Part shown: positions 1-64,000 of the stretch, piece after piece
Layout of the letters: every line of letters begins with the position of its first letter
Numbering within the stretch: position 1 is the stretch's first letter
IMG/VR virus record: IMGVR_UViG_3300042554_001444
Origin: an uncultured virus (IMG/VR IMGVR_UViG_3300042554_001444)
Taxonomy: Duplodnaviria; Heunggongvirae; Uroviricota; Caudoviricetes
Reading direction: 5' to 3' (one strand)
DNA length: 64,000 nucleotides
Notes under the pieces: model-generated
Databases searched by the model: none
What the model was told of the DNA's origin: nothing
The model's input: only the letters and a program-made list of their open reading frames with translations
Translations under genes and position numbers: made by a program

Positions 1-1
1 C

Positions 2-1120
2 ACCCGCAGTGGTTCCACGTTGAAGGTGTACATCAACGGCACGGACACAGCCTACAGCGACACCGGAAGTGGATCTTGGTCCGACACTGTAACCAGTACG
101 TTTTTGAACGTCGGAGTCTTTGATGCGAGTGATCTTTTCGTTGGCCGCATCTACCGCGCCGTCGTTTTCAACCGCGCACTGTCCGCAACCGATGTCACCG
201 AGCTTATCACCACCGGCGTGAATCCGGCGGATCAGTGGGGGACGCAGACGGCACTTGTCAGCGGCTCGACGCTGAACGGAGATTTCGAAACTTGGACAGT
301 CGATGGAGTTGCTGGTGTCAGCAACGGAACCGCGACGAGTTGGTCTATTACGTCGGTTGGGGCTGGTAATACTGGCACAAAGAACAGTGTAGCCCCTATT
401 AGTGGAACATTTGATGCACTATTAACCATGGGTGCAACTAGCGGATTAGTGGCCGCCAACGCGTCATCAGTAACGATTCCGCTTGGGAAAAGGGTCAGGG
501 CGGCCATTTCAGCAAAACGACTCAGTGGAGTCGGAGCACTTCAGCTTGTCAACGGGACATCAAACACAGTTGTTAAGAGCATTTCGTTGACGACTGGTTC
601 CACAGTAACCGATTCCACGGAATACGTTTGCGATGGGCCTCGTCCGTATTGGTTGCTGTCAACTACCAACACCGTAGTCCAAATCGACAACGCTATCGTT
701 GAGCGCATCGGCGCAATCGTAGACCTCGACTTTACTGTCGGCACCGGCTACCAAGCCACCGACCGCAGCACCAACAACCTGCACGGCACGCTCTTCAATG
801 GCGTTGAGTTCACGCAACCGAGGCGCATGGCGGTGCTGTACGCGACGACCACCGCTTCTGGCAACACTCAACTCCTCGGTACGCTGGCCATCCCGACCAA
901 TGCAGTCATCGAGGACGTAGTCGTCAACTCAAGCGGATCGGCTACCGTCTCAGTTGGCAATGCTTCCGCCGGCACCCAGATCGTCAATGGCGCATCGGTT
1001 GTCTCTGGCCGACAGAAGCTCACCATCGCCACTCCGTTCAGCACCACCGGCAATCTGTGGGTGGCCAGTTCCGCAGCCGTGACACTCCAATTCACCATCT
1101 TCTACACCATCGCCGCCTAA
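2..1120 (+). CDS. LamG/concanavalin-like virion fibre protein, 3' part (allele A; 5' part is 37179-37639 if circular)
   Basis: KVYING and GRIYRAVVFNRALS LamG motifs, then an NGDFE-type carbohydrate-binding-like domain; paralog of 37179-38741. Confidence 0.8.
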   Translation, partial: TRSGSTLKVYINGTDTAYSDTGSGSWSDTVTSTFLNVGVFDASDLFVGRIYRAVVFNRALSATDVTELITTGVNPADQWGTQTALVSGSTLNGDFETWTVDGVAGVSNGTATSWSITSVGAGNTGTKNSVAPISGTFDALLTMGATSGLVAANASSVTIPLGKRVRAAISAKRLSGVGALQLVNGTSNTVVKSISLTTGSTVTDSTEYVCDGPRPYWLLSTTNTVVQIDNAIVERIGAIVDLDFTVGTGYQATDRSTNNLHGTLFNGVEFTQPRRMAVLYATTTASGNTQLLGTLAIPTNAVIEDVVVNSSGSATVSVGNASAGTQIVNGASVVSGRQKLTIATPFSTTGNLWVASSAAVTLQFTIFYTIAA

Positions 1121-1123
1121 GTT

Positions 1124-1354
1124 ATGGACAAAGAAATTACACTGGAAACAGCTCCACTCGAAATCATCACCTTCGATCCTCCGATCAAGGTTTCGGAGGA
1201 CAAGATCGTCGGTGGCACCGTAGTCACCTCAGCGGAAATTGAGCCTACCGATGCGTCCGGTATGGTCATCGCACGGATCTTGCCCATCGGATTCGTCATG
1301 GGATTCCCGTTCATTGACTCCAACGAAAACAGCATCAGGGTTGCCCTGAGCTGA
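1124..1354 (+). CDS. 76-aa protein linked to the LamG gene (possible fibre chaperone)
   Basis: Near-identical paralog at 38745-38975 with conserved frame. Confidence 0.75.
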   Translation: MDKEITLETAPLEIITFDPPIKVSEDKIVGGTVVTSAEIEPTDASGMVIARILPIGFVMGFPFIDSNENSIRVALS

Positions 1355-1364
1355 TCGTCACGCC

Positions 1365-1538
1365 ATGACAAACCACCACGAAATCCGGGACGGATCAATC
1401 GGCATCGGGTCCGGGCTTACCTCCGCGATCATGGGCATTTTGAGACCCCTTGGTGACGTGGCGTCATCCATCGGTTCAATTGTGACTTGCATCATCGCTT
1501 GTGTGATGCTCTACAGACTGCTGCGAAAGAAAGACTGA
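1365..1538 (+). CDS. 57-aa membrane protein (holin-associated)
   Basis: Not in ORF track; MTNHHEIRDG...IVTCIIACVMLYRLLRKKD, hydrophobic segment with basic tail. Confidence 0.6.
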   Translation: MTNHHEIRDGSIGIGSGLTSAIMGILRPLGDVASSIGSIVTCIIACVMLYRLLRKKD

Positions 1539-1542
1539 CCCC

Positions 1543-1752
1543 ATGAACATCAAAACCACCCTCGCCGGAATCGGCTCTATCCTTGTCGCCGTTGGTTTCG
1601 CTTTGAAGGCGATCTTCGACGGTGACCCTACCACCAACGTGGACATTGGCGCGACCATTGCCCAGATCACAGTGGGCGTGGGCCTCATCATGGCCAAGGA
1701 CGCCAAGCCGACCGGACCGAAACTGCCCGAGCCCACTGAGCCCAAAGCGTGA
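1543..1752 (+). CDS. Putative holin
   Basis: 69 aa, two hydrophobic segments, charged C-terminus, upstream of the spanin-like pair. Confidence 0.65.
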   Translation: MNIKTTLAGIGSILVAVGFALKAIFDGDPTTNVDIGATIAQITVGVGLIMAKDAKPTGPKLPEPTEPKA

Positions 1753-1922
1753 ACTGGATCGAACAGATTATCACCGCCCTGCTGAAGTTCCTCCGCGACC
1801 TAGCCCGTGAACCAAACACCCTCGACAACGCGCAAACTCCTCCAGAGGTTCGCCGTGGTTGGGATGCTTGGATTCGTGGCCGGTTGCGGGACAAGGGCGG
1901 TGATGATCGACCCCAGGGCTGA
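1749..1922 (+). CDS. Putative i-spanin-like partner (57 aa)
   Basis: GTG start overlaps holin stop; MNWIEQIITALLKFLRD; overlaps the lipoprotein ORF; homolog at 39398-39568. Confidence 0.55.
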   Translation: MNWIEQIITALLKFLRDLAREPNTLDNAQTPPEVRRGWDAWIRGRLRDKGGDDRPQG

Positions 1923-2058
1923 CGTGGTCCGCCTTGGGCCGGGAGTGCGTGGGCCGGTTTACGTCTTCGTTGACGGCCGGTGGACGCTGACCCGGAAAGT
2001 CACTTTGCCCGAAGGCTGGTTCGCCGGTCCCGGGCCTCAACCCGAAAACAAACCCTGA
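1807..2058 (+). CDS. Putative o-spanin lipoprotein (start uncertain)
   Basis: Hydrophobic signal with lipobox FVAG-C; homologous to 39477-39692 (VTLPEGWFA vs VKIPAGWYA). Confidence 0.65.
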   Translation: MNQTPSTTRKLLQRFAVVGMLGFVAGCGTRAVMIDPRADVVRLGPGVRGPVYVFVDGRWTLTRKVTLPEGWFAGPGPQPENKP

Positions 2059-2067
2059 AAGAAACCC

Positions 2068-2448
2068 ATGACTGACAGCATGGCCACATTGACGGGCGGC
2101 AAACAGATTGTCGCCTACCACCTCGACGGAACCCAGGAGATCGTGACCCTGCGGCAACTGCCCGTTCGAGCCCTGCCGCAATACCTCGCCACCATCGACG
2201 ACGAGGCCGCCCGACTGGAACTGCTGGCCGACAAGCCGGCGGGATGGGCGGACAAGATCAAGCCCGACTCGCACGTCGAGCTTCTGGAGGCCGGGGAGGG
2301 CCTCAACTCAGATTCTTTTTTCGCGTGGCTCCGTCGCAGAGTGCAACGACAGGAGCAACTGGTGCCGGGCTCAAGCGGAGAGTTGGGCAAGCAAATGCTG
2401 TCAGCCTCGCCGACTGGGTCGCAGAGTGCGCGGTCCGCTGTGGTTTGA
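2068..2448 (+). CDS. Tail assembly chaperone (G-like)
   Basis: Position upstream of the tape measure; overlapped by a -1-frame ORF. Confidence 0.7.
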   Translation: MTDSMATLTGGKQIVAYHLDGTQEIVTLRQLPVRALPQYLATIDDEAARLELLADKPAGWADKIKPDSHVELLEAGEGLNSDSFFAWLRRRVQRQEQLVPGSSGELGKQMLSASPTGSQSARSAVV

Positions 2449-2645
2449 CGCTCGCCCAAGCGGCAGATCACAGTCCGGCCCAGCTTCGACTTTTAGCCGC
2501 CGCGGCTTCGCGCATTGACGCGGGTACCGGGCTGTTGAATCTGCACACAACCTACGCGGCAACGGCCGCAACGGTTGCCAAGGAAGGGCGGACCGTGTTG
2601 GAACGCCTCCAAAAGCAACTGACAAAACAAGCGAAAGGCGGCTGA
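2244..2645 (+). CDS. Tail assembly chaperone T-like segment, probably reached by -1 frameshift
   Basis: Open -1 frame ending 1 nt before the TMP start; no convincing start of its own. Confidence 0.55.
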   Translation: MGGQDQARLARRASGGRGGPQLRFFFRVAPSQSATTGATGAGLKRRVGQANAVSLADWVAECAVRCGLTLAQAADHSPAQLRLLAAAASRIDAGTGLLNLHTTYAATAATVAKEGRTVLERLQKQLTKQAKGG

Positions 2646-2646
2646 C

Positions 2647-5442
2647 ATGGCAGACACGAATCTACGGATCAAAATTGGGATGCAGGGGTCCGCGGACGTC
2701 AACGCGGGCCTCCGGGCCATCGGGACGGCCGCTTCGAGCCTGAAGGCAACGCTGGTCGGCATTGCCGCGTCCGTGGGCGGTCTGGTCAGCCTCGGGGCCG
2801 CGATCCAGCAGTCTGTCAAATTCAACGCCGAATTGGAGCAACAGGGCGTCGCCTTCAAGACCCTTCTGGGTAACGCCGAGGCCGCGAGTCGCCGCATGGC
2901 CGAGTTGGCCCGGTTCGCCGCAGAAACTCCGTTTGAGCTTCCCGAGATCGTCCAGGCGTCCAAGGTTCTCCAGAGCCTGACCAACGGAGCGCTGGCCTCC
3001 GGTGAAGGACTCCGCCTTGTCGGTGACGCCGCTGCCGCGACGGGGCGACCGCTGGAGGAAGCCGCCATGTGGATCGGCCGCTTGTACGCCGGACTCCAGT
3101 CGGGGACGCCCGTGGGCGAGGCTACGCTCCGGTTGCTGGAAATGGGTCTGATCTCAGGCACGACCGCGCGGAGGCTCAACGACCTAGCCGAGTCTGGTCA
3201 GGGTGCCGGTGAAGCAATGACGATCCTGCGGGACACGTTCGGCCGCCTCGGTGGCGCAATGGCTGACCAGTCGCAGACGTTCAGCGGTCTACTTTCCACG
3301 CTCAAGGACACGTTCAACATGGCCCTGGCCGACATCGGCAAGCCGTTGTTCGACGGACTCAAGCAGGGCCTTGAAGAACTCATTCCGGTCGTCGAAGGCC
3401 TCGGGGAGAAAATCTCCGCGTGGGTCTCGATTGCGATCCAGTCGTTCCGCGACGGCCGCCTTTCCGAGTTCATCGGACTCAACATCGAAGCCGGGTTCGA
3501 GATTGGAGTCGGTGCTGCCGTCAAGGTGATGGAAAAACTGTTCGATTGGCTTGGTTCTCCCGAAATGTGGCGGGTCATCGGCAACGGATTGCTGACCGCG
3601 ATCAACGAGGCAATGAAGCTGGCCGGGGCCGCCATGGTTGACTTTTTGTTGGTTCCGTTGGGGTCAATCGCTTCTTACATTGGCAGCGCTTTTTCCTATG
3701 CTTTTGAGGGGGCTGTCAATTTCTTCGCCGGACTCCTTGAAGACGTCATCAACGGGGCGTCTGAAATGCTTGGAAGCTTGATTGGAAAGCAACTCGGAAC
3801 GGTATCGCTACGGAGCGAACGTGTCTTTGCCGAGCCGGACTTCATGCGGTCTTTCGGTGAAAACCAAGAAGGCGGTCAGGTTCTCAAGGAAGTGCTAACC
3901 AAGTTCTTTGACGAATCCACGGCCGCGGGTCGGGAACTGATGGGCGTCGGTGCCGGTCTCTCGATTGGAACCAGCGCATTGGATTCTCTGACGAAACTCA
4001 TCGCCCAGACGATTGCGGCATCAAAGGCCGCAAAGAGTGCTGGAGCCGGTGCGGGTGGAAAAACGACTGAGGAAGAAATTACGCTGATCAACGTAAAGTT
4101 GGAACTTCAGAAGCTCGAACTCGCCTACAACCGGCAGTTGCAGCAAATCAACCAAGCTCGCGGCGCTGTTGAATCGAGTTGGCTGATGACCAACTTGGAG
4201 AAATACCAAGAGAAGAAGCGACTGTTGCAGGGGGAGATTGACCTCATTGGCCGGCAAATCACCGCACTCGAAAAGCTCAAGGCTACCGCGACCGAGGCCG
4301 AGCAGGTGCAGATCGAGCAACGAGTGGTCGGCCTCCAAGGCACAGCGGGAGGAGTCCGAAACCAGATGACTGGCATGGGGCCGGATCCTCAGTCGATGGG
4401 GGAAAACTTTCAGGCCACGCTCATCAATCTTCAAAACCAGTTTGGGACCGTCGCGCAGCAAATGGCAGCGACCTTTGCCGACGTGTTCAACGCTGCGACT
4501 GCATCCATCTCGACGGGAATTCAGGGGTTGATTATGGGGACGATGACATGGGGGCAAGCGCTGCAAAACATCGGTCTTTCCATCGTCAACTCAATCGTCA
4601 AATCGTTCGCTGACATGGTTGCCGGTTGGATCATGTCCCACGTCATCATGAAAGGCGTTTCGACCGCTTGGTCCGGATTCCAGACGATGCTCCGCGGCAA
4701 GGATGTGGCCGAAGCAAACGCCACGGAATTGGCAAAGACCCCGGCATTGGCCGCAAACGCAACGCTTGCGTCGATTGGGTCTTTTGGTGTGGCCGCGGTG
4801 ATTGGAATCGCTGCAATCGCCGGAATTTTAGCGATGGTTGGCGGGTTCAAACAGGGCGGCTACACGGGAGACGGCAACCCCAACGACGTGGCCGGCATCG
4901 TTCACCGTGGTGAATTTGTTGTCCCAGCCAACGCTGTGGACAAAATCGGGTTGCCCGCTTTGCAGTCCATAACGTCCAAGGGGATGGTTGCTGAGACTCA
5001 GGGACTTGATTTAGCTCAATCACTCTCTGCGTTTCAGTTGGGAGGTTACACTGGAGATGAAAATACCAACGACCTCGCAAACGTGGATCGCATCGGACTG
5101 TCCAGCCTCAATGTCCTGACAATGGTTGGCGGGTTCAAACAAGGCGGCTACACGGGCGACGGCAACCCGAACGACATGGCTGGTATCGTTCACCGAGGCG
5201 AGTATGTGGTCCCTGCCGACGCTGTGGATCGCATCGGACTGTCCAGCCTCAACGCGATGGCTTCCGGTGGCGTATCTGATGCCGGTGCCTTCACGTCGCC
5301 GGCCGCCCCGGGTCCGATCACCCTCAATATGGGGGTCTTCGATAACCCTGCCCGGCTTAACGATTGGGCGAAATCGAACGAGGGCCGAACGGTTCTGGTG
5401 GACATTATGCGGCAACACGCTCACGAGTTCTCCCGCGCATGA
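2647..5442 (+). CDS. Tape measure protein
   Basis: 931 aa, Ala/Gly-rich helical; LARFAAETPF N-terminal motif; C-terminal GGYTG...AGIVHRGE motifs. Confidence 0.92.
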   Translation: MADTNLRIKIGMQGSADVNAGLRAIGTAASSLKATLVGIAASVGGLVSLGAAIQQSVKFNAELEQQGVAFKTLLGNAEAASRRMAELARFAAETPFELPEIVQASKVLQSLTNGALASGEGLRLVGDAAAATGRPLEEAAMWIGRLYAGLQSGTPVGEATLRLLEMGLISGTTARRLNDLAESGQGAGEAMTILRDTFGRLGGAMADQSQTFSGLLSTLKDTFNMALADIGKPLFDGLKQGLEELIPVVEGLGEKISAWVSIAIQSFRDGRLSEFIGLNIEAGFEIGVGAAVKVMEKLFDWLGSPEMWRVIGNGLLTAINEAMKLAGAAMVDFLLVPLGSIASYIGSAFSYAFEGAVNFFAGLLEDVINGASEMLGSLIGKQLGTVSLRSERVFAEPDFMRSFGENQEGGQVLKEVLTKFFDESTAAGRELMGVGAGLSIGTSALDSLTKLIAQTIAASKAAKSAGAGAGGKTTEEEITLINVKLELQKLELAYNRQLQQINQARGAVESSWLMTNLEKYQEKKRLLQGEIDLIGRQITALEKLKATATEAEQVQIEQRVVGLQGTAGGVRNQMTGMGPDPQSMGENFQATLINLQNQFGTVAQQMAATFADVFNAATASISTGIQGLIMGTMTWGQALQNIGLSIVNSIVKSFADMVAGWIMSHVIMKGVSTAWSGFQTMLRGKDVAEANATELAKTPALAANATLASIGSFGVAAVIGIAAIAGILAMVGGFKQGGYTGDGNPNDVAGIVHRGEFVVPANAVDKIGLPALQSITSKGMVAETQGLDLAQSLSAFQLGGYTGDENTNDLANVDRIGLSSLNVLTMVGGFKQGGYTGDGNPNDMAGIVHRGEYVVPADAVDRIGLSSLNAMASGGVSDAGAFTSPAAPGPITLNMGVFDNPARLNDWAKSNEGRTVLVDIMRQHAHEFSRA

Positions 5443-7463
5443 TTTCGACAACCTTTGACGGTCAGTCGGTTCTATTGCTGAACGACGCCCCGGACTGGGG
5501 ATCGCCAATCGGGGCGACCTTTGACTTGGTGAGCCAGTTCGAGGAGGGCCTGACTGGCCGGGAAGCTCGACGTCCCCACGCTGCAACCCTGAGGGCAAAG
5601 GTGCGGTTCCGGCTGACAATCCAAGGGACAGACGGCTTCACGCTCAAAAACGCGCTACGGGGCTACCAAGCGCAGCCAATCATTCTTCCGTTCTGGCCGT
5701 TGGCAGAGACATGGGCCAACCGGGCCAACATCGCCGCAACGGGGCTCAAGGTCGCTTACAGGGCCGACTGGTCCACTTGGGAGCTTTACACGACGGTAGA
5801 GCCCGGTTGGGTGTCGGCTGGCGACATGGTTGCCCCAGCATTCTGGGGTCGCTTGGAAGACCGGGAAATGCTCTGGCTCAACGCCACCGTTGCCCAGTTT
5901 GACGTTCAATTCACGGAGACCGGGCCGACCACCTACGCACTGATTCCGACCAGCCAAGTCTTCCAGCCGGGGCCGGGACTTGGCGGATACCCGACCAACC
6001 CGCGCCGCTGGCCAACCGCGTTGGATTGGCGCGAAGTTCCCGAATCGTTTTCCGTCCGAATCATCCGGGAGCAACTGGGTTTTGGCCGGGCACCGTTCGA
6101 GACGATCTACCCTCAGGCGAGCGTCCGAGAAAACCAGTTCAGAACGCTCACTGAGTCATCCGCTGAATGCTGGCGGTTGTTGCGGTTCTTTGCTGACCAC
6201 GGAGCCGGGCGAGCGTTCTGGTCTCCAACATGGCATTCCTGCGCCGTCATGGCCGCCGACCTCGGTGCTGGGTCTTCCGCGCTGTCGGTGCAATCCGCTG
6301 TTGGGATTCAAGCGGGCGATTACCTTGCTTTTGTTCAGGGGACCGGGATCCAAGCAACCTCTCGGGTGTCAACCGTCGTCGGCAACACGGTCAACCTGAA
6401 CAGCAGCCCGGGAGCTTTTGCGGCTTCGGAAACGGTTGTTTCCACGTTGGTCCTTGCCCGGTTCGACAAGCCGCGCATCGGTCTGGAGTTCATCGCAGGC
6501 AGCGTTGCCCAAGGTGCCGTTTCCGTCGTCGAGCTTCCGCCGGAATACTCACCCGCCGCGGACGAGACCCTCGGGACAACCATCGGGCTACTGACCACCC
6601 GTGGCTACATTTACGAGCTTGCCCAGACGATCAAAGGCACAACAACGACGACTTGGCTGACCAGCTACGAGGCCGACTTGACGGTCGGAGCAAACACTTA
6701 CACCGCCCGAAAGATGGACCACGGGACGGTCAAGCAGTCGCTTTTTCTCGACCGAGACGAAATCGAAATCAGGTCCGAAATCGTGGCCGGGGATCCGTTG
6801 GTCAAACTCGCAACCGTCCAGGCCGAAGCTCCGGTCCGGTTGACGATCAAATCGGTGGACGTGTCCGGGACAGCCGGATCAAACGACACCGTGCTTTTCA
6901 CCGGGGACATCATCGGGCTGGCCGTTCGTGGATCACGACTGACCGCAAAGGCCGTGTCCGCGGGGACGGTGTTCGATAGGATTTATCCGCGTTTTCGGAT
7001 GCAGGTCGGATGCAATCACGCGCTGTTCTCGCCCGGGTGCGGTCTGGCCAGCGCTGCGTGGCAATTCACCGCGACCTTAAGCAACCCGGGGACCATCGGC
7101 TTCCCGTTCACCTTTGACCTGACCGGGCTGGGCCGAACCATCGGAAGCGTTCCGACGATCACCGCAGGCTGGTTTTCGGGTGGCTGGGTCGAATTCTTAT
7201 CGGGAGCAAATCTCAGTCGTCGGGCGATCATCGACAACACCGCCGCGGTCTCCGGTGCGCTGACGATCACACTGGCCCGAGATCCGAGCCCGTTTCCGCC
7301 GCCATTCTCCGCCGTGAAACTTTTTCCGGGATGCAACGGAGCAAGGACAACGTGCGTGGACAAGTTCGCCAACTTCCCCAACTTCGGAGGCCATCCATTT
7401 ATGCCGGCAACCAATCCGTCACTGGTCAAGGTTTCGCAGAACATCGGAGGAGGCAAGAAATGA
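5439..7463 (+). CDS. Distal-tail/hub protein with BR0599-like C-terminus (GTA-type tail tip)
   Basis: ATG overlaps TMP stop; CNHALFSPGC and PGCNG..TC..KF.N..NFGGHPFMP motifs. Confidence 0.8.
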   Translation: MISTTFDGQSVLLLNDAPDWGSPIGATFDLVSQFEEGLTGREARRPHAATLRAKVRFRLTIQGTDGFTLKNALRGYQAQPIILPFWPLAETWANRANIAATGLKVAYRADWSTWELYTTVEPGWVSAGDMVAPAFWGRLEDREMLWLNATVAQFDVQFTETGPTTYALIPTSQVFQPGPGLGGYPTNPRRWPTALDWREVPESFSVRIIREQLGFGRAPFETIYPQASVRENQFRTLTESSAECWRLLRFFADHGAGRAFWSPTWHSCAVMAADLGAGSSALSVQSAVGIQAGDYLAFVQGTGIQATSRVSTVVGNTVNLNSSPGAFAASETVVSTLVLARFDKPRIGLEFIAGSVAQGAVSVVELPPEYSPAADETLGTTIGLLTTRGYIYELAQTIKGTTTTTWLTSYEADLTVGANTYTARKMDHGTVKQSLFLDRDEIEIRSEIVAGDPLVKLATVQAEAPVRLTIKSVDVSGTAGSNDTVLFTGDIIGLAVRGSRLTAKAVSAGTVFDRIYPRFRMQVGCNHALFSPGCGLASAAWQFTATLSNPGTIGFPFTFDLTGLGRTIGSVPTITAGWFSGGWVEFLSGANLSRRAIIDNTAAVSGALTITLARDPSPFPPPFSAVKLFPGCNGARTTCVDKFANFPNFGGHPFMPATNPSLVKVSQNIGGGKK

Positions 7464-7912
7464 CACCATCATGGTTCACTGAGGAGCGCATCGAGGCGCT
7501 CGAAGCCGAGGCCGCCACTTGGGTGGGGACGCCGTTTGCGGCCAACTCATCCGCCAAAGGGCTCGGGGTCTCTTGCCATACCCTCGCAGGAGCACTTTAC
7601 GCCGCCGTTGGGTGGGGCGACATTGCCATCCCGGAGGTGCCAATCTCCCACGGGCGCTTTGGGGAGGATTCACTCGCCAACCCATTCTTTGAGGCAATGG
7701 CCGAACGGTTCACCGAGCTTCCGCACAACGCCGAGATCCTGCCCGGGGACGTGTTGGGATTCAGGATCGGGCGCATCGTCCATCACCTCGGGACGGCGCT
7801 CCGCAACGGCCGGTTCATCCACTCGCTTGAGGGGATCGGGACCACCGTGTCCACCATCGAAGACGCAACCTACCGTTCGAGGCTTACAATTATCTGGAGG
7901 CCGACGCCGTGA
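7460..7912 (+). CDS. NlpC/P60 family tail-associated peptidase
   Basis: WVGTPF, GVSC, PGDVLGF, HHLG and FIHS motifs; canonical position. Confidence 0.85.
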   Translation: MTPSWFTEERIEALEAEAATWVGTPFAANSSAKGLGVSCHTLAGALYAAVGWGDIAIPEVPISHGRFGEDSLANPFFEAMAERFTELPHNAEILPGDVLGFRIGRIVHHLGTALRNGRFIHSLEGIGTTVSTIEDATYRSRLTIIWRPTP

Positions 7913-8106
7913 AAGGTGAGTCGCGCAACCAACCGGACCCCGAGATCAACGACGGCAACACCGAGCCCGAGGACTTCTCGACCAACCAAGAGTCGGCCTC
8001 GATTCCGTGGTTCTGTGGTGAGCGCAAACTCGCCCTCCGGTGGATCTCACCGATTTACAACCAGTTCACGAAGGAGGCTCCCCAAGAGCGTCCCGGCAAG
8101 AAATAG
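7909..8106 (+). CDS. Small tail-tip protein (resembles the N-terminus of central-fibre proteins)
   Basis: IPWFCGER motif; in frame with the next ORF across a single TAG. Confidence 0.6.
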   Translation: MKGESRNQPDPEINDGNTEPEDFSTNQESASIPWFCGERKLALRWISPIYNQFTKEAPQERPGKK

Positions 8107-8115
8107 GACAAGACC

Positions 8116-11040
8116 ATGGGAAAAGGTGGAGGAGCAGGAAGCAAACTTTACGACTACTACGGCACCCTCGCGGGCGTGGTTTGCGCGGGGCCGGTGGACG
8201 AGCTTGTCGCCATCATTGTGGACGGCCGTACAGTTTGGCCAACCGCGACAGCGTGGGCCGTTGGGCAGACTGTTGCGCTCAACGACCTGCGGCAATCGTT
8301 TGGCGTCGTTTGGAAAGCCACTCAGGCCCACACAACGAGCAACGGCAACAAGCCGCCAGCGTCAACTCATTGGGTCCGCTATTCGTTGGTCCGAACCGTG
8401 GGACCGAGCGCAACGAATCCCTATCCGCTGACCGTGACCGGCTACGGGGCCGCGTATTTTTACTGGGGCACCGACGATCAAGTTCTCGACACCGTAGGAG
8501 AAGCCCGCCTTGCAGCAAACGGGCACCCGCCCTACCGCCGGCAAGCCGTTCTCGTTCTCAAGGACTTCCTTTTCGGCCGGGAGCGCACATCCGCGCCCAA
8601 CGTCGAGGTCGTCGTTCGCAGGAAGCCAAACCAGACGATGCTGACCGGAGATCCGGCCGCGTTGATTGACGGACAAGCCAATCCGGTGGCCGCCATGGCC
8701 GACCTTTACACTGACCCGGTATTCGGGGCCGCGCTGACGCCCGACACCCCGGGAGGACCGGACACCACGACGTGGCAGTCTGCCGCCAACGCGATCCAAA
8801 CCAGCATTGACGAAACCGGCATCTCGCCCGTTCTGACTCAGGCAAAGAGCCTCCGCCAGATCACCGCCGACTTGCTTGCCTATTGCGATGGATGGGTCCG
8901 GTTCTCGGCGGCCGGTGAGATCGAAGCCGGGCGGTTTCCACACAACGCAGCGCCGCCGACGTTCACCGACGCCACAACCATCGACTACCACGATCTCATC
9001 GACGAGGTGAGCTACACGGCCGACGGGTGGGCAACGACTTACAACCAGACCCAAGTCAAATTCAACGACCGTGAGCGCTCCTACCGGGATGGATCGGTCG
9101 CCGTGGTGAGTGGCTACAATCTCACCGTGACTGGGGAACCCCGCACCGCAAAGATTGATCGCCCGTGGATCACTCGCCGCGCTCAAGCATCCGAACACGC
9201 GGCCGAATACCAGAAGATCGTCGGTGAGCCCAAGCTTGCCGGATCGCTGGTCGTCCGCGCTGAAAAGGCCGCGAGCATTCGCCCCGGGAACCTATTCCTG
9301 CTGACCCACGACGCACTTTCGATCTCCGTTGTCTGCAGGTGCATTGGGAAAGACATCGCGCAACCGCCCGCAGGCCGCGCCACAATCCGCTTCGAGAGTG
9401 ACCGCGCATCCGCCCCGGTTCCGTTCGCTCCGACGGGAGCCGCTGACGAGGGGAGCGCCTACCCGGACAACGAAACGCTGTCGATCCAGCAGTTTTTTCA
9501 ACCGCCTCCGACAATGTTTGAGGGGGACACGGACGCCGCCGTTGTCCCGTTGATCGCCCGAACATCGCCGGTAACAACCTCGGCAAACGTGTGGCTTCGG
9601 AAGGACGACGCCTCAGGGTTTTACGGGCTCGGATCCATCGACCAGTTTTCAATTCACGGCACCATCCAAGCCTCTTGGTCGTACTACAGCCGGGCGACAT
9701 CAACCCGGAGCCGATCCACCAACGTGGCCACAATTGTGACCTCGGCCGCACACAATCTGGCAACCGGGGACGTGGTGACCATCTACGGGTTTGCGGACGC
9801 GACCTTCGACGGTGTTTTCACGGTGACTGTGGTCAACTCGACGACGTTCACCTACCCGAACACGGGATCGTTTGTTTCGACGACCACCGACACGGCTGGA
9901 ACCGTGACCACCGGCAACGAGGACAACACCGAAAACCTTCGGGTCACGCTCGACGCGGGCACGGTCGGTGCAGACTTGTCCAAAATGCTGGACACCCAGA
10001 CCGAGGACGCGATCAACGACAACGCGGTCTACGTCGTAATCTTCCAGGACTCCGACCGAAAAGTCTTCGAGGTTTGCACCCTGCGTGCCATGCGGATCAT
10101 CTCTGGGGATTCGTTTTATCGGCTCAAGGTCCGCCGCGCTCGGTACGGAACCGAAACAAGGACGGCCGCCATCGGTGACAAGGTTTGGATCGGCTACCGG
10201 ACCGACATTGCACCGATGACCCACAATTCCTTCGTAGCCTATCTGGAGGGGCTTTCGACCGCTACTTTCCGACTTCAGTCCGCGAACTCCGAGTCGGTGG
10301 CCGACCTGTCAAACACCACGCTTTGCCCAAACATTTCCTACACTTTTGCCGATCCCTACGCTCCGACGACAACCTTCACTTCGGTTCAAAGGCTGACCAA
10401 TGTCACGGCAAACACGTGGACCGAGATCACAGACTTTACGGGTCACTTTGAGGTGACGGACCGCTTCCGCGTTGAAGCCAGTCTTGTCGATTCATCTGGG
10501 GACCTGACCGCGGCGCGACTGTACGCCAAAAACGGATCTTCCGAACTGACTCTGTGGTCTGCCAGTTACACGGAATCATCGACTCAAAAAATCACAGCCG
10601 AGTTCACCATTCCTACCAAGGGGGCATGGCAGGTCTTCATGGCCGGCATCGACAAGTCGGGACGAATTCGAATCAAACAACTCACTGCCGGGGGCGGGTC
10701 TGCATCGGTCACCATCAACATCAAGCCGAACAACACTGAGACATCCGCGCCGAGTTTCACTCCTCCAGGCATCGGTTTTCGGGCGAATCAATTCCCCATT
10801 ACCGTAACGCTCAAGACGACGACGGCAGGGGCTCAAATCAAGTATTCCATCGTGGACCTTGGTCAGCCAGCCGGCACCTTCACGAACGTGGCAGCAACCA
10901 CCGCGACGGTCGTTGTCGGGCGCAACAAGCGTCTCTGGGCCAAGGCCGACGTTGGTGGAGCCAACGAGTCAATCTTGCTTTTGCACGAGTATTACATCGA
11001 GATCGACGACTACTATCCGCCGCGCGGCTCATTGCCATGA
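8116..11040 (+). CDS. Tail tip/central fibre (J/megatron-like)
   Basis: 974 aa; GKGGG, CAGPVD, PPYR, PNVEVVVRR, ANPV and VRRARYGT motifs; Thr-rich beta domains. Confidence 0.85.
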   Translation: MGKGGGAGSKLYDYYGTLAGVVCAGPVDELVAIIVDGRTVWPTATAWAVGQTVALNDLRQSFGVVWKATQAHTTSNGNKPPASTHWVRYSLVRTVGPSATNPYPLTVTGYGAAYFYWGTDDQVLDTVGEARLAANGHPPYRRQAVLVLKDFLFGRERTSAPNVEVVVRRKPNQTMLTGDPAALIDGQANPVAAMADLYTDPVFGAALTPDTPGGPDTTTWQSAANAIQTSIDETGISPVLTQAKSLRQITADLLAYCDGWVRFSAAGEIEAGRFPHNAAPPTFTDATTIDYHDLIDEVSYTADGWATTYNQTQVKFNDRERSYRDGSVAVVSGYNLTVTGEPRTAKIDRPWITRRAQASEHAAEYQKIVGEPKLAGSLVVRAEKAASIRPGNLFLLTHDALSISVVCRCIGKDIAQPPAGRATIRFESDRASAPVPFAPTGAADEGSAYPDNETLSIQQFFQPPPTMFEGDTDAAVVPLIARTSPVTTSANVWLRKDDASGFYGLGSIDQFSIHGTIQASWSYYSRATSTRSRSTNVATIVTSAAHNLATGDVVTIYGFADATFDGVFTVTVVNSTTFTYPNTGSFVSTTTDTAGTVTTGNEDNTENLRVTLDAGTVGADLSKMLDTQTEDAINDNAVYVVIFQDSDRKVFEVCTLRAMRIISGDSFYRLKVRRARYGTETRTAAIGDKVWIGYRTDIAPMTHNSFVAYLEGLSTATFRLQSANSESVADLSNTTLCPNISYTFADPYAPTTTFTSVQRLTNVTANTWTEITDFTGHFEVTDRFRVEASLVDSSGDLTAARLYAKNGSSELTLWSASYTESSTQKITAEFTIPTKGAWQVFMAGIDKSGRIRIKQLTAGGGSASVTINIKPNNTETSAPSFTPPGIGFRANQFPITVTLKTTTAGAQIKYSIVDLGQPAGTFTNVAATTATVVVGRNKRLWAKADVGGANESILLLHEYYIEIDDYYPPRGSLP

Positions 11041-11048
11041 AATAGGTC

Positions 11049-11077
11049 TGGACAGAAACCCAACGTTGGGTTTAGGT
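11049..11077 (+). promoter_or_regulatory. Putative promoter with palindromic operator AAACCCAACGTTGGGTTT (11056-11073)
   Basis: TGGACA -35-like hexamer; perfect 18-bp palindrome; second copy at 16071-16088. Confidence 0.7.
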
Positions 11078-11085
11078 GGGGCCGC

Positions 11086-11229
11086 GTGAAGTGCCCCGTC
11101 TGCAATTCAATTTTTGCTGCAAGCCTTGCCGAGTTCGGCAGGGAGATGGGGCGCAGCATGTCGAAATCAAAGGCCGATGCCGCCCGCCGCAACGGCAAAA
11201 AAGGTGGCCGGCCGAGAAAGAAAAAATGA
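11086..11229 (+). CDS. 47-aa basic DNA-binding-like protein (CxxC + NGKKGGRP)
   Basis: Not in ORF track; MKCPVCNSIF...KADAARRNGKKGGRPRKKK; ATGA overlap with next gene. Confidence 0.7.
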   Translation: MKCPVCNSIFAASLAEFGREMGRSMSKSKADAARRNGKKGGRPRKKK

Positions 11230-12269
11230 CTGAGAACAATGACCTAGAAATCGTGGCACCTGACGCCATTGGTTCAATCGAACGCGCCCAGATCGACGTT
11301 CAAATCTCAACCGCTCGGAAGTACCCGCGCACCCTTAGCAAAGTCAAAGAGCGGATGCTCTCGTTTGCCACGCTCGACGAGGAAACCGCATCGTCATGCT
11401 TTTACACGCTGCCCGCCCGCCGGGGTGGGGACGACAAGCCGATCCAAGGACCGAGCGTCCGCATGGCCGAGATCGCTCTGGCCAGTTACCAACACGTCAA
11501 AGCGGGCTCCCGCATCATCGCCGACGATGGCAAGTTCCTGACCGCTCAGGCCGTGGTCCACGATCTCGAAAACAATGTGGCGGTCTCCATCGAGGTCCGC
11601 CGCCGGGTGACCAGCAAAAGCGGGGCCCGGTATTCTGACGACATGATTGCAGTCACCGGCAACGCCGCTTGCTCAATCGCCCTCCGAAACGCCGTGTTCC
11701 GGGTCGTGCCCCGGGCGCTTATCACCCCGGTCTACGAAGCAGCCAAGCGGGTGGCAGTTGGGGACGTCAAATCGCTGACCAGTAAGCGGGCCCAGATCAT
11801 CGCGCGGCTGAAGCAGATGGGGGCCAAAGACGCGAACATCCTTGCCGCCGTTGGAGCCGACAAAATCGAAGACATCGACCTCGCCAAGCTCGAGGTGCTG
11901 ATCGGCCTCGGGACTGCGATCAAGGACGGGGAGACCACGCTTGAGAACGCTTTCCCGGGCGCATCACCAAAGGAGGAAGGCAAGCCGATCTTCAAGGAGG
12001 AGACAAAAGCCGTGGAGCCTGTGCCTACCGCGCCCGCTACGCCGGAGCCTACCAACAGCACCACAGAGCCCGAAAAGACGCCTCAGGACCGTCTGGCCGC
12101 ATTGGTCACCGATGCTGGCTTCAGCTTGGATCTGTTCAACAAGTGGGCCGTGCCCGACTTCATCCAGCAGGAGGCCGCGACATGGGCCGACGTGCCCGAG
12201 CAGTTCGCCACCCGTTGCCTGAAGGGTTCCAAAGGCCTTATCACCCAACTGAAGGGGGTGGCACAGTGA
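11226..12269 (+). CDS. Conserved phage protein, probable ssDNA-annealing/recombination protein
   Basis: IDVQISTARKYPR and GPSVRMAE motifs; recombination-module context. Confidence 0.55.
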   Translation: MTENNDLEIVAPDAIGSIERAQIDVQISTARKYPRTLSKVKERMLSFATLDEETASSCFYTLPARRGGDDKPIQGPSVRMAEIALASYQHVKAGSRIIADDGKFLTAQAVVHDLENNVAVSIEVRRRVTSKSGARYSDDMIAVTGNAACSIALRNAVFRVVPRALITPVYEAAKRVAVGDVKSLTSKRAQIIARLKQMGAKDANILAAVGADKIEDIDLAKLEVLIGLGTAIKDGETTLENAFPGASPKEEGKPIFKEETKAVEPVPTAPATPEPTNSTTEPEKTPQDRLAALVTDAGFSLDLFNKWAVPDFIQQEAATWADVPEQFATRCLKGSKGLITQLKGVAQ

Positions 12270-13033
12270 ACCCGCTCGCCCTCCGCAACGTCGGGTCCGT
12301 CGAAATTGCAATCAACCCGGGCGCAATCGAAACCCGGGACGAAGCAATCAACACCGCGGGCCTCATCATCAACGTCCGCAATCAAGGCCAGTTTGCCGCA
12401 GGGGCCGATGCGCTCAAAGGACTCAAGATCGTCTCGAAGGCGGTCGAAATGTCCCGCACTGCCGCCAAGGCTCCGGTGCTGGAGCTTGGAAAACGGATCG
12501 ACGGAGCCGCCAAGGACTTTCTTGCCGAGGTGGACACCGAAATCCTTCGACTGACCGCGCTGCTGACATCCTACGAGGTAGAGCAACGCCGGATCGCTGC
12601 CGAGGCAGAACGCCAGCGCCAGGAGAAAGAACGCCGCCGACAAGCCGAGGAGGCTGCCCGAATGGCTGAAATCACACGCCAGCAGCAAGCCGCAGCACGG
12701 GCCGAGCTTCTCGCAAACACTGAACGCGAGCGGGCCGCAGCCGAAGCCCGACGCATCGCCGCAGAATCAGCCGCAGCAATCGAACGAGCCGCCGCGGCAG
12801 AAAGACAAGCCAACCTTCCGGCAGTCGTCGAACCGCCGAAGGTCGCCGGAACCGTGGTCCGCGAGGACTGGACTTTTGAGGTTCTCGACCTCCGAGCATT
12901 CGCCCAGGCCCACCCGGACCTTGTCGAGATCACCGTCCGCCGGGCTGACGTGCTAAAGATGATCCGAGGTGGCTGCCGGCAGTTGGCCCACGCTCGCATC
13001 TACACCGAGACAAAAGTGGGGGTGCGCGTATGA
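12266..13033 (+). CDS. Coiled-coil phage protein (Gam/Gp157-like)
   Basis: Long E/R/A coiled coil; C-terminal WTFEVLDL...IRGG. Confidence 0.55.
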   Translation: MNPLALRNVGSVEIAINPGAIETRDEAINTAGLIINVRNQGQFAAGADALKGLKIVSKAVEMSRTAAKAPVLELGKRIDGAAKDFLAEVDTEILRLTALLTSYEVEQRRIAAEAERQRQEKERRRQAEEAARMAEITRQQQAAARAELLANTERERAAAEARRIAAESAAAIERAAAAERQANLPAVVEPPKVAGTVVREDWTFEVLDLRAFAQAHPDLVEITVRRADVLKMIRGGCRQLAHARIYTETKVGVRV

Positions 13034-13302
13034 GCGCAATCAACGACGGCGGGTCCGCATTCCCGACGACCGCAACCGCAACAACTGTTTCAAAACAGAA
13101 CGACGGCGATTCGGTGCTGACAAACTACGGCAGCAGTCCAGGCATGACCCTCCGCGTTTGGCTGGCCGGCAAGGCGTTGCAGGGCTGGGCCGCTGGGCGC
13201 AACCACTCAATGACCGAGGCGTCCGACCACGACACTGTCGCCAAGGCTTGCTTGCAGTACGCCGACGCAATCATCCGTGCTGCTAAGGAGGAATCGAAAT
13301 GA
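13030..13302 (+). CDS. Small phage protein, DGGxAFP...GMTLR...ADA family
   Basis: Paralog of 17446-17667. Confidence 0.75.
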   Translation: MSAINDGGSAFPTTATATTVSKQNDGDSVLTNYGSSPGMTLRVWLAGKALQGWAAGRNHSMTEASDHDTVAKACLQYADAIIRAAKEESK

Positions 13303-13688
13303 GCGAAGACATCAACCGCATCGAGGAACTTGCCGCGCTCATCCAAGCCGAGGTTCCGCGCCTCATCGGGGAGGCTACCGACGCAATCAACGAGTCAATC
13401 AACGTGGCGCTGGAGGAAGCCCAGGAGACCGAATCCGACGCCCCGGCCAAACTCCGGCTCGCGATCACCGCAACGTGGAATCTCGACACCAACACCGTCG
13501 AGGTCTCCATGCCGGTGGCAGTGAAGCGCAAATTCACCCGGACGGTAAAGCTGCCGGATCACAACCAGAAGGACTTGCCGTTTATCGTTACGGAGGAAGA
13601 TCGAGAAACCATGGTTGCTCGACTCAAGGCTCAAGGTTTGACCGTCCATGAAAACGTCAAGCTCACCACGGGAGGCATCAATGAGTGA
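13299..13688 (+). CDS. Hypothetical protein
   Basis: ATGA-coupled ORF preceded by GGAGG. Confidence 0.7.
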   Translation: MSEDINRIEELAALIQAEVPRLIGEATDAINESINVALEEAQETESDAPAKLRLAITATWNLDTNTVEVSMPVAVKRKFTRTVKLPDHNQKDLPFIVTEEDRETMVARLKAQGLTVHENVKLTTGGINE

Positions 13689-14769
13689 CGAACGCCGCGG
13701 GCTTCCATCCGCATCATCGGCGCAACGCTATGCACTGTGCCCAGGCTCGTTCCTGCTTGAGCAATCCATCACGACGCCAGAGGTAACCAGCGACGACGCC
13801 AGCATGGGAAACCGGATCCACGGTTACCTTGCCGGGGACAAAATCACACTCACCGAGGATGAGCAGATGATCGCCGATCAATGTCGTCGTCAGCAGATCG
13901 AGCTTGAGGACAGCCTGATTCCCGTTCAACCCCACACAGCCGTTGAACGCCGGCTTTGGCACTACGACGACAACCTCGAGCCTCGATGGTCCGGGAAGCC
14001 AGATCGGGTCAGTTGGTGGGGCATTGGGGCCGTTGTCATCGACTACAAGACCGGCCGCGGCGAGGTCGAACACGCTGCCGGCAACATCCAACTCCGGGCA
14101 CTGGCCGTGCTCGCAGACCAGCACCATGGGCCATTCCAAAAGATTACGGTCGCCATCGTTCAACCGCTTGCCGGTGAGCCCACGGTCTGCACCTACGCCG
14201 ATGACGACATCTCAAAAGCATACGATGAGGTGAACGACCTCATGGAGTTGGTTCAGACGCCGGGACAACCGCGCAACCCATCAACCGAGGCTTGCAAATA
14301 CTGCAAGGCCAAGGAGGTCTGCCCGGAGGCCCGCGGGGTGGTTCAGAAACTGCCCGCGCTCGTTCCTCGGGACGGGCTCGAGATCGTCATGACTCCCGAG
14401 CAGATCGCCGAGTTCCTCGAGAAGGCACCGCTGGCCGAGGCTGTGATCGAAGCCGTCCGGGGCAAGGCTCGCCGAATGATCGAGTCCAAGCAGGAAATCC
14501 CGGGTTGGAGACTCAAGCCGGGCGCCATCCGCGAAAGCATCACCAACCCGGAACTAGCTTTCGCCCGGTTCTTAGACGCGGGCGGGACTCAAGCCCAGTT
14601 CGTTGGAGCCATCACCGTGGCCAAGACCAAGTTCAAGGACGCGGTCAAGGCGGCCACAGGACGAAAGGGCAAAGACCTCGACGGGTTCGTTGAGATCATG
14701 CTCGACGGCTGCACCGAGGCCAAGGCCACCGCCCCGTCGCTTGTCCAGGACAAGGAGGTGGCAAAGTGA
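13681..14769 (+). CDS. PD-(D/E)XK Cas4-like exonuclease (DUF2800-like)
   Basis: SASS...CPGS, GNRIH, GKPD, IDYKTG, QL, CKYC...C motifs. Confidence 0.88.
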   Translation: MSDERRGLPSASSAQRYALCPGSFLLEQSITTPEVTSDDASMGNRIHGYLAGDKITLTEDEQMIADQCRRQQIELEDSLIPVQPHTAVERRLWHYDDNLEPRWSGKPDRVSWWGIGAVVIDYKTGRGEVEHAAGNIQLRALAVLADQHHGPFQKITVAIVQPLAGEPTVCTYADDDISKAYDEVNDLMELVQTPGQPRNPSTEACKYCKAKEVCPEARGVVQKLPALVPRDGLEIVMTPEQIAEFLEKAPLAEAVIEAVRGKARRMIESKQEIPGWRLKPGAIRESITNPELAFARFLDAGGTQAQFVGAITVAKTKFKDAVKAATGRKGKDLDGFVEIMLDGCTEAKATAPSLVQDKEVAK

Positions 14770-15218
14770 ACCCCATCATGGAACCGGAGGACGCCCACCC
14801 GATGGAGTTCGTCCGGGAGTTTATGTTTCGATTCCAGCAAGCTGTTCCTCCGACCGTCGGAATGCCAGACCCGGAGACCCACAACCTCCGGTGGAGGCTA
14901 ATCGACGAGGAAGCCCAGGAACTGCGGGACGCGACCAGCTTGGTGCAATATCTCGATGCCGTCGGGGACTTGCTCTACGTGGTCTACGGGGCCGCCATAG
15001 CCGCGGGATTCACCGCCCACCAAATCGAGGCCGCAGTCTACGAGATCCACCGGAGCAATCTGTCAAAGCTTTGGAGCGCCGACGAGATCTTCAGCATTCC
15101 GGCAGATTGCCGAGCCAGCCACGTCGGGGACGGGCGCTACATCGTCCGACGCAACGACGGCAAGGTCATCAAGAGCCCGACCTACTCGCCGGCAAACCTT
15201 CAAGCCATCATCCAATGA
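14766..15218 (+). CDS. MazG-like/PRA-PH NTP pyrophosphohydrolase
   Basis: LIDEEAQEL, DAVGDLLYVVYG, IHRSNLSK and DGKVIK motifs. Confidence 0.88.
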   Translation: MNPIMEPEDAHPMEFVREFMFRFQQAVPPTVGMPDPETHNLRWRLIDEEAQELRDATSLVQYLDAVGDLLYVVYGAAIAAGFTAHQIEAAVYEIHRSNLSKLWSADEIFSIPADCRASHVGDGRYIVRRNDGKVIKSPTYSPANLQAIIQ

Positions 15219-15547
15219 GAGGCCTTCAATCCTTCGGCTTCGGCCGCATTCACACCGCCGCCGAGATCCACACCAACGACGACGGCAACAAGTTCCTCCA
15301 GATGGTCGTCGAGTTCGAGGACCGGCTTCTCCAGAAGTCCGGCAAGCTCTACCAGCAAAGAGTCTTGTTCCGTTCCTTCGATGTGCTGGACCAAGACCGA
15401 TGCAACGAGCTCACAGAAGACCGCTACGTCATCATTGACGGGCTTGTCGATGCGGTCGCTGAAAAGAGCCCAACAGGCTGGTGGTACGCCAACCCTCGGG
15501 TCACCGGCCGGATCCACCAAATCCTAGACACCGACCAACATGGCTGA
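15215..15547 (+). CDS. OB-fold/SSB-like protein
   Basis: GRI...EI, then beta strands and YVIIDGLV; true start inside track ORF 14603-15547. Confidence 0.5.
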   Translation: MRGLQSFGFGRIHTAAEIHTNDDGNKFLQMVVEFEDRLLQKSGKLYQQRVLFRSFDVLDQDRCNELTEDRYVIIDGLVDAVAEKSPTGWWYANPRVTGRIHQILDTDQHG

Positions 15548-16010
15548 CGTGCTTCAGTTCTTCGTTGCTGGAGTCCCAAAGGCCCAGCCACGAGTCAAAG
15601 CGTGCCGGCGCGGCAACCACGCAGGCGTCTACGATCCGGGCACGGCAGACGCATGGAAGAAGCTGGTCGGTGCCGGTGCTTTGGCGCACTGGAACCGGGT
15701 GCAGTTACTTGGGTCGCTACGCCTTGTCCTACTGTTCGGAATGCAGCGCCCAAAAGCGCATTACAACCGCCACGGGGACGTTCGCCCGACCTCACCAAAG
15801 TGGCACACATCAAAGCCTGACGTGGACAACCTCGCCAAGGCTGTCATGGACGCATTGACCCAGCTTGGAGTCTGGGAAGACGATTCCCAAGTGGTCCGTT
15901 TGGACGTTGGAAAAGTCTACGCAACCCGGCCGGGATGCATCTGCATCCTTGGTTTTGCAGAGTCGGACGACCCGTGCCTGTCGCTGGAAATGCGACATTT
16001 TACGGGCTAA
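15540..16010 (+). CDS. rusA: RusA-like Holliday junction resolvase
   Basis: GVPKAQPR, KPDVDNLAKAVMDAL and WEDDSQVV motifs. Confidence 0.92.
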   Translation: MADVLQFFVAGVPKAQPRVKACRRGNHAGVYDPGTADAWKKLVGAGALAHWNRVQLLGSLRLVLLFGMQRPKAHYNRHGDVRPTSPKWHTSKPDVDNLAKAVMDALTQLGVWEDDSQVVRLDVGKVYATRPGCICILGFAESDDPCLSLEMRHFTG

Positions 16011-16063
16011 TTCACCACAGGGGCCGCGCATCTGACCAACGCGAAAAAAAATTAAAAAATGTT

Positions 16064-16092
16064 TTGCAATGAACCCAGCGTTGGGTTTTACT
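16064..16092 (+). promoter_or_regulatory. Putative promoter with second operator copy GAACCCAGCGTTGGGTTT (16071-16088)
   Basis: TTGCAA -35, A-rich UP-like tract upstream, same register as 11049-11077. Confidence 0.7.
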
Positions 16093-16133
16093 CATCACAT
16101 CGAAGGCAACGAAGCCTGAGAGAAACGAAACGA

Positions 16134-16469
16134 ATGACAACTTTATCAAATCTGATTTCCGCCCTGATCATCGTGGAGTCCAGCAACAACGACCTGGCCA
16201 TCGGTGACGGCGGCAAAGCAATCGGCCCGCTCCAGATTCACCGGGCAGTCGTGACCGACGTGAACCGGATCACCGGGGCGCACTACCGGCACCAAGACAT
16301 GACCAACCGGGCACAGGCCAGGGCGGTCTGCGAGGCTTATCTGCGGCACTACGGCAAGGGAAAGACCACCGAGGATCAAGCCCGGATCTGGAATGCGGGA
16401 CCTCAGGGACACAAGAAGAAGACGGCGACCGAGGCTTATTGGGCCAAGGTGCAGAAACACCTCAAATGA
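16134..16469 (+). CDS. Lysozyme-superfamily hydrolase (SLT/destabilase-like), candidate endolysin
   Basis: IVES...AIGD.G.AIGPLQI, ARIWNAGP and YWAKV motifs. Confidence 0.8.
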   Translation: MTTLSNLISALIIVESSNNDLAIGDGGKAIGPLQIHRAVVTDVNRITGAHYRHQDMTNRAQARAVCEAYLRHYGKGKTTEDQARIWNAGPQGHKKKTATEAYWAKVQKHLK

Positions 16470-16506
16470 ATTTCTCGAAGAATAAACAAATCATCAACAA
16501 CACAAA

Positions 16507-16740
16507 ATGAAACCAAAACCCAAAATGACCTACGAGGAGCACGTACAGTTTGGACGTATGCTCAAAGATATCCGCCTGATGCTTTTCAAGGCGTGCAATG
16601 AAGGAGGCGTGAGTTCAAGGGAGGCCCGGGCAGCACAATCAATGGAAAAGAAACTCAACCAAGTGCAAAGCATCTTTGAAGGACCGCTGTTCCGAAATTA
16701 CCCAGACAAAGCCAATTTCGAGGTCTACTACGGACAATGA
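16507..16740 (+). CDS. Hypothetical protein
   Basis: ORF in AT-richer accessory block. Confidence 0.6.
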   Translation: MKPKPKMTYEEHVQFGRMLKDIRLMLFKACNEGGVSSREARAAQSMEKKLNQVQSIFEGPLFRNYPDKANFEVYYGQ

Positions 16741-16752
16741 AATCCAATACCA

Positions 16753-16911
16753 ATGAATCCTAAACCCAAACGACCGCTATCAAAGGTAGTGGTAATATCT
16801 GACGACACACACGCAAAGTTGAAAGCCTATGCAAAGAAAATGGGATACAAAACCCAGCACGTCGCCGACGAAGCTGTGATGGAATACCTACAGAGAAAGG
16901 AAACAAAGTGA
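16753..16911 (+). CDS. Ribbon-helix-helix-like DNA-binding protein (52 aa)
   Basis: Not in track; KVVVISDDTHAKLKAYAKKMG...VADEAVMEYL strand-helix-helix pattern. Confidence 0.65.
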   Translation: MNPKPKRPLSKVVVISDDTHAKLKAYAKKMGYKTQHVADEAVMEYLQRKETK

Positions 16912-17102
16912 GCAAGAAAACCGAGGAAACATTCCGCATCACATTGAAAGGGCTTCTGTCCCTCTACCTGCCCGAAAAGATGATGAGTGAGGTGTACAAC
17001 GCAATTGAGTTATCCTGCCGTCGCAACGGATGGGGCATTGCAATCAACGAAGAGAACCGGCTGGACTTTGTTGAGATGGTAAAAGTGGAGGACAAGCAAT
17101 GA
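16908..17102 (+). CDS. Hypothetical protein
   Basis: GTGA/ATGA coupled on both sides. Confidence 0.65.
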   Translation: MSKKTEETFRITLKGLLSLYLPEKMMSEVYNAIELSCRRNGWGIAINEENRLDFVEMVKVEDKQ

Positions 17103-17449
17103 ACATCGAACAAACCAAAGAAGCCATCCGCGTCATGCAGGCGTTTGTGGATGGGAAGGAAATTCAATCTTTAGCGCCTTTTGAAGAATGGATTACAACA
17201 GATCAACCGGCTTGGAATTTTACATCCTACACCTACCGCATCAAACCCATCCCTGTTCTTCGTCCGTGGACTCCGGATGAGGTTCCGTTGGGGGCGTGGA
17301 TGAGAAACATTACAAACAGTGAATACCGATGGTTGATTAACACATCGGGAAACGATGACGCACGCAAAGATTGGATTGTGGGTTACGAACACTCCATCGA
17401 CAAGGGTGTTACATGGCTCCCGTGCGGGGTGATGGAGGAATCGAAATGA
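17099..17449 (+). CDS. Conserved phage hypothetical protein
   Basis: IRVMQAFVDGKEIQ...PAWNF..YRIKP. Confidence 0.7.
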   Translation: MNIEQTKEAIRVMQAFVDGKEIQSLAPFEEWITTDQPAWNFTSYTYRIKPIPVLRPWTPDEVPLGAWMRNITNSEYRWLINTSGNDDARKDWIVGYEHSIDKGVTWLPCGVMEESK

Positions 17450-17667
17450 GTGCACTAATCAACGACGGAGGACCGGCGTTTCCGATGGGGTATCATCCCG
17501 AAGGTAACAATGCTGACCACTTCGGTATGACAATTCGCGACTACTTCGCGGCGGCGGCGTTGCAGGGGATACTGGCTGATGGAGGTGGCGCAAGCTGGGA
17601 TGATGATGCGAAGAATGCATACGCAGTGGCCGACGCAATGATCCGAGCGAGGGAGGCCAAGCTGTGA
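17446..17667 (+). CDS. Small phage protein, DGGPAFP...GMTIRDYFAA family
   Basis: Paralog of 13030-13302; ends in junction repeat (REAKL). Confidence 0.8.
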   Translation: MSALINDGGPAFPMGYHPEGNNADHFGMTIRDYFAAAALQGILADGGGASWDDDAKNAYAVADAMIRAREAKL

Positions 17668-17981
17668 GTGGCAAACCAACACCGCTGCAAGACCGCCTTG
17701 GATCAATGGTCCACGCCTTCAGTGACGAGCAGCGGAAGTACGCCGTCAGGTTGCTGGCCGCCGATGTTGGCAAGGTGGAGCGCGAACTGAACGCGGCCAA
17801 TGACCGCATCAAGCGGCTGGAGGAGGCTCTTGCAGCGTACCAGAAAGCCTACACCCCCGAAGGACATACCAAACCACACGACTGCTTCGCGACTGGGCCT
17901 CGCACTGGCGATCCAATTCAAGACCTCGTTCTCTGTCCGGGATGCTGGGCAGAACAAAAAGCCAAGGAGGCCAAGCCGTGA
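17664..17981 (+). CDS. Cassette-like hypothetical protein
   Basis: Contains DRIKRLEE; ends KAKEAKP. Confidence 0.7.
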   Translation: MSGKPTPLQDRLGSMVHAFSDEQRKYAVRLLAADVGKVERELNAANDRIKRLEEALAAYQKAYTPEGHTKPHDCFATGPRTGDPIQDLVLCPGCWAEQKAKEAKP

Positions 17982-18247
17982 GTGAATTAAACGTATCCAT
18001 TTGTGATGGCAAGTATACTGTCATTCAAGAATCTACTGGTGGAACTCGCGTCCTTCGCTATGGCGAGGAGTGGCGAGATGTCACTGGAGACAATGTGATT
18101 GGCGGTCTTGCGTGGGAGCTTCAAGAGTCGCGTGAGCGGATCAAGCGGTTGGAGGAGGAGCTAATGGACACGAAGAACAAGCACGCCGCTCTGGTCGCGG
18201 ACGTTGCAATTGAGAACTGGCGTAAAGCCAAGGAGGCCAAGCTGTGA
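17978..18247 (+). CDS. Cassette-like hypothetical protein
   Basis: GTG start within junction repeat; ERIKRLEE; ends KAKEAKL. Confidence 0.7.
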   Translation: MSELNVSICDGKYTVIQESTGGTRVLRYGEEWRDVTGDNVIGGLAWELQESRERIKRLEEELMDTKNKHAALVADVAIENWRKAKEAKL

Positions 18248-18606
18248 CTTGCCCACATTGCGACTCACCGCTTGATGTGAGTGATACTGCCGGGAATCCG
18301 TGGTACTGTTGCGGATCAACAAAAACCTTTCGCAGCATGTCATGTCTCGATCGTGAGCCACTTGCTACGAAGCTGCGTGCTGCGACCGAGCGCATCAAAC
18401 TGCTTGAAGCAGTCACCAACGACCCTCACGCGCTCTGGGCCAACTGGTTGCGTGGGAGCGTTGCTCTGCCGGTGGGCATCGGTGACGTAAGGGAGTATCA
18501 AGAGCGCATCAAGCGGCTGGAGGAGGGCGGTGATGAAGCGATTTACAAAACGAACCTGTTTGACCGAGAGGCGCATTGGAACAAAGCCAAGGAGGCCAAG
18601 CTGTGA
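18244..18606 (+). CDS. Cassette-like hypothetical protein with CxxC
   Basis: CPHC; ERIKLLEA and ERIKRLEE; ends KAKEAKL. Confidence 0.7.
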   Translation: MTCPHCDSPLDVSDTAGNPWYCCGSTKTFRSMSCLDREPLATKLRAATERIKLLEAVTNDPHALWANWLRGSVALPVGIGDVREYQERIKRLEEGGDEAIYKTNLFDREAHWNKAKEAKL

Positions 18607-18761
18607 CCACTTCCCAAGTCCGACGCATAATGGCTGATGGAATCGACGCGCCACCATTGACCAAGGCCCAAGCCGGAAAAGTTGCCCGCCACGTCCAGAG
18701 GATCCGAGTCAACGACGGGCCGACGGCGTTCAGGCGACGCAAACGAAAGGCCACAAAGTGA
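18603..18761 (+). CDS. Small basic hypothetical protein
   Basis: GTG start in the last junction repeat. Confidence 0.55.
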   Translation: MTTSQVRRIMADGIDAPPLTKAQAGKVARHVQRIRVNDGPTAFRRRKRKATK

Positions 18762-19006
18762 AGGCACCATTGACCGCCGAACAGGTCGCCCGACTCCTCG
18801 GGAAGCAACCCACCCAGGCCAAGCCGGCCAAAAAGATCACCCACGGGGTCTTGCTCAACCCACCGCTGCCCGACGATGCGGTCCGGGACATCCGCGCAAG
18901 GTGGGGTCGTGGGGAGCCAATCAAACAGATCGCAAACGATCACGGAATCACCCGAGCCGCTGTTTCGCTGATCGGCTCAGGCCAGCGCCGGAGGGACGTC
19001 AGTTGA
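18758..19006 (+). CDS. HTH DNA-binding protein
   Basis: GEPIKQIANDHGITRAAVSLI helix-turn-helix. Confidence 0.75.
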   Translation: MKAPLTAEQVARLLGKQPTQAKPAKKITHGVLLNPPLPDDAVRDIRARWGRGEPIKQIANDHGITRAAVSLIGSGQRRRDVS

Positions 19007-19072
19007 GCTCGTCCTTAGCCGCTGGTGACCGTAGCCTTGTGCCGGATCGCGCTTTCTGGTCCACGGGTCGGA

Positions 19073-19822
19073 GTGAACATCACACCGGGCCGAAAAAAAG
19101 TCATGGCGGTCGGGTGCAGCCACGGCAACCGAGCCAACCCAAACGCGCTCGCCGCCGCGCTTTTGTTCCGCGAACAGTTTCGACCCGACGAGGTCATCCA
19201 CCTGGGGGACGCCTACGACCTTGCATCACTCCGGGCGGGTGCCTTAGCCAACCCGGACGACTCTGACCATGCCGATGACTACCTCGACGACATTCGTTGC
19301 GGCGCTGAGTTCCTCGATGCGCTCAGGCCGACGGTCTTCATTCTCGGAAACCACGACCAGCGGGCGCTCAAGTTCACCAAGCACCACAACACCGTGGTCC
19401 GAGGGTTTGCGGAAGCCGTTTGGGAACGGATGCTGGCACCGATCCAGAAACACTGCCACACGTTCATCCAGTACCACGACGTGCTGCCACGCTCTTGGTA
19501 TCACCTGGGGGGCTACAAGTGGGGCCACGGTCTGCTGTATTCCGAAAACTTCCTCCGGGACACGGCCGAGACGTGGGGAAACACCGTCGTTGCCCACGCC
19601 CACCGCGCAGGAATGGCCACCGGCCGACGTTCCGACAACCCGGTCTGCCTATCGCCCGGGACGCTGGCCGACGCGCCTTGCATGGACTACGCCCTAAAAC
19701 GCCGAGGAACGTTGGCGTGGTCCCACGGGATAGTCTTTGGTGAATACACTGACACCACAGCCCAACTCTACCTTCACCAATGGCCACAGACCGAAACAGC
19801 ATGGAATCTGCCGAACTTCTGA
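19073..19822 (+). CDS. Calcineurin-like metallophosphoesterase
   Basis: GCSHG, HLGD, GNHD, HG and AHAH motifs. Confidence 0.85.
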   Translation: MNITPGRKKVMAVGCSHGNRANPNALAAALLFREQFRPDEVIHLGDAYDLASLRAGALANPDDSDHADDYLDDIRCGAEFLDALRPTVFILGNHDQRALKFTKHHNTVVRGFAEAVWERMLAPIQKHCHTFIQYHDVLPRSWYHLGGYKWGHGLLYSENFLRDTAETWGNTVVAHAHRAGMATGRRSDNPVCLSPGTLADAPCMDYALKRRGTLAWSHGIVFGEYTDTTAQLYLHQWPQTETAWNLPNF

Positions 19823-20043
19823 GACGGATCCGCGACGAGATCCAGCGCAAGGTTCAGCAGCCCACAAGCGAATGGAAAACCGCGCTCCAGTGGGGCAAAG
19901 AATGGGGCCTCGGACGGGCTCAGACCAATCAAATGCTGACCTCGGCGGTCAAAAACGGCATCATGGAGTTTCAGACATTTCGGATTCCGATGCCAACCCG
20001 CGCATCTTATCCGGTGCCCCATTACCGACGCAAAACACCATGA
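19801..20043 (+). CDS. Hypothetical (wHTH-like) protein
   Basis: WKTALQWGKEWGL...; follows the phosphoesterase. Confidence 0.6.
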   Translation: MESAELLRRIRDEIQRKVQQPTSEWKTALQWGKEWGLGRAQTNQMLTSAVKNGIMEFQTFRIPMPTRASYPVPHYRRKTP

Positions 20044-20222
20044 CGTTTCGCTCCAAGCACAACCCCGCCGTGGTCGTCGAAGTCATCGCCGAGGCCGAAC
20101 TCCGCATCGGTGAAACCAAGCGCCAAGCCGTGGTCTACACCCGCAACGGCACGATTTACGTCCGACCCAAGGCCGAATTTCTCGACAAGTTTTCGCTGGT
20201 AGTTTCGGCCGAGCCGAAGTAA
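20040..20222 (+). CDS. DUF1653-like small protein
   Basis: VVY...YVRPKAEFLDKF. Confidence 0.65.
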   Translation: MTFRSKHNPAVVVEVIAEAELRIGETKRQAVVYTRNGTIYVRPKAEFLDKFSLVVSAEPK

Positions 20223-20242
20223 CTGTCAGCAGTCGCCGCAAG

Positions 20243-20372
20243 GTGGCACGGGATTGGAACCCCGGAAACAGATGAAACCTCAGAAACTCCAAACCAGCCG
20301 CCCGCGAGGGCTTCCCGTATCGCAAAGATCCGGTCCTGTGCCCGTTCCAATCGGGGGCGGTTGGTTTGGGGA
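20243..20372 (+). ncRNA. C4-like antisense RNA element with upstream target
   Basis: 17-bp stem 20287-20303/20355-20371 enclosing GTGCC and GTTCCAATC, which are complementary to upstream GGCAC and GATTGGAAC. Confidence 0.65.
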
Positions 20373-20384
20373 TTCACATACCCC

Positions 20385-20789
20385 ATGACATACTCAGAAA
20401 AACTTAAAGACCCAAGATGGCAACGACGCAGACTTGAGGTTCTAAAAGCAGCCGAGTTCCGCTGCCAAGATTGCGGAGACACAACTAAAACGCTCGCTGT
20501 TCACCACGGACGATACGAACGCGGAAAAGAACCGTGGGAAGCAGCAAATCACGATCTTATTTGTCTTTGCGAAGAATGCCATCAATACCGCCATTCACTC
20601 GAAGCAGAGATTAAAGCCGGAATGTCATGCCTTCCGCTCCATCTATTGAATGCACTTTCGACGACGGCGCTGGTAATGGGACACGTTTGGATGAACATGG
20701 AAGATCGGTTTGGAAAAGATCTTTCGATCAAGGTGCATGAAACCGTAATGGCAAAACACGCCTCATGGAACAACGTCGAAAAAATCTAA
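20385..20789 (+). CDS. HNH-like endonuclease
   Basis: YSEKLKDPRWQ, CQDCG, LAVHH and LCEECH motifs. Confidence 0.85.
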   Translation: MTYSEKLKDPRWQRRRLEVLKAAEFRCQDCGDTTKTLAVHHGRYERGKEPWEAANHDLICLCEECHQYRHSLEAEIKAGMSCLPLHLLNALSTTALVMGHVWMNMEDRFGKDLSIKVHETVMAKHASWNNVEKI

Positions 20790-20793
20790 TTCC

Positions 20794-21639
20794 ATGAGAA
20801 TCAGAACCATCAAACCGGAGTTTTGGGAATCCGAAAGCCTCGGCAGAGTTTCGCGAGAAGCTCGACTTCTTTTCATCGGCCTTTTTTCTTGTTGCGACGA
20901 TCACGGGAGGGCTCGCGCATCCTCGCGACTCCTCGCGAGTCGTCTTTACCCATACGACGATGACGCATTCAAGAAACTTCCCGCTTGGATCTCTGAACTC
21001 CAGCAGGAAGGGTGCATCCGGCTTTATCAAGTCGATGGCGAAACATACCTCGACATTCCAAAATGGGCCAATCACCAGAAAATCGACAAGCCTTCAGCTT
21101 CCAAACTGCCACCATTCGACGATGTTCGAGAGGATTCGCGAGGGTTCGAGAAAAATAGCCTTGGAACAGGGAATGGGAACAGGGAAGAGGAACAGGGAAC
21201 AGGGAACAGGGAGCGGGAAGGAACAGGCGAGAAATCGCTTTGGGAGATAAAGTTTGGCTTGGAACTCCCGGAAAGCCTCCGCACCGAGGAATGCCGAGAG
21301 GCGGTCAACCTTTGGCTGGCCTACAAGTCCGAGCGACGCCAAGCCTACAAGCCCATCGGACTCAAAGCGGCCCTGACCGAATGGGGACGCGAATACACCT
21401 CCGATCAGTTTCCAAGCATCGTCCAAAACTCAATCGCCAAGAACTGGCAAGGCATCCACAACAACAAACCTTCCACCCAAACCACTTTCGCAAATGCAAA
21501 CGATCCAATCGCTCGCCGAAACGCTCTCCTCGGAGATGACGTCACCGAACAGCAAGCCGAAGCCTCAAGGAGATCCCGAGCCATCGACGAAGCCAACCTC
21601 CGGAGATTCGAGGCAACTGGCCTCACACCTTTCGACTAA
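20794..21639 (+). CDS. Replication initiator/replisome organiser
   Basis: MRIRTIKPEFW N-terminus, W..HQKI, C-terminal WLAYK...SI.KNWQGI; central purine repeats. Confidence 0.85.
   Translation: MRIRTIKPEFWESESLGRVSREARLLFIGLFSCCDDHGRARASSRLLASRLYPYDDDAFKKLPAWISELQQEGCIRLYQVDGETYLDIPKWANHQKIDKPSASKLPPFDDVREDSRGFEKNSLGTGNGNREEEQGTGNREREGTGEKSLWEIKFGLELPESLRTEECREAVNLWLAYKSERRQAYKPIGLKAALTEWGREYTSDQFPSIVQNSIAKNWQGIHNNKPSTQTTFANANDPIARRNALLGDDVTEQQAEASRRSRAIDEANLRRFEATGLTPFD
21162..21227 (+). repeat. GGAACAG(G) tandem repeats, candidate replication origin
   Basis: About 6 GGAACAG units in the linker of the initiator gene. Confidence 0.7.
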
Positions 21640-22222
21640 GAACTGCCCAGCCTTCCGGGCCAAGGTGATCGGCCTAAACGAAACCGCGCCGCTATCAAAC
21701 CGGCTGGCCAAGTTCATCGAGGCATGGATCAAAGCCGCGGCCTCCAACAAGCGGGACAAGGGGACGTGGATGGTGATCTCCGGGCCTCCGGGAGCCGGCA
21801 AGACCCATTCGTTGAAGGCGGCTAGGCGCTTCCTTGAAAACCACAACGTGGACCTGTGGCACGAATGCTACTGGCCAAGCCCGCCCGCCATCCTGTGGGC
21901 CACTTGGTCCCGGATCATCGCCCTTGAGCGTGACGAGTGGGACGATTGGCTTTACGATCTTCGCCGTGCATCCATCGTGATCCTCGACGACGTTGGTTCC
22001 GAGGTGGACAAGTACAAGACCGGGGAGCCGGCCGAGCGCCTCCGGGTTGCACTAGAGACCTGCGAACGCCGGTGGTTGCTTATGTCCACCAACCTCCGAC
22101 CCGACAAGTGGTCTTCAGCCTTCGACCAGCGGGTCAACAGCCGGCTTCAACCCGCGGTGACCCTCGACATGACCGGCGCAATTGACTTCAGACCGACCAA
22201 GAAACCAGCAAACCAACAGTGA
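21494..22222 (+). CDS. DnaC/IstB-like AAA+ helicase loader (start uncertain)
   Basis: GPPGAGKT, IVILDDVG, STN and RVNSRL motifs. Confidence 0.88.
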   Translation: MQTIQSLAETLSSEMTSPNSKPKPQGDPEPSTKPTSGDSRQLASHLSTKNCPAFRAKVIGLNETAPLSNRLAKFIEAWIKAAASNKRDKGTWMVISGPPGAGKTHSLKAARRFLENHNVDLWHECYWPSPPAILWATWSRIIALERDEWDDWLYDLRRASIVILDDVGSEVDKYKTGEPAERLRVALETCERRWLLMSTNLRPDKWSSAFDQRVNSRLQPAVTLDMTGAIDFRPTKKPANQQ

Positions 22223-22229
22223 AAACCAC

Positions 22230-22529
22230 ATGATAATCGCAAAAATAGACGTAACCAAGCTCGACAAGGGCCACTTTTTCAAAGGGCAGAAGGGCATTTA
22301 CGCAGACCTTATTCTGATCCCAAACAAGGACGGCACCGACCAGTACGGCAACGACGGGTTGGTTAGCCAAGGGGTCTCCAAAGAAGCCCGGGAGAAGGGC
22401 ACCAAAGGGGCCATCGTGGGCAACTACCGGAAGATCAACCGAGGGGGCGACACGGCTGCAGCACCAAAGACTCAGGCAAAGCCCAAGGTGCAACCCGACT
22501 TTGACCAACAAGACGACGTTCCCTTTTGA
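22230..22529 (+). CDS. Putative ssDNA-binding protein
   Basis: KIDVTKLDK...DQYGNDG...; acidic tail DDVPF. Confidence 0.7.
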   Translation: MIIAKIDVTKLDKGHFFKGQKGIYADLILIPNKDGTDQYGNDGLVSQGVSKEAREKGTKGAIVGNYRKINRGGDTAAAPKTQAKPKVQPDFDQQDDVPF

Positions 22530-22532
22530 CCT

Positions 22533-23078
22533 ATGAGCCGACCCCATTACCTCTGCAAAAAAGTCCAACCGGGCGAAATCAAGCCCATGACCGCGGACAC
22601 AATCCGCATGATGGCCCAGGCCGAGGACCTCGTTGCCTACGGCATTCGCCGCGGGTTGCTGGCCTACCCACGCGGAACCGAGTTCGACCGCTCAGGCCGA
22701 CCCATCCCGAAGCTCACGGTCCCAAGCCACGAAACCAAGCCAATCGAAGGTTACCCGTGCCTCCGGGCCTACCTCATGCACGACAACGGATCCACCCACG
22801 CCGAAATTGGGAAAGCAATCCATGCCGGGACAGCTAAGGTCGCTGAGATCATCGCCCATGGACGCGAGATCTACCGCCGCCAAGCCGTCGAGACAATCAA
22901 GGAGGGTGAAGACGCCACCCAGCAATCAAAACGCGCCAGCGGGGCAGGAAACGCGCAGGGCGGGGCGTCCAAGGCCGAGCCCCCCCCCGGGGTGGGAACC
23001 CTCCCGGACGAAACCTTCAAAGCAGGGGCCAAAGCCAACCGAGGAGCCCCCGAGCGTAAACAAAAGCTAAACCCATAA
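22533..23078 (+). CDS. Hypothetical protein with HTH-like segment
   Basis: GSTHAEIGKAIH; low-complexity C-terminus uncertain. Confidence 0.55.
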   Translation: MSRPHYLCKKVQPGEIKPMTADTIRMMAQAEDLVAYGIRRGLLAYPRGTEFDRSGRPIPKLTVPSHETKPIEGYPCLRAYLMHDNGSTHAEIGKAIHAGTAKVAEIIAHGREIYRRQAVETIKEGEDATQQSKRASGAGNAQGGASKAEPPPGVGTLPDETFKAGAKANRGAPERKQKLNP

Positions 23079-23089
23079 ACTCCCCCCCC

Positions 23090-23308
23090 ATGAAAGACGC
23101 CGCCAACTACGTTCTGCTCAACATCGCCCACCACATTATCAAGTGGGCCATTACCCGGATCCGGTCCGGAAGCATGACCCCGGAACAATTTGCCGAGAGC
23201 CAGACGACGGACGCCCACTTTCGGGATCCGAAGCGGGCTACCATCACACTCGGCATTCGGCAGATCATGCACGAGAAGCCTGAAAATCTTCCGGAGACGC
23301 TGCGATGA
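23090..23308 (+). CDS. Hypothetical protein
   Basis: ATGA-coupled to terS. Confidence 0.6.
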   Translation: MKDAANYVLLNIAHHIIKWAITRIRSGSMTPEQFAESQTTDAHFRDPKRATITLGIRQIMHEKPENLPETLR

Positions 23309-23919
23309 CTCAGACCGAGTACGTCAAGCATTCCGGGCTCACCAAGGGCCGGGTCTCCCAGTTGGTAAAAGCCGGGATGCCGTTGACCTCGCCCGAGGCC
23401 GCAGACCAATGGCGTGGCATGGGTGCCCAGAAGCGCCCGGGGGTCATCCCGAAATCTGCTTCGGGATCATCCCCAGAGCCGGGGCCGTACCGACCGCCCG
23501 AGGCCCAAGCTCCGACTGACCCGTCCGTGGTCTCCGCGGACACTCCGCAAGGAGCCTACGAACGCCAACGGCAGATTGAGCGGGCCGCTTACGCGCTGGC
23601 CGTCCGGTCGCTTAAGGCCTCCCAGCTCGACGCCGGCCGTCTGGTGTCGATTCACGCTCAAGCCGCCCGGAACCTGACCCAAGCCCGGCAGGAGGTCATT
23701 ACACTGTCAGAACGCGAGCGGACACTTGTTTCGGGCGACTGGGTGCGCAAGGTGATGACCGACCACGACGGGGCGGTCGCAACCTTACTGAAGGCCATGC
23801 CAAAACAACTCGCCGGCCGGATCTCACCGCACGACCCAGAACACGCCGAAAAGGAACTGGACCGCTGGGTTCAGGAGGTCGCTTTGGCAACGCTCTACCA
23901 AACAGACCCATGGAAGTAA
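23305..23919 (+). CDS. terS: Terminase small subunit (Nu1-like)
   Basis: N-terminal HTH (GLTKGRVSQLVKAGMP), LV...V...LLKAMPKQLA; precedes gpA-type TerL. Confidence 0.8.
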   Translation: MTQTEYVKHSGLTKGRVSQLVKAGMPLTSPEAADQWRGMGAQKRPGVIPKSASGSSPEPGPYRPPEAQAPTDPSVVSADTPQGAYERQRQIERAAYALAVRSLKASQLDAGRLVSIHAQAARNLTQARQEVITLSERERTLVSGDWVRKVMTDHDGAVATLLKAMPKQLAGRISPHDPEHAEKELDRWVQEVALATLYQTDPWK

Positions 23920-25733
23920 TCCCCATGGACGACCTCCAACGCGATCTTCTGGAGTTCTTGCGCGGGCTCTACCGCCCTGCGCCCCGGCAGACCGTGGTCC
24001 AATGGGCCGAGGCCAATCTCAAACTGACCTCCCGGCAGACCGAGCATCCGGGACCGTACTCGACCAGCGTTCGGCCTTACGTTCGGGAACCGCTCGAATG
24101 CTGGAAGGACTCCGGGGTCGTTGAAATGACGCTTTGCTGGGGATCTCAGACCAGCAAAACCACGACCCTGATGGCGGGTCTTGCGTGGTTGATCGACACC
24201 GAGCCAAGCCCGGCGCTGTGGCTGATGCCTACCGAAAACCTTGCCCGGTCGTTCTCCAAGTCTCGATGGATGCCGATGCTCGAAGACTGCCCGGCCATGG
24301 TAGCGCATTTCCCAAGCGACAAAGACAAGTTGACCCACCTAGAACAACATTTCGACCGCTCGACGCTGACGTTTGTGGGGTCCAACAGCGCGGCAAACCT
24401 CGCTTCCCGACCTGTCCGGGTGCTGGTGGCCGACGAGGTGGACAAGTTCGCCCAGGCATCGGAAACGGAAGCTGACGCGCTCGACCTAGCCGAGCAGCGC
24501 CTCAAAGCGTTTTCGTCGTCCAAGCTGTTTCTGACCTCGACACCGACGACCACCGAGGGGCGAATCTGGCAGAGGTTCTTGCGCGGGGACCAGCGCCGGT
24601 ACTACCTGCCCTGCCCGCATTGCAAGGTGCCGATCCGACTGGAGTGGAGACAGGTGAAGTGGGACGAGACCGCCAAGTTGGAGGATGGCAAGTGGGACTT
24701 CGGTCGGGTCCGCGCATCCGCCCGTTACGAGTGCCAGCTTTGCAAGGGGGCGATGACCGACGCTCAGAAGGTCGCCGGACTCCGCCACGGCCAATGGATC
24801 CCGGAAAACAAGGGGGCCCTCCCCGGGGTGCGGTCTTACCACCTGTCGAGCCTTTACAGCCCGGACCGGAAATGCACATGGGGACATCTGGCCGTCCAGT
24901 TCATCGAGTCTCAGGAATCACTGATCGGGCTCCAAGGCTTCATCAACGGCAACCTCGCTGAGCCGTGGGAGAACCAAGCCGCGCCCCGACAGCGCGAGGA
25001 GTTGATTGTCGCCGGCACCGAGGGCCTGGCCGAGAAAGCGATCAAGTTCCTCACCGTTGATTGCCAAGCCTCCAGCCCGCACTTCTGGTTCGTAGTGAGG
25101 GCATGGAACGAGGACGGGTCATCCCGAGCAATTGAGGCCGGGCCGCTCGACACTTGGCACGACGTGCGTGAAAAACAGGGCCAGCACGGGGTGCAGGACG
25201 TTCACGTCGTCATCGACTCGGGCTATGACGCCCCGACCGTGTATTCGGAATGCCTTCGGTGGGGCCGATTCTTCCCGAGGACCGGCCGGGTCCCGCTTTG
25301 GGTCGGATGGATGCCCGCAAAGGGAATGCCCCGGAAAGGGTGGCGCAACCCGAAGACCGGGGTGGAAGATCCGTTTTTCCTCCGAGGCATTGACCCGCGG
25401 GTGGGCGACAACGCCGGGCGCCAGGGCAAACTTGAGCTGAAGCTCTTGGAGTTCGGCACCGACGTGACCAAGGACATCCTCGAACGACTCCGCAAAGGCA
25501 AGACCGCCACCCGGTGGGAGGTCGCCGACAATGTAGCCTCCCCGGAATACTGGCGGCACCTGGACTGCGAACAAAAGGTTGCACGAATGTCCAGCGCCAC
25601 CGGCCGGACAACTTGGACGTGGCTGCCCCGATCCTCAAAATGGCCGAATCACTTGGCCGACTGCGAAGTCATGCAGGTAGCCGCCGCGATCTTCCACAAC
25701 CGCATCCGAATCACCGCATCCAATGCAGACTGA
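23910..25733 (+). CDS. terL: Terminase large subunit, lambda gpA family
   Basis: WGSQTSKT, LASRPVRVLVADEVD, STPT, CPHC, TVD.Q, IDSG and NHLADCE motifs. Confidence 0.95.
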   Translation: MEVIPMDDLQRDLLEFLRGLYRPAPRQTVVQWAEANLKLTSRQTEHPGPYSTSVRPYVREPLECWKDSGVVEMTLCWGSQTSKTTTLMAGLAWLIDTEPSPALWLMPTENLARSFSKSRWMPMLEDCPAMVAHFPSDKDKLTHLEQHFDRSTLTFVGSNSAANLASRPVRVLVADEVDKFAQASETEADALDLAEQRLKAFSSSKLFLTSTPTTTEGRIWQRFLRGDQRRYYLPCPHCKVPIRLEWRQVKWDETAKLEDGKWDFGRVRASARYECQLCKGAMTDAQKVAGLRHGQWIPENKGALPGVRSYHLSSLYSPDRKCTWGHLAVQFIESQESLIGLQGFINGNLAEPWENQAAPRQREELIVAGTEGLAEKAIKFLTVDCQASSPHFWFVVRAWNEDGSSRAIEAGPLDTWHDVREKQGQHGVQDVHVVIDSGYDAPTVYSECLRWGRFFPRTGRVPLWVGWMPAKGMPRKGWRNPKTGVEDPFFLRGIDPRVGDNAGRQGKLELKLLEFGTDVTKDILERLRKGKTATRWEVADNVASPEYWRHLDCEQKVARMSSATGRTTWTWLPRSSKWPNHLADCEVMQVAAAIFHNRIRITASNAD

Positions 25734-25908
25734 CCTGTTTTCCACCAAAGAACTCGCCGCGATGCTTAAGCGGGCTCCGTCCTACGTCTACGCGATGAGG
25801 GCCAAGGGCTTTCCCATGCCGGGAGGCCGAGCGCGAGTCTCCGAGGCTCTGGCGTGGCTCACCAAGCACCCGCAACCGAGGGCCGAAAAAGGGCACGGGA
25901 AGAAATGA
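25723..25908 (+). CDS. Small wHTH DNA-binding protein (excisionase/AlpA-like fold)
   Basis: STKELAAMLKRAPSYVY...GFPMP. Confidence 0.65.
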   Translation: MQTDLFSTKELAAMLKRAPSYVYAMRAKGFPMPGGRARVSEALAWLTKHPQPRAEKGHGKK

Positions 25909-25966
25909 GCAGGGATGGGACAACGCCTCGATGGCGTCCGGTTCCTAATCGTGTGGACCTTCAATC

Positions 25967-26326
25967 GTGGCTGTTTCGACCGCATTCACCCGTGGGCTAC
26001 TCCGTCGCATTTACTCGACGGTGACGGACGGGGTCACGCTTTTGGATCGGCTCACGTCCCTTAGCAACGCGGCTGTTCAGAGCGTGGAATCTGGCAGGGT
26101 GTTGCAATCGACCTCGGGCAATGGCCGATCGGTTGAGTTCCAAGTCAACGCGCAGGAAGGGGTCACGCCGACTGAGATGGCGGAAACGTATTCGAGGCTC
26201 CTTGACCTCTACGATCAAGCCGTTGCTGCCAGCAACACGACCGATGCAACGCGCTACGGGTTCATGATGGGCCAATTGAAGGCGATTCGGTCCTTCCGCA
26301 ACGACTTCTCGAATCTGATCCGATGA
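25967..26326 (+). CDS. Head-tail joining (gpW-position) protein
   Basis: Between TerL and portal; STSGNGRSVEF. Confidence 0.6.
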   Translation: MAVSTAFTRGLLRRIYSTVTDGVTLLDRLTSLSNAAVQSVESGRVLQSTSGNGRSVEFQVNAQEGVTPTEMAETYSRLLDLYDQAVAASNTTDATRYGFMMGQLKAIRSFRNDFSNLIR

Positions 26327-27756
26327 ACATTTTCCAACGTCTTCAGGCAGCTACCCGGTTCGTTGTCGCCCCGAAAGCACGATATGAAGGGGCTCGGCAT
26401 TCCACCCACCGGTCAACGCTTCATGGTTCGGTCCAATCGGCTTCGTTCGACATCGACCCCTACACCCGCTACGAGTTGGTCCGTCGGTCCCGGTACTTCG
26501 AGCGCAACAATGCGTTCGTGAACCGGATCGCTGACCTTTTCGAGCAATACACCGTTGGACAGGGGCTCGCGTTTTTCCCATCGTCGTCCAGCCCAACATG
26601 GAACGCGGCCGCGCTGAATTACTGGCGGGACTGGCAACGGTTTGCTGACTTGTCGTCCCGGCTGTCGTTTGGATCTCTCCAGGGCATCATCGCCCGGGCG
26701 CTTTTCGTCGATGGCGAGATGTTTGTCATTCTCACCCGAGGTGAGACCGGCAAACCGCGCATTCAGTTGGTGGAATCGCACCGAGTAGAAACCCCACCTA
26801 TCCAAGCCGCCCGAAAAATCATCGACGGCATCGAGGTTGACGACCGCGGCCGGCCGGTTGCCTATTGGATCACCAACGAAGACGACCAACGTAAGAAGAC
26901 TTTTCAACGGGTGGAAGCCGAGTTTGTCGTCCATGTCTTCGAGCCTGGGCGCCCGGGGCAGTATCGGGGCCTGCCGGCGCTCTACCCGGTGATGAATGAT
27001 CTTCACGACCTCGACGACCTCCAAATCTTCGAGATGCAAGCCGCCAAGGCCGCTTCGAAGGTCCAAAACGTCATCAAGACCAAAGAGGGCGAGGTCACCG
27101 ACGACGACATCATCCGCGGGACCGTCACCGGATCCGACGGGACAGAGCGGGCCGACTACTACAAGGACGTTTTCGGTGGAGAGATCGCCGTTCTCAAGCA
27201 CGGGGACGAGTTCAACCAGTTTCAGGTTGAGCGCCCGTCCGCGGCCACCTCGGGCTATTGGGACTACCTGACCGCCAAGGTCTGCGCAGGGATCGGGGTG
27301 CCCAAGGAAATCGTCTTGCCCACGTCGATGCAGGGGACTTCGATGCGGTCGGTTCTCGACATCGCCAACGCCTTTTTCCGGTCCCGGTCGGCCGTCATTG
27401 CTGACCACCTTCGCCGGGTCTATGAGTACGTCATTGAGACCGGCATCCGCACCGACCCCGCGCTCAGTGGTCGTCCAGATGACTGGTACAGGTCCACCTT
27501 CCGCGCTCCGAGATCCATCAACGTGGACGTGGGACGCAACTCCGCCGCCGCGGTTGCTGAGTTCAAAACCGGCATGAGGACGCTTCAAAGCATCTACGCA
27601 GAGACCGGTGAAGATTGGCGCGAACAGTTGCGGCAAAAAGCGGCCGAAATCGCCTACGCGCAGGAGCTTGCAACCGAGTTCAATCTGGAGCGGGCCGAAA
27701 TCATGACCCTCGACCCGAATGAGTTGTCATCCCTGAACCAAGTTCCAGCACCATGA
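26323..27756 (+). CDS. Portal protein, lambda family
   Basis: RSRYFERNN, DGE, GIEVDDRGRPVAY, HVF..RPGQYRGLP and GEDW motifs. Confidence 0.95.
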   Translation: MNIFQRLQAATRFVVAPKARYEGARHSTHRSTLHGSVQSASFDIDPYTRYELVRRSRYFERNNAFVNRIADLFEQYTVGQGLAFFPSSSSPTWNAAALNYWRDWQRFADLSSRLSFGSLQGIIARALFVDGEMFVILTRGETGKPRIQLVESHRVETPPIQAARKIIDGIEVDDRGRPVAYWITNEDDQRKKTFQRVEAEFVVHVFEPGRPGQYRGLPALYPVMNDLHDLDDLQIFEMQAAKAASKVQNVIKTKEGEVTDDDIIRGTVTGSDGTERADYYKDVFGGEIAVLKHGDEFNQFQVERPSAATSGYWDYLTAKVCAGIGVPKEIVLPTSMQGTSMRSVLDIANAFFRSRSAVIADHLRRVYEYVIETGIRTDPALSGRPDDWYRSTFRAPRSINVDVGRNSAAAVAEFKTGMRTLQSIYAETGEDWREQLRQKAAEIAYAQELATEFNLERAEIMTLDPNELSSLNQVPAP

Positions 27757-28109
27757 TCGAGCCGATCACAAAATCTTTTCGAGTCCGCCGTGGAGACGAT
27801 TGGGAAGGTGAGACTTTCCGGCTGATTTCTCCGGACGGGGCTTCATTTTGGGCAAATACTGTCGTTCGGTCACAAATTCGGACCACCCACGAATCGCCGA
27901 CCGTTGCTCACGAGTTCACTTTGACCCCAGTTGTCACAACCGAAGGGGCAAATGGGGTGCTGACCTTGACTCTGACCATGTCGGGGACCCAATCGGCTCT
28001 TTTAACGCCGGGGAACTACGTCGGGGACATCGAGGTCAAATCAGACGGGTTTCGGAAATCGAGCTTTTGCAATTTTCAATTCGCGGTTTTCGCCGACGTA
28101 ACAAGGTGA
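27753..28109 (+). CDS. BppU-like N-terminal/anchor-domain protein
   Basis: RGDDW...GVLTLTL...YVGDIEV...F.V.ADVTR. Confidence 0.6.
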   Translation: MIEPITKSFRVRRGDDWEGETFRLISPDGASFWANTVVRSQIRTTHESPTVAHEFTLTPVVTTEGANGVLTLTLTMSGTQSALLTPGNYVGDIEVKSDGFRKSSFCNFQFAVFADVTR

Positions 28110-28112
28110 TCC

Positions 28113-29141
28113 ATGTCTGACATCACCATCGAGGTCATTTCTCCGCCCGTCACCAACGTGACGATCCAGTCCGCCCCAGGAACAGCGGGGACGACGGTTG
28201 CGTGGGACAATGTTACCGGCAAACCGCTCACGTTTGCGCCCTCGGCTCACACGCATCTCATTTCAGAGGTCACCGGGCTCCAAACCGCGTTGGATGGTAA
28301 GCAACCAACCGGGGCCTACGCTTCGACGGTTCACGGACACGCGATCTCCGACGTTTCAGGGCTTCAGACTGCGCTGGACAACAAGTCGGCCGTTGGACAT
28401 GGGCATTCAATCGGTGACGTGTCGGGACTTCAGGCAGCGTTGGACGGAAAAGCCGCATCGAGCCACTCGCACAGCATCGGCAACGTCACCGGCCTTCAAA
28501 CGGCGCTTGACTCGAAGGCCAGCACCACCCATGCGGCTGCCCACGTCACCGGAGGGGCCGACAAGATCCGAGACGCATCGGCTTCTCAGGACGGGCTGAT
28601 GACCGCCGCTCAGGCGTCCAAACTCGACGGGATCCAAGCGGGCGCAGAAATCAACGTCAACGCGGATTGGAATGCCGCCACCGGTGACGCCGAAATCCTC
28701 AACAAGCCGGCTACCTTTCCGCCGTCCGCTCATGGCCACGCGATTGCCGATGTCTCAGGGCTTCAGACAGCCATTGATGGAAAAGCAGCTACAAGTCACA
28801 CCCACGGCATCCCGGATGTCACTGGGCTCCAGACTGCGCTGGACGGAAAACAAGCGGCTGGATCGTATGCTTCGACGGTTCACAGCCACGCAATCAGTGA
28901 TGTCTCAGGGTTGCAAACCGCCCTCGACGGCAAGGCCGCAAGCGCCCATTCCCACGGCATCGCGGACGTGACCGGTCTCCAGACCGCTCTGGATGGCAAG
29001 GCGTCAACGTCGCACAGCCACGCGATTTCTGATGTCACCGGTCTGCAGACCGCTTTGGACAACAAGCAGAAAACAATCACGTCCGGCACCGCCGCACCGA
29101 GCGGAGGAAGCGACGGGGACATCTACCTTCAACATACCTGA
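28113..29141 (+). CDS. Fibre protein with HxH...GLQTALDGK repeats
   Basis: 9 copies of HxHxIxDVxGLQTALDxK; C-terminal GTAAPSGGSDGDIYLQ. Confidence 0.85.
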   Translation: MSDITIEVISPPVTNVTIQSAPGTAGTTVAWDNVTGKPLTFAPSAHTHLISEVTGLQTALDGKQPTGAYASTVHGHAISDVSGLQTALDNKSAVGHGHSIGDVSGLQAALDGKAASSHSHSIGNVTGLQTALDSKASTTHAAAHVTGGADKIRDASASQDGLMTAAQASKLDGIQAGAEINVNADWNAATGDAEILNKPATFPPSAHGHAIADVSGLQTAIDGKAATSHTHGIPDVTGLQTALDGKQAAGSYASTVHSHAISDVSGLQTALDGKAASAHSHGIADVTGLQTALDGKASTSHSHAISDVTGLQTALDNKQKTITSGTAAPSGGSDGDIYLQHT

Positions 29142-29144
29142 TTT

Positions 29145-29606
29145 ATGTCCGACAACGTAGGCTACACGCCGGGATCCGGGGAGCTAGTCGCAACCCGAGA
29201 GACCCAATACAGCGGTCAGACCGCTCAAGTCCAAGTGGTCGGACTTGCCACTTTTTCGGGTCTCGACGATGCCAAGCAAGCAACGGACATTTCCGAAGAG
29301 AATCCGATGCCGGTGGCAGTTTACGGCGAATTGATTGAGGCAATTGAAGCGCTCAGAATGGCGGTCCAGGCGCTGACTCGAAGCGGACTCGGGCAATCAA
29401 TGCCAGACACAGCCGGGCGTCTTCGGGTGCTGGTCGAACAACCGACAGCGGGCAACTTGCTCGGGACCTTTAGTATCGCCAGCGGACAGACCCTCTCGAC
29501 TCTTACCAACCTCGTGCAAATGGGCGGACTTCCGGCAACGGAGCAAATCCCGTCCATGATGCGCCTTGGGGCAGACGCTTCACGCAACAACATCGACGTA
29601 ACCTAA
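29145..29606 (+). CDS. Hypothetical virion-associated protein
   Basis: DNVGYTPGSG...ENPMPV; in fibre cluster. Confidence 0.65.
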   Translation: MSDNVGYTPGSGELVATRETQYSGQTAQVQVVGLATFSGLDDAKQATDISEENPMPVAVYGELIEAIEALRMAVQALTRSGLGQSMPDTAGRLRVLVEQPTAGNLLGTFSIASGQTLSTLTNLVQMGGLPATEQIPSMMRLGADASRNNIDVT

Positions 29607-29618
29607 CCAACTTTTTGC

Positions 29619-31058
29619 ATGCCTACGACCAACGGAAATCGAAAGATCCTCGACATTAAGCGTTGGGAGTTTCTGACTCCTTCGCCGAACTCCACCGCTG
29701 CTGCCACGTTCATCGTTTCGTCCCGGCACCATCGACAGCAACAGCTTCACGTTCTCAGCAACACCGCCGCCAACCTTTACAACCCGTCTGAGGACGGATG
29801 GATTGCTTTGCCGTCTCCTGCCCTTGCCGGAACTTTTGGCGCTGGCGCTTGCGGGGTGGCTGGATCGTTTTCCACTGGCACCACGGTGGGTGCGTCCAGC
29901 CTGACGGCCACGGCTGGCAACACGACCAGCATCACCACCAACCAAAACCTCCAGCGCGAATTGCGCGGGTACTTGGTTTATTTTGTTGGGGGAACCAACG
30001 CCGGCCGGACCAAAACGATTGCGTCCAACACGATTGGCGCAAATTCGGTCATCACGTTTTCAGGAGCCGCCGAGGCCGTGGCTTTCGACGCAACCAGTCA
30101 ATATCGCATCAAAGCGCCGGTCTTTTACGTTCTCGGCGCTGGTACTTTGGCGGCAGGTTCGTTCCGAAAATACGATTTTGGAACCAACACTTGGACGACG
30201 CTGGCAATCACCGGTTTGCCCGCCAGCATCGGCACCGATGGCCGACTGGTTTCGACTCCGGCTTGGATCGACAGCGGGTTCAAGAGCTTTGCCACCGGAA
30301 CAGCCACGGCAGGCGCAGCAACCACACTGACCAACAGCGCCAAAACGTGGACCACAAACCAATGGGCGAACAGTCAGGTCCGAATTACGGGTGGCACTGG
30401 TCAAGGCCAGATCCGAACCGTGGCCAGCAACACCGGCACCGTCATCACTGTGTCGGCCGCTTGGACAATCAACCCGGACGCGACTTCGACCTATTCCATA
30501 GAGGGCAACGACGACTTCATTTATTTCATCGGGAACAACGCGGTCACTATGTACCGCTACAGCATCGTCGGAAACACTTGGACGACTTTGAGTCCGGGTG
30601 TGGCTCGTGGCGGCGCTCCTGGAACCGGTATGGGCGGATCATGGATTCACAGCGTTTCCGCCGCTGACTGGAACAACGAAAGCCTGATCCAAAACGGCCG
30701 CTACATCTACAGTTTCCGTGGTGCTGGCGGTGCTTTGCTCGACCGCTACGACATTGCGCTCAACACTTGGGCGGCAATCTCCTATTCACCGGCCGTTGAA
30801 ACCTTCACGACCGGGACCAAGTACGTTTATTCCAAGGATCGGCTGTATTTGACCAAGGAAGCCACCGGTCGGTGGTTTGCTTTCGATCTTGCGGAAAACG
30901 CAATGCAACCGTGGGGTGCAACTACTTACACCCAAGGTGCTGCCGTGCTTGGGGACACAGCGTTTGACGTCACCTACAAGGACGGCGCGACGGAAATCGA
31001 CTACATCTATTTCCTCCTCAACACCTCGACCGTTTTGCTTCGGCAGATGGTGATTTAA
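29619..31058 (+). CDS. Kelch/beta-propeller-like protein with two inserted beta domains
   Basis: Repeated Y(D/S)x(2-3)NTW blades; duplicated TATAG...GGT..G..TIASNT...DATS.Y.I domain. Confidence 0.75.
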   Translation: MPTTNGNRKILDIKRWEFLTPSPNSTAAATFIVSSRHHRQQQLHVLSNTAANLYNPSEDGWIALPSPALAGTFGAGACGVAGSFSTGTTVGASSLTATAGNTTSITTNQNLQRELRGYLVYFVGGTNAGRTKTIASNTIGANSVITFSGAAEAVAFDATSQYRIKAPVFYVLGAGTLAAGSFRKYDFGTNTWTTLAITGLPASIGTDGRLVSTPAWIDSGFKSFATGTATAGAATTLTNSAKTWTTNQWANSQVRITGGTGQGQIRTVASNTGTVITVSAAWTINPDATSTYSIEGNDDFIYFIGNNAVTMYRYSIVGNTWTTLSPGVARGGAPGTGMGGSWIHSVSAADWNNESLIQNGRYIYSFRGAGGALLDRYDIALNTWAAISYSPAVETFTTGTKYVYSKDRLYLTKEATGRWFAFDLAENAMQPWGATTYTQGAAVLGDTAFDVTYKDGATEIDYIYFLLNTSTVLLRQMVI

Positions 31059-31061
31059 CCC

Positions 31062-31223
31062 ATGAACATTCCAGAACTGAAGGCGATGCTTCAGCGTCGC
31101 ATTGTCTATCTCGGGCAGCTTCGCAATTCAGCCGTGGCGATTGGGGACGTTGCCCAAATCGACAAGATCGACGCTGATTTGGCCGAGACTCAGTCGACGC
31201 TCAACCAGCTTGAGACGCTCTAA
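31062..31223 (+). CDS. 53-aa coiled-coil protein
   Basis: Not in track; MNIPELKAMLQRRI...STLNQLETL. Confidence 0.65.
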   Translation: MNIPELKAMLQRRIVYLGQLRNSAVAIGDVAQIDKIDADLAETQSTLNQLETL

Positions 31224-31387
31224 TGCTCCTCACGTTGCTCAGACCGCAGGGAGCGCCACCCGCACCGGTTGTAACGGTGTGGTTGAAGGTCTCTGGAACA
31301 TGGAAGCAGACCACGCCGTTCATCAAGGTGGCCGGCACTTGGAAGCAGGCGACTCCGAAGACCAAGGTCTCCGGGGTGTGGCAATAA
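31223..31387 (+). CDS. 54-aa protein with three KV.G.W(K/Q) repeats
   Basis: Not in track; TAATG coupling; WLKVSGTWK/FIKVAGTWK/TKVSGVWQ. Confidence 0.7.
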   Translation: MLLTLLRPQGAPPAPVVTVWLKVSGTWKQTTPFIKVAGTWKQATPKTKVSGVWQ

Positions 31388-31457
31388 TCCATGGCGAGCG
31401 CAAAAGGTGAAGCTCGGGAAAACGCAGGAATGGAAACACCCAACGAAGGAGTCTGTC

Positions 31458-32516
31458 ATGGCTGAAATGAAAACGTGGTTTGAGATTCAGGCAAAGGCTT
31501 CCCCTGAGGAGGCCGACGTTTTCCTTTACGACGAGATCGGCGGGTGGGGCGTCAACGCCAAGTCCTTCATTGACGCCGTCCGGGCGACCGGTGCAAAGCG
31601 CATCAATCTCCGCATCAACTCGCCGGGCGGGTCGGTGTTCGACGGCATTGCAATCTACAATTTCCTGCGCGGTCTCGATGTCACCGTCCAGATTGACGGA
31701 CTGGCCGCGTCCATTTCTTCCATCATCGCGCTGGCCGGCAAGACGGTCCGCATCGCCGGCAACGGGTTCTTCATGATTCACAACCCGTGGGGCGGAGTTT
31801 TCGGTGAGGCCGATGAAATGCGCGAGGCCGCCAACTTGCTCGACAAAATCCGCGAAAGCCTCGTGGGCACCTACGCCAGCAAGACGGGCAAGGATTACGA
31901 CACCATCAAAAAGTGGATGGACTCCGAAACATGGTTCTCCGCGGCCGAAGCCAAGGAAGCCGGTTTCGTGGACGAAGTGACCGACGAAATCGCATTCGCC
32001 GCTTCCGCGTGGTCGTTCCAAAACGCGCCCGAAGCGATCAAATCCGGATCGCAGAAAAACATTTCCAAACCTCAACCCAAACCCATGAACAAATTGCTCC
32101 AGAGCCTTGCCGCTGCCGGGCTCATCTCTTCCGCTGACGTTGCCGAGGACACCGCCGTCACCGAGTTTGACATCAACTTCGCCAACTTCAAAAAGGCCAA
32201 GACCGATGCTCAGGCCGCGTTGGACGAAATCGCCAAGGCCAAGGTTGCCACCATCGTGGACGCCGCCATCGCTGACGGTCGCATCGCCGCCGCCGTCAAA
32301 GACGCATGGATCGCGCAGATTCATGCAGACGCCAAGGCCGCCGAGTTGCTCGCCGCCATTCAGGCCCCGAAGCCCGGATCCGATCCCGTTGGGTCTCCGG
32401 CCGGTGCTGGCGGCAAAACTTCCGCCGATCTTCGCGCTGAGTTCGACCGGATCACCGATCCCAAAGCGCGGACTGCTTTCTGGTCCCAACACAAGGCCCA
32501 GTTGCTGAAGAAGTAA
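31458..32516 (+). CDS. ClpP-like prohead protease fused to scaffold region
   Basis: INSPGGSVFDG, DGLAASISS, MIHNP, ETWFSA.EA...GF.D motifs. Confidence 0.95.
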   Translation: MAEMKTWFEIQAKASPEEADVFLYDEIGGWGVNAKSFIDAVRATGAKRINLRINSPGGSVFDGIAIYNFLRGLDVTVQIDGLAASISSIIALAGKTVRIAGNGFFMIHNPWGGVFGEADEMREAANLLDKIRESLVGTYASKTGKDYDTIKKWMDSETWFSAAEAKEAGFVDEVTDEIAFAASAWSFQNAPEAIKSGSQKNISKPQPKPMNKLLQSLAAAGLISSADVAEDTAVTEFDINFANFKKAKTDAQAALDEIAKAKVATIVDAAIADGRIAAAVKDAWIAQIHADAKAAELLAAIQAPKPGSDPVGSPAGAGGKTSADLRAEFDRITDPKARTAFWSQHKAQLLKK

Positions 32517-32540
32517 CCTCACCAACAACCCAAACACACC

Positions 32541-33437
32541 ATGCCCAATACCCTCGACTCCGGCCTGAATGGGACGCTCATCTCCCAAGCAGGCCTTGAC
32601 GCCTTCGTCGGAGCTTTCGCTCCCATGTCGGCATTCACCACCGACTTTGATCCGGCTCCGGCTTCGAAGTCCGAAACCATCCAGGTCCCCTACGTTCCGG
32701 CCGCCTCCGCTGCCACGGACTTCGTTGCCGCGACCGGCTACACCCGCCAGGACAGCACGCTGAACAAGCGCACCATCACCCTGAACAAGCACAAGTTTGT
32801 GTCTTGGTATCTGTCCGACGTGTCCATCGCCAAGAGCCCGTCCGTCACGCTGGAGCGCTTCGGAATGCAGAAGGGCTACCAGTTGGCCAAGGCCGTGTTT
32901 CAGGACGTGCTGTCCGCGGTCACCCTCGCCAACTTTGGAGCCGCTGCCCACACCGGCGTTGCCGCAAACTTCGACTACGCGGACATCGTGGACATCAAGG
33001 ACTCGTGTGACACCGCCGAGATGCCCGAGATGCCCCGGAGCCTCGTGCTGTCGTCGGGCCACTACAACGCGCTCCTAAAGGATTCGATCATCAAGGACGC
33101 GGGTGCCCTCGGTGCGACCGCCAACCAGACCGGCAGCCTCCCCAACCTGTCCGGCTTCATGACCTACCGGTCGTCCTTGATCCCGGGCAACGCGCAGAAC
33201 CTCGTTGGTTTTGCCGCGTACCCGTCCGCGTTGGTGACCGCGATGCGTTACCTCCAGCCCTCGGGCCGCAGTCAGGACGGCATCTACCGCCCCGTGGCCG
33301 ACGAATCCACCGGAATCACCCTCGGCTACCGCGAGTACTACGACAACGACAAGGGCGAGGTTGTCGCCGTGCTGGAGTGCTTCTACGGCTTTGCCTTGGG
33401 TGAAGCCGCTGCCCTCAAGCGCATCGTCTCGGCCTAA
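32541..33437 (+). CDS. Major capsid protein
   Basis: 298 aa directly after the protease; ITLNKHK, PRSLVLS, C-terminal YG pattern. Confidence 0.85.
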   Translation: MPNTLDSGLNGTLISQAGLDAFVGAFAPMSAFTTDFDPAPASKSETIQVPYVPAASAATDFVAATGYTRQDSTLNKRTITLNKHKFVSWYLSDVSIAKSPSVTLERFGMQKGYQLAKAVFQDVLSAVTLANFGAAAHTGVAANFDYADIVDIKDSCDTAEMPEMPRSLVLSSGHYNALLKDSIIKDAGALGATANQTGSLPNLSGFMTYRSSLIPGNAQNLVGFAAYPSALVTAMRYLQPSGRSQDGIYRPVADESTGITLGYREYYDNDKGEVVAVLECFYGFALGEAAALKRIVSA

Positions 33438-33442
33438 TCGCC

Positions 33443-33664
33443 ATGCGACTCGGCATTCTCATCGCTGACGGCAAGGTCGTCCTTGGACCCGCTCAGGCCT
33501 CAAAGGTCGAAGCTGAGTTCAAGGCGGCCGTGCTGTCGGGCGCAAACGGTGCGAGCGTCATCGAGCTTTGGTCCGAGGACCGAGGTCGAGAGAAGCGCCA
33601 CAAGTTCACGCAAGGGGCCGCGCCGGTCTCCGCAACTGTGGCTGACAAGCCGCGGAAGAAATAA
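33443..33664 (+). CDS. Small head-associated protein
   Basis: Position after MCP. Confidence 0.6.
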   Translation: MRLGILIADGKVVLGPAQASKVEAEFKAAVLSGANGASVIELWSEDRGREKRHKFTQGAAPVSATVADKPRKK

Positions 33665-33678
33665 CACCGAGCCAACCC

Positions 33679-33987
33679 ATGAACGCGGCCGACACGGCAC
33701 TTGCAACCGGATTCACCACCTTGCTGGCAACGGCAGGGGACACGGTGACTTTCCGGGGTGCTTCCGTGTCGGCCGTGGTCAACTGGGTGCCGTTCGACGA
33801 AAAGCCTTTTCCTGACAGCCCAGACTTCGACCGCGAAGCAACCTCCCGCGTCGAGTTCGTTGACGGGGCAGTCTCTCCGGCGCCCCGCGTTGGTGAGATT
33901 ATCACCCAGGGCACCAAATATCACCGCATCCAGTCGGTCCGGTTTAACGGTTTGGCGTGGCTCATGGACTGCGAGGTGACGACGTGA
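33679..33987 (+). CDS. Head-tail adaptor/closure (FII-like)
   Basis: GDTVTF...PRVGEII...YHRI; position. Confidence 0.65.
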   Translation: MNAADTALATGFTTLLATAGDTVTFRGASVSAVVNWVPFDEKPFPDSPDFDREATSRVEFVDGAVSPAPRVGEIITQGTKYHRIQSVRFNGLAWLMDCEVTT

Positions 33988-34691
33988 CTCTGACCTTCCA
34001 GACCAACCTCGACGAATTTAACGCCGCGTTGACTCGCTACGCCGCGTTGTCGAGCAAAGGAGCGGCCGAGGCCGTCGCCAAAAAGGGGGCCGACTTCGGG
34101 TTCCGGTTGTCCCGAAAATTGCTAACTCTCGCCCCGGACAAAGGGTCCGTCCGCGAGAACCGCCTAGCCGCGCTGGCTTCCGGTGGAGGCCTCAAGATCC
34201 GCGACAAGATCCGCCAGCGTGTCTACGCCAAGCTGGGAGTCTCTCAGACCCTCGCCGGTCGCAAGCTCCGCATGGGCGGCAAAAAGCTGACCGCATCCAA
34301 GCTGACCGGTGGCAAGCGCCTCAACCTTCAGGCTTTGCTGGTCCGCGCCGAACTCAACGCCCGTGAAAGCGGCCGTGGGTTCTCCGCGTTTTCCGCCCGG
34401 TACAAATCACTTTCCCAGCAACTGGCCGCTGACCGTTTTGGTGAGCAACGCCGAAAGATTATCGACCGATACAGCCGGTTCCTGTCCGAGGTCGGTTTCA
34501 AGCGGGATCGCGATTCATCTCACCTGACGTTCCGATGGGGCGGCAACGAGTCATCCGGCAAACTGGCCGCATCACTCCAGAAGCCGCGCCAACAGGCCGC
34601 CATCGCCGACGCGCTCAACGAAGCCCGCGCCGACATGATGGACTACATTATCCGGAAGCAAACACAAGCCGCCCAGACCATGGTAATCTGA
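33984..34691 (+). CDS. Neck/tail completion protein
   Basis: Basic protein in the neck gene position; GTG start overlapping upstream stop. Confidence 0.55.
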   Translation: MTLTFQTNLDEFNAALTRYAALSSKGAAEAVAKKGADFGFRLSRKLLTLAPDKGSVRENRLAALASGGGLKIRDKIRQRVYAKLGVSQTLAGRKLRMGGKKLTASKLTGGKRLNLQALLVRAELNARESGRGFSAFSARYKSLSQQLAADRFGEQRRKIIDRYSRFLSEVGFKRDRDSSHLTFRWGGNESSGKLAASLQKPRQQAAIADALNEARADMMDYIIRKQTQAAQTMVI

Positions 34692-34695
34692 CCCC

Positions 34696-35148
34696 ATGCT
34701 TTCTCTCGCCTCCATGCAGTCAACGGTAGCCGCGGCAATCACTGCCCACGTTTACTTTTCGACAGCCCCAAGCGTGGTCTGCATCGCTGACGACGGGCTC
34801 CAAGATTCTGCGATTGAAAACCAACTCCGCTCCAAAGGCTGCGTGGTTGTTGTGCCTCCGATCCTCCGGGCAATGCGCCGGGACATCGGTGGCGGCAAGC
34901 TTCTGCTGGATGCCGAGATCGTTGTTCGGGTGCTTATCAACCCGCACGTCAACGCATCGGTCGGAGGGGCCAATCGCAACATCTATTCAGCCGTTGCCGC
35001 CGCGACTCAGGCCGTTTTGTCGTGGACCCCTTCAACTGCCGGTGACCGCCGCTTTGAGACTGCTGACGACTTCCTCCAGATCGCAGTCAATGACACCGGG
35101 CTCCTCGGTTACCACATCCTTTTCACCAAACTTTCCACCCTGAACTGA
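34696..35148 (+). CDS. Tail terminator-like protein
   Basis: Immediately upstream of the tail tube gene. Confidence 0.55.
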   Translation: MLSLASMQSTVAAAITAHVYFSTAPSVVCIADDGLQDSAIENQLRSKGCVVVVPPILRAMRRDIGGGKLLLDAEIVVRVLINPHVNASVGGANRNIYSAVAAATQAVLSWTPSTAGDRRFETADDFLQIAVNDTGLLGYHILFTKLSTLN

Positions 35149-35161
35149 TCCCAACCCACCC

Positions 35162-35695
35162 ATGAACACCGCATCTGTAATCCTCGGCAATCACGGCTTT
35201 TTCTTCCGCGATGGCGCGAGCTTCACCGTCCCGTCTGCCGGCACTGCTGGCCGCACTTCCAAGCCCGGAGCCGCTGACACCGGATGGATTGACCTTGGCA
35301 TTTTGTCCGAGGTGACCATGCAGCACGAACGCGAGGAGCGCGACATCTTCGCCCCGACCCCGGGCGTGATGCGTCTCTACGACGTCATCGAGACCAAGCG
35401 CCAGTTGTCCGTCAACCTGACCGCCCAGGAGCTTAGCCCGCTGGCGTTTGAGTTGATCTTTGGCACCCTTGCCCTGACCTCGGCCTCGACCCAATACAAC
35501 CCGCTCGAAGGCGCGACCAAAAAGGGATGGCTCAAGGTGCAGCAATACAACCAGACCGACGCCATTGTCAACACGGTGGACCTCTACGTGCAGATCAAGG
35601 TCTCCGGTGAAATCACCTTTGGTGACAACGTGGTGACCGCTCAGTTCGAGGCCCGCGTTCTCCACTCGACGCTCAACACCGGCACCCTCGCCTAA
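35162..35695 (+). CDS. Major tail tube protein
   Basis: WIDLG.L, then beta-rich acidic sequence; position. Confidence 0.75.
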   Translation: MNTASVILGNHGFFFRDGASFTVPSAGTAGRTSKPGAADTGWIDLGILSEVTMQHEREERDIFAPTPGVMRLYDVIETKRQLSVNLTAQELSPLAFELIFGTLALTSASTQYNPLEGATKKGWLKVQQYNQTDAIVNTVDLYVQIKVSGEITFGDNVVTAQFEARVLHSTLNTGTLA

Positions 35696-35707
35696 TCGCA
35701 ACACGCC

Positions 35708-36877
35708 ATGCCAGCCGACCCCATTACGCCCGGCTTGGCCGCGGCTTGGTCCAACACAGGCCCGACGGCCTACGGTGTGCCTTCGAGGTTCACCGCAGCC
35801 GTTCGGGCGCAGTCTTCCCAAACGATTGGGGCGACCCTTACCGGCACCTTCGACGGAGTCGGTTTGCAGGGAACGCTTGCGACCGTCGCAAATCGTGCGG
35901 TCTTGCTCACCGCTCAATCGGGGACGACGCAAAACGGCATCTACGTCACCGGTGCAGGGTCGGTTGCGGTGGACATAACCGCATCGTTTGGCTCTGGAAC
36001 CAAGGTCGTCACCGGTCTAACGGCCGGGCGCTTGTATTACTGGATTCAATCCAACGGATTCAGCGTCACCAACGGCACCGACACGCTGACCAGCAGCGGG
36101 TTTATTGTAGCGTCACCCGGCAATTCGTTGACGTTCACCGGTCCGGCTGCGGTGTTTCAGACAGACAATCTCTACGAAGCCGGCCTTGTCCGTCTCACAT
36201 TGTTTGACCAGCCGAACGAGTTCCCGGTTGAATTAGTCGTCAACGTCACGGGTGGCACGTCTGCGGCAACTTGGTGGCAGTTGGTGTCCGTGGTGACCAC
36301 GGTGGGATCTTCGCCGATCACCTTCAGTCAGATCACCGTTGGAAGCCTCGACATCGGCTTCGAGGACAACGCCTTTGACAACACGCCTCCGGGATCCGCC
36401 ACGCCCAGCAACGCGGCAGCATTCGACAACACACTGCCGGTTCCGGTAATGCCGAGCTTGTCCCAGTCATTCGTCAACACCACGCCCGATGGCAAGACCC
36501 CGAGCAACGCCGCAGCCTTTGACAACACCCCGGCTGGGGCGCTGGTTCTCCAAGGCGAGACATCACCGGTCGCCGGCGTCACCACGCCCGCCAGCCCAAC
36601 CGCCGTAAGTCACAGCGCCACGTTGGTGGCAGGAACCAACTACCTCGTCCAAGTCGGAGCTCGACTCGCTCCGGTCACGATCACCTTGCCCGACCCCGGC
36701 AGCCTTGCCCAGCGCATCGAAATTGCGGACATCACAAGCCAAGCCGCGACCAACACAATCACGGTCAACGCCGGAACAAAAGACATCGAGACCACGGGAC
36801 AAACGTCCTACATCATCAACCGCAACGACGCGGTCCTTGTTCTGTCCTACACCGGAACCAAGTGGAAAATCCTCTGA
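35708..36877 (+). CDS. Virion fibre/decoration protein with 16-aa repeats
   Basis: VLLTAQS..QNGIYV motif; 4x48-nt FDNT repeats; C-terminal TITLP...ITVNAG...WKIL domain. Confidence 0.7.
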   Translation: MPADPITPGLAAAWSNTGPTAYGVPSRFTAAVRAQSSQTIGATLTGTFDGVGLQGTLATVANRAVLLTAQSGTTQNGIYVTGAGSVAVDITASFGSGTKVVTGLTAGRLYYWIQSNGFSVTNGTDTLTSSGFIVASPGNSLTFTGPAAVFQTDNLYEAGLVRLTLFDQPNEFPVELVVNVTGGTSAATWWQLVSVVTTVGSSPITFSQITVGSLDIGFEDNAFDNTPPGSATPSNAAAFDNTLPVPVMPSLSQSFVNTTPDGKTPSNAAAFDNTPAGALVLQGETSPVAGVTTPASPTAVSHSATLVAGTNYLVQVGARLAPVTITLPDPGSLAQRIEIADITSQAATNTITVNAGTKDIETTGQTSYIINRNDAVLVLSYTGTKWKIL

Positions 36878-36878
36878 C

Positions 36879-37166
36879 ATGATCTCAAAACACGCAATCG
36901 GAACGACCGCAACCCTCGTCAGATCCGCGGAAGAACGTCGTTGGATCATCATCCAAAACCTTTCGGACACCGACGTCTTTTTGGCGTTGGATGGATCAAC
37001 CGACGTGACCACTGCTTCAGGATTGAAGCCCGGTGTTCGGTTAGCCGCAAACGGTGGGACTCTTAGCGTTGGTGAAAGTCAACGCGACACGACCACCAAT
37101 TTCCCGGTCTACGCAATCCACGGTGGCACCGGCACCAAGGACATCAGCTTTCAATTTCTACCTTAA
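36879..37166 (+). CDS. 95-aa small beta protein
   Basis: RRWIIIQN.S...VFL...VYAI. Confidence 0.65.
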   Translation: MISKHAIGTTATLVRSAEERRWIIIQNLSDTDVFLALDGSTDVTTASGLKPGVRLAANGGTLSVGESQRDTTTNFPVYAIHGGTGTKDISFQFLP

Positions 37167-37178
37167 CCACCCAAAACC

Positions 37179-38741
37179 ATGAGTTGGAATCTTCAACAGC
37201 CGATTACAGCCGAACTCGCCGCGAACAAGGCGAACAAGGACGGCACTGACTTTACGAATCCGGCCACTTGGCGCACGGGCCTGGACGTTGTCAATACCGC
37301 CGAGTCTCGCCGGCAGGGTACGATGGATCTCGCTGCGGTGGCGTTCGATGGGGCGACGACTGCGACGCGGGTGTCAGCCCCGTGCCAAGCCATCGGAACC
37401 GGAGATTTCTCTATGTGGGTCCGGTTTCGGGTTCCAGTCGCCCAACCGTCGGTGGGCGGACAAGGGGTCATCACCACGTCTGGTGGTTCTACCGGCGCGG
37501 GTTCAAGGGCCTTTGGTATTCGTTTGTCCTTAAGCACGCTGAATGTCACGTTGCGTGATGCAGCTGGGGCAACGGCCAAGAATGCGGGTTTGTCAAATTT
37601 TCACACGAACTTCGCCGGACAAGTGGTTGATGTGGTTGTCACCCGCAGTGGTTCCACGTTGAAGGTGTACATCAACGGCACGGACACAGCCTACAGCGAC
37701 ACCGGAAGTGGATCTTGGTCCGACACTGTAACCAGTACGTTTTTGAACGTCGGAGTCTTTGATGCGGGCGATCTTTTCTTCGGCCGCATCTACCGCTCCG
37801 TCGTCTTCAACCGCGCACTGAGTGCTGGCGATGTCACCGAGCTTATCACCATCGGCGTGAATCCGGCGGATCAGTGGGGGACGCAGACGCAGATTTGGAA
37901 CACGACCACGCTCAATGGTGGTTTTGAAACCGCTGGCGGTGGTGGTGCTGATGTGTTTGCAAACTGGGTGGAGTTTACAAGTGGAACAGGCGTTTTATCA
38001 AGGGATACTGTTGATTACAGTCCTGACCTTGGAAGCACTGCTTCTGCAAAAGCTCTTGGAACAGACGGAACCGCTGTTTGGTCGTTGTACAATACGCCCA
38101 CTCTTGTAGCTAATAAACGCTATAGGATATCGGCTGCACACAAACGAAGTGCAAATGCCAACGTTGTTTGGAAAACAGTTACCACAAACCTAATTCTTGC
38201 AACCTTCGCAGTAACCACCAGTTGGGGAAATTATTCCGGCGAGTTCGTGATGCCTGCGAACGAGTTTGTGAAAGTTGATGGCGGAGGAAACAATACGACG
38301 TGGATCGACAACGTTATCCTTGAGCGCATCGGCGCAATCGTAGACCTCGACTTCACCGTCGGAACCGGCTACCAAGCCACCGACCGCAGCACCAACAACC
38401 TGCACGGCACGCTGTTCAACGGTGTGGAGTTCACGGTTCCGAGGCGAATGGCGGTTCTCTATGCGACGACCACAGCGTCCGGCAACACTCAGATGCTCGG
38501 CACCCTGGCGATTCCGACCAATGCAGTCATTGAGGACGTAATCGTCAACTCGACCGGATCAGCTACCGTCAGCGTCGGCAACGTCTCCGCTGGCACCCAG
38601 ATCGTCAACGCCGCATCGGTTGTATCCGGCCGACAGAAGCTCACCATCGCCACGCCGTTCAGCACCACCGGCAATCTGTGGGTGAACAGTTCCGCTGCCG
38701 TGACGCTCCAATTCACCATCTTCTACACCATCGCCGCCTAA
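37179..38741 (+). CDS. LamG/concanavalin-like virion fibre protein (allele B central domain)
   Basis: GDFSMWVR, VVVTRSG..KVYING, FNRALS, NGGFE domain. Confidence 0.85.
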   Translation: MSWNLQQPITAELAANKANKDGTDFTNPATWRTGLDVVNTAESRRQGTMDLAAVAFDGATTATRVSAPCQAIGTGDFSMWVRFRVPVAQPSVGGQGVITTSGGSTGAGSRAFGIRLSLSTLNVTLRDAAGATAKNAGLSNFHTNFAGQVVDVVVTRSGSTLKVYINGTDTAYSDTGSGSWSDTVTSTFLNVGVFDAGDLFFGRIYRSVVFNRALSAGDVTELITIGVNPADQWGTQTQIWNTTTLNGGFETAGGGGADVFANWVEFTSGTGVLSRDTVDYSPDLGSTASAKALGTDGTAVWSLYNTPTLVANKRYRISAAHKRSANANVVWKTVTTNLILATFAVTTSWGNYSGEFVMPANEFVKVDGGGNNTTWIDNVILERIGAIVDLDFTVGTGYQATDRSTNNLHGTLFNGVEFTVPRRMAVLYATTTASGNTQMLGTLAIPTNAVIEDVIVNSTGSATVSVGNVSAGTQIVNAASVVSGRQKLTIATPFSTTGNLWVNSSAAVTLQFTIFYTIAA

Positions 38742-38975
38742 GTTATGGACAAAGAAATCACACTGGAAACCGAGCCGCTCGAAACCATCATCTTTGATCC
38801 TCCGATCAAGGTTTCGGAGGACAAGATCGTCGGTGGCACCGTAGTCACCTCGGCGGAAATCAATCCGCCCGATGGGTCCGGCATGGTCATTGCACGGATC
38901 TTGCCCATTGGCTACGTCATGGGTTTTCCGTTCGTTGACTCCAACGAAAACTCTATCAGGGTTGGCCTGAACTAA
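37640..38975 (+). repeat. Copy 2 of imperfect direct repeat (copy 1 = 1-1354)
   Basis: Offset 37639 before and 37621 after the swapped central block (37890-38303). Confidence 0.97.
38745..38975 (+). CDS. 76-aa protein, paralog of 1124-1354
   Basis: Direct alignment. Confidence 0.75.
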   Translation: MDKEITLETEPLETIIFDPPIKVSEDKIVGGTVVTSAEINPPDGSGMVIARILPIGYVMGFPFVDSNENSIRVGLN

Positions 38976-39003
38976 TTAAAACCCCTCTCACCCCCACCCA
39001 CCA

Positions 39004-39210
39004 ATGCCGGAGGAGAACCTTCACAACCTTGAAGTCCGCATCGTGAGACTCGAAACCATCATCGGTGACAAAGACGCGGGGATGGTCTCCGACATCCACG
39101 GCATCAAATCCACCGTCGAAGGACTCAAGCAGTTTCAGTGGAAGCTGTTTGGCGGCCTCGGGGTTTTGGTTGTGCTGGCCCAACTGATCGGTAGGATCGG
39201 ACTGAAATGA
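39004..39210 (+). CDS. Coiled-coil protein with C-terminal TM segment (XhlA-like architecture)
   Basis: RIVRLE...WKLFGGLGVLVVLAQLIG. Confidence 0.65.
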   Translation: MPEENLHNLEVRIVRLETIIGDKDAGMVSDIHGIKSTVEGLKQFQWKLFGGLGVLVVLAQLIGRIGLK

Positions 39211-39401
39211 ATGACTCACTGAAATCCATCGTCCGCCACGGACTCTCGTTCGGTGGCGGTTTCCTTGTCGCCAAGGGCCTTGTGACCGTTGACCAAGCCA
39301 ATGAGCTTGCCGGCGCTATCATCACGCTCCTAGGCGTCGGCTGGTCCGTCTGGAAGAACTCCAAGACCCCGCCGGCTCCGCCCGCTGCTCTAGCTGCGTG
39401 A
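39207..39401 (+). CDS. Putative holin
   Basis: IVRHGLSFGGGFLVAKG...GVGWSVW, two TM segments. Confidence 0.7.
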   Translation: MNDSLKSIVRHGLSFGGGFLVAKGLVTVDQANELAGAIITLLGVGWSVWKNSKTPPAPPAALAA

Positions 39402-39568
39402 ACTGGATCTACCAACTGGCAAAGGCGTTCCTGGACTGGCTCCGGGAAACGCCTGCGCCAACAGTCGAAGACGGAAATGCGCCAAAACCTCTCAAGAACG
39501 ATCTGGCTGCTCGTATTGCCAATCTGCCTGGGCTGCCAGACAAAAGTGATCCTGGTGCCAAACGGTGA
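39398..39568 (+). CDS. Putative i-spanin-like partner (56 aa)
   Basis: Not in track; MNWIYQLAKAFLDWLRE; homolog of 1749-1922. Confidence 0.55.
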   Translation: MNWIYQLAKAFLDWLRETPAPTVEDGNAPKPLKNDLAARIANLPGLPDKSDPGAKR

Positions 39569-39692
39569 CCCGGTGCTGCTGGCGGAGCCGGTGCGCGCCA
39601 AAGTCTACGCGTTTGACAAGCAAGGCAATCTTGCTGGCCCCTCAACTGTGAAGATTCCAGCTGGGTGGTACGCGCTGCCCAAGGCGAAATGA
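39477..39692 (+). CDS. Putative o-spanin lipoprotein
   Basis: Signal peptide with lipobox CLG-C. Confidence 0.7.
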   Translation: MRQNLSRTIWLLVLPICLGCQTKVILVPNGDPVLLAEPVRAKVYAFDKQGNLAGPSTVKIPAGWYALPKAK

Positions 39693-39838
39693 AAACCAAG
39701 TACGCCAAACTGGTCACGAAGCTCAAGAAGCAAGGCGCTGACGATCCCCGCGCTCTCGCGGCCTTCATTGGCAGAAAAAAGCTCGGCGCGGAAGAGTTCC
39801 AACGCCGAGCCGCTGCTGGCCGTAAGGCCGCTCGTTAG
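39689..39838 (+). CDS. 49-aa basic protein
   Basis: Not in track; KLKKQGADDPRALAAFIGRKKLG; 4-nt convergent overlap with the scaffold gene. Confidence 0.7.
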   Translation: MKTKYAKLVTKLKKQGADDPRALAAFIGRKKLGAEEFQRRAAAGRKAAR

Positions 39839-41082
39839 TACGCCGAGGGCAGTTCGTCGATCGCGTCTTCCGCGTTCTTAGGAGCTACACGGGTCGCCGT
39901 CGAGGTGCCTTCGCCTTGGCCGGGTTCAGACGACCGGACCTTGCCGACCTTCTTCTCCAGTTCTGCCACCTTCTGCTGGAGGCGGATCACACGCAGACGC
40001 TCACGCCCGTAGGCCCGCGCCCGTAGAGCCACTTGAGCCTGGGCCTTGGTAATCAGGTCTACCTTGTCGTCGTAGCCCATGTCGGCGTCGATGCCTTCAC
40101 CTTTGAGGGCAATGCGCACCAAGCGGTCGCTCTCGTCCAAGAGCTTGTTGCCATCTTCATCACCGTCTTCCCGGCCGAACAGTTGGGCGTGGGTCTTCTC
40201 GTAGTCCGCGAACTGAGACTCGAACAGGTCACGCGAGCGCGTCTGGCGGCTCTCCAGCTGCTTCTTTGATTCGACCTCACGCTGGGCGCCCTTCTCCTTC
40301 CACTCGGAGATGGACTTGTCCCGCGCCTGGGTCAACTCGATGAGCCGCCGCCGGTGCGCCATGATCTCGGGTGCAGCCGCACCAAAGGTCTCCTGGGCGA
40401 TGATAGCAGCCTTGGCCACCGGCACATTGAGGAGCGCCATAATGTCCTGATGATTGGCGTCACGCTCGTTGCCATCTGGATCAGTGACGCGGATGCCCTC
40501 AATGTCGCCCAGAGCGGTCTGCCAGGCTTCGCGCAACGGCCCCTCGTACTTCTGCTTGTACTCGCCGGAGCGGGTGTAGTTCAGGTAGCGGACCTCGGTG
40601 TCGAGTTCCTCGGCGTTCTTGCGGATCGAATCCATCTCGGCCTTGAGAGACTTCGTTGCCTCCTCAACCTCCTTGCGGGTGCCCTCGGACTTGACGCGCT
40701 CAAGCTCTTGGATCTTGGCGGCAAGATCGTCGCGCTCCTTCTTGGTGAGTTCGTACTGCTCGCGGAACTGCTTCAACGAGGCTGGCTCGTTCTTCGGTGC
40801 TGGATCCGGTGTTTTGGCAGGTGCAGCAACTTCGGTTTTGGGTGAGACCAGCTTGTCTAGGCCGAAGGGGTCTTCGTTCTTCTGAGCTGCAGCCGGGGTG
40901 ACGGGCGCCGGTTCTGGTGAGGCGACCGGGGCTGGTGCTTGTGGCGCAACGGGAGCGGCGGGTGCCGGTGAACCCATTGGATTTTCAAGCGCATTCCCTT
41001 CGAGGGCGTCGATGCCAGCGAAGGCTTCGGTGTAATCTGCGCCCCGCTCGGTCGGCGCGTCTGGTGATAGCAGCAAGTTCAT
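39835..41082 (-). CDS. Putative capsid scaffolding protein
   Basis: Acidic/Pro-rich N-terminus, long coiled coils, downstream of portal. Confidence 0.65.
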   Translation of the reverse strand: MNLLLSPDAPTERGADYTEAFAGIDALEGNALENPMGSPAPAAPVAPQAPAPVASPEPAPVTPAAAQKNEDPFGLDKLVSPKTEVAAPAKTPDPAPKNEPASLKQFREQYELTKKERDDLAAKIQELERVKSEGTRKEVEEATKSLKAEMDSIRKNAEELDTEVRYLNYTRSGEYKQKYEGPLREAWQTALGDIEGIRVTDPDGNERDANHQDIMALLNVPVAKAAIIAQETFGAAAPEIMAHRRRLIELTQARDKSISEWKEKGAQREVESKKQLESRQTRSRDLFESQFADYEKTHAQLFGREDGDEDGNKLLDESDRLVRIALKGEGIDADMGYDDKVDLITKAQAQVALRARAYGRERLRVIRLQQKVAELEKKVGKVRSSEPGQGEGTSTATRVAPKNAEDAIDELPSAY

Positions 41083-41342
41083 TCAAGGTTCTGTTTTACG
41101 GTCGGTTTATCTCTCTGCGTCGTCACCAGCCCATGAAGCTCCTCGATCAACGCCTTGGCGCCCTGCCGGCGGCAGTTGGCGTTCCAGCCGTGTTGAGGGT
41201 TTTCGGATGCTGGCAGGTTCCAGCAGAGATTGTTGAAGGCAGCCAACAGCGCGGCTTGGAAGTTGGCGTTGTCCAGTAGGCGCTCAAGCTCCATCACGCG
41301 ATCTTTGTCGCGCTGAAACTCTTGTTTTGGGGATTGGATCAT
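41079..41342 (-). CDS. 87-aa portal-linked protein
   Basis: MIQSPKQEF...RRQGAKALIEEL; coupled on both sides. Confidence 0.65.
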   Translation of the reverse strand: MIQSPKQEFQRDKDRVMELERLLDNANFQAALLAAFNNLCWNLPASENPQHGWNANCRRQGAKALIEELHGLVTTQRDKPTVKQNLE

Positions 41343-43612
41343 TGGTTGAGGATATTTGCCTGAGTCTTCAAATCCAGAGCCGCAATGTCCGCCCGGGTCA
41401 TGGCACCCTTGCGCTGGGCCTCGGCGATCGTGTTGGCGTTCTTGCGCTGCTGATCCTGATCGAAAGCAACCTGCTTCTGGATGCGCTTCTGTTCGGCGTT
41501 CGCAGCGGCGATCTCGGACTTGGACTGCGCGGTGATGAGCATTGCCTGAATCTTGCCGGCCACCTCGGGGTTCATACCGTTGCCAGCTGCACCAGCTTCG
41601 GCCTGAGCCTGAGCCTGCTCTTGGAGACGCTGCACGTAGCCCTTGATGTAGTTCGACGCCTGACTGATTCCGTCGTTGTAGAGCTTCATGTTCTGCTCTT
41701 GGCCGGGGTCTTCGGAGATCAACCCCATCTGCTCTTGGATGTGCTGAATGACATTCACCAATCCCATGACGCGGTCCATGGTCGTCATACCGCCCTGCTC
41801 CTTTTCGATACGCCCAATGGCGCCACCAAGCATCTGGAGAAGCGTCTGGATGTACTCGGGCCGATTCATCGCGCTGGCGATGACCACCGGCTGGCCGTCG
41901 ATGAGCGTTCCCCAGGCCAGCGTGGCGCGCTCGACCGCTGGGGATACCGGTTTGTTGTCCACCGGTGCGAGGCGGTTCGCCAAAAGCGGATCGTCCGTGT
42001 TGGCTTCGACGTACATGTGCACAACCTCGGCCTGAGAATCGGGTGCTAGCAGGGGCCGGATAGCCATGAGGCGGTCGGCCTGCGCGATCTCCAGCATCTT
42101 GTTGCCGGAACCCATGACGCGCTCGGGCATGATGTCCCAGCTGTCGAGGTTTTTCCAAACGGATGGATCGACGCCTTCGACTTCACACTTCCGGCGGAAC
42201 TGAACGCAGTCGGGATGGTCAATCGTGCAGAACCGGCGAGCGATCTCCCGGTACTGAAACGATTGCTGGGTGTAGGCACGGGTGAGCATCGAACCCATGA
42301 GCGCGTTGGCGTTGTTTACGCGGGCCATCACCTCGGTCGCCGTCAGTTCCTTGGAAGAACCGTCGTTCACGTCCTGCGTGTAGGCTGCGCTGGACTCGGC
42401 CATAATCTGCCGGTGCATGGACATAGCCCCAGAGAGCATCGTGTAATCCACGACATGGCGCTCAGACTGCGGAACCCACGACAAGCCCTCGGGGATCACG
42501 CCCATGTTGAACAGGTCGATCTTCTCCATCCGTTCAGCGTCACCGTCCGCGACGTTGCGGAAGAGCCAGAGCATCTGCTCGAACACGGAGTCCGTGAATT
42601 TGCAGCGTAGGCGGTTCTGAAGGTGGCAGACCGCGTAAAGCAGGTAGCCCAGTGATCGCACCGAGTGCCAGCGGAACGGCGGCACGACAGCACCGTCGGC
42701 GAACTGGATGTGCATCAACTCAAAGATGTCCCGGCCGTAGCACCGATTTCCGGCGTCGAAAAGCCACTGGCCAGCGGTCTGCATATTGCCGATGCCGCTG
42801 TTGTACTGGTCCACGATGATCCGGCGGCGCCAAGAGGGATCGTCGCTGGTCGTGTCCAAAAAGTAGAAATCGTAGCACCGCAAGACCGGCGTTGCGTCGG
42901 ATCCCCAGTAGCCGGAGTTCTCCTTGAAATCCTCCTCAATCTTCTCAGGGAAGTATTGGCCGGACCAGTCGTTCACCTGGAGACTGGTCGCCTCCTTGCT
43001 AATCATGTTGGCCAACAACTCGTTGACCAGCTTCATGTTCCAGCCCTCGTCCACGTTCTCGCCCCGAGTCATCCGAATCAGGTCGGCCGCCGTGAAAGAC
43101 GTGTAAATCGCGAAGTGCGACAGGTTCTCCATCGTGGTCAACGTGTTCGTCGGGACCAGGATGTCCTCGGTGCCGCGAGCCGATGGGCACCAGTCGCGAT
43201 CACGGAGCCAGGTGACCGGGCCGATGCCGTGAAGCACGGTGGCCGCAAACTGGGACTCCAAGACCGTGGAGTATTTCGGAGACCGCTTCATCACGCGGTT
43301 CAGCTGCTTCGTGATGATGTTGCCCCACTGGGTGCGCTTGTCCCGTGGGCCTATGTCGAGACCTACCGAGAAGTAATTCTGCGGTTTCAGGAACGCGTTG
43401 GTGAACTGCTGGCGCGCCGCGTGAATGATCCGCGTGCCTTCCAGGAAGTTCACGTTGGTCTGGATCCGGTTGTCTCGCGCCTCCTCGTCGCTGTAGGGAG
43501 GGTTGCCGTTGAATGTCGCGTTGATGCGGGCGCGGTTGCGAGATCGAGGCTGCTCTGCTTCAAGCATCGCGCTGACCACATTCCAGACTTTACTCGGTTC
43601 TTTGAAACTCAT
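41339..43612 (-). CDS. Portal protein (podovirus, P22-like length)
   Basis: 757 aa; TATEV motif, long Gln/Ala-rich C-terminal helix; near terminase. Confidence 0.8.
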   Translation of the reverse strand: MSFKEPSKVWNVVSAMLEAEQPRSRNRARINATFNGNPPYSDEEARDNRIQTNVNFLEGTRIIHAARQQFTNAFLKPQNYFSVGLDIGPRDKRTQWGNIITKQLNRVMKRSPKYSTVLESQFAATVLHGIGPVTWLRDRDWCPSARGTEDILVPTNTLTTMENLSHFAIYTSFTAADLIRMTRGENVDEGWNMKLVNELLANMISKEATSLQVNDWSGQYFPEKIEEDFKENSGYWGSDATPVLRCYDFYFLDTTSDDPSWRRRIIVDQYNSGIGNMQTAGQWLFDAGNRCYGRDIFELMHIQFADGAVVPPFRWHSVRSLGYLLYAVCHLQNRLRCKFTDSVFEQMLWLFRNVADGDAERMEKIDLFNMGVIPEGLSWVPQSERHVVDYTMLSGAMSMHRQIMAESSAAYTQDVNDGSSKELTATEVMARVNNANALMGSMLTRAYTQQSFQYREIARRFCTIDHPDCVQFRRKCEVEGVDPSVWKNLDSWDIMPERVMGSGNKMLEIAQADRLMAIRPLLAPDSQAEVVHMYVEANTDDPLLANRLAPVDNKPVSPAVERATLAWGTLIDGQPVVIASAMNRPEYIQTLLQMLGGAIGRIEKEQGGMTTMDRVMGLVNVIQHIQEQMGLISEDPGQEQNMKLYNDGISQASNYIKGYVQRLQEQAQAQAEAGAAGNGMNPEVAGKIQAMLITAQSKSEIAAANAEQKRIQKQVAFDQDQQRKNANTIAEAQRKGAMTRADIAALDLKTQANILNQ

Positions 43613-43619
43613 ATTGACC

Positions 43620-44012
43620 TCAGATTGATTTCCGTTCCTGTGAAATCCAGCAATTATCGGGCATCACCGTGTCGCCAAGGTAGCTGAGAGGCACCCAAAC
43701 CTTCAGTTTCAGGTAGCACCCGCAGACATCGCAGGTGCCCGCCAGTCCCTCGCCGTGCAAAAACATGACCATCTCGTTGCGCGCCTGCTCCTGCTCCAGA
43801 ATTGCCTCGGCCACGGTCTTGGTGATCGACCGCGTATCCGTGGGTTTGTTGTGCAGGCAGCGTTTGCAGGTATCAATGCGGTCCTGCGCCTGCTGGCGTT
43901 CTACAGGCGTGCCACCATCACCCAGCCACTCAGCTAGGATGCGCGCCCCTTGAGCCGTTTGGCGCAACTTAGCGGCCGCACGTGCGACAGCCTGAAGTCC
44001 TTGGTTGTACAT
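43620..44012 (-). CDS. Cys-rich (Zn-binding-like) protein
   Basis: CKRC, CDVCGC.L..K motifs. Confidence 0.65.
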   Translation of the reverse strand: MYNQGLQAVARAAAKLRQTAQGARILAEWLGDGGTPVERQQAQDRIDTCKRCLHNKPTDTRSITKTVAEAILEQEQARNEMVMFLHGEGLAGTCDVCGCYLKLKVWVPLSYLGDTVMPDNCWISQERKSI

Positions 44013-44235
44013 TTGTGGATGGGTTGGGAGCCATTTGAGGAAACCGCGCCCGCGTGTAAGCCTCCAGATCGCTGACAGCCTGCTCGATCGTAGACGGAAT
44101 GCTGTTGGCGACCCGGTGTTGATGAATCAGGCGCACCATCTCGTAGAAGCCGTAGTTCAATACATCCTTGGGACTCCAGTTGGTCTTGGGTTCGTAGAAC
44201 TGCCAGCCGCCGGGAGGGAACGTGTCGCGATTCAT
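43969..44235 (-). CDS. Hypothetical protein
   Basis: PPGGWQF...ends GCRTCGR. Confidence 0.65.
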   Translation of the reverse strand: MNRDTFPPGGWQFYEPKTNWSPKDVLNYGFYEMVRLIHQHRVANSIPSTIEQAVSDLEAYTRARFPQMAPNPSTNVQPRTSGCRTCGR

Positions 44236-44244
44236 AGGTGAGGT

Positions 44245-44676
44245 TTAGAACGGAACATCATCTTCGTCGAGATCAGGCTTCGGTGCGGCAGCTGCTGGTG
44301 CAGCCTCACGTCGCGGAGCCGGAGCCGGAGCCGCGCCCTCGTCGCGTCCCTTCAGGAACTGGAAGGTCTCAATCATGATCCGAGTGGTGGACCGCTTCTC
44401 GCCGGTCTTCTTGTCGTCCCACTCCTCACGGGTCAGGCGTCCCTCAACCATCAGCGGGTGCCCCTTCTTCACGTACTGCGCGATCGTTTCGGCCTGCTTC
44501 CCGAAAGCCTTACACTCAGCAAAGTAGACATCCTCCTTTTCCTCACCGACCTCATTCTTCCAGCGGCGATTCATCGCCATGCTGACATTGCAGACGGGGG
44601 TTCCTTTCGGGAGGTACTTGAGTTCTACGTCTCGGGTGAGGTTGCCGATCAGGATGACTTTGTTGAATGAGGCCAT
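44245..44676 (-). CDS. ssb: Single-stranded DNA-binding protein
   Basis: FNKVILIGNLTRD, KKG..LMVEGRL, DDVPF tail. Confidence 0.96.
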   Translation of the reverse strand: MASFNKVILIGNLTRDVELKYLPKGTPVCNVSMAMNRRWKNEVGEEKEDVYFAECKAFGKQAETIAQYVKKGHPLMVEGRLTREEWDDKKTGEKRSTTRIMIETFQFLKGRDEGAAPAPAPRREAAPAAAAPKPDLDEDDVPF

Positions 44677-44679
44677 AAG

Positions 44680-46452
44680 TTAGGAATAGGTAAGCGAATG
44701 TTCAGACTCCATCGTGCGCCGCTTGGCAGACAGACGTGTCAGCCACTTTGGTGTCTGTCGCTTGACAATACCAACACCTTGACCGCCTGCAATCTCAAAA
44801 CCCGTTCTGCGTGCCATTTCGAGCGCCACCACGAACGAATCCCAGAGGTCAGGCGACCTACCCATGCGTTCCTTGGTCTTCTCCTTGGGTTCAACGTCGA
44901 TCAACCCGGTGCGGGCGATACCCCACTCACGCATCGAACCTTCCTCGGCGACTTCGCGAGGCAGTTTCCGTAGCTGCTTGGATTCGATCAGCAGGCGCGA
45001 TGAATACCAAAGCGCGGTTACCATCTTGCCGTATGCCTCTCGTTCAGTTTTCGGATCACCCTTTCGTACTGGGCGCTCGCTTGGTCGGCCGCCGAACTCG
45101 ATGGGCACTACCTCAGGAGACCACAATCGGGCGAACGCAGACATGAGCGTGCCGCGCCCCGTGGAGTCAAACCCAACGCGTTCCGGTGAGATATTGCGCT
45201 GCTTGCAGTACAGCAGGACGTACTCGGCAATCTGCTCCTCGGCCTGCTGTGCTTTGACTGCGGTGACCGGGATAACGATCGGCGCCTCGCTGAATGCTAG
45301 CACGATGCGCCCAGATGAATCCGGCCCAAACGTGAGGTCTGTCATTACGCAGCGGTCGCCGCCGACACCTGAATACGCAGCGTCGATGCCGATGATTCTG
45401 GTGAGCTTGTCGGCACGTTCCCACACGGGGTCGTCAAACGCTTGGTTCTGCTCGCACAGGGACATTGTAACTACGCGCCTGGTGCCGCCGTCCCGAGGCA
45501 GCACGCCAAGGTTCATCATCGAGAACTGCAACGAGTCCCGGCCGTAGTAATCGAGATCCGCCTGAATCTGTTCCGGCGTGATGATTCCCTTGTACGGGTT
45601 GGTGCCCTTGGGAAACAACGCGTTGGGCGTGTCGTACCCGCACAACTGGACAGCCACGCCACCGGGCGCCCGCGTTCTCCAGGTGCGAGTCTTTTCGAGG
45701 TACTCAAGCCCCTCCCAGCCGCCGATTGATGGATGCGGCTCGCAGACCACACCCAACGCGTCGTTTCGGTCCTTGGGGTTGCCCATCGCGATCAGCTTGA
45801 ATACTGGGTTTTTGCGGAGGTTGGCGACGGAGTCCAGAAAGCCGCGCCCCATAAGGGATGCCTCGTCTGCGATCAACATGACCCGGTCGTTCTTGAGGCC
45901 GACGTAGTTCGAGAGGCCGACAAACGTGCCGCCTATTTTGCACGCAACGCCGATGATACCATCACGGAAATCCTTCGCCTCATCATCTTCATCTGAACTG
46001 GTCAGGATGAACCGGCTTTCGATCACGCGTCCAGGGAGCCACTCCCGCTTCTTCTTGGCCTTGTTGTGAAGCTCCTTGATCGAGCCCCAGATGCGCAGCT
46101 GAAGACCCTCACGTGTCGTTGACGACATGATGATCGAGGTGCCGGTGGGGTAGATGTAGAACGTGCAGAGCCCGAACGCTGCTGAATTGTAGGTCTTTCC
46201 AGATGATCCGGGCCCCATGACGCCGATCTCTTTGTTTTCAGCGAATGTCTGAATCAGGAGATCAGACCAGTTGTGCCAGTCGAAGTGCGGCCAGAGCGCG
46301 GTCATGGCCTGCCGGAAGTGGTAGTATTTGCCGCGCCCGTACCTCACTCCGGCGTGCATAATGTATCCGTCTTTACGCACCATCTCAGCCTCGATCAGAA
46401 AACGGTCTTTTGTACGCCACGGTATAGACAAGTAATCGGGGCTTTCATTCAT
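44680..46452 (-). CDS. terL: Terminase large subunit (phage B)
   Basis: GPGSSGKT, LIADEA, MGNP, GIDAA..GGD, DSTGRG, K..K.R.GRSPD.D motifs. Confidence 0.92.
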   Translation of the reverse strand: MNESPDYLSIPWRTKDRFLIEAEMVRKDGYIMHAGVRYGRGKYYHFRQAMTALWPHFDWHNWSDLLIQTFAENKEIGVMGPGSSGKTYNSAAFGLCTFYIYPTGTSIIMSSTTREGLQLRIWGSIKELHNKAKKKREWLPGRVIESRFILTSSDEDDEAKDFRDGIIGVACKIGGTFVGLSNYVGLKNDRVMLIADEASLMGRGFLDSVANLRKNPVFKLIAMGNPKDRNDALGVVCEPHPSIGGWEGLEYLEKTRTWRTRAPGGVAVQLCGYDTPNALFPKGTNPYKGIITPEQIQADLDYYGRDSLQFSMMNLGVLPRDGGTRRVVTMSLCEQNQAFDDPVWERADKLTRIIGIDAAYSGVGGDRCVMTDLTFGPDSSGRIVLAFSEAPIVIPVTAVKAQQAEEQIAEYVLLYCKQRNISPERVGFDSTGRGTLMSAFARLWSPEVVPIEFGGRPSERPVRKGDPKTEREAYGKMVTALWYSSRLLIESKQLRKLPREVAEEGSMREWGIARTGLIDVEPKEKTKERMGRSPDLWDSFVVALEMARRTGFEIAGGQGVGIVKRQTPKWLTRLSAKRRTMESEHSLTYS

Positions 46453-46495
46453 CTTGCGGGAATGATGGGTTGGCCTTTCAATGGCTTCAAGCGTC

Positions 46496-48535
46496 ATGGT
46501 AGCAGAAAAAAATCGCATCGTTGATGGCCTCCTTACCGCTGAAGGTGGGGTGGACAGCGGTTTTTCGCCCTCACTGATTCAGCCCAACCAGCTGGCCTGG
46601 GCGGTCAACACGACGGTGCGGGGAGGATTCCCGAAAGCGCGGCCGGGAATCTGGGTGAAGAATCTCACGTTCGATGATCCGACCGTGGTCTACAACAATG
46701 GGTACTACAACGCGGCGGTAAAAAAGGCGTTTGAAAAAGGCCAGTTTCAAGGATGCGGCACCTACATTGCAGACAACACGGATCCGTTTTTGTTTGCGTC
46801 CGTTGGCGGCAAGGTGTTCCAGATCGACATTAAGAACGGGTTCAAGGTCACCGACCTCACGCCGATAAATTTTACCTTCCAGGTTCAGACTCGCGGCCGG
46901 GTTTCCAACGTCGCGACATACGTTTGCGGCGTTCCGCACGGCCTGTCCCCAGGTATGGTGGTTCGACTTACTGAACCTCCAGGTGCGTTCTTTCCTGATG
47001 GATTTTTCGGAGACTTCATTGTTGAGACTGTCCCGAGCGCCACGACGTTCACGACGTACTCACCTGGCGTTGACGCAGGCCCGCTGCTTGGTCCGGCATT
47101 CAACTGCTACCAGATGGCGACCAACGATCCGCAAGGGTCGCACGTCTACTTTCAGCAGGCGGAAAACTGGCTTGTGATTCAGGATGGCCAGAATCAGCCG
47201 TACCTTTACAACGGCTCGACGCTCCGGCGCGCAACTGGCGAAGAAGTCCCTGTTGGCGGCCCGATGGCCTACGGCAAGGGGCGCCTCTGGGTTGCCAATG
47301 GATCGGAATACTACGGCGGCGATTTGGTCTACGGCGACCCGTCCTATGGGCGCGACTCGGTTATTCGCTTCACCGAAAACACGTTCCTCAATGAAGGCGG
47401 TGCCTTCGCTGTTTCAAACGGCCCAATCACCGGTCTGGCGTTTGCCGCCAACCTGGACACGTCGCTGGGAGACGGCGACCTGCTGGTATTCACTCCTACC
47501 GCAACCTACGCGTTCAACGCCCCGGTTGATCGGGATGTCTGGAAGGATCTCGATTATCCGATCCAGCGGTTCGCTCTGCTGAACTTCGGATCGTTCAACC
47601 ATGAGTCCATCGTTGCGGTCAACGGCGACCTGATTTTCCGGGCGCAGGATGGCATCCGGTCGTTGATCTACGCTCGCCGCGACTTCACCGAGTTCGGCAA
47701 CACACCGATCAGCCGGCAGGTTGTGCGGGCGCTGGCTTACGACACTGATTTTTACCTGACCGCTGCCAGCGCGGTGAATTTCGACAACCGGATGCTGATG
47801 ACCATCCAGCCGCGCAAGATCAACAACCGGGGTATCGTTCATGGCGGTCTTGTCGTGCTGGATTTCGATCTCGTTTCGGGCATGGGGCGGAAGCTGCCGC
47901 CGGCGTGGGAAGGCGTCTGGACTGGCGTAGACGTGTTCCAGATGCTGACTGTTCGAGTGAAGCGCACAGAGCGGTGCTTTGCCTTCGGACTGAATCAGGA
48001 CTACATCGGCCTCTACGAGGTCACCAAAAACGGCCAGTTCGACTTCGACGGGTTCGATGATGCTCCGATCGACTGGACGATCGAGACACGCTCGCTGACT
48101 TTCGCCGAGCCCACCAACAAGAAACGCTTGGTTAGTGCTGAGCAATGGTATGACCAAGTGATGGGCGACATCGAATCCAAGGTCTACTTCAAGGCCAACG
48201 AAGGAGAATGCTGGCAGCCTTGGGCCGAGTTCAAAGACTGCGCCAAGTACCGCAACTGCGAGCCCGGCGAGATTTCGTGTCCCCCAGCGGTGATCAACTG
48301 CCAGGAGGTCAAATACTACCAGCCGCCTACGCGCTCGCGCATTGCCCTGCCGCAACCCCCGGACAAGTGCGACGTGCAGACTGGCGGATTCACCCGAGAT
48401 GGTTATGAGTTCCAACTCCGCTACGTCAACACGGGCCGGTTCCGCCTTAAACGTGTGGCAATGGTTGCGCAACGTCTTCAGGAGGATCTCTACGGGGACC
48501 TCAGTCGCGTCGCCTGCCCGCTCCTCTCCACCTAA
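46496..48535 (+). CDS. Tail tubular/nozzle-like beta-propeller protein
   Basis: ~680 aa; NTTVRGG.PKARPG, GRLWVA, FRAQDGIRS; position in podovirus tail module. Confidence 0.7.
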   Translation: MVAEKNRIVDGLLTAEGGVDSGFSPSLIQPNQLAWAVNTTVRGGFPKARPGIWVKNLTFDDPTVVYNNGYYNAAVKKAFEKGQFQGCGTYIADNTDPFLFASVGGKVFQIDIKNGFKVTDLTPINFTFQVQTRGRVSNVATYVCGVPHGLSPGMVVRLTEPPGAFFPDGFFGDFIVETVPSATTFTTYSPGVDAGPLLGPAFNCYQMATNDPQGSHVYFQQAENWLVIQDGQNQPYLYNGSTLRRATGEEVPVGGPMAYGKGRLWVANGSEYYGGDLVYGDPSYGRDSVIRFTENTFLNEGGAFAVSNGPITGLAFAANLDTSLGDGDLLVFTPTATYAFNAPVDRDVWKDLDYPIQRFALLNFGSFNHESIVAVNGDLIFRAQDGIRSLIYARRDFTEFGNTPISRQVVRALAYDTDFYLTAASAVNFDNRMLMTIQPRKINNRGIVHGGLVVLDFDLVSGMGRKLPPAWEGVWTGVDVFQMLTVRVKRTERCFAFGLNQDYIGLYEVTKNGQFDFDGFDDAPIDWTIETRSLTFAEPTNKKRLVSAEQWYDQVMGDIESKVYFKANEGECWQPWAEFKDCAKYRNCEPGEISCPPAVINCQEVKYYQPPTRSRIALPQPPDKCDVQTGGFTRDGYEFQLRYVNTGRFRLKRVAMVAQRLQEDLYGDLSRVACPLLST

Positions 48536-48536
48536 A

Positions 48537-51500
48537 ATGCCATCCTCAAACCCAGTCGATTACGGTGCTGACCCCTGCGGGCGGCGAAACAGCGCGTGGG
48601 CAATCAACGAGTGCCTAATCGCTTCCGGGCGTTGCGATTTTCCAGAGGGTACGTTTCTGCTGGGATCGAGTCCGGGGGTGAAGATTATCGACCGTGTCCG
48701 CACCGGAGGTGTCGCGACGTTCAACACGGCGACGCCGCACGGGCTGGTTGTTGGCGAGAAGATCACGCTCTACGGATTCACTGATCCTACTTTTAACGGC
48801 ACAGGTCCAGGGCAGTTCGGATTCCAAGTTTTAAGCACGCCGACGCCGACGCGTTTCACAGCGTCGATGCCGCTGCCGACCTATCCAGACGCTCCGTTAG
48901 TGGTTCAAGACGGCTGGATCAACCTGATCGGCGGCGGCTACACCTCGTCCATTGTCATGGGGTATGCCCCGGTTATCAACAACGTCGCATTCACGGGCAA
49001 AGGAGCCGGAAAAACGATTGTCAAATTCGCTGACAACACCTCGGCGAAAAGAGGAGACACTTTCGGCTTCAACATCCAGATGCTGAAGACCCTTGGAAAC
49101 TACCCGGGTTTTGGTGTCGTGGGCGCTCCCGGGGCTTATCCAGGCGTGCCATTGTTCAGCGTCAACTGCAAGAACACCTTGATCGAGTGGATAACCTTCG
49201 ACGGCAACTACGCGAAAAACTCGGTTGCGGACATCAAGATCGTCTCAGTGCAGCGCACCAACGGTGTCAACACGTACACCGTGGACAAGCCGCTGTATGA
49301 TCCCGGAATACCTGGCACCCAGTTCTATTCCGTTCCCCCTCCGGCGTACATCCCGCCGATTTCGCCTGCGCCGTACACAAATATCAGCGCAGCCAACCAG
49401 TACATCGCGAACGTGGTGACATCCGGTCCCGGAAATGACTTGTCATTCGTTGGGTTTGGATTCATCACGAACGTGACTCAGTTTTCATTCGAGCGAGACC
49501 TTCGCGTGGTGCTAACACAAGGCCGGATCAATCAATTTGGATTCGCAATCTACACCAAGCATCCGCAATGGAATTTTGGATTCACGATTGGTGATACGAT
49601 CACGGTGACCGGATACTCCAATGCCGCGTTGAACGGCACGTTCGTCGTTGCTGGAGTCCTTTCTGCACAGGAGGTCTTCTGCGTGAACGCCGGCACCGCC
49701 ACGGTGTTTTCAATGATCGGTTACGAGCGGCTTACCAACGTCGCCACCTATGACACTGCACTTGCTCACCCGTTCATTTTTGGAGACACGGTGGTCATTT
49801 CAGGGTTCGCTGACCCAACGCTAAACGGAACGTTTGTCGTCACTGGAGTGCCGTCTCCGGCGCAATTTACCTGCGCGAATGCTGGTCCAAACACAGGGGT
49901 TATGGCAGATTCTGGATCGGCCTACGAGGTAATCAACGAGAACGCCCGCGCATGGGCCGCGCCAAACGTGCCGTTGACGGTGCAAACCAAAGCAGGCGTC
50001 AACTCTCTCTACACGGTCGCCGGAATCAATCATGGCGGAGAGAAGGCTCTCTTCCAGAAAAACCAGTTCTACGACTTCGGCGTCGGTGTGGCGGACGCAG
50101 AGACGTTTATTGCGAAATCGTTCCTGCCCATGAACGTCGATGACCTCACGGCCGGCGCCAAGGTGTTGAGCAACGACTTTGGTTACCAGGGGCGCAACTC
50201 GATCCAAAGCACGCTGTATCCGGGCAATGCAGAGGCAAACACCCAGTGCGCGATCGGTGGCTATTCGAGCTTGGTGAACCCGATCAACGTGGTGTCAAGG
50301 TCGGCTGGCGTGGCGACGTACACTTGTGTGATGAAACACACACTGCGGGTTGGGGATGTGGTTCCGGTGACGATAGGAAACTACGTTTTTGGAATCATCT
50401 CCGCTCAACGGCAATTGAACGTCGTGACGTTCACCACATCGCAGAAGCATTTTCTCGCACCTGGCAGTAGCGTTACCGTCGATGTCAGCAACAACTCGTT
50501 CGACGGATCTTTTTCTGTCGTAAGCGTTGTCAGCGACTTCGCGTTTACGGTCGCACAGGTAGGCGTTGACGTTTTCCCAGCAATCGTGGTCACTGGATTC
50601 GGGAACGTAAATCTTGGGTTCTCTGGATCGTTGACCATCACATCGACCCCCGACGCCTTCCGGTTCACAGCTGCCGCAGCTGGCCCGAACGTACTTCCCG
50701 GCCTCTACCTCGACGGCCAAGTCATCATGCTTCGCAGCCGGCGGATCTTCGCCTCGGAATGCCTGTTTGAAGGCAACAAGGTTCGCGGCGGCCCAGATCC
50801 CGTCAATCAACAGAGCCCCGTGATTGCCGTTACGGTGCGCGAGACCAGTGGAGCTATGATCCGGAAGAACAACTTTGACGGCTTCCGCGGGACCTGCTTC
50901 TACGTTGATTCCTACCAGCACAAAGGAACCAAAATCCAAAACAACTCGGCCCTCGGGGTCTCGGCGTTCATCGCGCTGACCGTGCAGGACTGGTACGCGC
51001 TGATTCAAACCGTCACGCCCCCAGTTGCGAATCCCGAGACCTACTCGACGCTGATTGCGGCCCACAAGGACATGCTGATCGAGAACAACGACATTCTCCT
51101 GACCGGCCCTAATTCTTGGTTCTACCAGACCGCGTTTGCGCCATTGGATGCAGTCTTTTTGATCTACAACCACGACGTGGACAAATCGAGGTATTACTAC
51201 CCAACCGACTACCAGATTCCGATTACGTCCGCATCCCGCGCCGCCAACATCTCGACGTTCACGACTGCTTCCGATCACGAACTCCAGGTGGGAATGGAAA
51301 TCTCTACGATTGGAGTGACTGACGGCACCTTTAATGGCGTCTTTACGGTTGCCAGCACCCCTTCATCCACGACTTTCACCGTCGCAAATCCCGGTTCAGC
51401 CGTATCGACGGCTGGTGGATTTCTTGGAATCAACGACCCGGTGAAGTTCCCGTGGGAGATCCGCCCGATTGGATACCAGCGCACTGCCGGCGTTGCCACG

Positions 51501-51908
51501 TACACGACCAACAAGGCGCACCAACTTACGCTTGGCGCTTACGCGACCATCGAAGGGTTTAGCAACACCTCGTTCAACGATGAGGTAATCGTGACCGGCA
51601 CGCCAACGCTCTACACCTTCACCTGCGCCAGCCCAGGACCCGATGTGCCGTTCACGTCCGAGACTGGAAATTTCTTCCGGTACATCGAAAACATCCAGAT
51701 TGGCTGCAACCAAGTGCTGCGCCTGAGCGGAAACGAACTGGTCATCAACAACGGCGGCCGATTCGGTGTATCGTTCCTCCAGGGGCGCCCAGTGCGTTGC
51801 GTTGCCCCGCTGGATCAGTTCTTCTATTTCGATTGTCCCGAGGGCTGTTTGGCGCTTGAATGCGACCCAGGCCCGTGTAAGCCCAACGACTACCTTTACC
51901 GCATCTAA
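48537..51908 (+). CDS. Tail spike, pectin-lyase-like beta-helix with multiple inserted beta modules
   Basis: DYGADP.G...S.WAIN, FPEGTF, FTGKG.GKT, ITFDGN; 7-8 RxxxVAT.T..H.L..G modules. Confidence 0.8.
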   Translation: MPSSNPVDYGADPCGRRNSAWAINECLIASGRCDFPEGTFLLGSSPGVKIIDRVRTGGVATFNTATPHGLVVGEKITLYGFTDPTFNGTGPGQFGFQVLSTPTPTRFTASMPLPTYPDAPLVVQDGWINLIGGGYTSSIVMGYAPVINNVAFTGKGAGKTIVKFADNTSAKRGDTFGFNIQMLKTLGNYPGFGVVGAPGAYPGVPLFSVNCKNTLIEWITFDGNYAKNSVADIKIVSVQRTNGVNTYTVDKPLYDPGIPGTQFYSVPPPAYIPPISPAPYTNISAANQYIANVVTSGPGNDLSFVGFGFITNVTQFSFERDLRVVLTQGRINQFGFAIYTKHPQWNFGFTIGDTITVTGYSNAALNGTFVVAGVLSAQEVFCVNAGTATVFSMIGYERLTNVATYDTALAHPFIFGDTVVISGFADPTLNGTFVVTGVPSPAQFTCANAGPNTGVMADSGSAYEVINENARAWAAPNVPLTVQTKAGVNSLYTVAGINHGGEKALFQKNQFYDFGVGVADAETFIAKSFLPMNVDDLTAGAKVLSNDFGYQGRNSIQSTLYPGNAEANTQCAIGGYSSLVNPINVVSRSAGVATYTCVMKHTLRVGDVVPVTIGNYVFGIISAQRQLNVVTFTTSQKHFLAPGSSVTVDVSNNSFDGSFSVVSVVSDFAFTVAQVGVDVFPAIVVTGFGNVNLGFSGSLTITSTPDAFRFTAAAAGPNVLPGLYLDGQVIMLRSRRIFASECLFEGNKVRGGPDPVNQQSPVIAVTVRETSGAMIRKNNFDGFRGTCFYVDSYQHKGTKIQNNSALGVSAFIALTVQDWYALIQTVTPPVANPETYSTLIAAHKDMLIENNDILLTGPNSWFYQTAFAPLDAVFLIYNHDVDKSRYYYPTDYQIPITSASRAANISTFTTASDHELQVGMEISTIGVTDGTFNGVFTVASTPSSTTFTVANPGSAVSTAGGFLGINDPVKFPWEIRPIGYQRTAGVATYTTNKAHQLTLGAYATIEGFSNTSFNDEVIVTGTPTLYTFTCASPGPDVPFTSETGNFFRYIENIQIGCNQVLRLSGNELVINNGGRFGVSFLQGRPVRCVAPLDQFFYFDCPEGCLALECDPGPCKPNDYLYRI

Positions 51909-51910
51909 CC

Positions 51911-52897
51911 ATGCCTGAGATCAACCTTACCGCCGGCGTGCTGCCGCCACCCGCCTGTTTCGCATCTGAGCAGGATCGTTTGGACGCCTACGCGGCCGCG
52001 CTGATTGCTCAGTTCGCAACCTCGCCGGAGTGGGTGGCAAGCGCGATCGCTCCGGTTGCTCCGAATCTCGGACTCTACTGGTTGCGCCTGGACGCTGGTG
52101 GAAATCCTGTCGAAATCCTGAAGTACAACACTACGGCTCCGGCCGGATGGGCGCGGGTCACAACCCAGCTGACCTACGGTGTTGGCGGAGGTGTTCCAGA
52201 TGCCTACACGGTTACCTTGGCGCCGGCGTCTCCGGGGGTGAACCAAGCGTATCGCACCGGTGCAACCTACGCTTTCGGGGCGTCGAACGCGAATACTGGC
52301 CCCAGCACGCTTTCGGTTGACGGGTTCGCAACCAAAGCGATCACCAAGTATGGCACTACGGCGCTGGTCGCAAATGACATCAGGCTTGGCCAGATGTGTG
52401 TCGTGGTCTACGACGGCACGCGTTTCCAGCTGCTAAACCCCGGTCAGAATATCGGGCCGGCAAACATCGCACCTGGAACCGACCGTCAATTTTTGAGGAC
52501 CAACTCGGCACCGGCATCGGTGTGGGAGTCGGGGTACATTACGCCGGTGGCAAACTATCAGGCGATTCCGGCGGCGGGTGCTTCAGTCACGTTCTCGCAT
52601 GGTTTTACGGTGGACCCATTGTCTTGGGACATTGGAATCATTTGCACGGATGCAACCGGTGATGCCGGATACACCGGAATCAATCCGGCTGGCGGAGATT
52701 ACATCCCAGTTGGAAGCATCCTTCGGACAAACCTTTCTGAAAGCGATATTCGGGTCACCGGATTTTCAAACGCTACCACTATTGGCCTTGTTCGCGGTAG
52801 CGCCGTTTCAGGTATTGCTGTGAACCACAAAACCACCGGTGTCCTAACAGCCATCGACGAAGCCAAGTGGCGAGTCATGGCTCGCGCCATCCGCTAA
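51911..52897 (+). CDS. Tail fibre-like protein
   Basis: ANTGPSTLSVDG...NDI..G....VVYDGTRFQLLN. Confidence 0.75.
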   Translation: MPEINLTAGVLPPPACFASEQDRLDAYAAALIAQFATSPEWVASAIAPVAPNLGLYWLRLDAGGNPVEILKYNTTAPAGWARVTTQLTYGVGGGVPDAYTVTLAPASPGVNQAYRTGATYAFGASNANTGPSTLSVDGFATKAITKYGTTALVANDIRLGQMCVVVYDGTRFQLLNPGQNIGPANIAPGTDRQFLRTNSAPASVWESGYITPVANYQAIPAAGASVTFSHGFTVDPLSWDIGIICTDATGDAGYTGINPAGGDYIPVGSILRTNLSESDIRVTGFSNATTIGLVRGSAVSGIAVNHKTTGVLTAIDEAKWRVMARAIR

Positions 52898-52898
52898 C

Positions 52899-53987
52899 AT
52901 GAGAAAAACCCTCGCCCAAGCCAAGAACTCCACGATCCCGCAGGCTGTCGGTCTCGCCACCTGCGACGATCGTTTTCTCCAGCTGCTGAACGAGGCTCAG
53001 GCGCGCTTGGCCGACATGGGCAAGTGGTGGGGCACGTACAAGAAGCTCCGCGTCTGCGTCACTGCCGGCTGCATCACCTGGCCTCGCGAGGTCAAGACGA
53101 TCGAGGCGATGAACGTCTGCGGGTACAACATCCCGATCCAGAACCAGTGGTACGAGTTCCAGACCGACGAGCGGGCGCCGCGCACCGGTTGCGGCCGTGA
53201 AGGCTGCGAGCAGGACCAGCTACTGGATCGCGGTATGGTCACCCAGTTCCGGGACTCGGTTGGAAACTGCTACATCCGCGTCCAACCCCAGCTGACAGCC
53301 GATGCCGGCAAGCGCGTGCTTCTTCAGGGACTAGACCCCAACGGTAACCCGATCCGCACGCTGGACACGGTGACCGGCGAGTACGTCTGGGGCGAGTACG
53401 TGACGCTGCCCAACCCGGCGGTGACCGCCTACGTCCAGACGGTCAACCTGTTCAAGCAACCCGGTCTCACCGGTGCCCAGAAGCCGCTGACTCAAGGCAG
53501 CCTGACGATTCTGGCGTACAACCAAACGACTACCTTGCAAACCCAGATTGCAGTCTGGGGTCCGAGCGAGCAGAACCCCGAGTACCGCCGCACCTACCTT
53601 ATCGGCATGCCCGAGGTCTGTGGCGGCACCTCCGGGTGCAACGCGGAAGCGCAGAACGACTGCATCGACCACGGCGACGGATGCGTGCCAGCAGATGAGA
53701 ACTGCACCAACACCGTCGTCGAAGCGATCGTGCGACTGGACTTTATCCCGGCAGTCGTGGACTCGGATTGGCTGTTCATCGGAAACCTCCAGGCGATCAA
53801 GCACATGATGAAGGCCATCCAGAAGGAGGACCGGAATCAGTACACCGAGGCCGAGCGCGAGATCCAGCTGGCCCTGCGGAGCCTTCGGAACGAGCTTGAA
53901 ACCTACAGCCCCAACGAGCGCACGGTTGTCAACGTGCAGGTCTGGGGTTCCGCCAAGATCCAGTATCGGTTAGGAGGATTCATTTGA
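52899..53987 (+). CDS. Tail tubular A/adaptor-like protein, Cys-rich
   Basis: LLNEAQARL...KWWG; position. Confidence 0.6.
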   Translation: MRKTLAQAKNSTIPQAVGLATCDDRFLQLLNEAQARLADMGKWWGTYKKLRVCVTAGCITWPREVKTIEAMNVCGYNIPIQNQWYEFQTDERAPRTGCGREGCEQDQLLDRGMVTQFRDSVGNCYIRVQPQLTADAGKRVLLQGLDPNGNPIRTLDTVTGEYVWGEYVTLPNPAVTAYVQTVNLFKQPGLTGAQKPLTQGSLTILAYNQTTTLQTQIAVWGPSEQNPEYRRTYLIGMPEVCGGTSGCNAEAQNDCIDHGDGCVPADENCTNTVVEAIVRLDFIPAVVDSDWLFIGNLQAIKHMMKAIQKEDRNQYTEAEREIQLALRSLRNELETYSPNERTVVNVQVWGSAKIQYRLGGFI

Positions 53988-54436
53988 TGGAGATTGAGAA
54001 GCCCATCACCTGGTTGGAGTTCTTGACCGACGGCGACACCTCGCTTGATGAGCGCCTTGATCGGTGGGAGGCTTTCGTGGCTGACAAGCCGCAGATTGAG
54101 TGCCCGCTTAAACACACCTATCCCGAGGGCCTGTATGTGCGGGAAATCTTTGCGCCAGCTGGGTCAATCATCACCAGCCGGATCCACAAGTTCGATCACC
54201 CGTTTTTCCTGCTTCAAGGAAAGCTCACGGTAATCAGTGAAACCGAGGGGTTGGTGACATACACTGCGCCGGCCCACGGGATCACCCTGCCGCAGACGCG
54301 ACGGGCAATTTTGATACATGAGGACACCGTGTGGATCACGGTCCATCCGAATCCTCAGAACAAAAAAGATCACGAAGAGATCAAAAACGACCTCACTTAC
54401 ATGAGGGACAACAAATACTTACTATGTCTTGGGTAG
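53987..54436 (+). CDS. Cupin-like protein
   Basis: GLYVREIFAPAG....RIHK..H, W.TVH. Confidence 0.75.
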   Translation: MEIEKPITWLEFLTDGDTSLDERLDRWEAFVADKPQIECPLKHTYPEGLYVREIFAPAGSIITSRIHKFDHPFFLLQGKLTVISETEGLVTYTAPAHGITLPQTRRAILIHEDTVWITVHPNPQNKKDHEEIKNDLTYMRDNKYLLCLG

Positions 54437-55206
54437 GAACAGCAATAGGAGTTGGGCTCGTCGGATCAGCGGCGAGCGCAGCGGTTAGCGGCAATCAAGC
54501 CAGCAAAGATCGCGCAGGCGCACGCGGCGCGGCAAACCTGCCTGGCCTCGATATTCCTTCCGCCGTCGGCGAGGCAGAGCAGCTTGCCCCGCGTACACGT
54601 GAGCTTGAAGCGCAACGCAATCAGTTTGCCCGCGCCCAGCTTCTGGAGTCCCTCGGCATCCAGATTCCCGGTTATCAGGAAGGGCAGTCCCAACGCACTC
54701 AGAATGCGCTGGCGCTCCTTCGCGGAGAACTACCACCGGATGTCGCGGCGCAGGTTCAGCGGCAGGCGGCCGGGCGTGCGGTCTCCGGAGGGTTTGCCGG
54801 CAGTCAGGCCGCCGGCAACCTGACAGCACGCGATCTTGGTCGCACGTCGTTGGCTTTGCGGCAGGCGGGCGGGCAGCAGTTTGCGAATATCCTTGGCACG
54901 ACCCCGCTGGCGCCGCTGGCGAATTTTGAGTTTACACCGCAGATGCTCGCCAGCATTCGTGCTGACGAACGGGCCAAGAAACAAGCCGCTTTGCTTGGCA
55001 CATACAATATGCCGAGCGCGGGTGGAGTCGCCGGCCTAGGCCTTAGCTCGCTTGGATCCGGGTTGACCAACCTTGGGTTTAGTGCGCTGGGGTCTGGTGG
55101 ATTTGGGGGCAGAACCGGTGGCAGTGCTGCCGCTGGAAACAACTGGGCTGGACCAGGAGTTGGAACCGGATCTGGTATTGAACTTGGAATTCTTGACGCA
55201 GGCTAA
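54424..55206 (+). CDS. Internal virion/DNA ejection protein
   Basis: MSWVGTAIG Gly/Ala-rich N- and C-termini; GFAGS motif. Confidence 0.7.
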   Translation: MSWVGTAIGVGLVGSAASAAVSGNQASKDRAGARGAANLPGLDIPSAVGEAEQLAPRTRELEAQRNQFARAQLLESLGIQIPGYQEGQSQRTQNALALLRGELPPDVAAQVQRQAAGRAVSGGFAGSQAAGNLTARDLGRTSLALRQAGGQQFANILGTTPLAPLANFEFTPQMLASIRADERAKKQAALLGTYNMPSAGGVAGLGLSSLGSGLTNLGFSALGSGGFGGRTGGSAAAGNNWAGPGVGTGSGIELGILDAG

Positions 55207-55209
55207 CCT

Positions 55210-56079
55210 ATGGCAAACCCCTTCTCAGGACTCGAAAACATCGGGCAGTCGTACCTCGCAGGCTTGCAGCTGGCACAGCAGCGCCAGGCCAGGGAGGAAG
55301 CAACAGCGCAGCGTGCTGAAGAGGCGCGGGTGCGTGATAGGTACTACCAGGATCTCGTTGAGCAGCGGCGGGAGGCAGCGGCGCTAACGGCGAAAAATCG
55401 CGAAGACACTCTCAAGGAAAAGTTTGGTGAGGGTCTAGTTTATGAAGCTGACGGCGTGACGATCGACTTGGTTAATTCAGCCAAGGGCGCCAAGAGCATC
55501 AAGGATCTGGACGCATTGGCGGCTGCCGCTGGCAAAGCCAGCATTCTCCAGCAGGCATCAGGCTTTGGCGACAAACTGGAGATTCCAGAAGAGCTAATGA
55601 AGCGGCCAGCGTTCAACCAGGGGCGCGCCGAAGGTCTTGTTTCGGTGTCTGAGACTCAGCTAAAAATGCCTAGCATCATGGCGTCGCAGGGGTGGGCACC
55701 CATTTCTGAGGACCTCGAATCTACCATTACAGGAACCGGGGCTAACGATTCAGAAATGCTCGCCGGGTTGGAGGCCGCTGGGAAGCCAGCTGAAAAGCGG
55801 AAAGCCTACCAAGGCAACGCGGACATGGACATTCGTACCGTCTTTGGGCAGCGGTACGGGAAGCCAAAGAAGGTTGTGGAGCAGAAGGCCCCAAAGACTG
55901 AGTACCCGGGCACGATGAAAATCCAAACCGATGAAGGCGACCTGACGGTTAAACTCACTCCGCAGCAGCTTGCGGAACGGCTTTCAAAGCTTGGAGCGCC
56001 TGCGGCTGCCGGCGCCACGAATGCCATTCCAGTCTTGAGAGTTGTCGGTGGAGCCGGTAACAGATCCATCCAGAAATAA
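55210..56079 (+). CDS. Internal virion/ejection protein
   Basis: Helical, Gln/Ala/Glu-rich; lies between pilot-like and giant genes. Confidence 0.6.
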   Translation: MANPFSGLENIGQSYLAGLQLAQQRQAREEATAQRAEEARVRDRYYQDLVEQRREAAALTAKNREDTLKEKFGEGLVYEADGVTIDLVNSAKGAKSIKDLDALAAAAGKASILQQASGFGDKLEIPEELMKRPAFNQGRAEGLVSVSETQLKMPSIMASQGWAPISEDLESTITGTGANDSEMLAGLEAAGKPAEKRKAYQGNADMDIRTVFGQRYGKPKKVVEQKAPKTEYPGTMKIQTDEGDLTVKLTPQQLAERLSKLGAPAAAGATNAIPVLRVVGGAGNRSIQK

Positions 56080-56085
56080 TCGACT

Positions 56086-59000
56086 ATGCCTAAGCTCGTT
56101 GACGTTGAAAATATCGGGTTGATTGAGGTGCCCGATGACATGGGCGAAAACGAGCTTCTTGAGTTCGTAGGTACACTGGATCAAGGCGCGCTACCCGCCG
56201 CTGGATCCGCGATGATGCGAGAAGGTGGCCGCATGGTTGGCGGCGCCATGATGGGGCTGACGCGTTTAGGTCTCGAAGAGCCCCCTCCGTTAATCAGCCC
56301 GTCCATGGCTGACAGTCCGGCCAAGATGGCAGCCTACGAGCGCAGGCAAGCCGCCTGGGAAAAGCGCGTCAAAGAAGTCACCCCAGAGCAAACCGTAGCC
56401 CGCGCCGCTGAACTTGAGGCCAGCCCGACATTCCAGATGGGCAAGGCGCTTCAAGAGGGCGCGGAAGAAGCGTTCCCGGTCAGCCCATTGCGTGAAGATG
56501 ATTACCTCACGCAGGTAGCAAGCGGGCTCGGTTCTTTGCCGGTGTCAGCGATGCCTGGCGGCATGATTGTGTACGGACTCAGCGCCGGCGAAAACGCAGC
56601 GCAAAAGACAGGTCGGTTTTACGACGCCAAGATCGCGCTTGCACTGGCTGAGGGAAATGCAGCTGAGGTGAATCGCCTGCAAGCTGAAAAAGCCGTCAAA
56701 CAATACCAGTCAACACTGTACACTGCACCGATTGGAGCGGTGACGGAACGGTTTGGAGCAGTGGCGGGATTGGGACGCGCAATTTCTGGCAAAGTTTCCA
56801 AAAGCATCATCAAAGAAGCAGCGCGAACGGCGGGCGCAGAAACTCTTCAGGAGGTTTCAGAAGAAGGGTTGGGAAATGTTGTTGCACAGAAGACTTACAA
56901 CCCGGACCAAAAGCTCACCGAGGGGGTGTTCGAGTCTGGGGCAGCTGGTTTTGGGGTTGGCGGTTTAGTGGGGTTGGTGGGAGGCAGGGTTGGACGCGTT
57001 GCTGAAAATCAACGTCTTGCACAAGAATTGAGCGCGCCTCTCTCGCAGGCTCAAATCAAAGAAATCCTGGCGCGCCAACGTGCTGGCGGGCCCGCAATCG
57101 GTGGCGACTTAGGACCCACCCTGAAAGAAATTATCGCCGCTCGCGCTGCCAATAACGCTGCCCTTGGTGGTGACCCTAACAACCCGCTCCCCAACACCAC
57201 CGCCACCCTCGCCGGCATTAACTCCGGCGGCGCACCGTCTGGGCCGATTAACATCACGCCGCCGCCTGTGACTGGTGGCGCTCCTGGGGAAGAAGCCAAG
57301 ATTCCAGACATGGATCTGGAGACGGATGTTGTTGATGAGGAGACTCCGGGAGTCCCATTGATTGACGTGGTCCGCTTGGACGATCTCCAGCGTAAAGCTT
57401 CTTCCGGCACCATTCAGACCGACGAGCTTGAAGAACTGCGCGGGATGCATAACCGGCTGGGGCTTTCTGAGCCGGTTGTTTCGGAAGCGCCTGTTGCTGC
57501 CACTGAAACTCCCACCGAGGTCCAGCCGCTGACGATCGAGGAGACGCAGGAGTACAACGCGGGCGTCGATCTCGGAACGGATTCCATGTCGGATGAGGAA
57601 CTGATTCGTTTCGAGGAACTCGCCGGCCGTGTTCGACAACTGGAGGATGCCGGGTTTGAGTTTGATGAAACGACTGGATGGGCTAAGCCCGGGGTGGCTG
57701 CGGTGGCGGCTGAGGTGCCGGCCGCGCCCACAGAAACGCCAGCTGCGCCACAGGAGGCGACTCCGTTCAAGGCGGCGCCTGATTTCCGATACACGATCAC
57801 GGAGGCTCCAAATTACGGATTAAGCCCGCTCTCATACGAAGACGCAGACTTCGACTTGGAGGCCCTTCAATTCCAAGCAGAGCGAGGTCGTCTAACCCCA
57901 GAAAGATTCGCCCAATCTGAAATCGGAAGGCGGATGGATAGCGGCCAGATGAGCGGTGTTAACAGCGGCTTAAAGGTAGATCCCGTTGGGACCATCAAAG
58001 CTTTGCGAGCCGCGCTGGTTCCTGCGCCGGCCGCGCCCGCTCCTGCGCCAGCACCCACCCCTCCAACACGCACCGCCGTACTAACCCCAGGTGCGGTTAC
58101 GGTAACTCAGACTCCGGCCAAACCCACCCCGGCACCCGCACCCGCCCCAGCACCCGCCGCAACCATTTCCGATGAAAACCAAGCTCTCCTCAAAAACATC
58201 GGCCTCGCCTCAAAGGTCAACGCAGACGGCACGATTTCACTCTCTGGCGGGACGTTCAGCTGGAAAGACGACATTAAAGCCGCTGGCGGAAAATACGACG
58301 GAATCGACCGCTCCTGGAAGATTTCTTCCGACGGGCTTGGGAAGTTCATCGAGCGAGCGCGACCTGCTGCAACAGCTGCTGGTGGACAGCCAGGTGGCCG
58401 ACCAGCTTACGTCGCCGATTCTGGCCTCCGAAAACTCCGGTCGGATGCTGACAAGCGGCCCGACCGAAGCGGACTTGATGGAGGTGTTGGGAACTATGTC
58501 GGTGAAGATACCCAACAGTTGATGCGCCAAGGGGAGGCTTTTGGCATCCCCAGCATCGTGATCGACGAACAGATCGAAGACGTGGCCCTGATGGTCCAGG
58601 CGTATCGCCAAGGGCGACCGCTCTTCATGCTCTCCAGCGCCCCGGGCACGGGCAAGACGTTCGTGTTGGGCGCGGCAATTCGAGAGCTTCGCCGCTCGGG
58701 CGCCAACAAGATTGTGTACGTGACACTCCGCAAGGAGCTTATCACCCAGATCAAGCAGGACCTGAAGGACTACGGAATCGGAGACGTAGAGTTCATCACC
58801 TACGCGGAGATGAAAGACCGCCCGGCCAAGGGGTCCGACGTGCTGATATTCGATGAAGCGCACGCGATCAAGAACCTGTCCGGGGAAGGTTCTGAGCAAG
58901 CCAAAAAGGCGCAGGAATGGATCAAGCAAACCAAGTTCCCGATCCTCTCTACTGCGACTCCGTTTGAAAACCCAGTCCAAGCCGCCTACCTAGCCGGCAC

Positions 59001-62000
59001 AGGGGTATTCGAGCCGTTTGGCGGGTTCCAAGACTTTGCTTTAGCCTACGGAGCGACAAAGGTGAAGAGCGGGGATGATACGATCCTTGTTTGGAAGCGG
59101 ACTAACACCAGTGACGCCGACCAAGTGGCGGCGCGCAACTTCTTCAAAAAGGAAGGTGTCTTCACGGCCCGCAAAACCCGCCTTCCTCCAAACCAAGTGG
59201 ATTCACGCTTGGTCAAGGTCAAGGCGAACGAGGAGTACATTAGAATCTACGAGGCGTTCGAGAACGCTGTCGAAGAGAACAAGAGCGCTCTGGCTGGATT
59301 TGCCAAAGCGTGGATTAAGAATTTCCAGAAGCGCATTCTGGAAGCGTCCAAAATCGACATCGCTATCAACGAAGCCAGCAACGCACTCAAGGCTGGGCGC
59401 TGGCCGATCATCTTTGTTGAGACCAAGGCGGAACGGAAGATCGACATCCCGAGGTTGCTTGATCTCGAAGATCAGTGGCGCCGAGAGGTGGACCTGGCGC
59501 GGCGAATGAATGAGCGCGGCCCAAGCCGAGCGCAATTTGGACTCCCACCGATGGGAATCACCGACGTACTGGCGTCGTTCATGGAAGAAACCGGAATATC
59601 GGTGATCGAGATTCCATCCGCTGAAGATACGGTCAAGGCGCGCTTCGGTGAGGACAACGTCGCGATTTTCACTGGCTCGGTCACGCCCGCGAAGGCTCAG
59701 AAGAACCTTGATCGTTGGCGTGGTCCAAGGCCGATGGTCCTGGTTGCCACGATGGCCAAGGGCGGCACCGGCCTGTCGCTGCACGACAAAGTTGGGGATC
59801 ACCAGACGACCCAGATCAACGTCAACCTGCCTTGGACCGCGACCCAAGTGGAGCAGGTTTCGTTGCGCTCCGCGCGGTACGGCCTCAAAGGCACCGCGCA
59901 GATGCAATGGCTGTTCGCTGACAATATCCCGTTTGATCGCGAACTGGCCCAACGTGTTGGCTCACGCATGGCCGACATGGGTGCGATTGTTCACGGCGAA
60001 CTGCCGACGACGGCCGCGAGCATCCAGAACTGGAACTTTGAAGATGATTCGTTCTCAGAGGCCAATGCTGACCAAGCCGACAAAAATGATCTGATTAAGC
60101 AGGAGCAGCCGCCTCCGGCTGTTCCTGCACCTGCACCCGAACCCACCGCACCGCCCGCACCCACTATCCGCCGGAAAGTCCGTGAGTGGGCGCCCAAGGG
60201 AGACATCCTGGACGACATAATCAACCTCGGCGGTGTCATGTCCAAGTCGCAGGCCAAGAAGGAAGGTCGGCTGGGGAAGATCCAAAGCCTCTACGACGAC
60301 GCGCCAAGACTCGATCCGTACTTCAACAAGATTTTTGCTGGCAGAAAGCGCGGCGAGGGAAGCCGAAACCAACCCGACGTACTCCTACAGGAGCTTGCCA
60401 TGAAGAACCCCGGCAAGTACGGGGACATGACGGTCGCGGAGTTTTGGGCCGAGATTGAGAAGGCGGCCCGCGGTCGCAAGGGAGACGTTGCCGCTGCCAA
60501 AGAAGAAGCCAAGGCCGCCGAGGAAGGTGCCGCCGAAGTTGAAGGTCTCGATGCGTTTTTGCAGGCGCAGGATGAAGCGTTCGTCGATGCCCAAACTGAT
60601 GGGATGCAACGCCTCGGCGAGCCTGACGGGCCTGTTGAGGTTTCCGTTGGAAGCCTAGCCATAGGTGACCGGTTCTTTGTTCAAGGGGAACTCTTTGAAG
60701 TTACCTCTGTCACGCCGGATGGTCAGTACACGATTCGAGATGGCGAGAAGTTTGGGGTTCAGCAGCTTACGGATGACGATACGATTTTCGTTGATCGCGA
60801 GCCCATTCGCGTAAGCCGAAGCACAGAGTTTTTGCCTCCCGAGACTGAAGCGCCACCCCAGACCCCGCGCTTGGGCGCCATGCAACAGCAAGGCGATTTG
60901 CTTTCTGGTCAATCTGAGGCATTCGCCTTAGTTGGCGAAAGGGGTGTTGATTACGAAAGGAAGCAGCGCGAAGCCCAAGCCGCCGCCCGCGCTGCCGCCG
61001 AAGCCAAGGCCGCCCAAGAGAAGGCGCAAACCCAGATGGATCTCGGCGCCGCCGCCGCCGAAGCCTCCGACGCGATCGCCCAGTTCGTCGAGTCGATCAC
61101 CCCCAAGGCCGGCATCACCGAAGGCCCGACGCCCGAGGAGTCTGCACGCCGGGTTCTCGAAGCCCTCACCAAGCTCGCTTCCGTCGCGATCCGCGCTGGC
61201 ATTCAGAACGCATCTCAGTGGGCGACCAGTCTGCGCCTGAAGCTCGGCCCGGCATTGCAGTACGCCTGGGACCGCGCTCAAGGATCAACAGTTGAGCCCA
61301 CGCCGGAGGTTATCGCTGACGTCTCCAGCCTGCCTGAGCGTGCGGCTACCGACTTCGGTATGATCTACAGCACGCCTGGCGATCCGGTGACTACCAAGCG
61401 TGGCGGGTTTGAAGATGTCGTGGCGGGGCGCCGGGCGCTCACTCCTGAAGTCCGTAATGCTGGATTCCAGCTGGCGGTCGATGCGTTCAATGAAGCGGGA
61501 GTGAAGTTCCGCCAGGTGGGAGACGCCCTATTTGCTCCCGTCGATGGAGTGGACCAAGAGGCGGCTGGACGGGAGTTGGTCCGTATCGCCAAGGACAAGA
61601 TCGCCAAGGCCAAAGCCGAAGGACGTAGCGATACCGTCGCAGAATTGATCAATTCGCTGCGGAACCATTTCGGAATCTCCGAGGCGTTCAGCCCCGAGAC
61701 CCGCGACGAACTCTACCTGATCGGTCAGTCTGAGGCGTCTGAGTTCGGCCGGAACCTGGCGAGCTTGAAAGCCTCGGTGAAGGACTTCGTGGCCCTAGCC
61801 CGCAACGTGCGCGGATTCCTGACATCGGCCATCTACGACAACTTCAATGGCGAGAGCGTCAAAGGTGTGCTCGATAAGATTATGACCGAGTTCCGGGGCC
61901 AGTTCACGGAAGCGGAGATCCAGAAGATCGTTGGCGAGAAACCGGATCTCCAGCAGATGTTGAATCGGTTTGGAATCTTGGCGCTGGCCGACACTGGCGG

Positions 62001-64000
62001 CCGCGTGTACCGGACTGTCCAGGCGCGCCTAACTACCAAGAAGCCGCCCACCCAGAAGGCGAAAGAACAACGCGCACTTGAGGATGAAGCCATCGAGCAG
62101 ATCATCGAGAACGCTTTAGCCCTCGGGATTACCGAGCCTCCCCAGCCTCCGAATCGAAAGCTCACTCCCGACGAGCGCCTCGCGCTGATGACCCGTCCGG
62201 CGACCCAAGCCAAGGTGCAAAAGGCCACCGAGGATGCAGTTAAGCAGGCCGAGTTTAACGCTGGATGGGCGGTTATGATGGCCAGCGCAGCCGGCAACGA
62301 GGAGCTTCGCGCTCAGTATCAGGAAGCCAAGGACGCTGGAGAAGAGCCCGATCCAGAGGCGATCGAGGAGGGTCTCGACCTCCCGAAGTACGCTCACTGG
62401 CGCACGATCCGCGACGGGTTCCTGAATTACTCGCCAACCACCCTGAAGCTCGTCCAAGACGTGATCCGCGGCCGGTTTAAGGGAACGCAGTTCGGGCCGA
62501 AGAAAGCCGCTCCTCCGGCGCCCGCCAAGATCGACCTGGTGCGCTTGGTTCAACAACCAAACGCTGAGATGAGCCGTGTGATCGGCGAGCAGTTGTCCGC
62601 CATCGAGCGTGTCATAAACCTAGCCGGCGCGTCCCCCGAGGCCAAGGCCCGAGTGATGCAGATGGTAACCGCAAATGTGGGTTCTCAGATCCAGCTGGCC
62701 CGCCAGCGTGTGCTGAATAACTTCTTGGACGTGAAGGTCAAGACGGGACCCACGACCGCAAGCGACCGCCTCCAGCGGCTGATTAACGCTGGCATCACCG
62801 AGGACCCGCGCTACCGGTCCCAAAAGACCCGTGACCTCTTGAAGCGCGTTGCCAAGACCTACCTGACAGCCGATGAGCTTTTTGGCATGGCGACCAGGAC
62901 ACGGGCCGAGAAGCTCGCGTTCCTTACCGGCAAACTCAACCAGATCACCGCAGCCGAGAAGTTGACTGATGAGTGGATGCAGGGTGCCGTCTGGACCTAT
63001 CTCACCGAGCGGATGATGGAAGCTGAGAACGCAGCGGTATCCCAGATCGTGGGTGCCAAGGACGTGAGCTTCGACCCAGCCCAGCCGAAGACCGACGCGC
63101 AGCTGGCGGCCGACCGGGCCAAGGCTGTCGATCGCCTCGCCGGAGGTATCCGCGCCGGCCTGCTGGACCAGCGCATCGTGGAAAGTATCGCCAAGAATCC
63201 CGCGTTGCAGCGGCTGGTTCCTAAGATGGGCGACCTGGTGAAGCGGGTTCTCAATACCCCGCAGGGTGGCCAGGCAAAACTGGCTCAAGCGTTCTCCGAA
63301 GCGTTGCTGTCGGAACTGGCGATCGACCAGGCGCTGGCCGACAAGACGGGCCTTGCGCTGGCCAAAGCGTTCGAGGCGAAGTTTGAACGGGCGCGCATCC
63401 GTGCGCTTGATCTTGCGGTCCAGAAGCTCACACCGAAGCAGCGCGAGGAGGCTGGTCCGGGGCGCCCGCTGTGGCAGAAGATCGAGGAATTCGTGAACGC
63501 AGGTGGCATGAACTCGGCGGTGCTCCTGCAAAGCATTGCGAAGAAGGCTGGATGGAAGGTGCCTACCGATGAGGAGGTTTCACGCCTCCGAGACCTGGCG
63601 CGCCTGGAACAGGAACTCAGCACGGCCACCGAAGAGGAAATCAGCAAAGGTATCACGGACGACATCAAGGCCGCGAAGAACCTTGGAAGGCGGGCAGACA
63701 TTATGCGCGAGATCCAGATGCGCTGGGCGCGTATGACCATGCCGATCCGTGGCAACAAGCAGAACCTGGCGCGAGCGATCAATGAGGTGACTTCGGCACA
63801 ACTGCTGTTCAAACCGAGCTTCGTTACCAAGCAGCTGATCGACGTGGCTACCCAGATGTTCTACTACACGCCGACGCGTGCAGTAGCGACGGCCGTAGAG
63901 CGATACCGCACCAGTCGCGATCCAAACCGCGCAAGCCGACTGTGGAAGGATACCAGTGCTGCGCTCGAAGACGCCTACAAGGCGCGCTTCAATGCGCTCA
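56086..64000 (+). CDS. Giant (>2630 aa, 3'-truncated) internal virion polyvalent protein with Strawberry-notch-type SF2 helicase
   Basis: Frame open from ATG 56086 to window end (absent from track); APGTGKT, IFDEAH, TATP, KGGTGLSLHD and LPWTA...EQ...RSAR motifs at ~58.6-59.9 kb. Confidence 0.88.
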   Translation, partial: MPKLVDVENIGLIEVPDDMGENELLEFVGTLDQGALPAAGSAMMREGGRMVGGAMMGLTRLGLEEPPPLISPSMADSPAKMAAYERRQAAWEKRVKEVTPEQTVARAAELEASPTFQMGKALQEGAEEAFPVSPLREDDYLTQVASGLGSLPVSAMPGGMIVYGLSAGENAAQKTGRFYDAKIALALAEGNAAEVNRLQAEKAVKQYQSTLYTAPIGAVTERFGAVAGLGRAISGKVSKSIIKEAARTAGAETLQEVSEEGLGNVVAQKTYNPDQKLTEGVFESGAAGFGVGGLVGLVGGRVGRVAENQRLAQELSAPLSQAQIKEILARQRAGGPAIGGDLGPTLKEIIAARAANNAALGGDPNNPLPNTTATLAGINSGGAPSGPINITPPPVTGGAPGEEAKIPDMDLETDVVDEETPGVPLIDVVRLDDLQRKASSGTIQTDELEELRGMHNRLGLSEPVVSEAPVAATETPTEVQPLTIEETQEYNAGVDLGTDSMSDEELIRFEELAGRVRQLEDAGFEFDETTGWAKPGVAAVAAEVPAAPTETPAAPQEATPFKAAPDFRYTITEAPNYGLSPLSYEDADFDLEALQFQAERGRLTPERFAQSEIGRRMDSGQMSGVNSGLKVDPVGTIKALRAALVPAPAAPAPAPAPTPPTRTAVLTPGAVTVTQTPAKPTPAPAPAPAPAATISDENQALLKNIGLASKVNADGTISLSGGTFSWKDDIKAAGGKYDGIDRSWKISSDGLGKFIERARPAATAAGGQPGGRPAYVADSGLRKLRSDADKRPDRSGLDGGVGNYVGEDTQQLMRQGEAFGIPSIVIDEQIEDVALMVQAYRQGRPLFMLSSAPGTGKTFVLGAAIRELRRSGANKIVYVTLRKELITQIKQDLKDYGIGDVEFITYAEMKDRPAKGSDVLIFDEAHAIKNLSGEGSEQAKKAQEWIKQTKFPILSTATPFENPVQAAYLAGTGVFEPFGGFQDFALAYGATKVKSGDDTILVWKRTNTSDADQVAARNFFKKEGVFTARKTRLPPNQVDSRLVKVKANEEYIRIYEAFENAVEENKSALAGFAKAWIKNFQKRILEASKIDIAINEASNALKAGRWPIIFVETKAERKIDIPRLLDLEDQWRREVDLARRMNERGPSRAQFGLPPMGITDVLASFMEETGISVIEIPSAEDTVKARFGEDNVAIFTGSVTPAKAQKNLDRWRGPRPMVLVATMAKGGTGLSLHDKVGDHQTTQINVNLPWTATQVEQVSLRSARYGLKGTAQMQWLFADNIPFDRELAQRVGSRMADMGAIVHGELPTTAASIQNWNFEDDSFSEANADQADKNDLIKQEQPPPAVPAPAPEPTAPPAPTIRRKVREWAPKGDILDDIINLGGVMSKSQAKKEGRLGKIQSLYDDAPRLDPYFNKIFAGRKRGEGSRNQPDVLLQELAMKNPGKYGDMTVAEFWAEIEKAARGRKGDVAAAKEEAKAAEEGAAEVEGLDAFLQAQDEAFVDAQTDGMQRLGEPDGPVEVSVGSLAIGDRFFVQGELFEVTSVTPDGQYTIRDGEKFGVQQLTDDDTIFVDREPIRVSRSTEFLPPETEAPPQTPRLGAMQQQGDLLSGQSEAFALVGERGVDYERKQREAQAAARAAAEAKAAQEKAQTQMDLGAAAAEASDAIAQFVESITPKAGITEGPTPEESARRVLEALTKLASVAIRAGIQNASQWATSLRLKLGPALQYAWDRAQGSTVEPTPEVIADVSSLPERAATDFGMIYSTPGDPVTTKRGGFEDVVAGRRALTPEVRNAGFQLAVDAFNEAGVKFRQVGDALFAPVDGVDQEAAGRELVRIAKDKIAKAKAEGRSDTVAELINSLRNHFGISEAFSPETRDELYLIGQSEASEFGRNLASLKASVKDFVALARNVRGFLTSAIYDNFNGESVKGVLDKIMTEFRGQFTEAEIQKIVGEKPDLQQMLNRFGILALADTGGRVYRTVQARLTTKKPPTQKAKEQRALEDEAIEQIIENALALGITEPPQPPNRKLTPDERLALMTRPATQAKVQKATEDAVKQAEFNAGWAVMMASAAGNEELRAQYQEAKDAGEEPDPEAIEEGLDLPKYAHWRTIRDGFLNYSPTTLKLVQDVIRGRFKGTQFGPKKAAPPAPAKIDLVRLVQQPNAEMSRVIGEQLSAIERVINLAGASPEAKARVMQMVTANVGSQIQLARQRVLNNFLDVKVKTGPTTASDRLQRLINAGITEDPRYRSQKTRDLLKRVAKTYLTADELFGMATRTRAEKLAFLTGKLNQITAAEKLTDEWMQGAVWTYLTERMMEAENAAVSQIVGAKDVSFDPAQPKTDAQLAADRAKAVDRLAGGIRAGLLDQRIVESIAKNPALQRLVPKMGDLVKRVLNTPQGGQAKLAQAFSEALLSELAIDQALADKTGLALAKAFEAKFERARIRALDLAVQKLTPKQREEAGPGRPLWQKIEEFVNAGGMNSAVLLQSIAKKAGWKVPTDEEVSRLRDLARLEQELSTATEEEISKGITDDIKAAKNLGRRADIMREIQMRWARMTMPIRGNKQNLARAINEVTSAQLLFKPSFVTKQLIDVATQMFYYTPTRAVATAVERYRTSRDPNRASRLWKDTSAALEDAYKARFNAL

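Follow-up and report, generated by a model that had tools for sequence, protein, structure and literature searches.

A 76-kb uncultured virus record that is probably an assembly chimera of a siphovirus and a second, unrelated phage

Introduction

A virus record with two terminase genes raises the question of whether it describes one genome or two. The DNA analysed here (the window) comprises positions 1 to 64,000 of one 75,916-base record (IMGVR_UViG_3300042554_001444), and its opening bases recur, letter for letter, far inside it. In SPAdes-type assemblies, circular genomes carry an end overlap of k-mer length. The record resembles such an overlap in that its first k bases return after one genome length (37,639 bp, with k = 127); it differs in that the second copy lies inside the contig, whose path apparently continued into a different genome. 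A test for end repeats would therefore class the record as linear and over-long, not circular.

Chimeric contigs of co-existing viruses that share similar regions are a known assembly error; a benchmark (Roux et al. 2017; PMC5610896) places metaSPAdes among the affected assemblers and gives such chimeras as usually <5% of contigs of ≥10 kb. Compared with the chimeras described there, the bridge here is one tract of ~430 nt between phages that are otherwise unrelated, not strain-level similarity, and our contig goes completely round one genome before crossing into the other. Here, we report the evidence for reading the 76-kb record, with a probability of about 0.92, as an assembly chimera of phage A (37,639 bp) and a separate phage B of ~46.9 kb.

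Materials and Methods

Words of the interval 32640-42639 were contained in 24 sequencing runs of 23 studies, all available as Logan contigs. Eight runs were mapped over 28000-47999 and were read for cover, bridges, and depth per contig; uncovered stretches were not counted as absence, and 15 further runs with shares near 0.5 were not used. Logan depth is one mean word depth per contig, summed over everything mapped, and the run designated X1 is only a possible source of the record. Logan contigs are built with k = 31, which cannot bridge a 430-nt repeat, so that two separate circles and a cointegrate give the same graph. Gene families were assigned with PHROG and Pfam profiles. Phage A's tape measure protein was used as a query in metagenome contigs and found five loci, three of which (L040, L041, and L043) were informative; in the other two, the upstream sequence was too short to show gene order. 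Phage-like contigs binned with metagenome-assembled genomes (MAGs; L044, L045, and L046) were collected as relatives of phage A's terminase or of a 757-aa protein of phage B.

Results and Discussion

The exact repeat and the proposed assembly path

Direct sequence comparison reproduced the repeat that a sequence-only reading had described: 37640-37766 is an exact copy of 1-127, the 127-mer is found at these two places only, and the first mismatch sets A at base 128 against G at 37767. The computed chance expectation of such repeats in 75,916 bases is ~1e-67, and the last 127 bases of the record are unique within it. The repeat forms the perfect core of a longer similarity (94.8% over 1-250 and 37640-37889), followed by a diverged middle, in which the two copies differ in length by 18 nt, and then by a block of 88.6% identity (683-1355 and 38304-38976); nucleotide similarity between A and B stops at 38976. 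Features of the window are collected in Table 1.

Table 1. Coordinates of the two repeat copies, the shared tract, and the principal genes of phages A and B in the window
Feature	Coordinates	Strand	Evidence or remark
One lap of phage A, read as a circularly permuted siphovirus-type genome	1..37639	+	Gene set, ORF across the join, synteny
Repeat, first copy	1..127	+	Exact match, mismatch at 128; contig start
3' part of phage A's fibre-like gene	2..1120	+	Continues from 37639 in the circle
76-aa ORF after phage A's fibre gene	1124..1354	+	87% identical to phage B's copy; conserved cassette
Tape measure, phage A	2647..5442	+	phrog_3336, E 1.8e-24; homologues in L039-L043
Small terminase, phage A	at 23305		PHROG scan
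Large terminase, phage A	23910..25733	+	phrog_15, E 2.5e-117
Portal, phage A	26323..27756	+	phrog_21, E 1.6e-63
Protease, phage A	at 31407		PHROG scan
Major head protein, phage A	at 32541		PHROG scan
520-aa ORF at the join	37179..38741	+	Phage A's N-terminal ~51 aa, shared tract, phage B's C-terminal part
Tract common to phages A and B	37331..37766	+	Identity to an independent phage B contig (G1)
Repeat, second copy	37640..37766	+	Last 127 nt of the common tract
Phage B-specific sequence	37767..64000	+	Runs on to 75,916 in the full record
Phage B's copy of the 76-aa ORF	38745..38975	+	
Large terminase-like gene, phage B (the record's second terminase)	44680..46518	-	phrog_2, E 4.3e-10 (weak)

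The repeat is as long as the largest k of the JGI metagenome workflow, whose description (10.1101/2020.09.30.320929) gives metaSPAdes with k of 33, 55, 77, 99, and 127; this record may have been assembled in the same way. The earlier statement that 127 is a standard largest k-mer agrees with that series. In a k = 127 de Bruijn graph, two genomes with an exact common tract would form a figure of eight. Phage A's private edge would begin with the last 127-mer of the tract (contig bases 1-127), circle A, re-enter the tract at 37331/37342, and meet the same 127-mer at 37640-37766, where a path extender that could not traverse the loop again would proceed along phage B's outgoing edge at 37767. Since the 127-mer would close A's loop in the graph, 127 nt would be the vertex overlap and not the length of a biological repeat. 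Bases 1-127 are probably the k-mer overlap that opens this private edge. The A-to-B join is likely an assembly artefact and not a real biological feature, and the crossing point of the assembler likely lies within 37331-37766.

Phage B as a separate genome

An independent viral contig of 47,440 bp (IMGVR_UViG_3300042452_000457; G1) was found both by a search with the 520-aa protein and when viral contigs were scanned for a 50-mer of the tract, a scan that matched G1 and one further contig (G2) only; the A-to-B junction was in neither. G1 carries phage B without phage A. Its positions 1-29761 correspond to our 46156-75916 with 67 mismatches (57 of them within 46174-46603; 74204-75916 is 100% identical), and its positions 38069-47440 correspond to our 37331-46702 with one mismatch. 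G1 joins our 75916 to 37331 through 8,307 bp that are missing from our contig and that encode a primase/helicase (phrog_239, E 3.5e-15) and a helicase (phrog_16, E 1e-102). Its ends overlap by 547 nt at 89.6% identity, giving a circle of ~46,893 bp, and G1 likewise looks like a contig that ran once round B and then left into a strain variant. Because G1 has its own sequence where ours has 37.3 kb of A, phage B exists elsewhere by itself. From this alignment, the record would hold an incomplete phage B, 38.6 of 46.9 kb, from which replication genes are missing.

The one mismatch in the second alignment lies at 37341 (G here, A in G1); the match is exact from 37342 on, and the sequences of the two contigs are unrelated immediately upstream of 37331. 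This gives the identical tract a length of ~425 to 436 nt, depending on whether its start is set at 37342 or 37331. Of the original proposal, the fusion of two phages through a shared gene holds up; the shared tract is ~430 nt rather than 127 nt, and the label of podovirus given to phage B found no support.

From 38976 onward, profile scans detected a second, unrelated gene set that includes a single-stranded DNA-binding protein (SSB), virion and tail proteins, RecT, an exonuclease, and RadC; Pfam and PHROGs returned nothing on most B proteins. Both a terminase and a portal had been proposed after 38975. The former is borne out, weakly, by the phrog_2 match in Table 1, and the 757-aa ORF put forward as the portal (41339-43612) matched no family in the PHROG and Pfam scans.

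Several minor observations concern phage B and G1. A 3,198-aa ORF extends from 56086 to record position 65682 (L001:86-9682), its only recognisable part being a ResIII/helicase-like segment at residues 828-1056. The end of the record (75,855-75,916; L001 19,855-19,916) is non-coding with repeated GAGGGGT-like motifs, and G1 continues through it unbroken. Within the self-overlap of G1 (L015 1-547 versus L017 6894-7440), the last 99 nt are exact, and 99 is also a member of the JGI k series. Host assignment from the MAG-binned contigs was rejected, as the labels disagree: Verrucomicrobiota for the A-like terminase versus Caulobacterales and Ca. Aquidulcis for B-like sequence.

Coverage and flanks in sequencing runs

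A comparison of read depth between the two halves of the record had been suggested, and in X1, the possible source run, the Logan contigs of the halves differ. On the A side, a 10,906-nt contig had a depth of 60.2 and a 2,020-nt contig one of 62.5; the six listed B-side contigs had depths of 97.6 to 127.8, a 1.6- to 2.1-fold difference; the bin that holds the tract (37338-38004) reached 158. The 2,020-nt A-side contig ended at 37371, which is 30 nt (k - 1 for Logan's k of 31) past the A/B difference at 37341, and the loose end before 37331 spelled the upstream letters of G1. The same letters stood directly before 37331 in runs X2, X3, X4, and X5, from four other studies, and X5 contained a 6,291-nt contig that began 1,274 nt upstream of 37331 and ran through to 42347.

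The ratio of A to B varied by run (X2, A at 0.4 to 3.4 and B at 24 to 32; X3, A at ≤3.6 and B at 264 to 426). In X4 and X5, cover of the A half was zero or close to it; in X7, X8, and X9, most of the B half lacked cover, and the pieces that matched were short and mismatched. A-like phage contigs in X7 (7,286 nt) and X8 (6,651 nt) started at 31398, differed from our sequence at ~82 to 87 positions, and ran through the A junction and the tract; the one from X8 terminated exactly at 37766, and the one from X7 extended as far as 37889, beyond which its middle part belongs to neither A nor B. Each side of the junction thus occurs elsewhere with its own, different flank.

These data bear on the possibility that the record reports, partly correctly, a real cointegrate, a molecule of ~84.5 kb formed when A and B recombined at the tract in a co-infected cell. 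A tract of ~430 nt at 100% identity would serve homologous recombination well, the order of tract, A, tract, and B is that of a single-crossover product, both phages are present in X1, and the Logan contig graph would be the same for both cases. Equal abundance of A and B and an absence of free junction flanks, which a cointegrate would entail, were nevertheless not what X1 showed: depth was unequal, and B's own upstream sequence joins the tract there as well as in the four other studies. The X7 and X8 contigs, moreover, carry the A-side junction with no B sequence after it, the contig is without B's 8.3 kb including the primase and helicase, and 84.5 kb would exceed the packaging expected of capsids built for 37.6 or 46.9 kb. 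We consider a cointegrate very unlikely. It is similarly improbable that the lake sample contains molecules with A inserted into B at the fibre tract, as recombination intermediates of unrelated phages swapping a receptor-binding module in one host.

Around the tract, contigs of X1, X2, and X4 also join at 37781 from further unrelated upstream sequence, with the same loose-end letters in all three runs; in X3, only the last 9 of those letters were seen at that joint (side site, 37781 and 37802-37832). Since the same unrelated letters precede 37781 in several runs, at least one more genome has the fibre gene from there on.

Phage A as a probable 37,639-bp circle

Under the chimera reading, the contig up to 37639 would be one complete phage. 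That joining 37639 to 1 yields a circle with a complete siphovirus gene set had been part of the first description, and it is supported on three counts. Across the join, one ORF of 526 aa was recovered with a single terminal stop. The PHROG scan of 1-37639 returned a gene set that is complete without duplication, comprising, besides the hallmark genes in Table 1, tail assembly and tail proteins, exonucleases, RusA, a replication initiator, and a DnaC-like loader. Finally, L040, L041, and L043, whose homologues have 77 to 96% amino acid identity to phage A, share one order: portal, protease, head protein, a homologue of 35708-36877, a 94-aa ORF, and the fibre gene, followed by small ORFs like those at 1365-2058, homologues of 2068-2645, the tape measure, and tail genes. 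The fibre gene starts with MSWNIQKP in these relatives and with MSWNLQQP in phage A. The relatives carry the genes at phage A's apparent end directly before those at its apparent start, which supports the 37,639-bp circle.

The exact downstream allele of phage A (128-682) was in no independent contig of these searches. An exact 50-mer across A's branch side (111-160) had 0 matches in metagenome contigs, and the 3' part of the fibre gene as a protein query in viral contigs found 23 loci, all with other alleles and with phage B as the best, at 65%. Support for the circle thus comes from the k-mer overlap, the intact ORF, and the synteny of relatives. By hallmark genes, intact closure, and gene order, the reading of phage A as a complete circular siphovirus genome is supported. 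Neither 12001-37000 nor 39001-64000 had a megablast match among 50,697 phage records.

G2 (32,237 bp) is a more distant siphovirus contig in which homologues of the terminase and portal precede a fibre gene with 97.9% identity to 37331-37889; the next stretch is 80% identical to A's 719-1707. Such a spread of the fibre tract over at least three lineages (A, B, and G2), together with the fact that closure of the circle was in no independent contig of the same strain, could be taken to mean that the record is a chimera with a wrong circle, in which 128 to ~23,000 comes from a third phage and the path crossed twice. Each of L040, L041, and L043, however, holds both halves in the order of the circle, phage A's gene set shows no gap or duplication, and tetranucleotide correlations among four 9-kb blocks wholly within 1-36,000 are 0.91 to 0.96. 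In addition, X1 contains a contig (depth 48.1) of the shape expected of the private middle of A's gene (joint 37889 to 38304). A third phage in the record is thus highly improbable, and ranks below the cointegrate.

Finally, a single genuine phage of 76 kb or more, or a tandem prophage, with two structural modules and the repeat as a biological duplication would fit the contiguity of the deposited record and the equal GC content of its halves, and can be set aside almost entirely given that the repeat equals the assembler's largest k and lies exactly at the contig start, that B has different flanks in G1, that depths are unequal, and that family scans detected no bacterial genes or integrase.

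GC content was also tried as a separator of A from B and was rejected (0.592 on both sides). Tetranucleotide correlations between A and B (0.79 to 0.89) are modestly below those within A.

Between portal and protease, phage A has a block of ~3.6 kb (27753-31410). Its ORFs include one of 342 aa, whose product has six "Phage tail repeat like" units (PF12789, E 4e-63), one of 153 aa, and one of 479 aa that matched Kelch weakly. L040, L041, and L043 are without this block, and their protease follows directly after the portal. In X7, X8, and X9, the divergence of the A-like contigs sets in exactly at 31398.

The fibre-like gene and the cassette downstream

Returning to the preferred reading, the gene at the join is the one through which A and B would have been connected. 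The 520-aa ORF is probably an artefactual hybrid, to judge from the alignment with G1, and the protein that it predicts probably does not exist; the native fibre ORF of G1 has 630 aa and a different N terminus. Twelve aligned homologues show an interchangeable N-terminal anchor, a conserved core, a variable middle (absent in two), and a nearly invariant C terminus. At least four different N-terminal anchors occur: A's "MSWN..", "MAQQTINVGASANDGTG..", "MPDTKITAL..", and the 160 aa of B's own. The last ~650 nt of the gene and the 76-aa ORF downstream recur at 75 to 90% nucleotide identity in the viral contigs examined.

From this architecture, we infer that the shared gene encodes a modular protein of the fibre or receptor-binding type. 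On the fibre-like gene, none of the PHROG and Pfam families reached threshold. It had earlier been called an intact 526-aa LamG gene, of which the intact ORF across the join stands, and the LamG assignment is weak: Laminin_G_3 (PF13385) scored 23.8 bits on 2-1120 against a gathering cutoff of 27.6, and gave no match on the 520-aa and 630-aa proteins. A structure model of the 630-aa fibre had a low mean pLDDT (54.6), with core residues 175-335 at 75 to 92 and forming a beta-sandwich. Its fold matches were generic lectin-like jelly rolls, including laminin LG4-5, at TM-scores of ≤0.3, and a lectin-like fold of the fibre core is plausible on this model.

Mosaic tail-fibre and receptor-binding genes are exchanged between unrelated phages. 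The gene described here is like them in having lineage-specific anchors on a common core and a nearly invariant C terminus; it differs in that its function is read from architecture and in that A's gene sits between the tail-tube region and the tape-measure chaperones. Part of the fibre gene appears to have passed between phages A and B recently, and such an exchange would have given the assembler its bridge. As two unrelated lake phages with 100% identity over ~430 nt, they would be an ordinary but clean case of module exchange. The shared fibre core hints at a common host of A and B.

In siphoviruses of the A type, the start MSWN(I/L)Q(K/Q)P is kept in front of unrelated C-terminal parts (37179-37330; L040 6823-7873; L043 6217-7278), and the differing fibre of the relatives has a DYEEGT(F/W)TPT motif. 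A constant N-terminal start with unrelated C-terminal parts marks the locus as a swap site for fibre modules.

Downstream of the fibre gene, both phages have small membrane-type ORFs and an overlapping lipoprotein-like ORF, with weak homology between A and B (34% over 68 aa). The proposal of a second lysis cassette at this place in phage B was not sustained: the ORFs have hydrophobic segments and lipobox-like motifs only, none of 10 small plus-strand ORFs matched a family of known function (1 of the 10 matched a PHROG of unknown function), and PHROG and Pfam scans of the A and B parts found no endolysin. The minus-strand ORFs at 1117-2274 and 39125-39802 were rejected as genes; their translations are of low complexity, and the small plus-strand ORFs are conserved in L040 and L043.

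Use of the record

The record should be read as a complete 37,639-bp siphovirus plus an incomplete, different phage, and its main value lies in quality control. Taken at face value, it would imply a phage with two packaging modules and would distort analyses of genome size, completeness, clustering, and host prediction. The case also suggests a screen, in which contigs whose first k bases recur exactly at an internal position are flagged as chimeras of this kind.

Outside the fibre gene, phages A and B share distant homologues: an exonuclease-like gene (phrog_10477; 12437-13033 versus record 67950-68543, ~70% nucleotide identity) and a second pair at 16059-16469 versus record 71533-72009 (136-aa versus 158-aa protein, 43% amino acid identity). 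Two exact 30-nt matches between A and B were also seen, at 18218-18247 and 18577-18606 versus 69521-69550 and 69219-69248.

What the first reader, a model, noticed from the sequence alone, without database searches (positions are those of the whole stretch)
251..682. Siphovirus and podovirus share one fibre gene with an exchangeable central binding domain
Seen: the two LamG genes are nearly identical on both sides of a block that is replaced in frame, 251-682 (144 aa) vs 37890-38303 (138 aa). The block is bounded by DQWGTQT and IDNxxxERIG. Both inserts begin TLNGxFET, typical of carbohydrate-binding-module-like jelly rolls, but otherwise share little, and both look AT-richer than the flanks. 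Inference: a receptor- or glycan-binding slot swapped by recombination in the conserved flanks, drawn from a pool shared by morphologically unrelated phages, probably of the same host.
Basis: partly seen in the sequence, partly recalled or inferred. Interest (0 to 1): 0.75.

Follow-up and report, generated by a model that had tools for sequence, protein, structure and literature searches.

The report
Shared phage fibre with swappable domains
Two unrelated lake phages, wrongly joined into one contig by the assembler, carry the same fibre gene, whose two predicted sugar-binding domains appear in many mix-and-match combinations across at least seven phage lineages, likely letting them trade host-recognition parts.

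Summary
The replaced block is real (251-682 vs 37890-38303, in frame), but the contig is an assembly chimera. Siphovirus A (1-37639, a circle) is joined to podovirus-like B through 425 nt of LamG coding DNA that both share (37342-37766). Depth there is 139x, against 62x for A and about 85x for B. ORF 37179-38741 is therefore a hybrid; B's true gene lies in a separate record. Both inserts are predicted CBM-like jelly rolls; B's is nested inside the LamG/pentraxin domain. Among 117 homologues the insert falls into 13 classes while the C-terminus stays about 84% identical. A second slot, the LamG body, swaps independently, and it is the most recent A-B exchange. Near-identical inserts or LamG bodies occur in phages with unrelated capsids; only the N-terminal anchor tracks the backbone. 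In relatives of A and B the same gene slot holds other payloads, including S74-chaperone tail fibres. Best reading: a host-recognition fibre shuffled by homologous recombination in conserved boxes. Binding, host and position on the virion are untested. It works like known receptor-binding-protein mosaicism; the nested two-slot form is a new variant.

The parts
1..37639 (+). Phage A, siphovirus-like, a complete circle opened inside the fibre gene
   Evidence: Tape measure, tail tube, lambda-like terminase/portal, ClpP and MCP hits; relatives L094 and L132 run from the 37011 equivalent through the slot to the 1367 equivalent
1..127 (+). Assembly overlap, identical to 37640-37766
   Evidence: First mismatch at 128
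128..250 (+). A: end of LamG body and conserved box 2 (LamG helix, ends DQWGTQT)
   Evidence: 110 of 123 nt identical to 37767-37889; nearly invariant columns
251..682 (+). A: exchangeable CBM-like insert (domain closes at about 703)
   Evidence: AF2 plus VIA Z 12.1, rmsd 2.9, 134 aligned to 2w5f; 48x unitig in X1; 532-nt piece with 13 other letters and 4 gaps in X8
683..1120 (+). A: conserved box 3 (last CBM strand, closing LamG segment) and about 100-aa C-terminal beta domain
   Evidence: 390 of 438 nt identical to B; 32 synonymous vs 9 non-synonymous codon changes
1124..1354 (+). A: 76-aa gene that travels with this payload, likely its chaperone or cap
   Evidence: 87% identical to B's copy; 34 distinct copies found behind the gene in related loci
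37179..37341 (+). A: start of the fibre gene, backbone-specific N-terminal anchor
   Evidence: 62.5x unitig 35500-37371; same start in relative L009
37342..37766 (+). 425-nt LamG-body segment shared by A and B; the point where the assembler joined them
   Evidence: One unitig, no other letters, 138.8x, about A plus B; L002 differs from the window at 37341 and upstream of 37331
37767..37889 (+). B: end of LamG body and conserved box 2
37890..38303 (+). B: exchangeable CBM-like insert, nested in the LamG domain
   Evidence: VIA Z 14.5, rmsd 2.2, 131 aligned to 8xmz; LamG matches span the insert; 95% nt identical insert in siphovirus L003
38304..38741 (+). B: conserved box 3 and C-terminal domain
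38745..38975 (+). B: 76-aa partner gene; the shared cassette ends at 38976
37331..64000 (.). Phage B, podovirus-like, partial here (whole genome 46,893 nt; 8,307 nt with capsid gene and B's anchor are missing from this contig)
   Evidence: L002 and L051; no tape-measure or tube hit among the B proteins scanned

Best explanation
The gene occurs in unrelated freshwater phages as mix-and-match combinations of an anchor, a LamG body and a predicted carbohydrate-binding insert, and likely encodes a host-recognition fibre whose parts are swapped by homologous recombination in conserved boxes. Shown: a backbone-specific N-terminal anchor is followed by a variable LamG body, a conserved box of about 105 nt, a variable insert, then a conserved 3' part plus a 76-aa gene; LamG body and insert assort independently and cross capsid lineages at up to 99-100% nucleotide identity; the whole distal part is one of many payloads at this gene slot. 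Predicted: the insert is a CBM-like jelly roll plugged into a loop of the LamG/pentraxin domain, so it can be replaced without breaking the fold, and the boxes are conserved because they encode LamG core elements. Inferred: co-infecting phages of a shared host group (likely Verrucomicrobia) recombine in these boxes, probably through phage single-strand annealing proteins such as B's RecT; new LamG-by-insert pairs would change which surface glycan is bound.
For: Independent assortment: median identity insert 0.25, C-terminus 0.84, Spearman 0.04 (117 proteins); LamG body 0.50, box 3 0.92, Spearman LamG vs insert 0.06 (110 proteins). 18 of 18 LamG clusters (90%) with two or more members pair with two or more insert classes. 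23 of 518 cross-backbone pairs among 36 distinct loci share one slot at 85% nt or more (11 insert, 12 LamG), none both: B-L003 insert 0.95, B-L004 LamG 0.98, L026 with L015's LamG 0.99 and L007's insert 0.97, L022-L064 insert 0.99. L005 and L007 are 97% identical upstream and 95% in LamG but have unrelated inserts. Nearest neighbour has the same backbone for the anchor in 24 of 34 loci (shuffled 6.5), LamG 8, C-terminus 9, insert 12. Fibre slot: 0 of 17 A-type and 1 of 35 B-type loci with a complete slot, picked by capsid gene, carry this payload; 9 of 25 other payloads scanned hit Peptidase_S74 and 1 a pectate-lyase-like domain; an S74 payload is 91.8% identical over 874 nt between A-type L122 and B-type L185. 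B's shaft segment matches cyanopodovirus tail fibres (58.8% over 51 aa). Folds. RecT plus exonuclease in B.
Against: No binding data; a jelly-roll fold does not show glycan binding, and neither window insert reaches the Pfam CBM_4_9 cut-off. The gene follows the major capsid gene in most backbones, which fits a head fibre. The insert still weakly tracks backbone (12 of 34, p 0.046), and only one long-insert pair crosses the sipho/podo line at high identity (B-L003); the other four such pairs carry the short insert. The protein set is dereplicated at 90%, which inflates discordant pairs. Exact matches of 26-115 nt in the boxes could mis-join single records. No annealing protein was identified in A. 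The host rests on one MAG contig. Model A is of modest quality (mean pLDDT 70).
Confidence: 0.72

Rival explanations
1. The exchange is real, but the protein is an accessory capsid-mounted adhesin (head fibre) for reversible attachment, and swapping does not decide host range.
For: The gene lies just after the major capsid gene in B, the L004, L005, L026 and L030 types. One anchor type is used by both siphoviruses and podovirus-like phages. One variant C-terminal domain has a weak hit to phrog_486, head and packaging, E 0.004. Accessory CBMs on lactococcal virions bind hosts (PMC6669499 abstract).
Against: In A the slot lies among tail genes. Alternative payloads at the slot are S74-chaperone fibres and a tailspike-like protein; 16 of 30 distinct payloads scanned hit tail families.
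Confidence: 0.17
2. The combinations are mostly assembly mis-joins at the conserved boxes, as happened in this contig.
For: This contig is a chimera. Boxes share exact runs of up to 115 nt. L170 also has a B-type capsid followed by siphovirus tail genes.
Against: A and B share at most 56 exact nt in the 3' flank and 37 nt in box 2, and depths assign each insert to its phage. 14 combinations recur letter for letter in two to five records (some may be one data set filed twice). Cross-backbone partners differ by 1-15%, so they are distinct molecules.
Confidence: 0.05
3. The whole gene moved between phages once, and the insert then diverged fast under diversifying selection, with no domain swapping.
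For: The long inserts are all distant homologues, and A-B flanks differ mostly at synonymous sites.
Against: Inserts 95-99% identical sit beside unrelated LamG bodies and the reverse; a 56-aa insert occupies the same slot; borders coincide across alleles.
Confidence: 0.06

Closest known systems
Tailspike anchor/receptor-binding-domain exchange across E. coli phage genera (Pas et al. 2023, PMC10408124; passages read)
   Same: Genus-specific N-terminal anchor, exchangeable distal part, short conserved DNA motifs proposed as recombination hotspots across genera.
   Different: There the whole C-terminal domain is swapped and the motifs are 63-81% identical. Here two internal slots swap separately inside one payload, boxes are mostly 80-97% identical, and one slot is nested in the other domain.
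Streptococcus thermophilus Tal VR1/VR2 and CBM insertions in 'evolved' Dit/Tal (PMC7533335 passages; PMC6669499 abstract)
   Same: CBM inserted into a structural virion protein; islands of variable sequence in an otherwise conserved gene, linked to host specificity.
   Different: Those are Dit/Tal/neck proteins of related siphoviruses of Gram-positive hosts. Here the host domain is itself a variable lectin-like LamG and carriers span sipho- and podovirus-like lineages.
Alteromonas fibre-plus-chaperone module shared by schito-, myo- and other phages (PMC10579305; abstract and passages)
   Same: Fibre and cognate small downstream gene shared across morphotypes; a central region between conserved flanks varies by insertion.
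   Different: The authors suppose those transfers took place long ago; here sharing reaches 425 nt of identity in co-occurring phages. No sequence match to that module was tested.
Klebsiella RBP atlas (bioRxiv 10.64898/2026.05.12.724579; passages)
   Same: Multi-scale modularity, recent cross-morphotype exchange, hotspots of about 30 aa.
   Different: Hotspots there are mostly N-terminal; 'LamG' and 'insertion' do not occur in its main text. Its supplementary files could not be read.
T-even distal fibre/adhesin shuffling (Tetart 1998, title only in a reference list) and coliphage tail-fibre sharing (Haggard-Ljungquist 1992, recalled)
   Same: Recombination between conserved motifs swaps specificity segments.
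   Different: Different protein families; not tested here.

Membership tests
Modular phage receptor-binding protein (anchor plus exchangeable distal part) | N-terminal anchor conserved within a phage lineage | tested here: met
   24 of 34 nearest neighbours share backbone, shuffled 6.5; anchors kept while payloads change
Modular phage receptor-binding protein (anchor plus exchangeable distal part) | Distal part shared across unrelated lineages at high identity | tested here: met
   23 of 518 cross-backbone pairs; L122-L185
Modular phage receptor-binding protein (anchor plus exchangeable distal part) | Present on the virion and binds the host surface | not testable with these tools
   No isolate, proteome or binding data
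Tail fibre | Homotrimeric fibre attached to the tail | not tested
Tail fibre | Cognate downstream chaperone gene | tested here: inconclusive
   A 76-aa gene co-travels with this payload and other payloads have their own small genes; no family or PDB match
Pfam CBM_4_9 (PF02018) | Score at or above the gathering cut-off 25.9 | tested here: not met
   A insert no hit, B insert 19.7-19.9 bits; 14 of 26 inserts hit at E <= 0.1 and 2 of 26 pass the cut-off
CBM-like galactose-binding jelly roll (CBM4/16/22/61 type fold) | Beta-sandwich of about 130-150 residues superposing on solved CBMs | tested here: met
   B Z 14.5, rmsd 2.2, 131 aligned (8xmz); A Z 12.1, rmsd 2.9, 134 aligned (2w5f); several CBM families tie
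CBM-like galactose-binding jelly roll (CBM4/16/22/61 type fold) | Carbohydrate binding | not testable with these tools
   Needs glycan array or cell binding
LamG/pentraxin (PF13385) | Profile or fold match | tested here: met
   VIA Z 17.9, rmsd 3.0, 187 aligned to PAPP-A LamG over residues 88-452; many homologues pass the Pfam cut-off; the window's own proteins do not
Diversity-generating retroelement or invertible shufflon | Reverse transcriptase with template repeat, or invertase with inverted alternative cassettes | tested here: not met
   No such hit among 61 proteins scanned; the self-comparison of the 75,916-nt contig shows no template repeat or silent cassette
Podovirus morphotype (phage B) | No tape measure or tail tube; portal, nozzle and ejection-type genes | tested here: inconclusive
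   No tape-measure or tube hit; portal candidate near clusters where 19% carry SU10_portal; nozzle candidate only weakly linked; no micrograph

The most novel reading that the evidence does not exclude
A community-wide, standardised two-slot glycan-sensor cassette: at least seven unrelated sipho- and podovirus-like lineages preying on the same lake bacteria draw from one pool of LamG bodies and nested CBM plugs, and the LamG-by-CBM pair acts as a combinatorial code for host strain that is switching now, even within one phage population (A's insert is at 48x against 62x for its backbone, with other inserts at 11-12x in the same run).
Probability: 0.3. Interest if true: 0.7.

Novelty: new variant of a known kind. 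Interest (0 to 1): 0.47.

Why it matters
It is a natural library of dozens of binding domains in a constant scaffold with sharp borders, which makes 'which domain sets host range' directly testable for phages of uncultured lake bacteria. It shows exchange between morphologically different phages recent enough to leave 425 identical nucleotides. It is also a warning: such shared fibre segments make assemblers fuse unrelated phage genomes into one contig.

Tried and rejected
A real A-B fusion genome or prophage-in-phage: rejected, because depth doubles only on the shared segment and B exists alone as a circle. Two paralogues in one phage: rejected for the same reasons. Circular permutation of LamG (my first idea): replaced by nested insertion, since matches to LamG/pentraxin structures run from 85-88 to 441-452 across the insert. 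Search for A's insert in viral contigs found nothing; the closest relatives are 53-58% identical. No carrier of the gene in GTDB genomes. No family for the C-terminal domain or the 76-aa protein; that domain was not folded alone, so its fold is open. Foldseek on the whole B protein gave only generic multi-domain beta-sandwich hits with TM <= 0.25 in the PDB and mostly unnamed or LamG-labelled phage proteins. B portal and capsid had no PDB or GenBank phage match. Run X2 laid nothing. Paper searches for this family found no description; the library lacks most subscription journals.

Full report
Observation. The window holds two ungapped matches, 1-250 to 37640-37889 (94.8%) and 683-1355 to 38304-38976 (88.6%), with 432 and 414 nt between them, both in frame. 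The blocks are AT-richer, most clearly at third codon positions (GC3 0.47 and 0.41 against 0.66-0.79). They are distant homologues: 25% identity, score 40 against -12 +/- 13 in 500 shuffles.

The contig is a chimera. It is 75,916 nt. Positions 1-37639 carry a full siphovirus gene set. The first 127 nt repeat 37640-37766 exactly; I read this as a k-mer overlap (inference). L002 and L051 match the window from 37331 on at 99.99% and hold 8,307 nt the contig lacks, including a capsid-like gene and a different 5' end of the fibre gene. They may come from the same water body, so they are separate assemblies, not necessarily separate populations. In run X1, which may be the source sample, depth is 62.5x upstream, 138.8x on one unitig 37342-37766 with no other letters, and 84-86x on B's insert and 3' part; a loose end at 37331 is B's own upstream sequence. 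The window and L002 differ at 37341, so the shared tract is 425 nt. Relatives of A run from the 37011 equivalent to the 1367 equivalent, which closes A's circle. So A and B are separate phages, ORF 37179-38741 is a hybrid, and the most recent A-B exchange is the LamG body. Unitigs drop rare variants, so 'identical' means at consensus level.

Anatomy. The AF2 model of B's protein (P0003, mean pLDDT 78) has a LamG/pentraxin domain whose structural matches span residues 85-452 (PAPP-A, Z 17.9, rmsd 3.0, 187 aligned) and a CBM-like domain at 272-422 (8xmz, Z 14.5, rmsd 2.2, 131 aligned). The CBM is thus nested in the LamG domain; the closing LamG segment has low confidence at 431-458. A's insert also matches CBMs (2w5f, Z 12.1, rmsd 2.9, 134 aligned; many ties). 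Neither reaches the Pfam CBM_4_9 cut-off; 14 of 26 inserts hit it weakly and 2 pass. The 100-aa C-terminal domain and the 76-aa next gene have no family.

Diversity. The protein search gave 290 hits, 120 listed. Of 122 stored proteins 119 parsed; I dropped P0002 (hybrid) and P0074 (copy of P0001). The 117 inserts form 55, 20, 13 and 7 clusters at 90, 70, 50 and 40% identity, one of them a 56-aa form (13 proteins). Median identity is 0.25 for inserts and 0.84 for the 3' part; rank correlation 0.04. For 110 proteins with a parsed LamG body (6 missed), that body is also variable (median 0.50) and uncorrelated with the insert (0.06); 174 of 316 pairs with LamG >= 90% have inserts < 40%, and 82 of 157 pairs with inserts >= 90% have LamG < 70%. 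Dereplication at 90% inflates such discordant pairs. Run X1 alone holds at least four inserts at this slot, and X8, from another study, holds A's insert with 13 other letters and 4 gaps in 532 nt.

Carriers. Three locus searches (8, 43 and 43 loci) gave 87 loci after removing duplicates of place; 72 have a full insert and 53 could be typed by capsid or tail markers. Seven backbones emerged: two siphovirus types with tape-measure genes (A; L004 type with ClpP-capsid fusion) and five podovirus-like types (B, L005, L026 with SU10-type capsid, L030, L033). Podovirus status of B and the L005 and L033 types is inferred from gene content. Among 36 distinct typed loci, 23 of 518 cross-backbone pairs share one slot at >= 85% nt and none shares both; unrelated DNA scores about 0.60 here. 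B's insert is 95% identical to that of siphovirus L003 while their LamG bodies are unrelated; B's LamG is 98% identical to that of siphovirus L004, which has the short insert. Only one long-insert pair crosses the sipho/podo line at this level. The anchor tracks backbone (24 of 34 nearest neighbours, shuffled 6.5); LamG (8) and C-terminus (9) do not; the insert does weakly (12, p 0.046). Insert GC3 is below C-terminal GC3 in 36 of 36 loci (medians 0.43 and 0.79), and LamG bodies are low too (0.48); core genes of A and B are 0.62-0.85. Whether this reflects a donor pool or relaxed codon bias is unexplained.

The slot is a fibre locus. Picking relatives by capsid gene (56 and 39 loci), 0 of 17 A-type and 1 of 35 B-type loci with a complete slot carry this payload, the one being B itself; other A- and B-type carriers came (L063, L087, L052, L064). 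The anchors stay and the rest changes, each payload with its own small downstream gene. 9 of 25 payloads scanned have an S74 chaperone domain, 16 of 30 hit tail families, and one S74 payload is 91.8% identical over 874 nt between an A-type and a B-type phage. This supports a receptor-binding role, but the gene follows the capsid gene in most backbones, so a head fibre is not excluded.

Mechanism. Shown: modular assortment with fixed borders. Predicted: nesting lets the CBM be replaced without disturbing LamG, and the flanking boxes encode LamG core elements. Inferred: homologous recombination in the boxes during co-infection. B encodes a RecT-like protein and an exonuclease; Rad52-like phage recombinases tolerate divergent substrates (PMC3945230, abstract only). 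No such protein was identified in A. Host: one A-type capsid gene (59%) lies on a contig of a Verrucomicrobiia MAG beside genes that look bacterial, a weak lead.

Artefact check. Exact matches between boxes of loci with different inserts are 26-115 nt, so single records could be mis-joined. But A and B share at most 56 exact nt beside the insert, 14 combinations recur in several records, and cross-backbone partners are similar, not identical.

Comparison and verdict. It works like known RBP mosaicism: anchor and payload exchange at conserved motifs (PMC10408124, passages), CBM insertions and VR1/VR2 islands in streptococcal and lactococcal phages (PMC7533335, passages; PMC6669499, abstract), fibre-plus-chaperone sharing across morphotypes (PMC10579305, abstract and passages) and Klebsiella RBP modularity (bioRxiv 2026.05.12.724579, passages; supplements closed). 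Searches found no description of this family. What differs is two adjacent, independently swapped lectin-like slots, one nested in the other, across seven backbones, with very recent tracts. New variant of a known kind; interest 0.47.

Noticed in passing
window 37331-37766 and contig ends: The 75.9-kb contig is two phage genomes fused by the assembler; other first-stage findings that span this joint should be treated with care.
   Followed up: yes
window 221-1114 (run X1): A's insert and 3' part are at 47-48x against 60-62x for the A backbone, and two other inserts are at 12.5x and 11.2x: phage A's population may be polymorphic at the slot.
   Followed up: partly
L170, downstream of the slot gene at 8455-9603: A B-type capsid gene is followed by genes like the siphovirus tail genes of L004; probably another mis-join at a shared fibre/chaperone segment, or a real hybrid. 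L164's contig (92.5 kb) may be a similar fusion.
   Followed up: no
window 56086-64000 (to 65682 in the contig): 3,198-aa probable internal virion protein of B with a helicase-like (DarB-like, recalled label) domain at about residues 830-1065.
   Followed up: no
window 27753-31058: Four genes between portal and protease of A (fibre-like repeats, Kelch-like hits) are absent at that place in relatives L009, L094 and L132: a second variable appendage module.
   Followed up: partly
L004:10580-10747: The 56-aa insert shares the KRYRI motif with the long inserts and is far more conserved (88-100% among copies); it may be a truncated CBM or a separate mini-domain.
   Followed up: partly
P0017, P0029, P0032, L082, L084: The C-terminal domain is itself sometimes replaced behind box 3, in P0017 by a further fibre-like segment: a fourth exchange point.
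   Followed up: partly
window 12437-18606 vs contig 67950-69707: A and B also share patches of early-region DNA (about 70% over 200 nt; exact 24-30-nt repeats at gene borders), consistent with further gene flow between them.
   Followed up: no
window 4834-5252: Internal repeat in A's tape-measure gene (107 nt at 88%, 29 nt exact).
   Followed up: no
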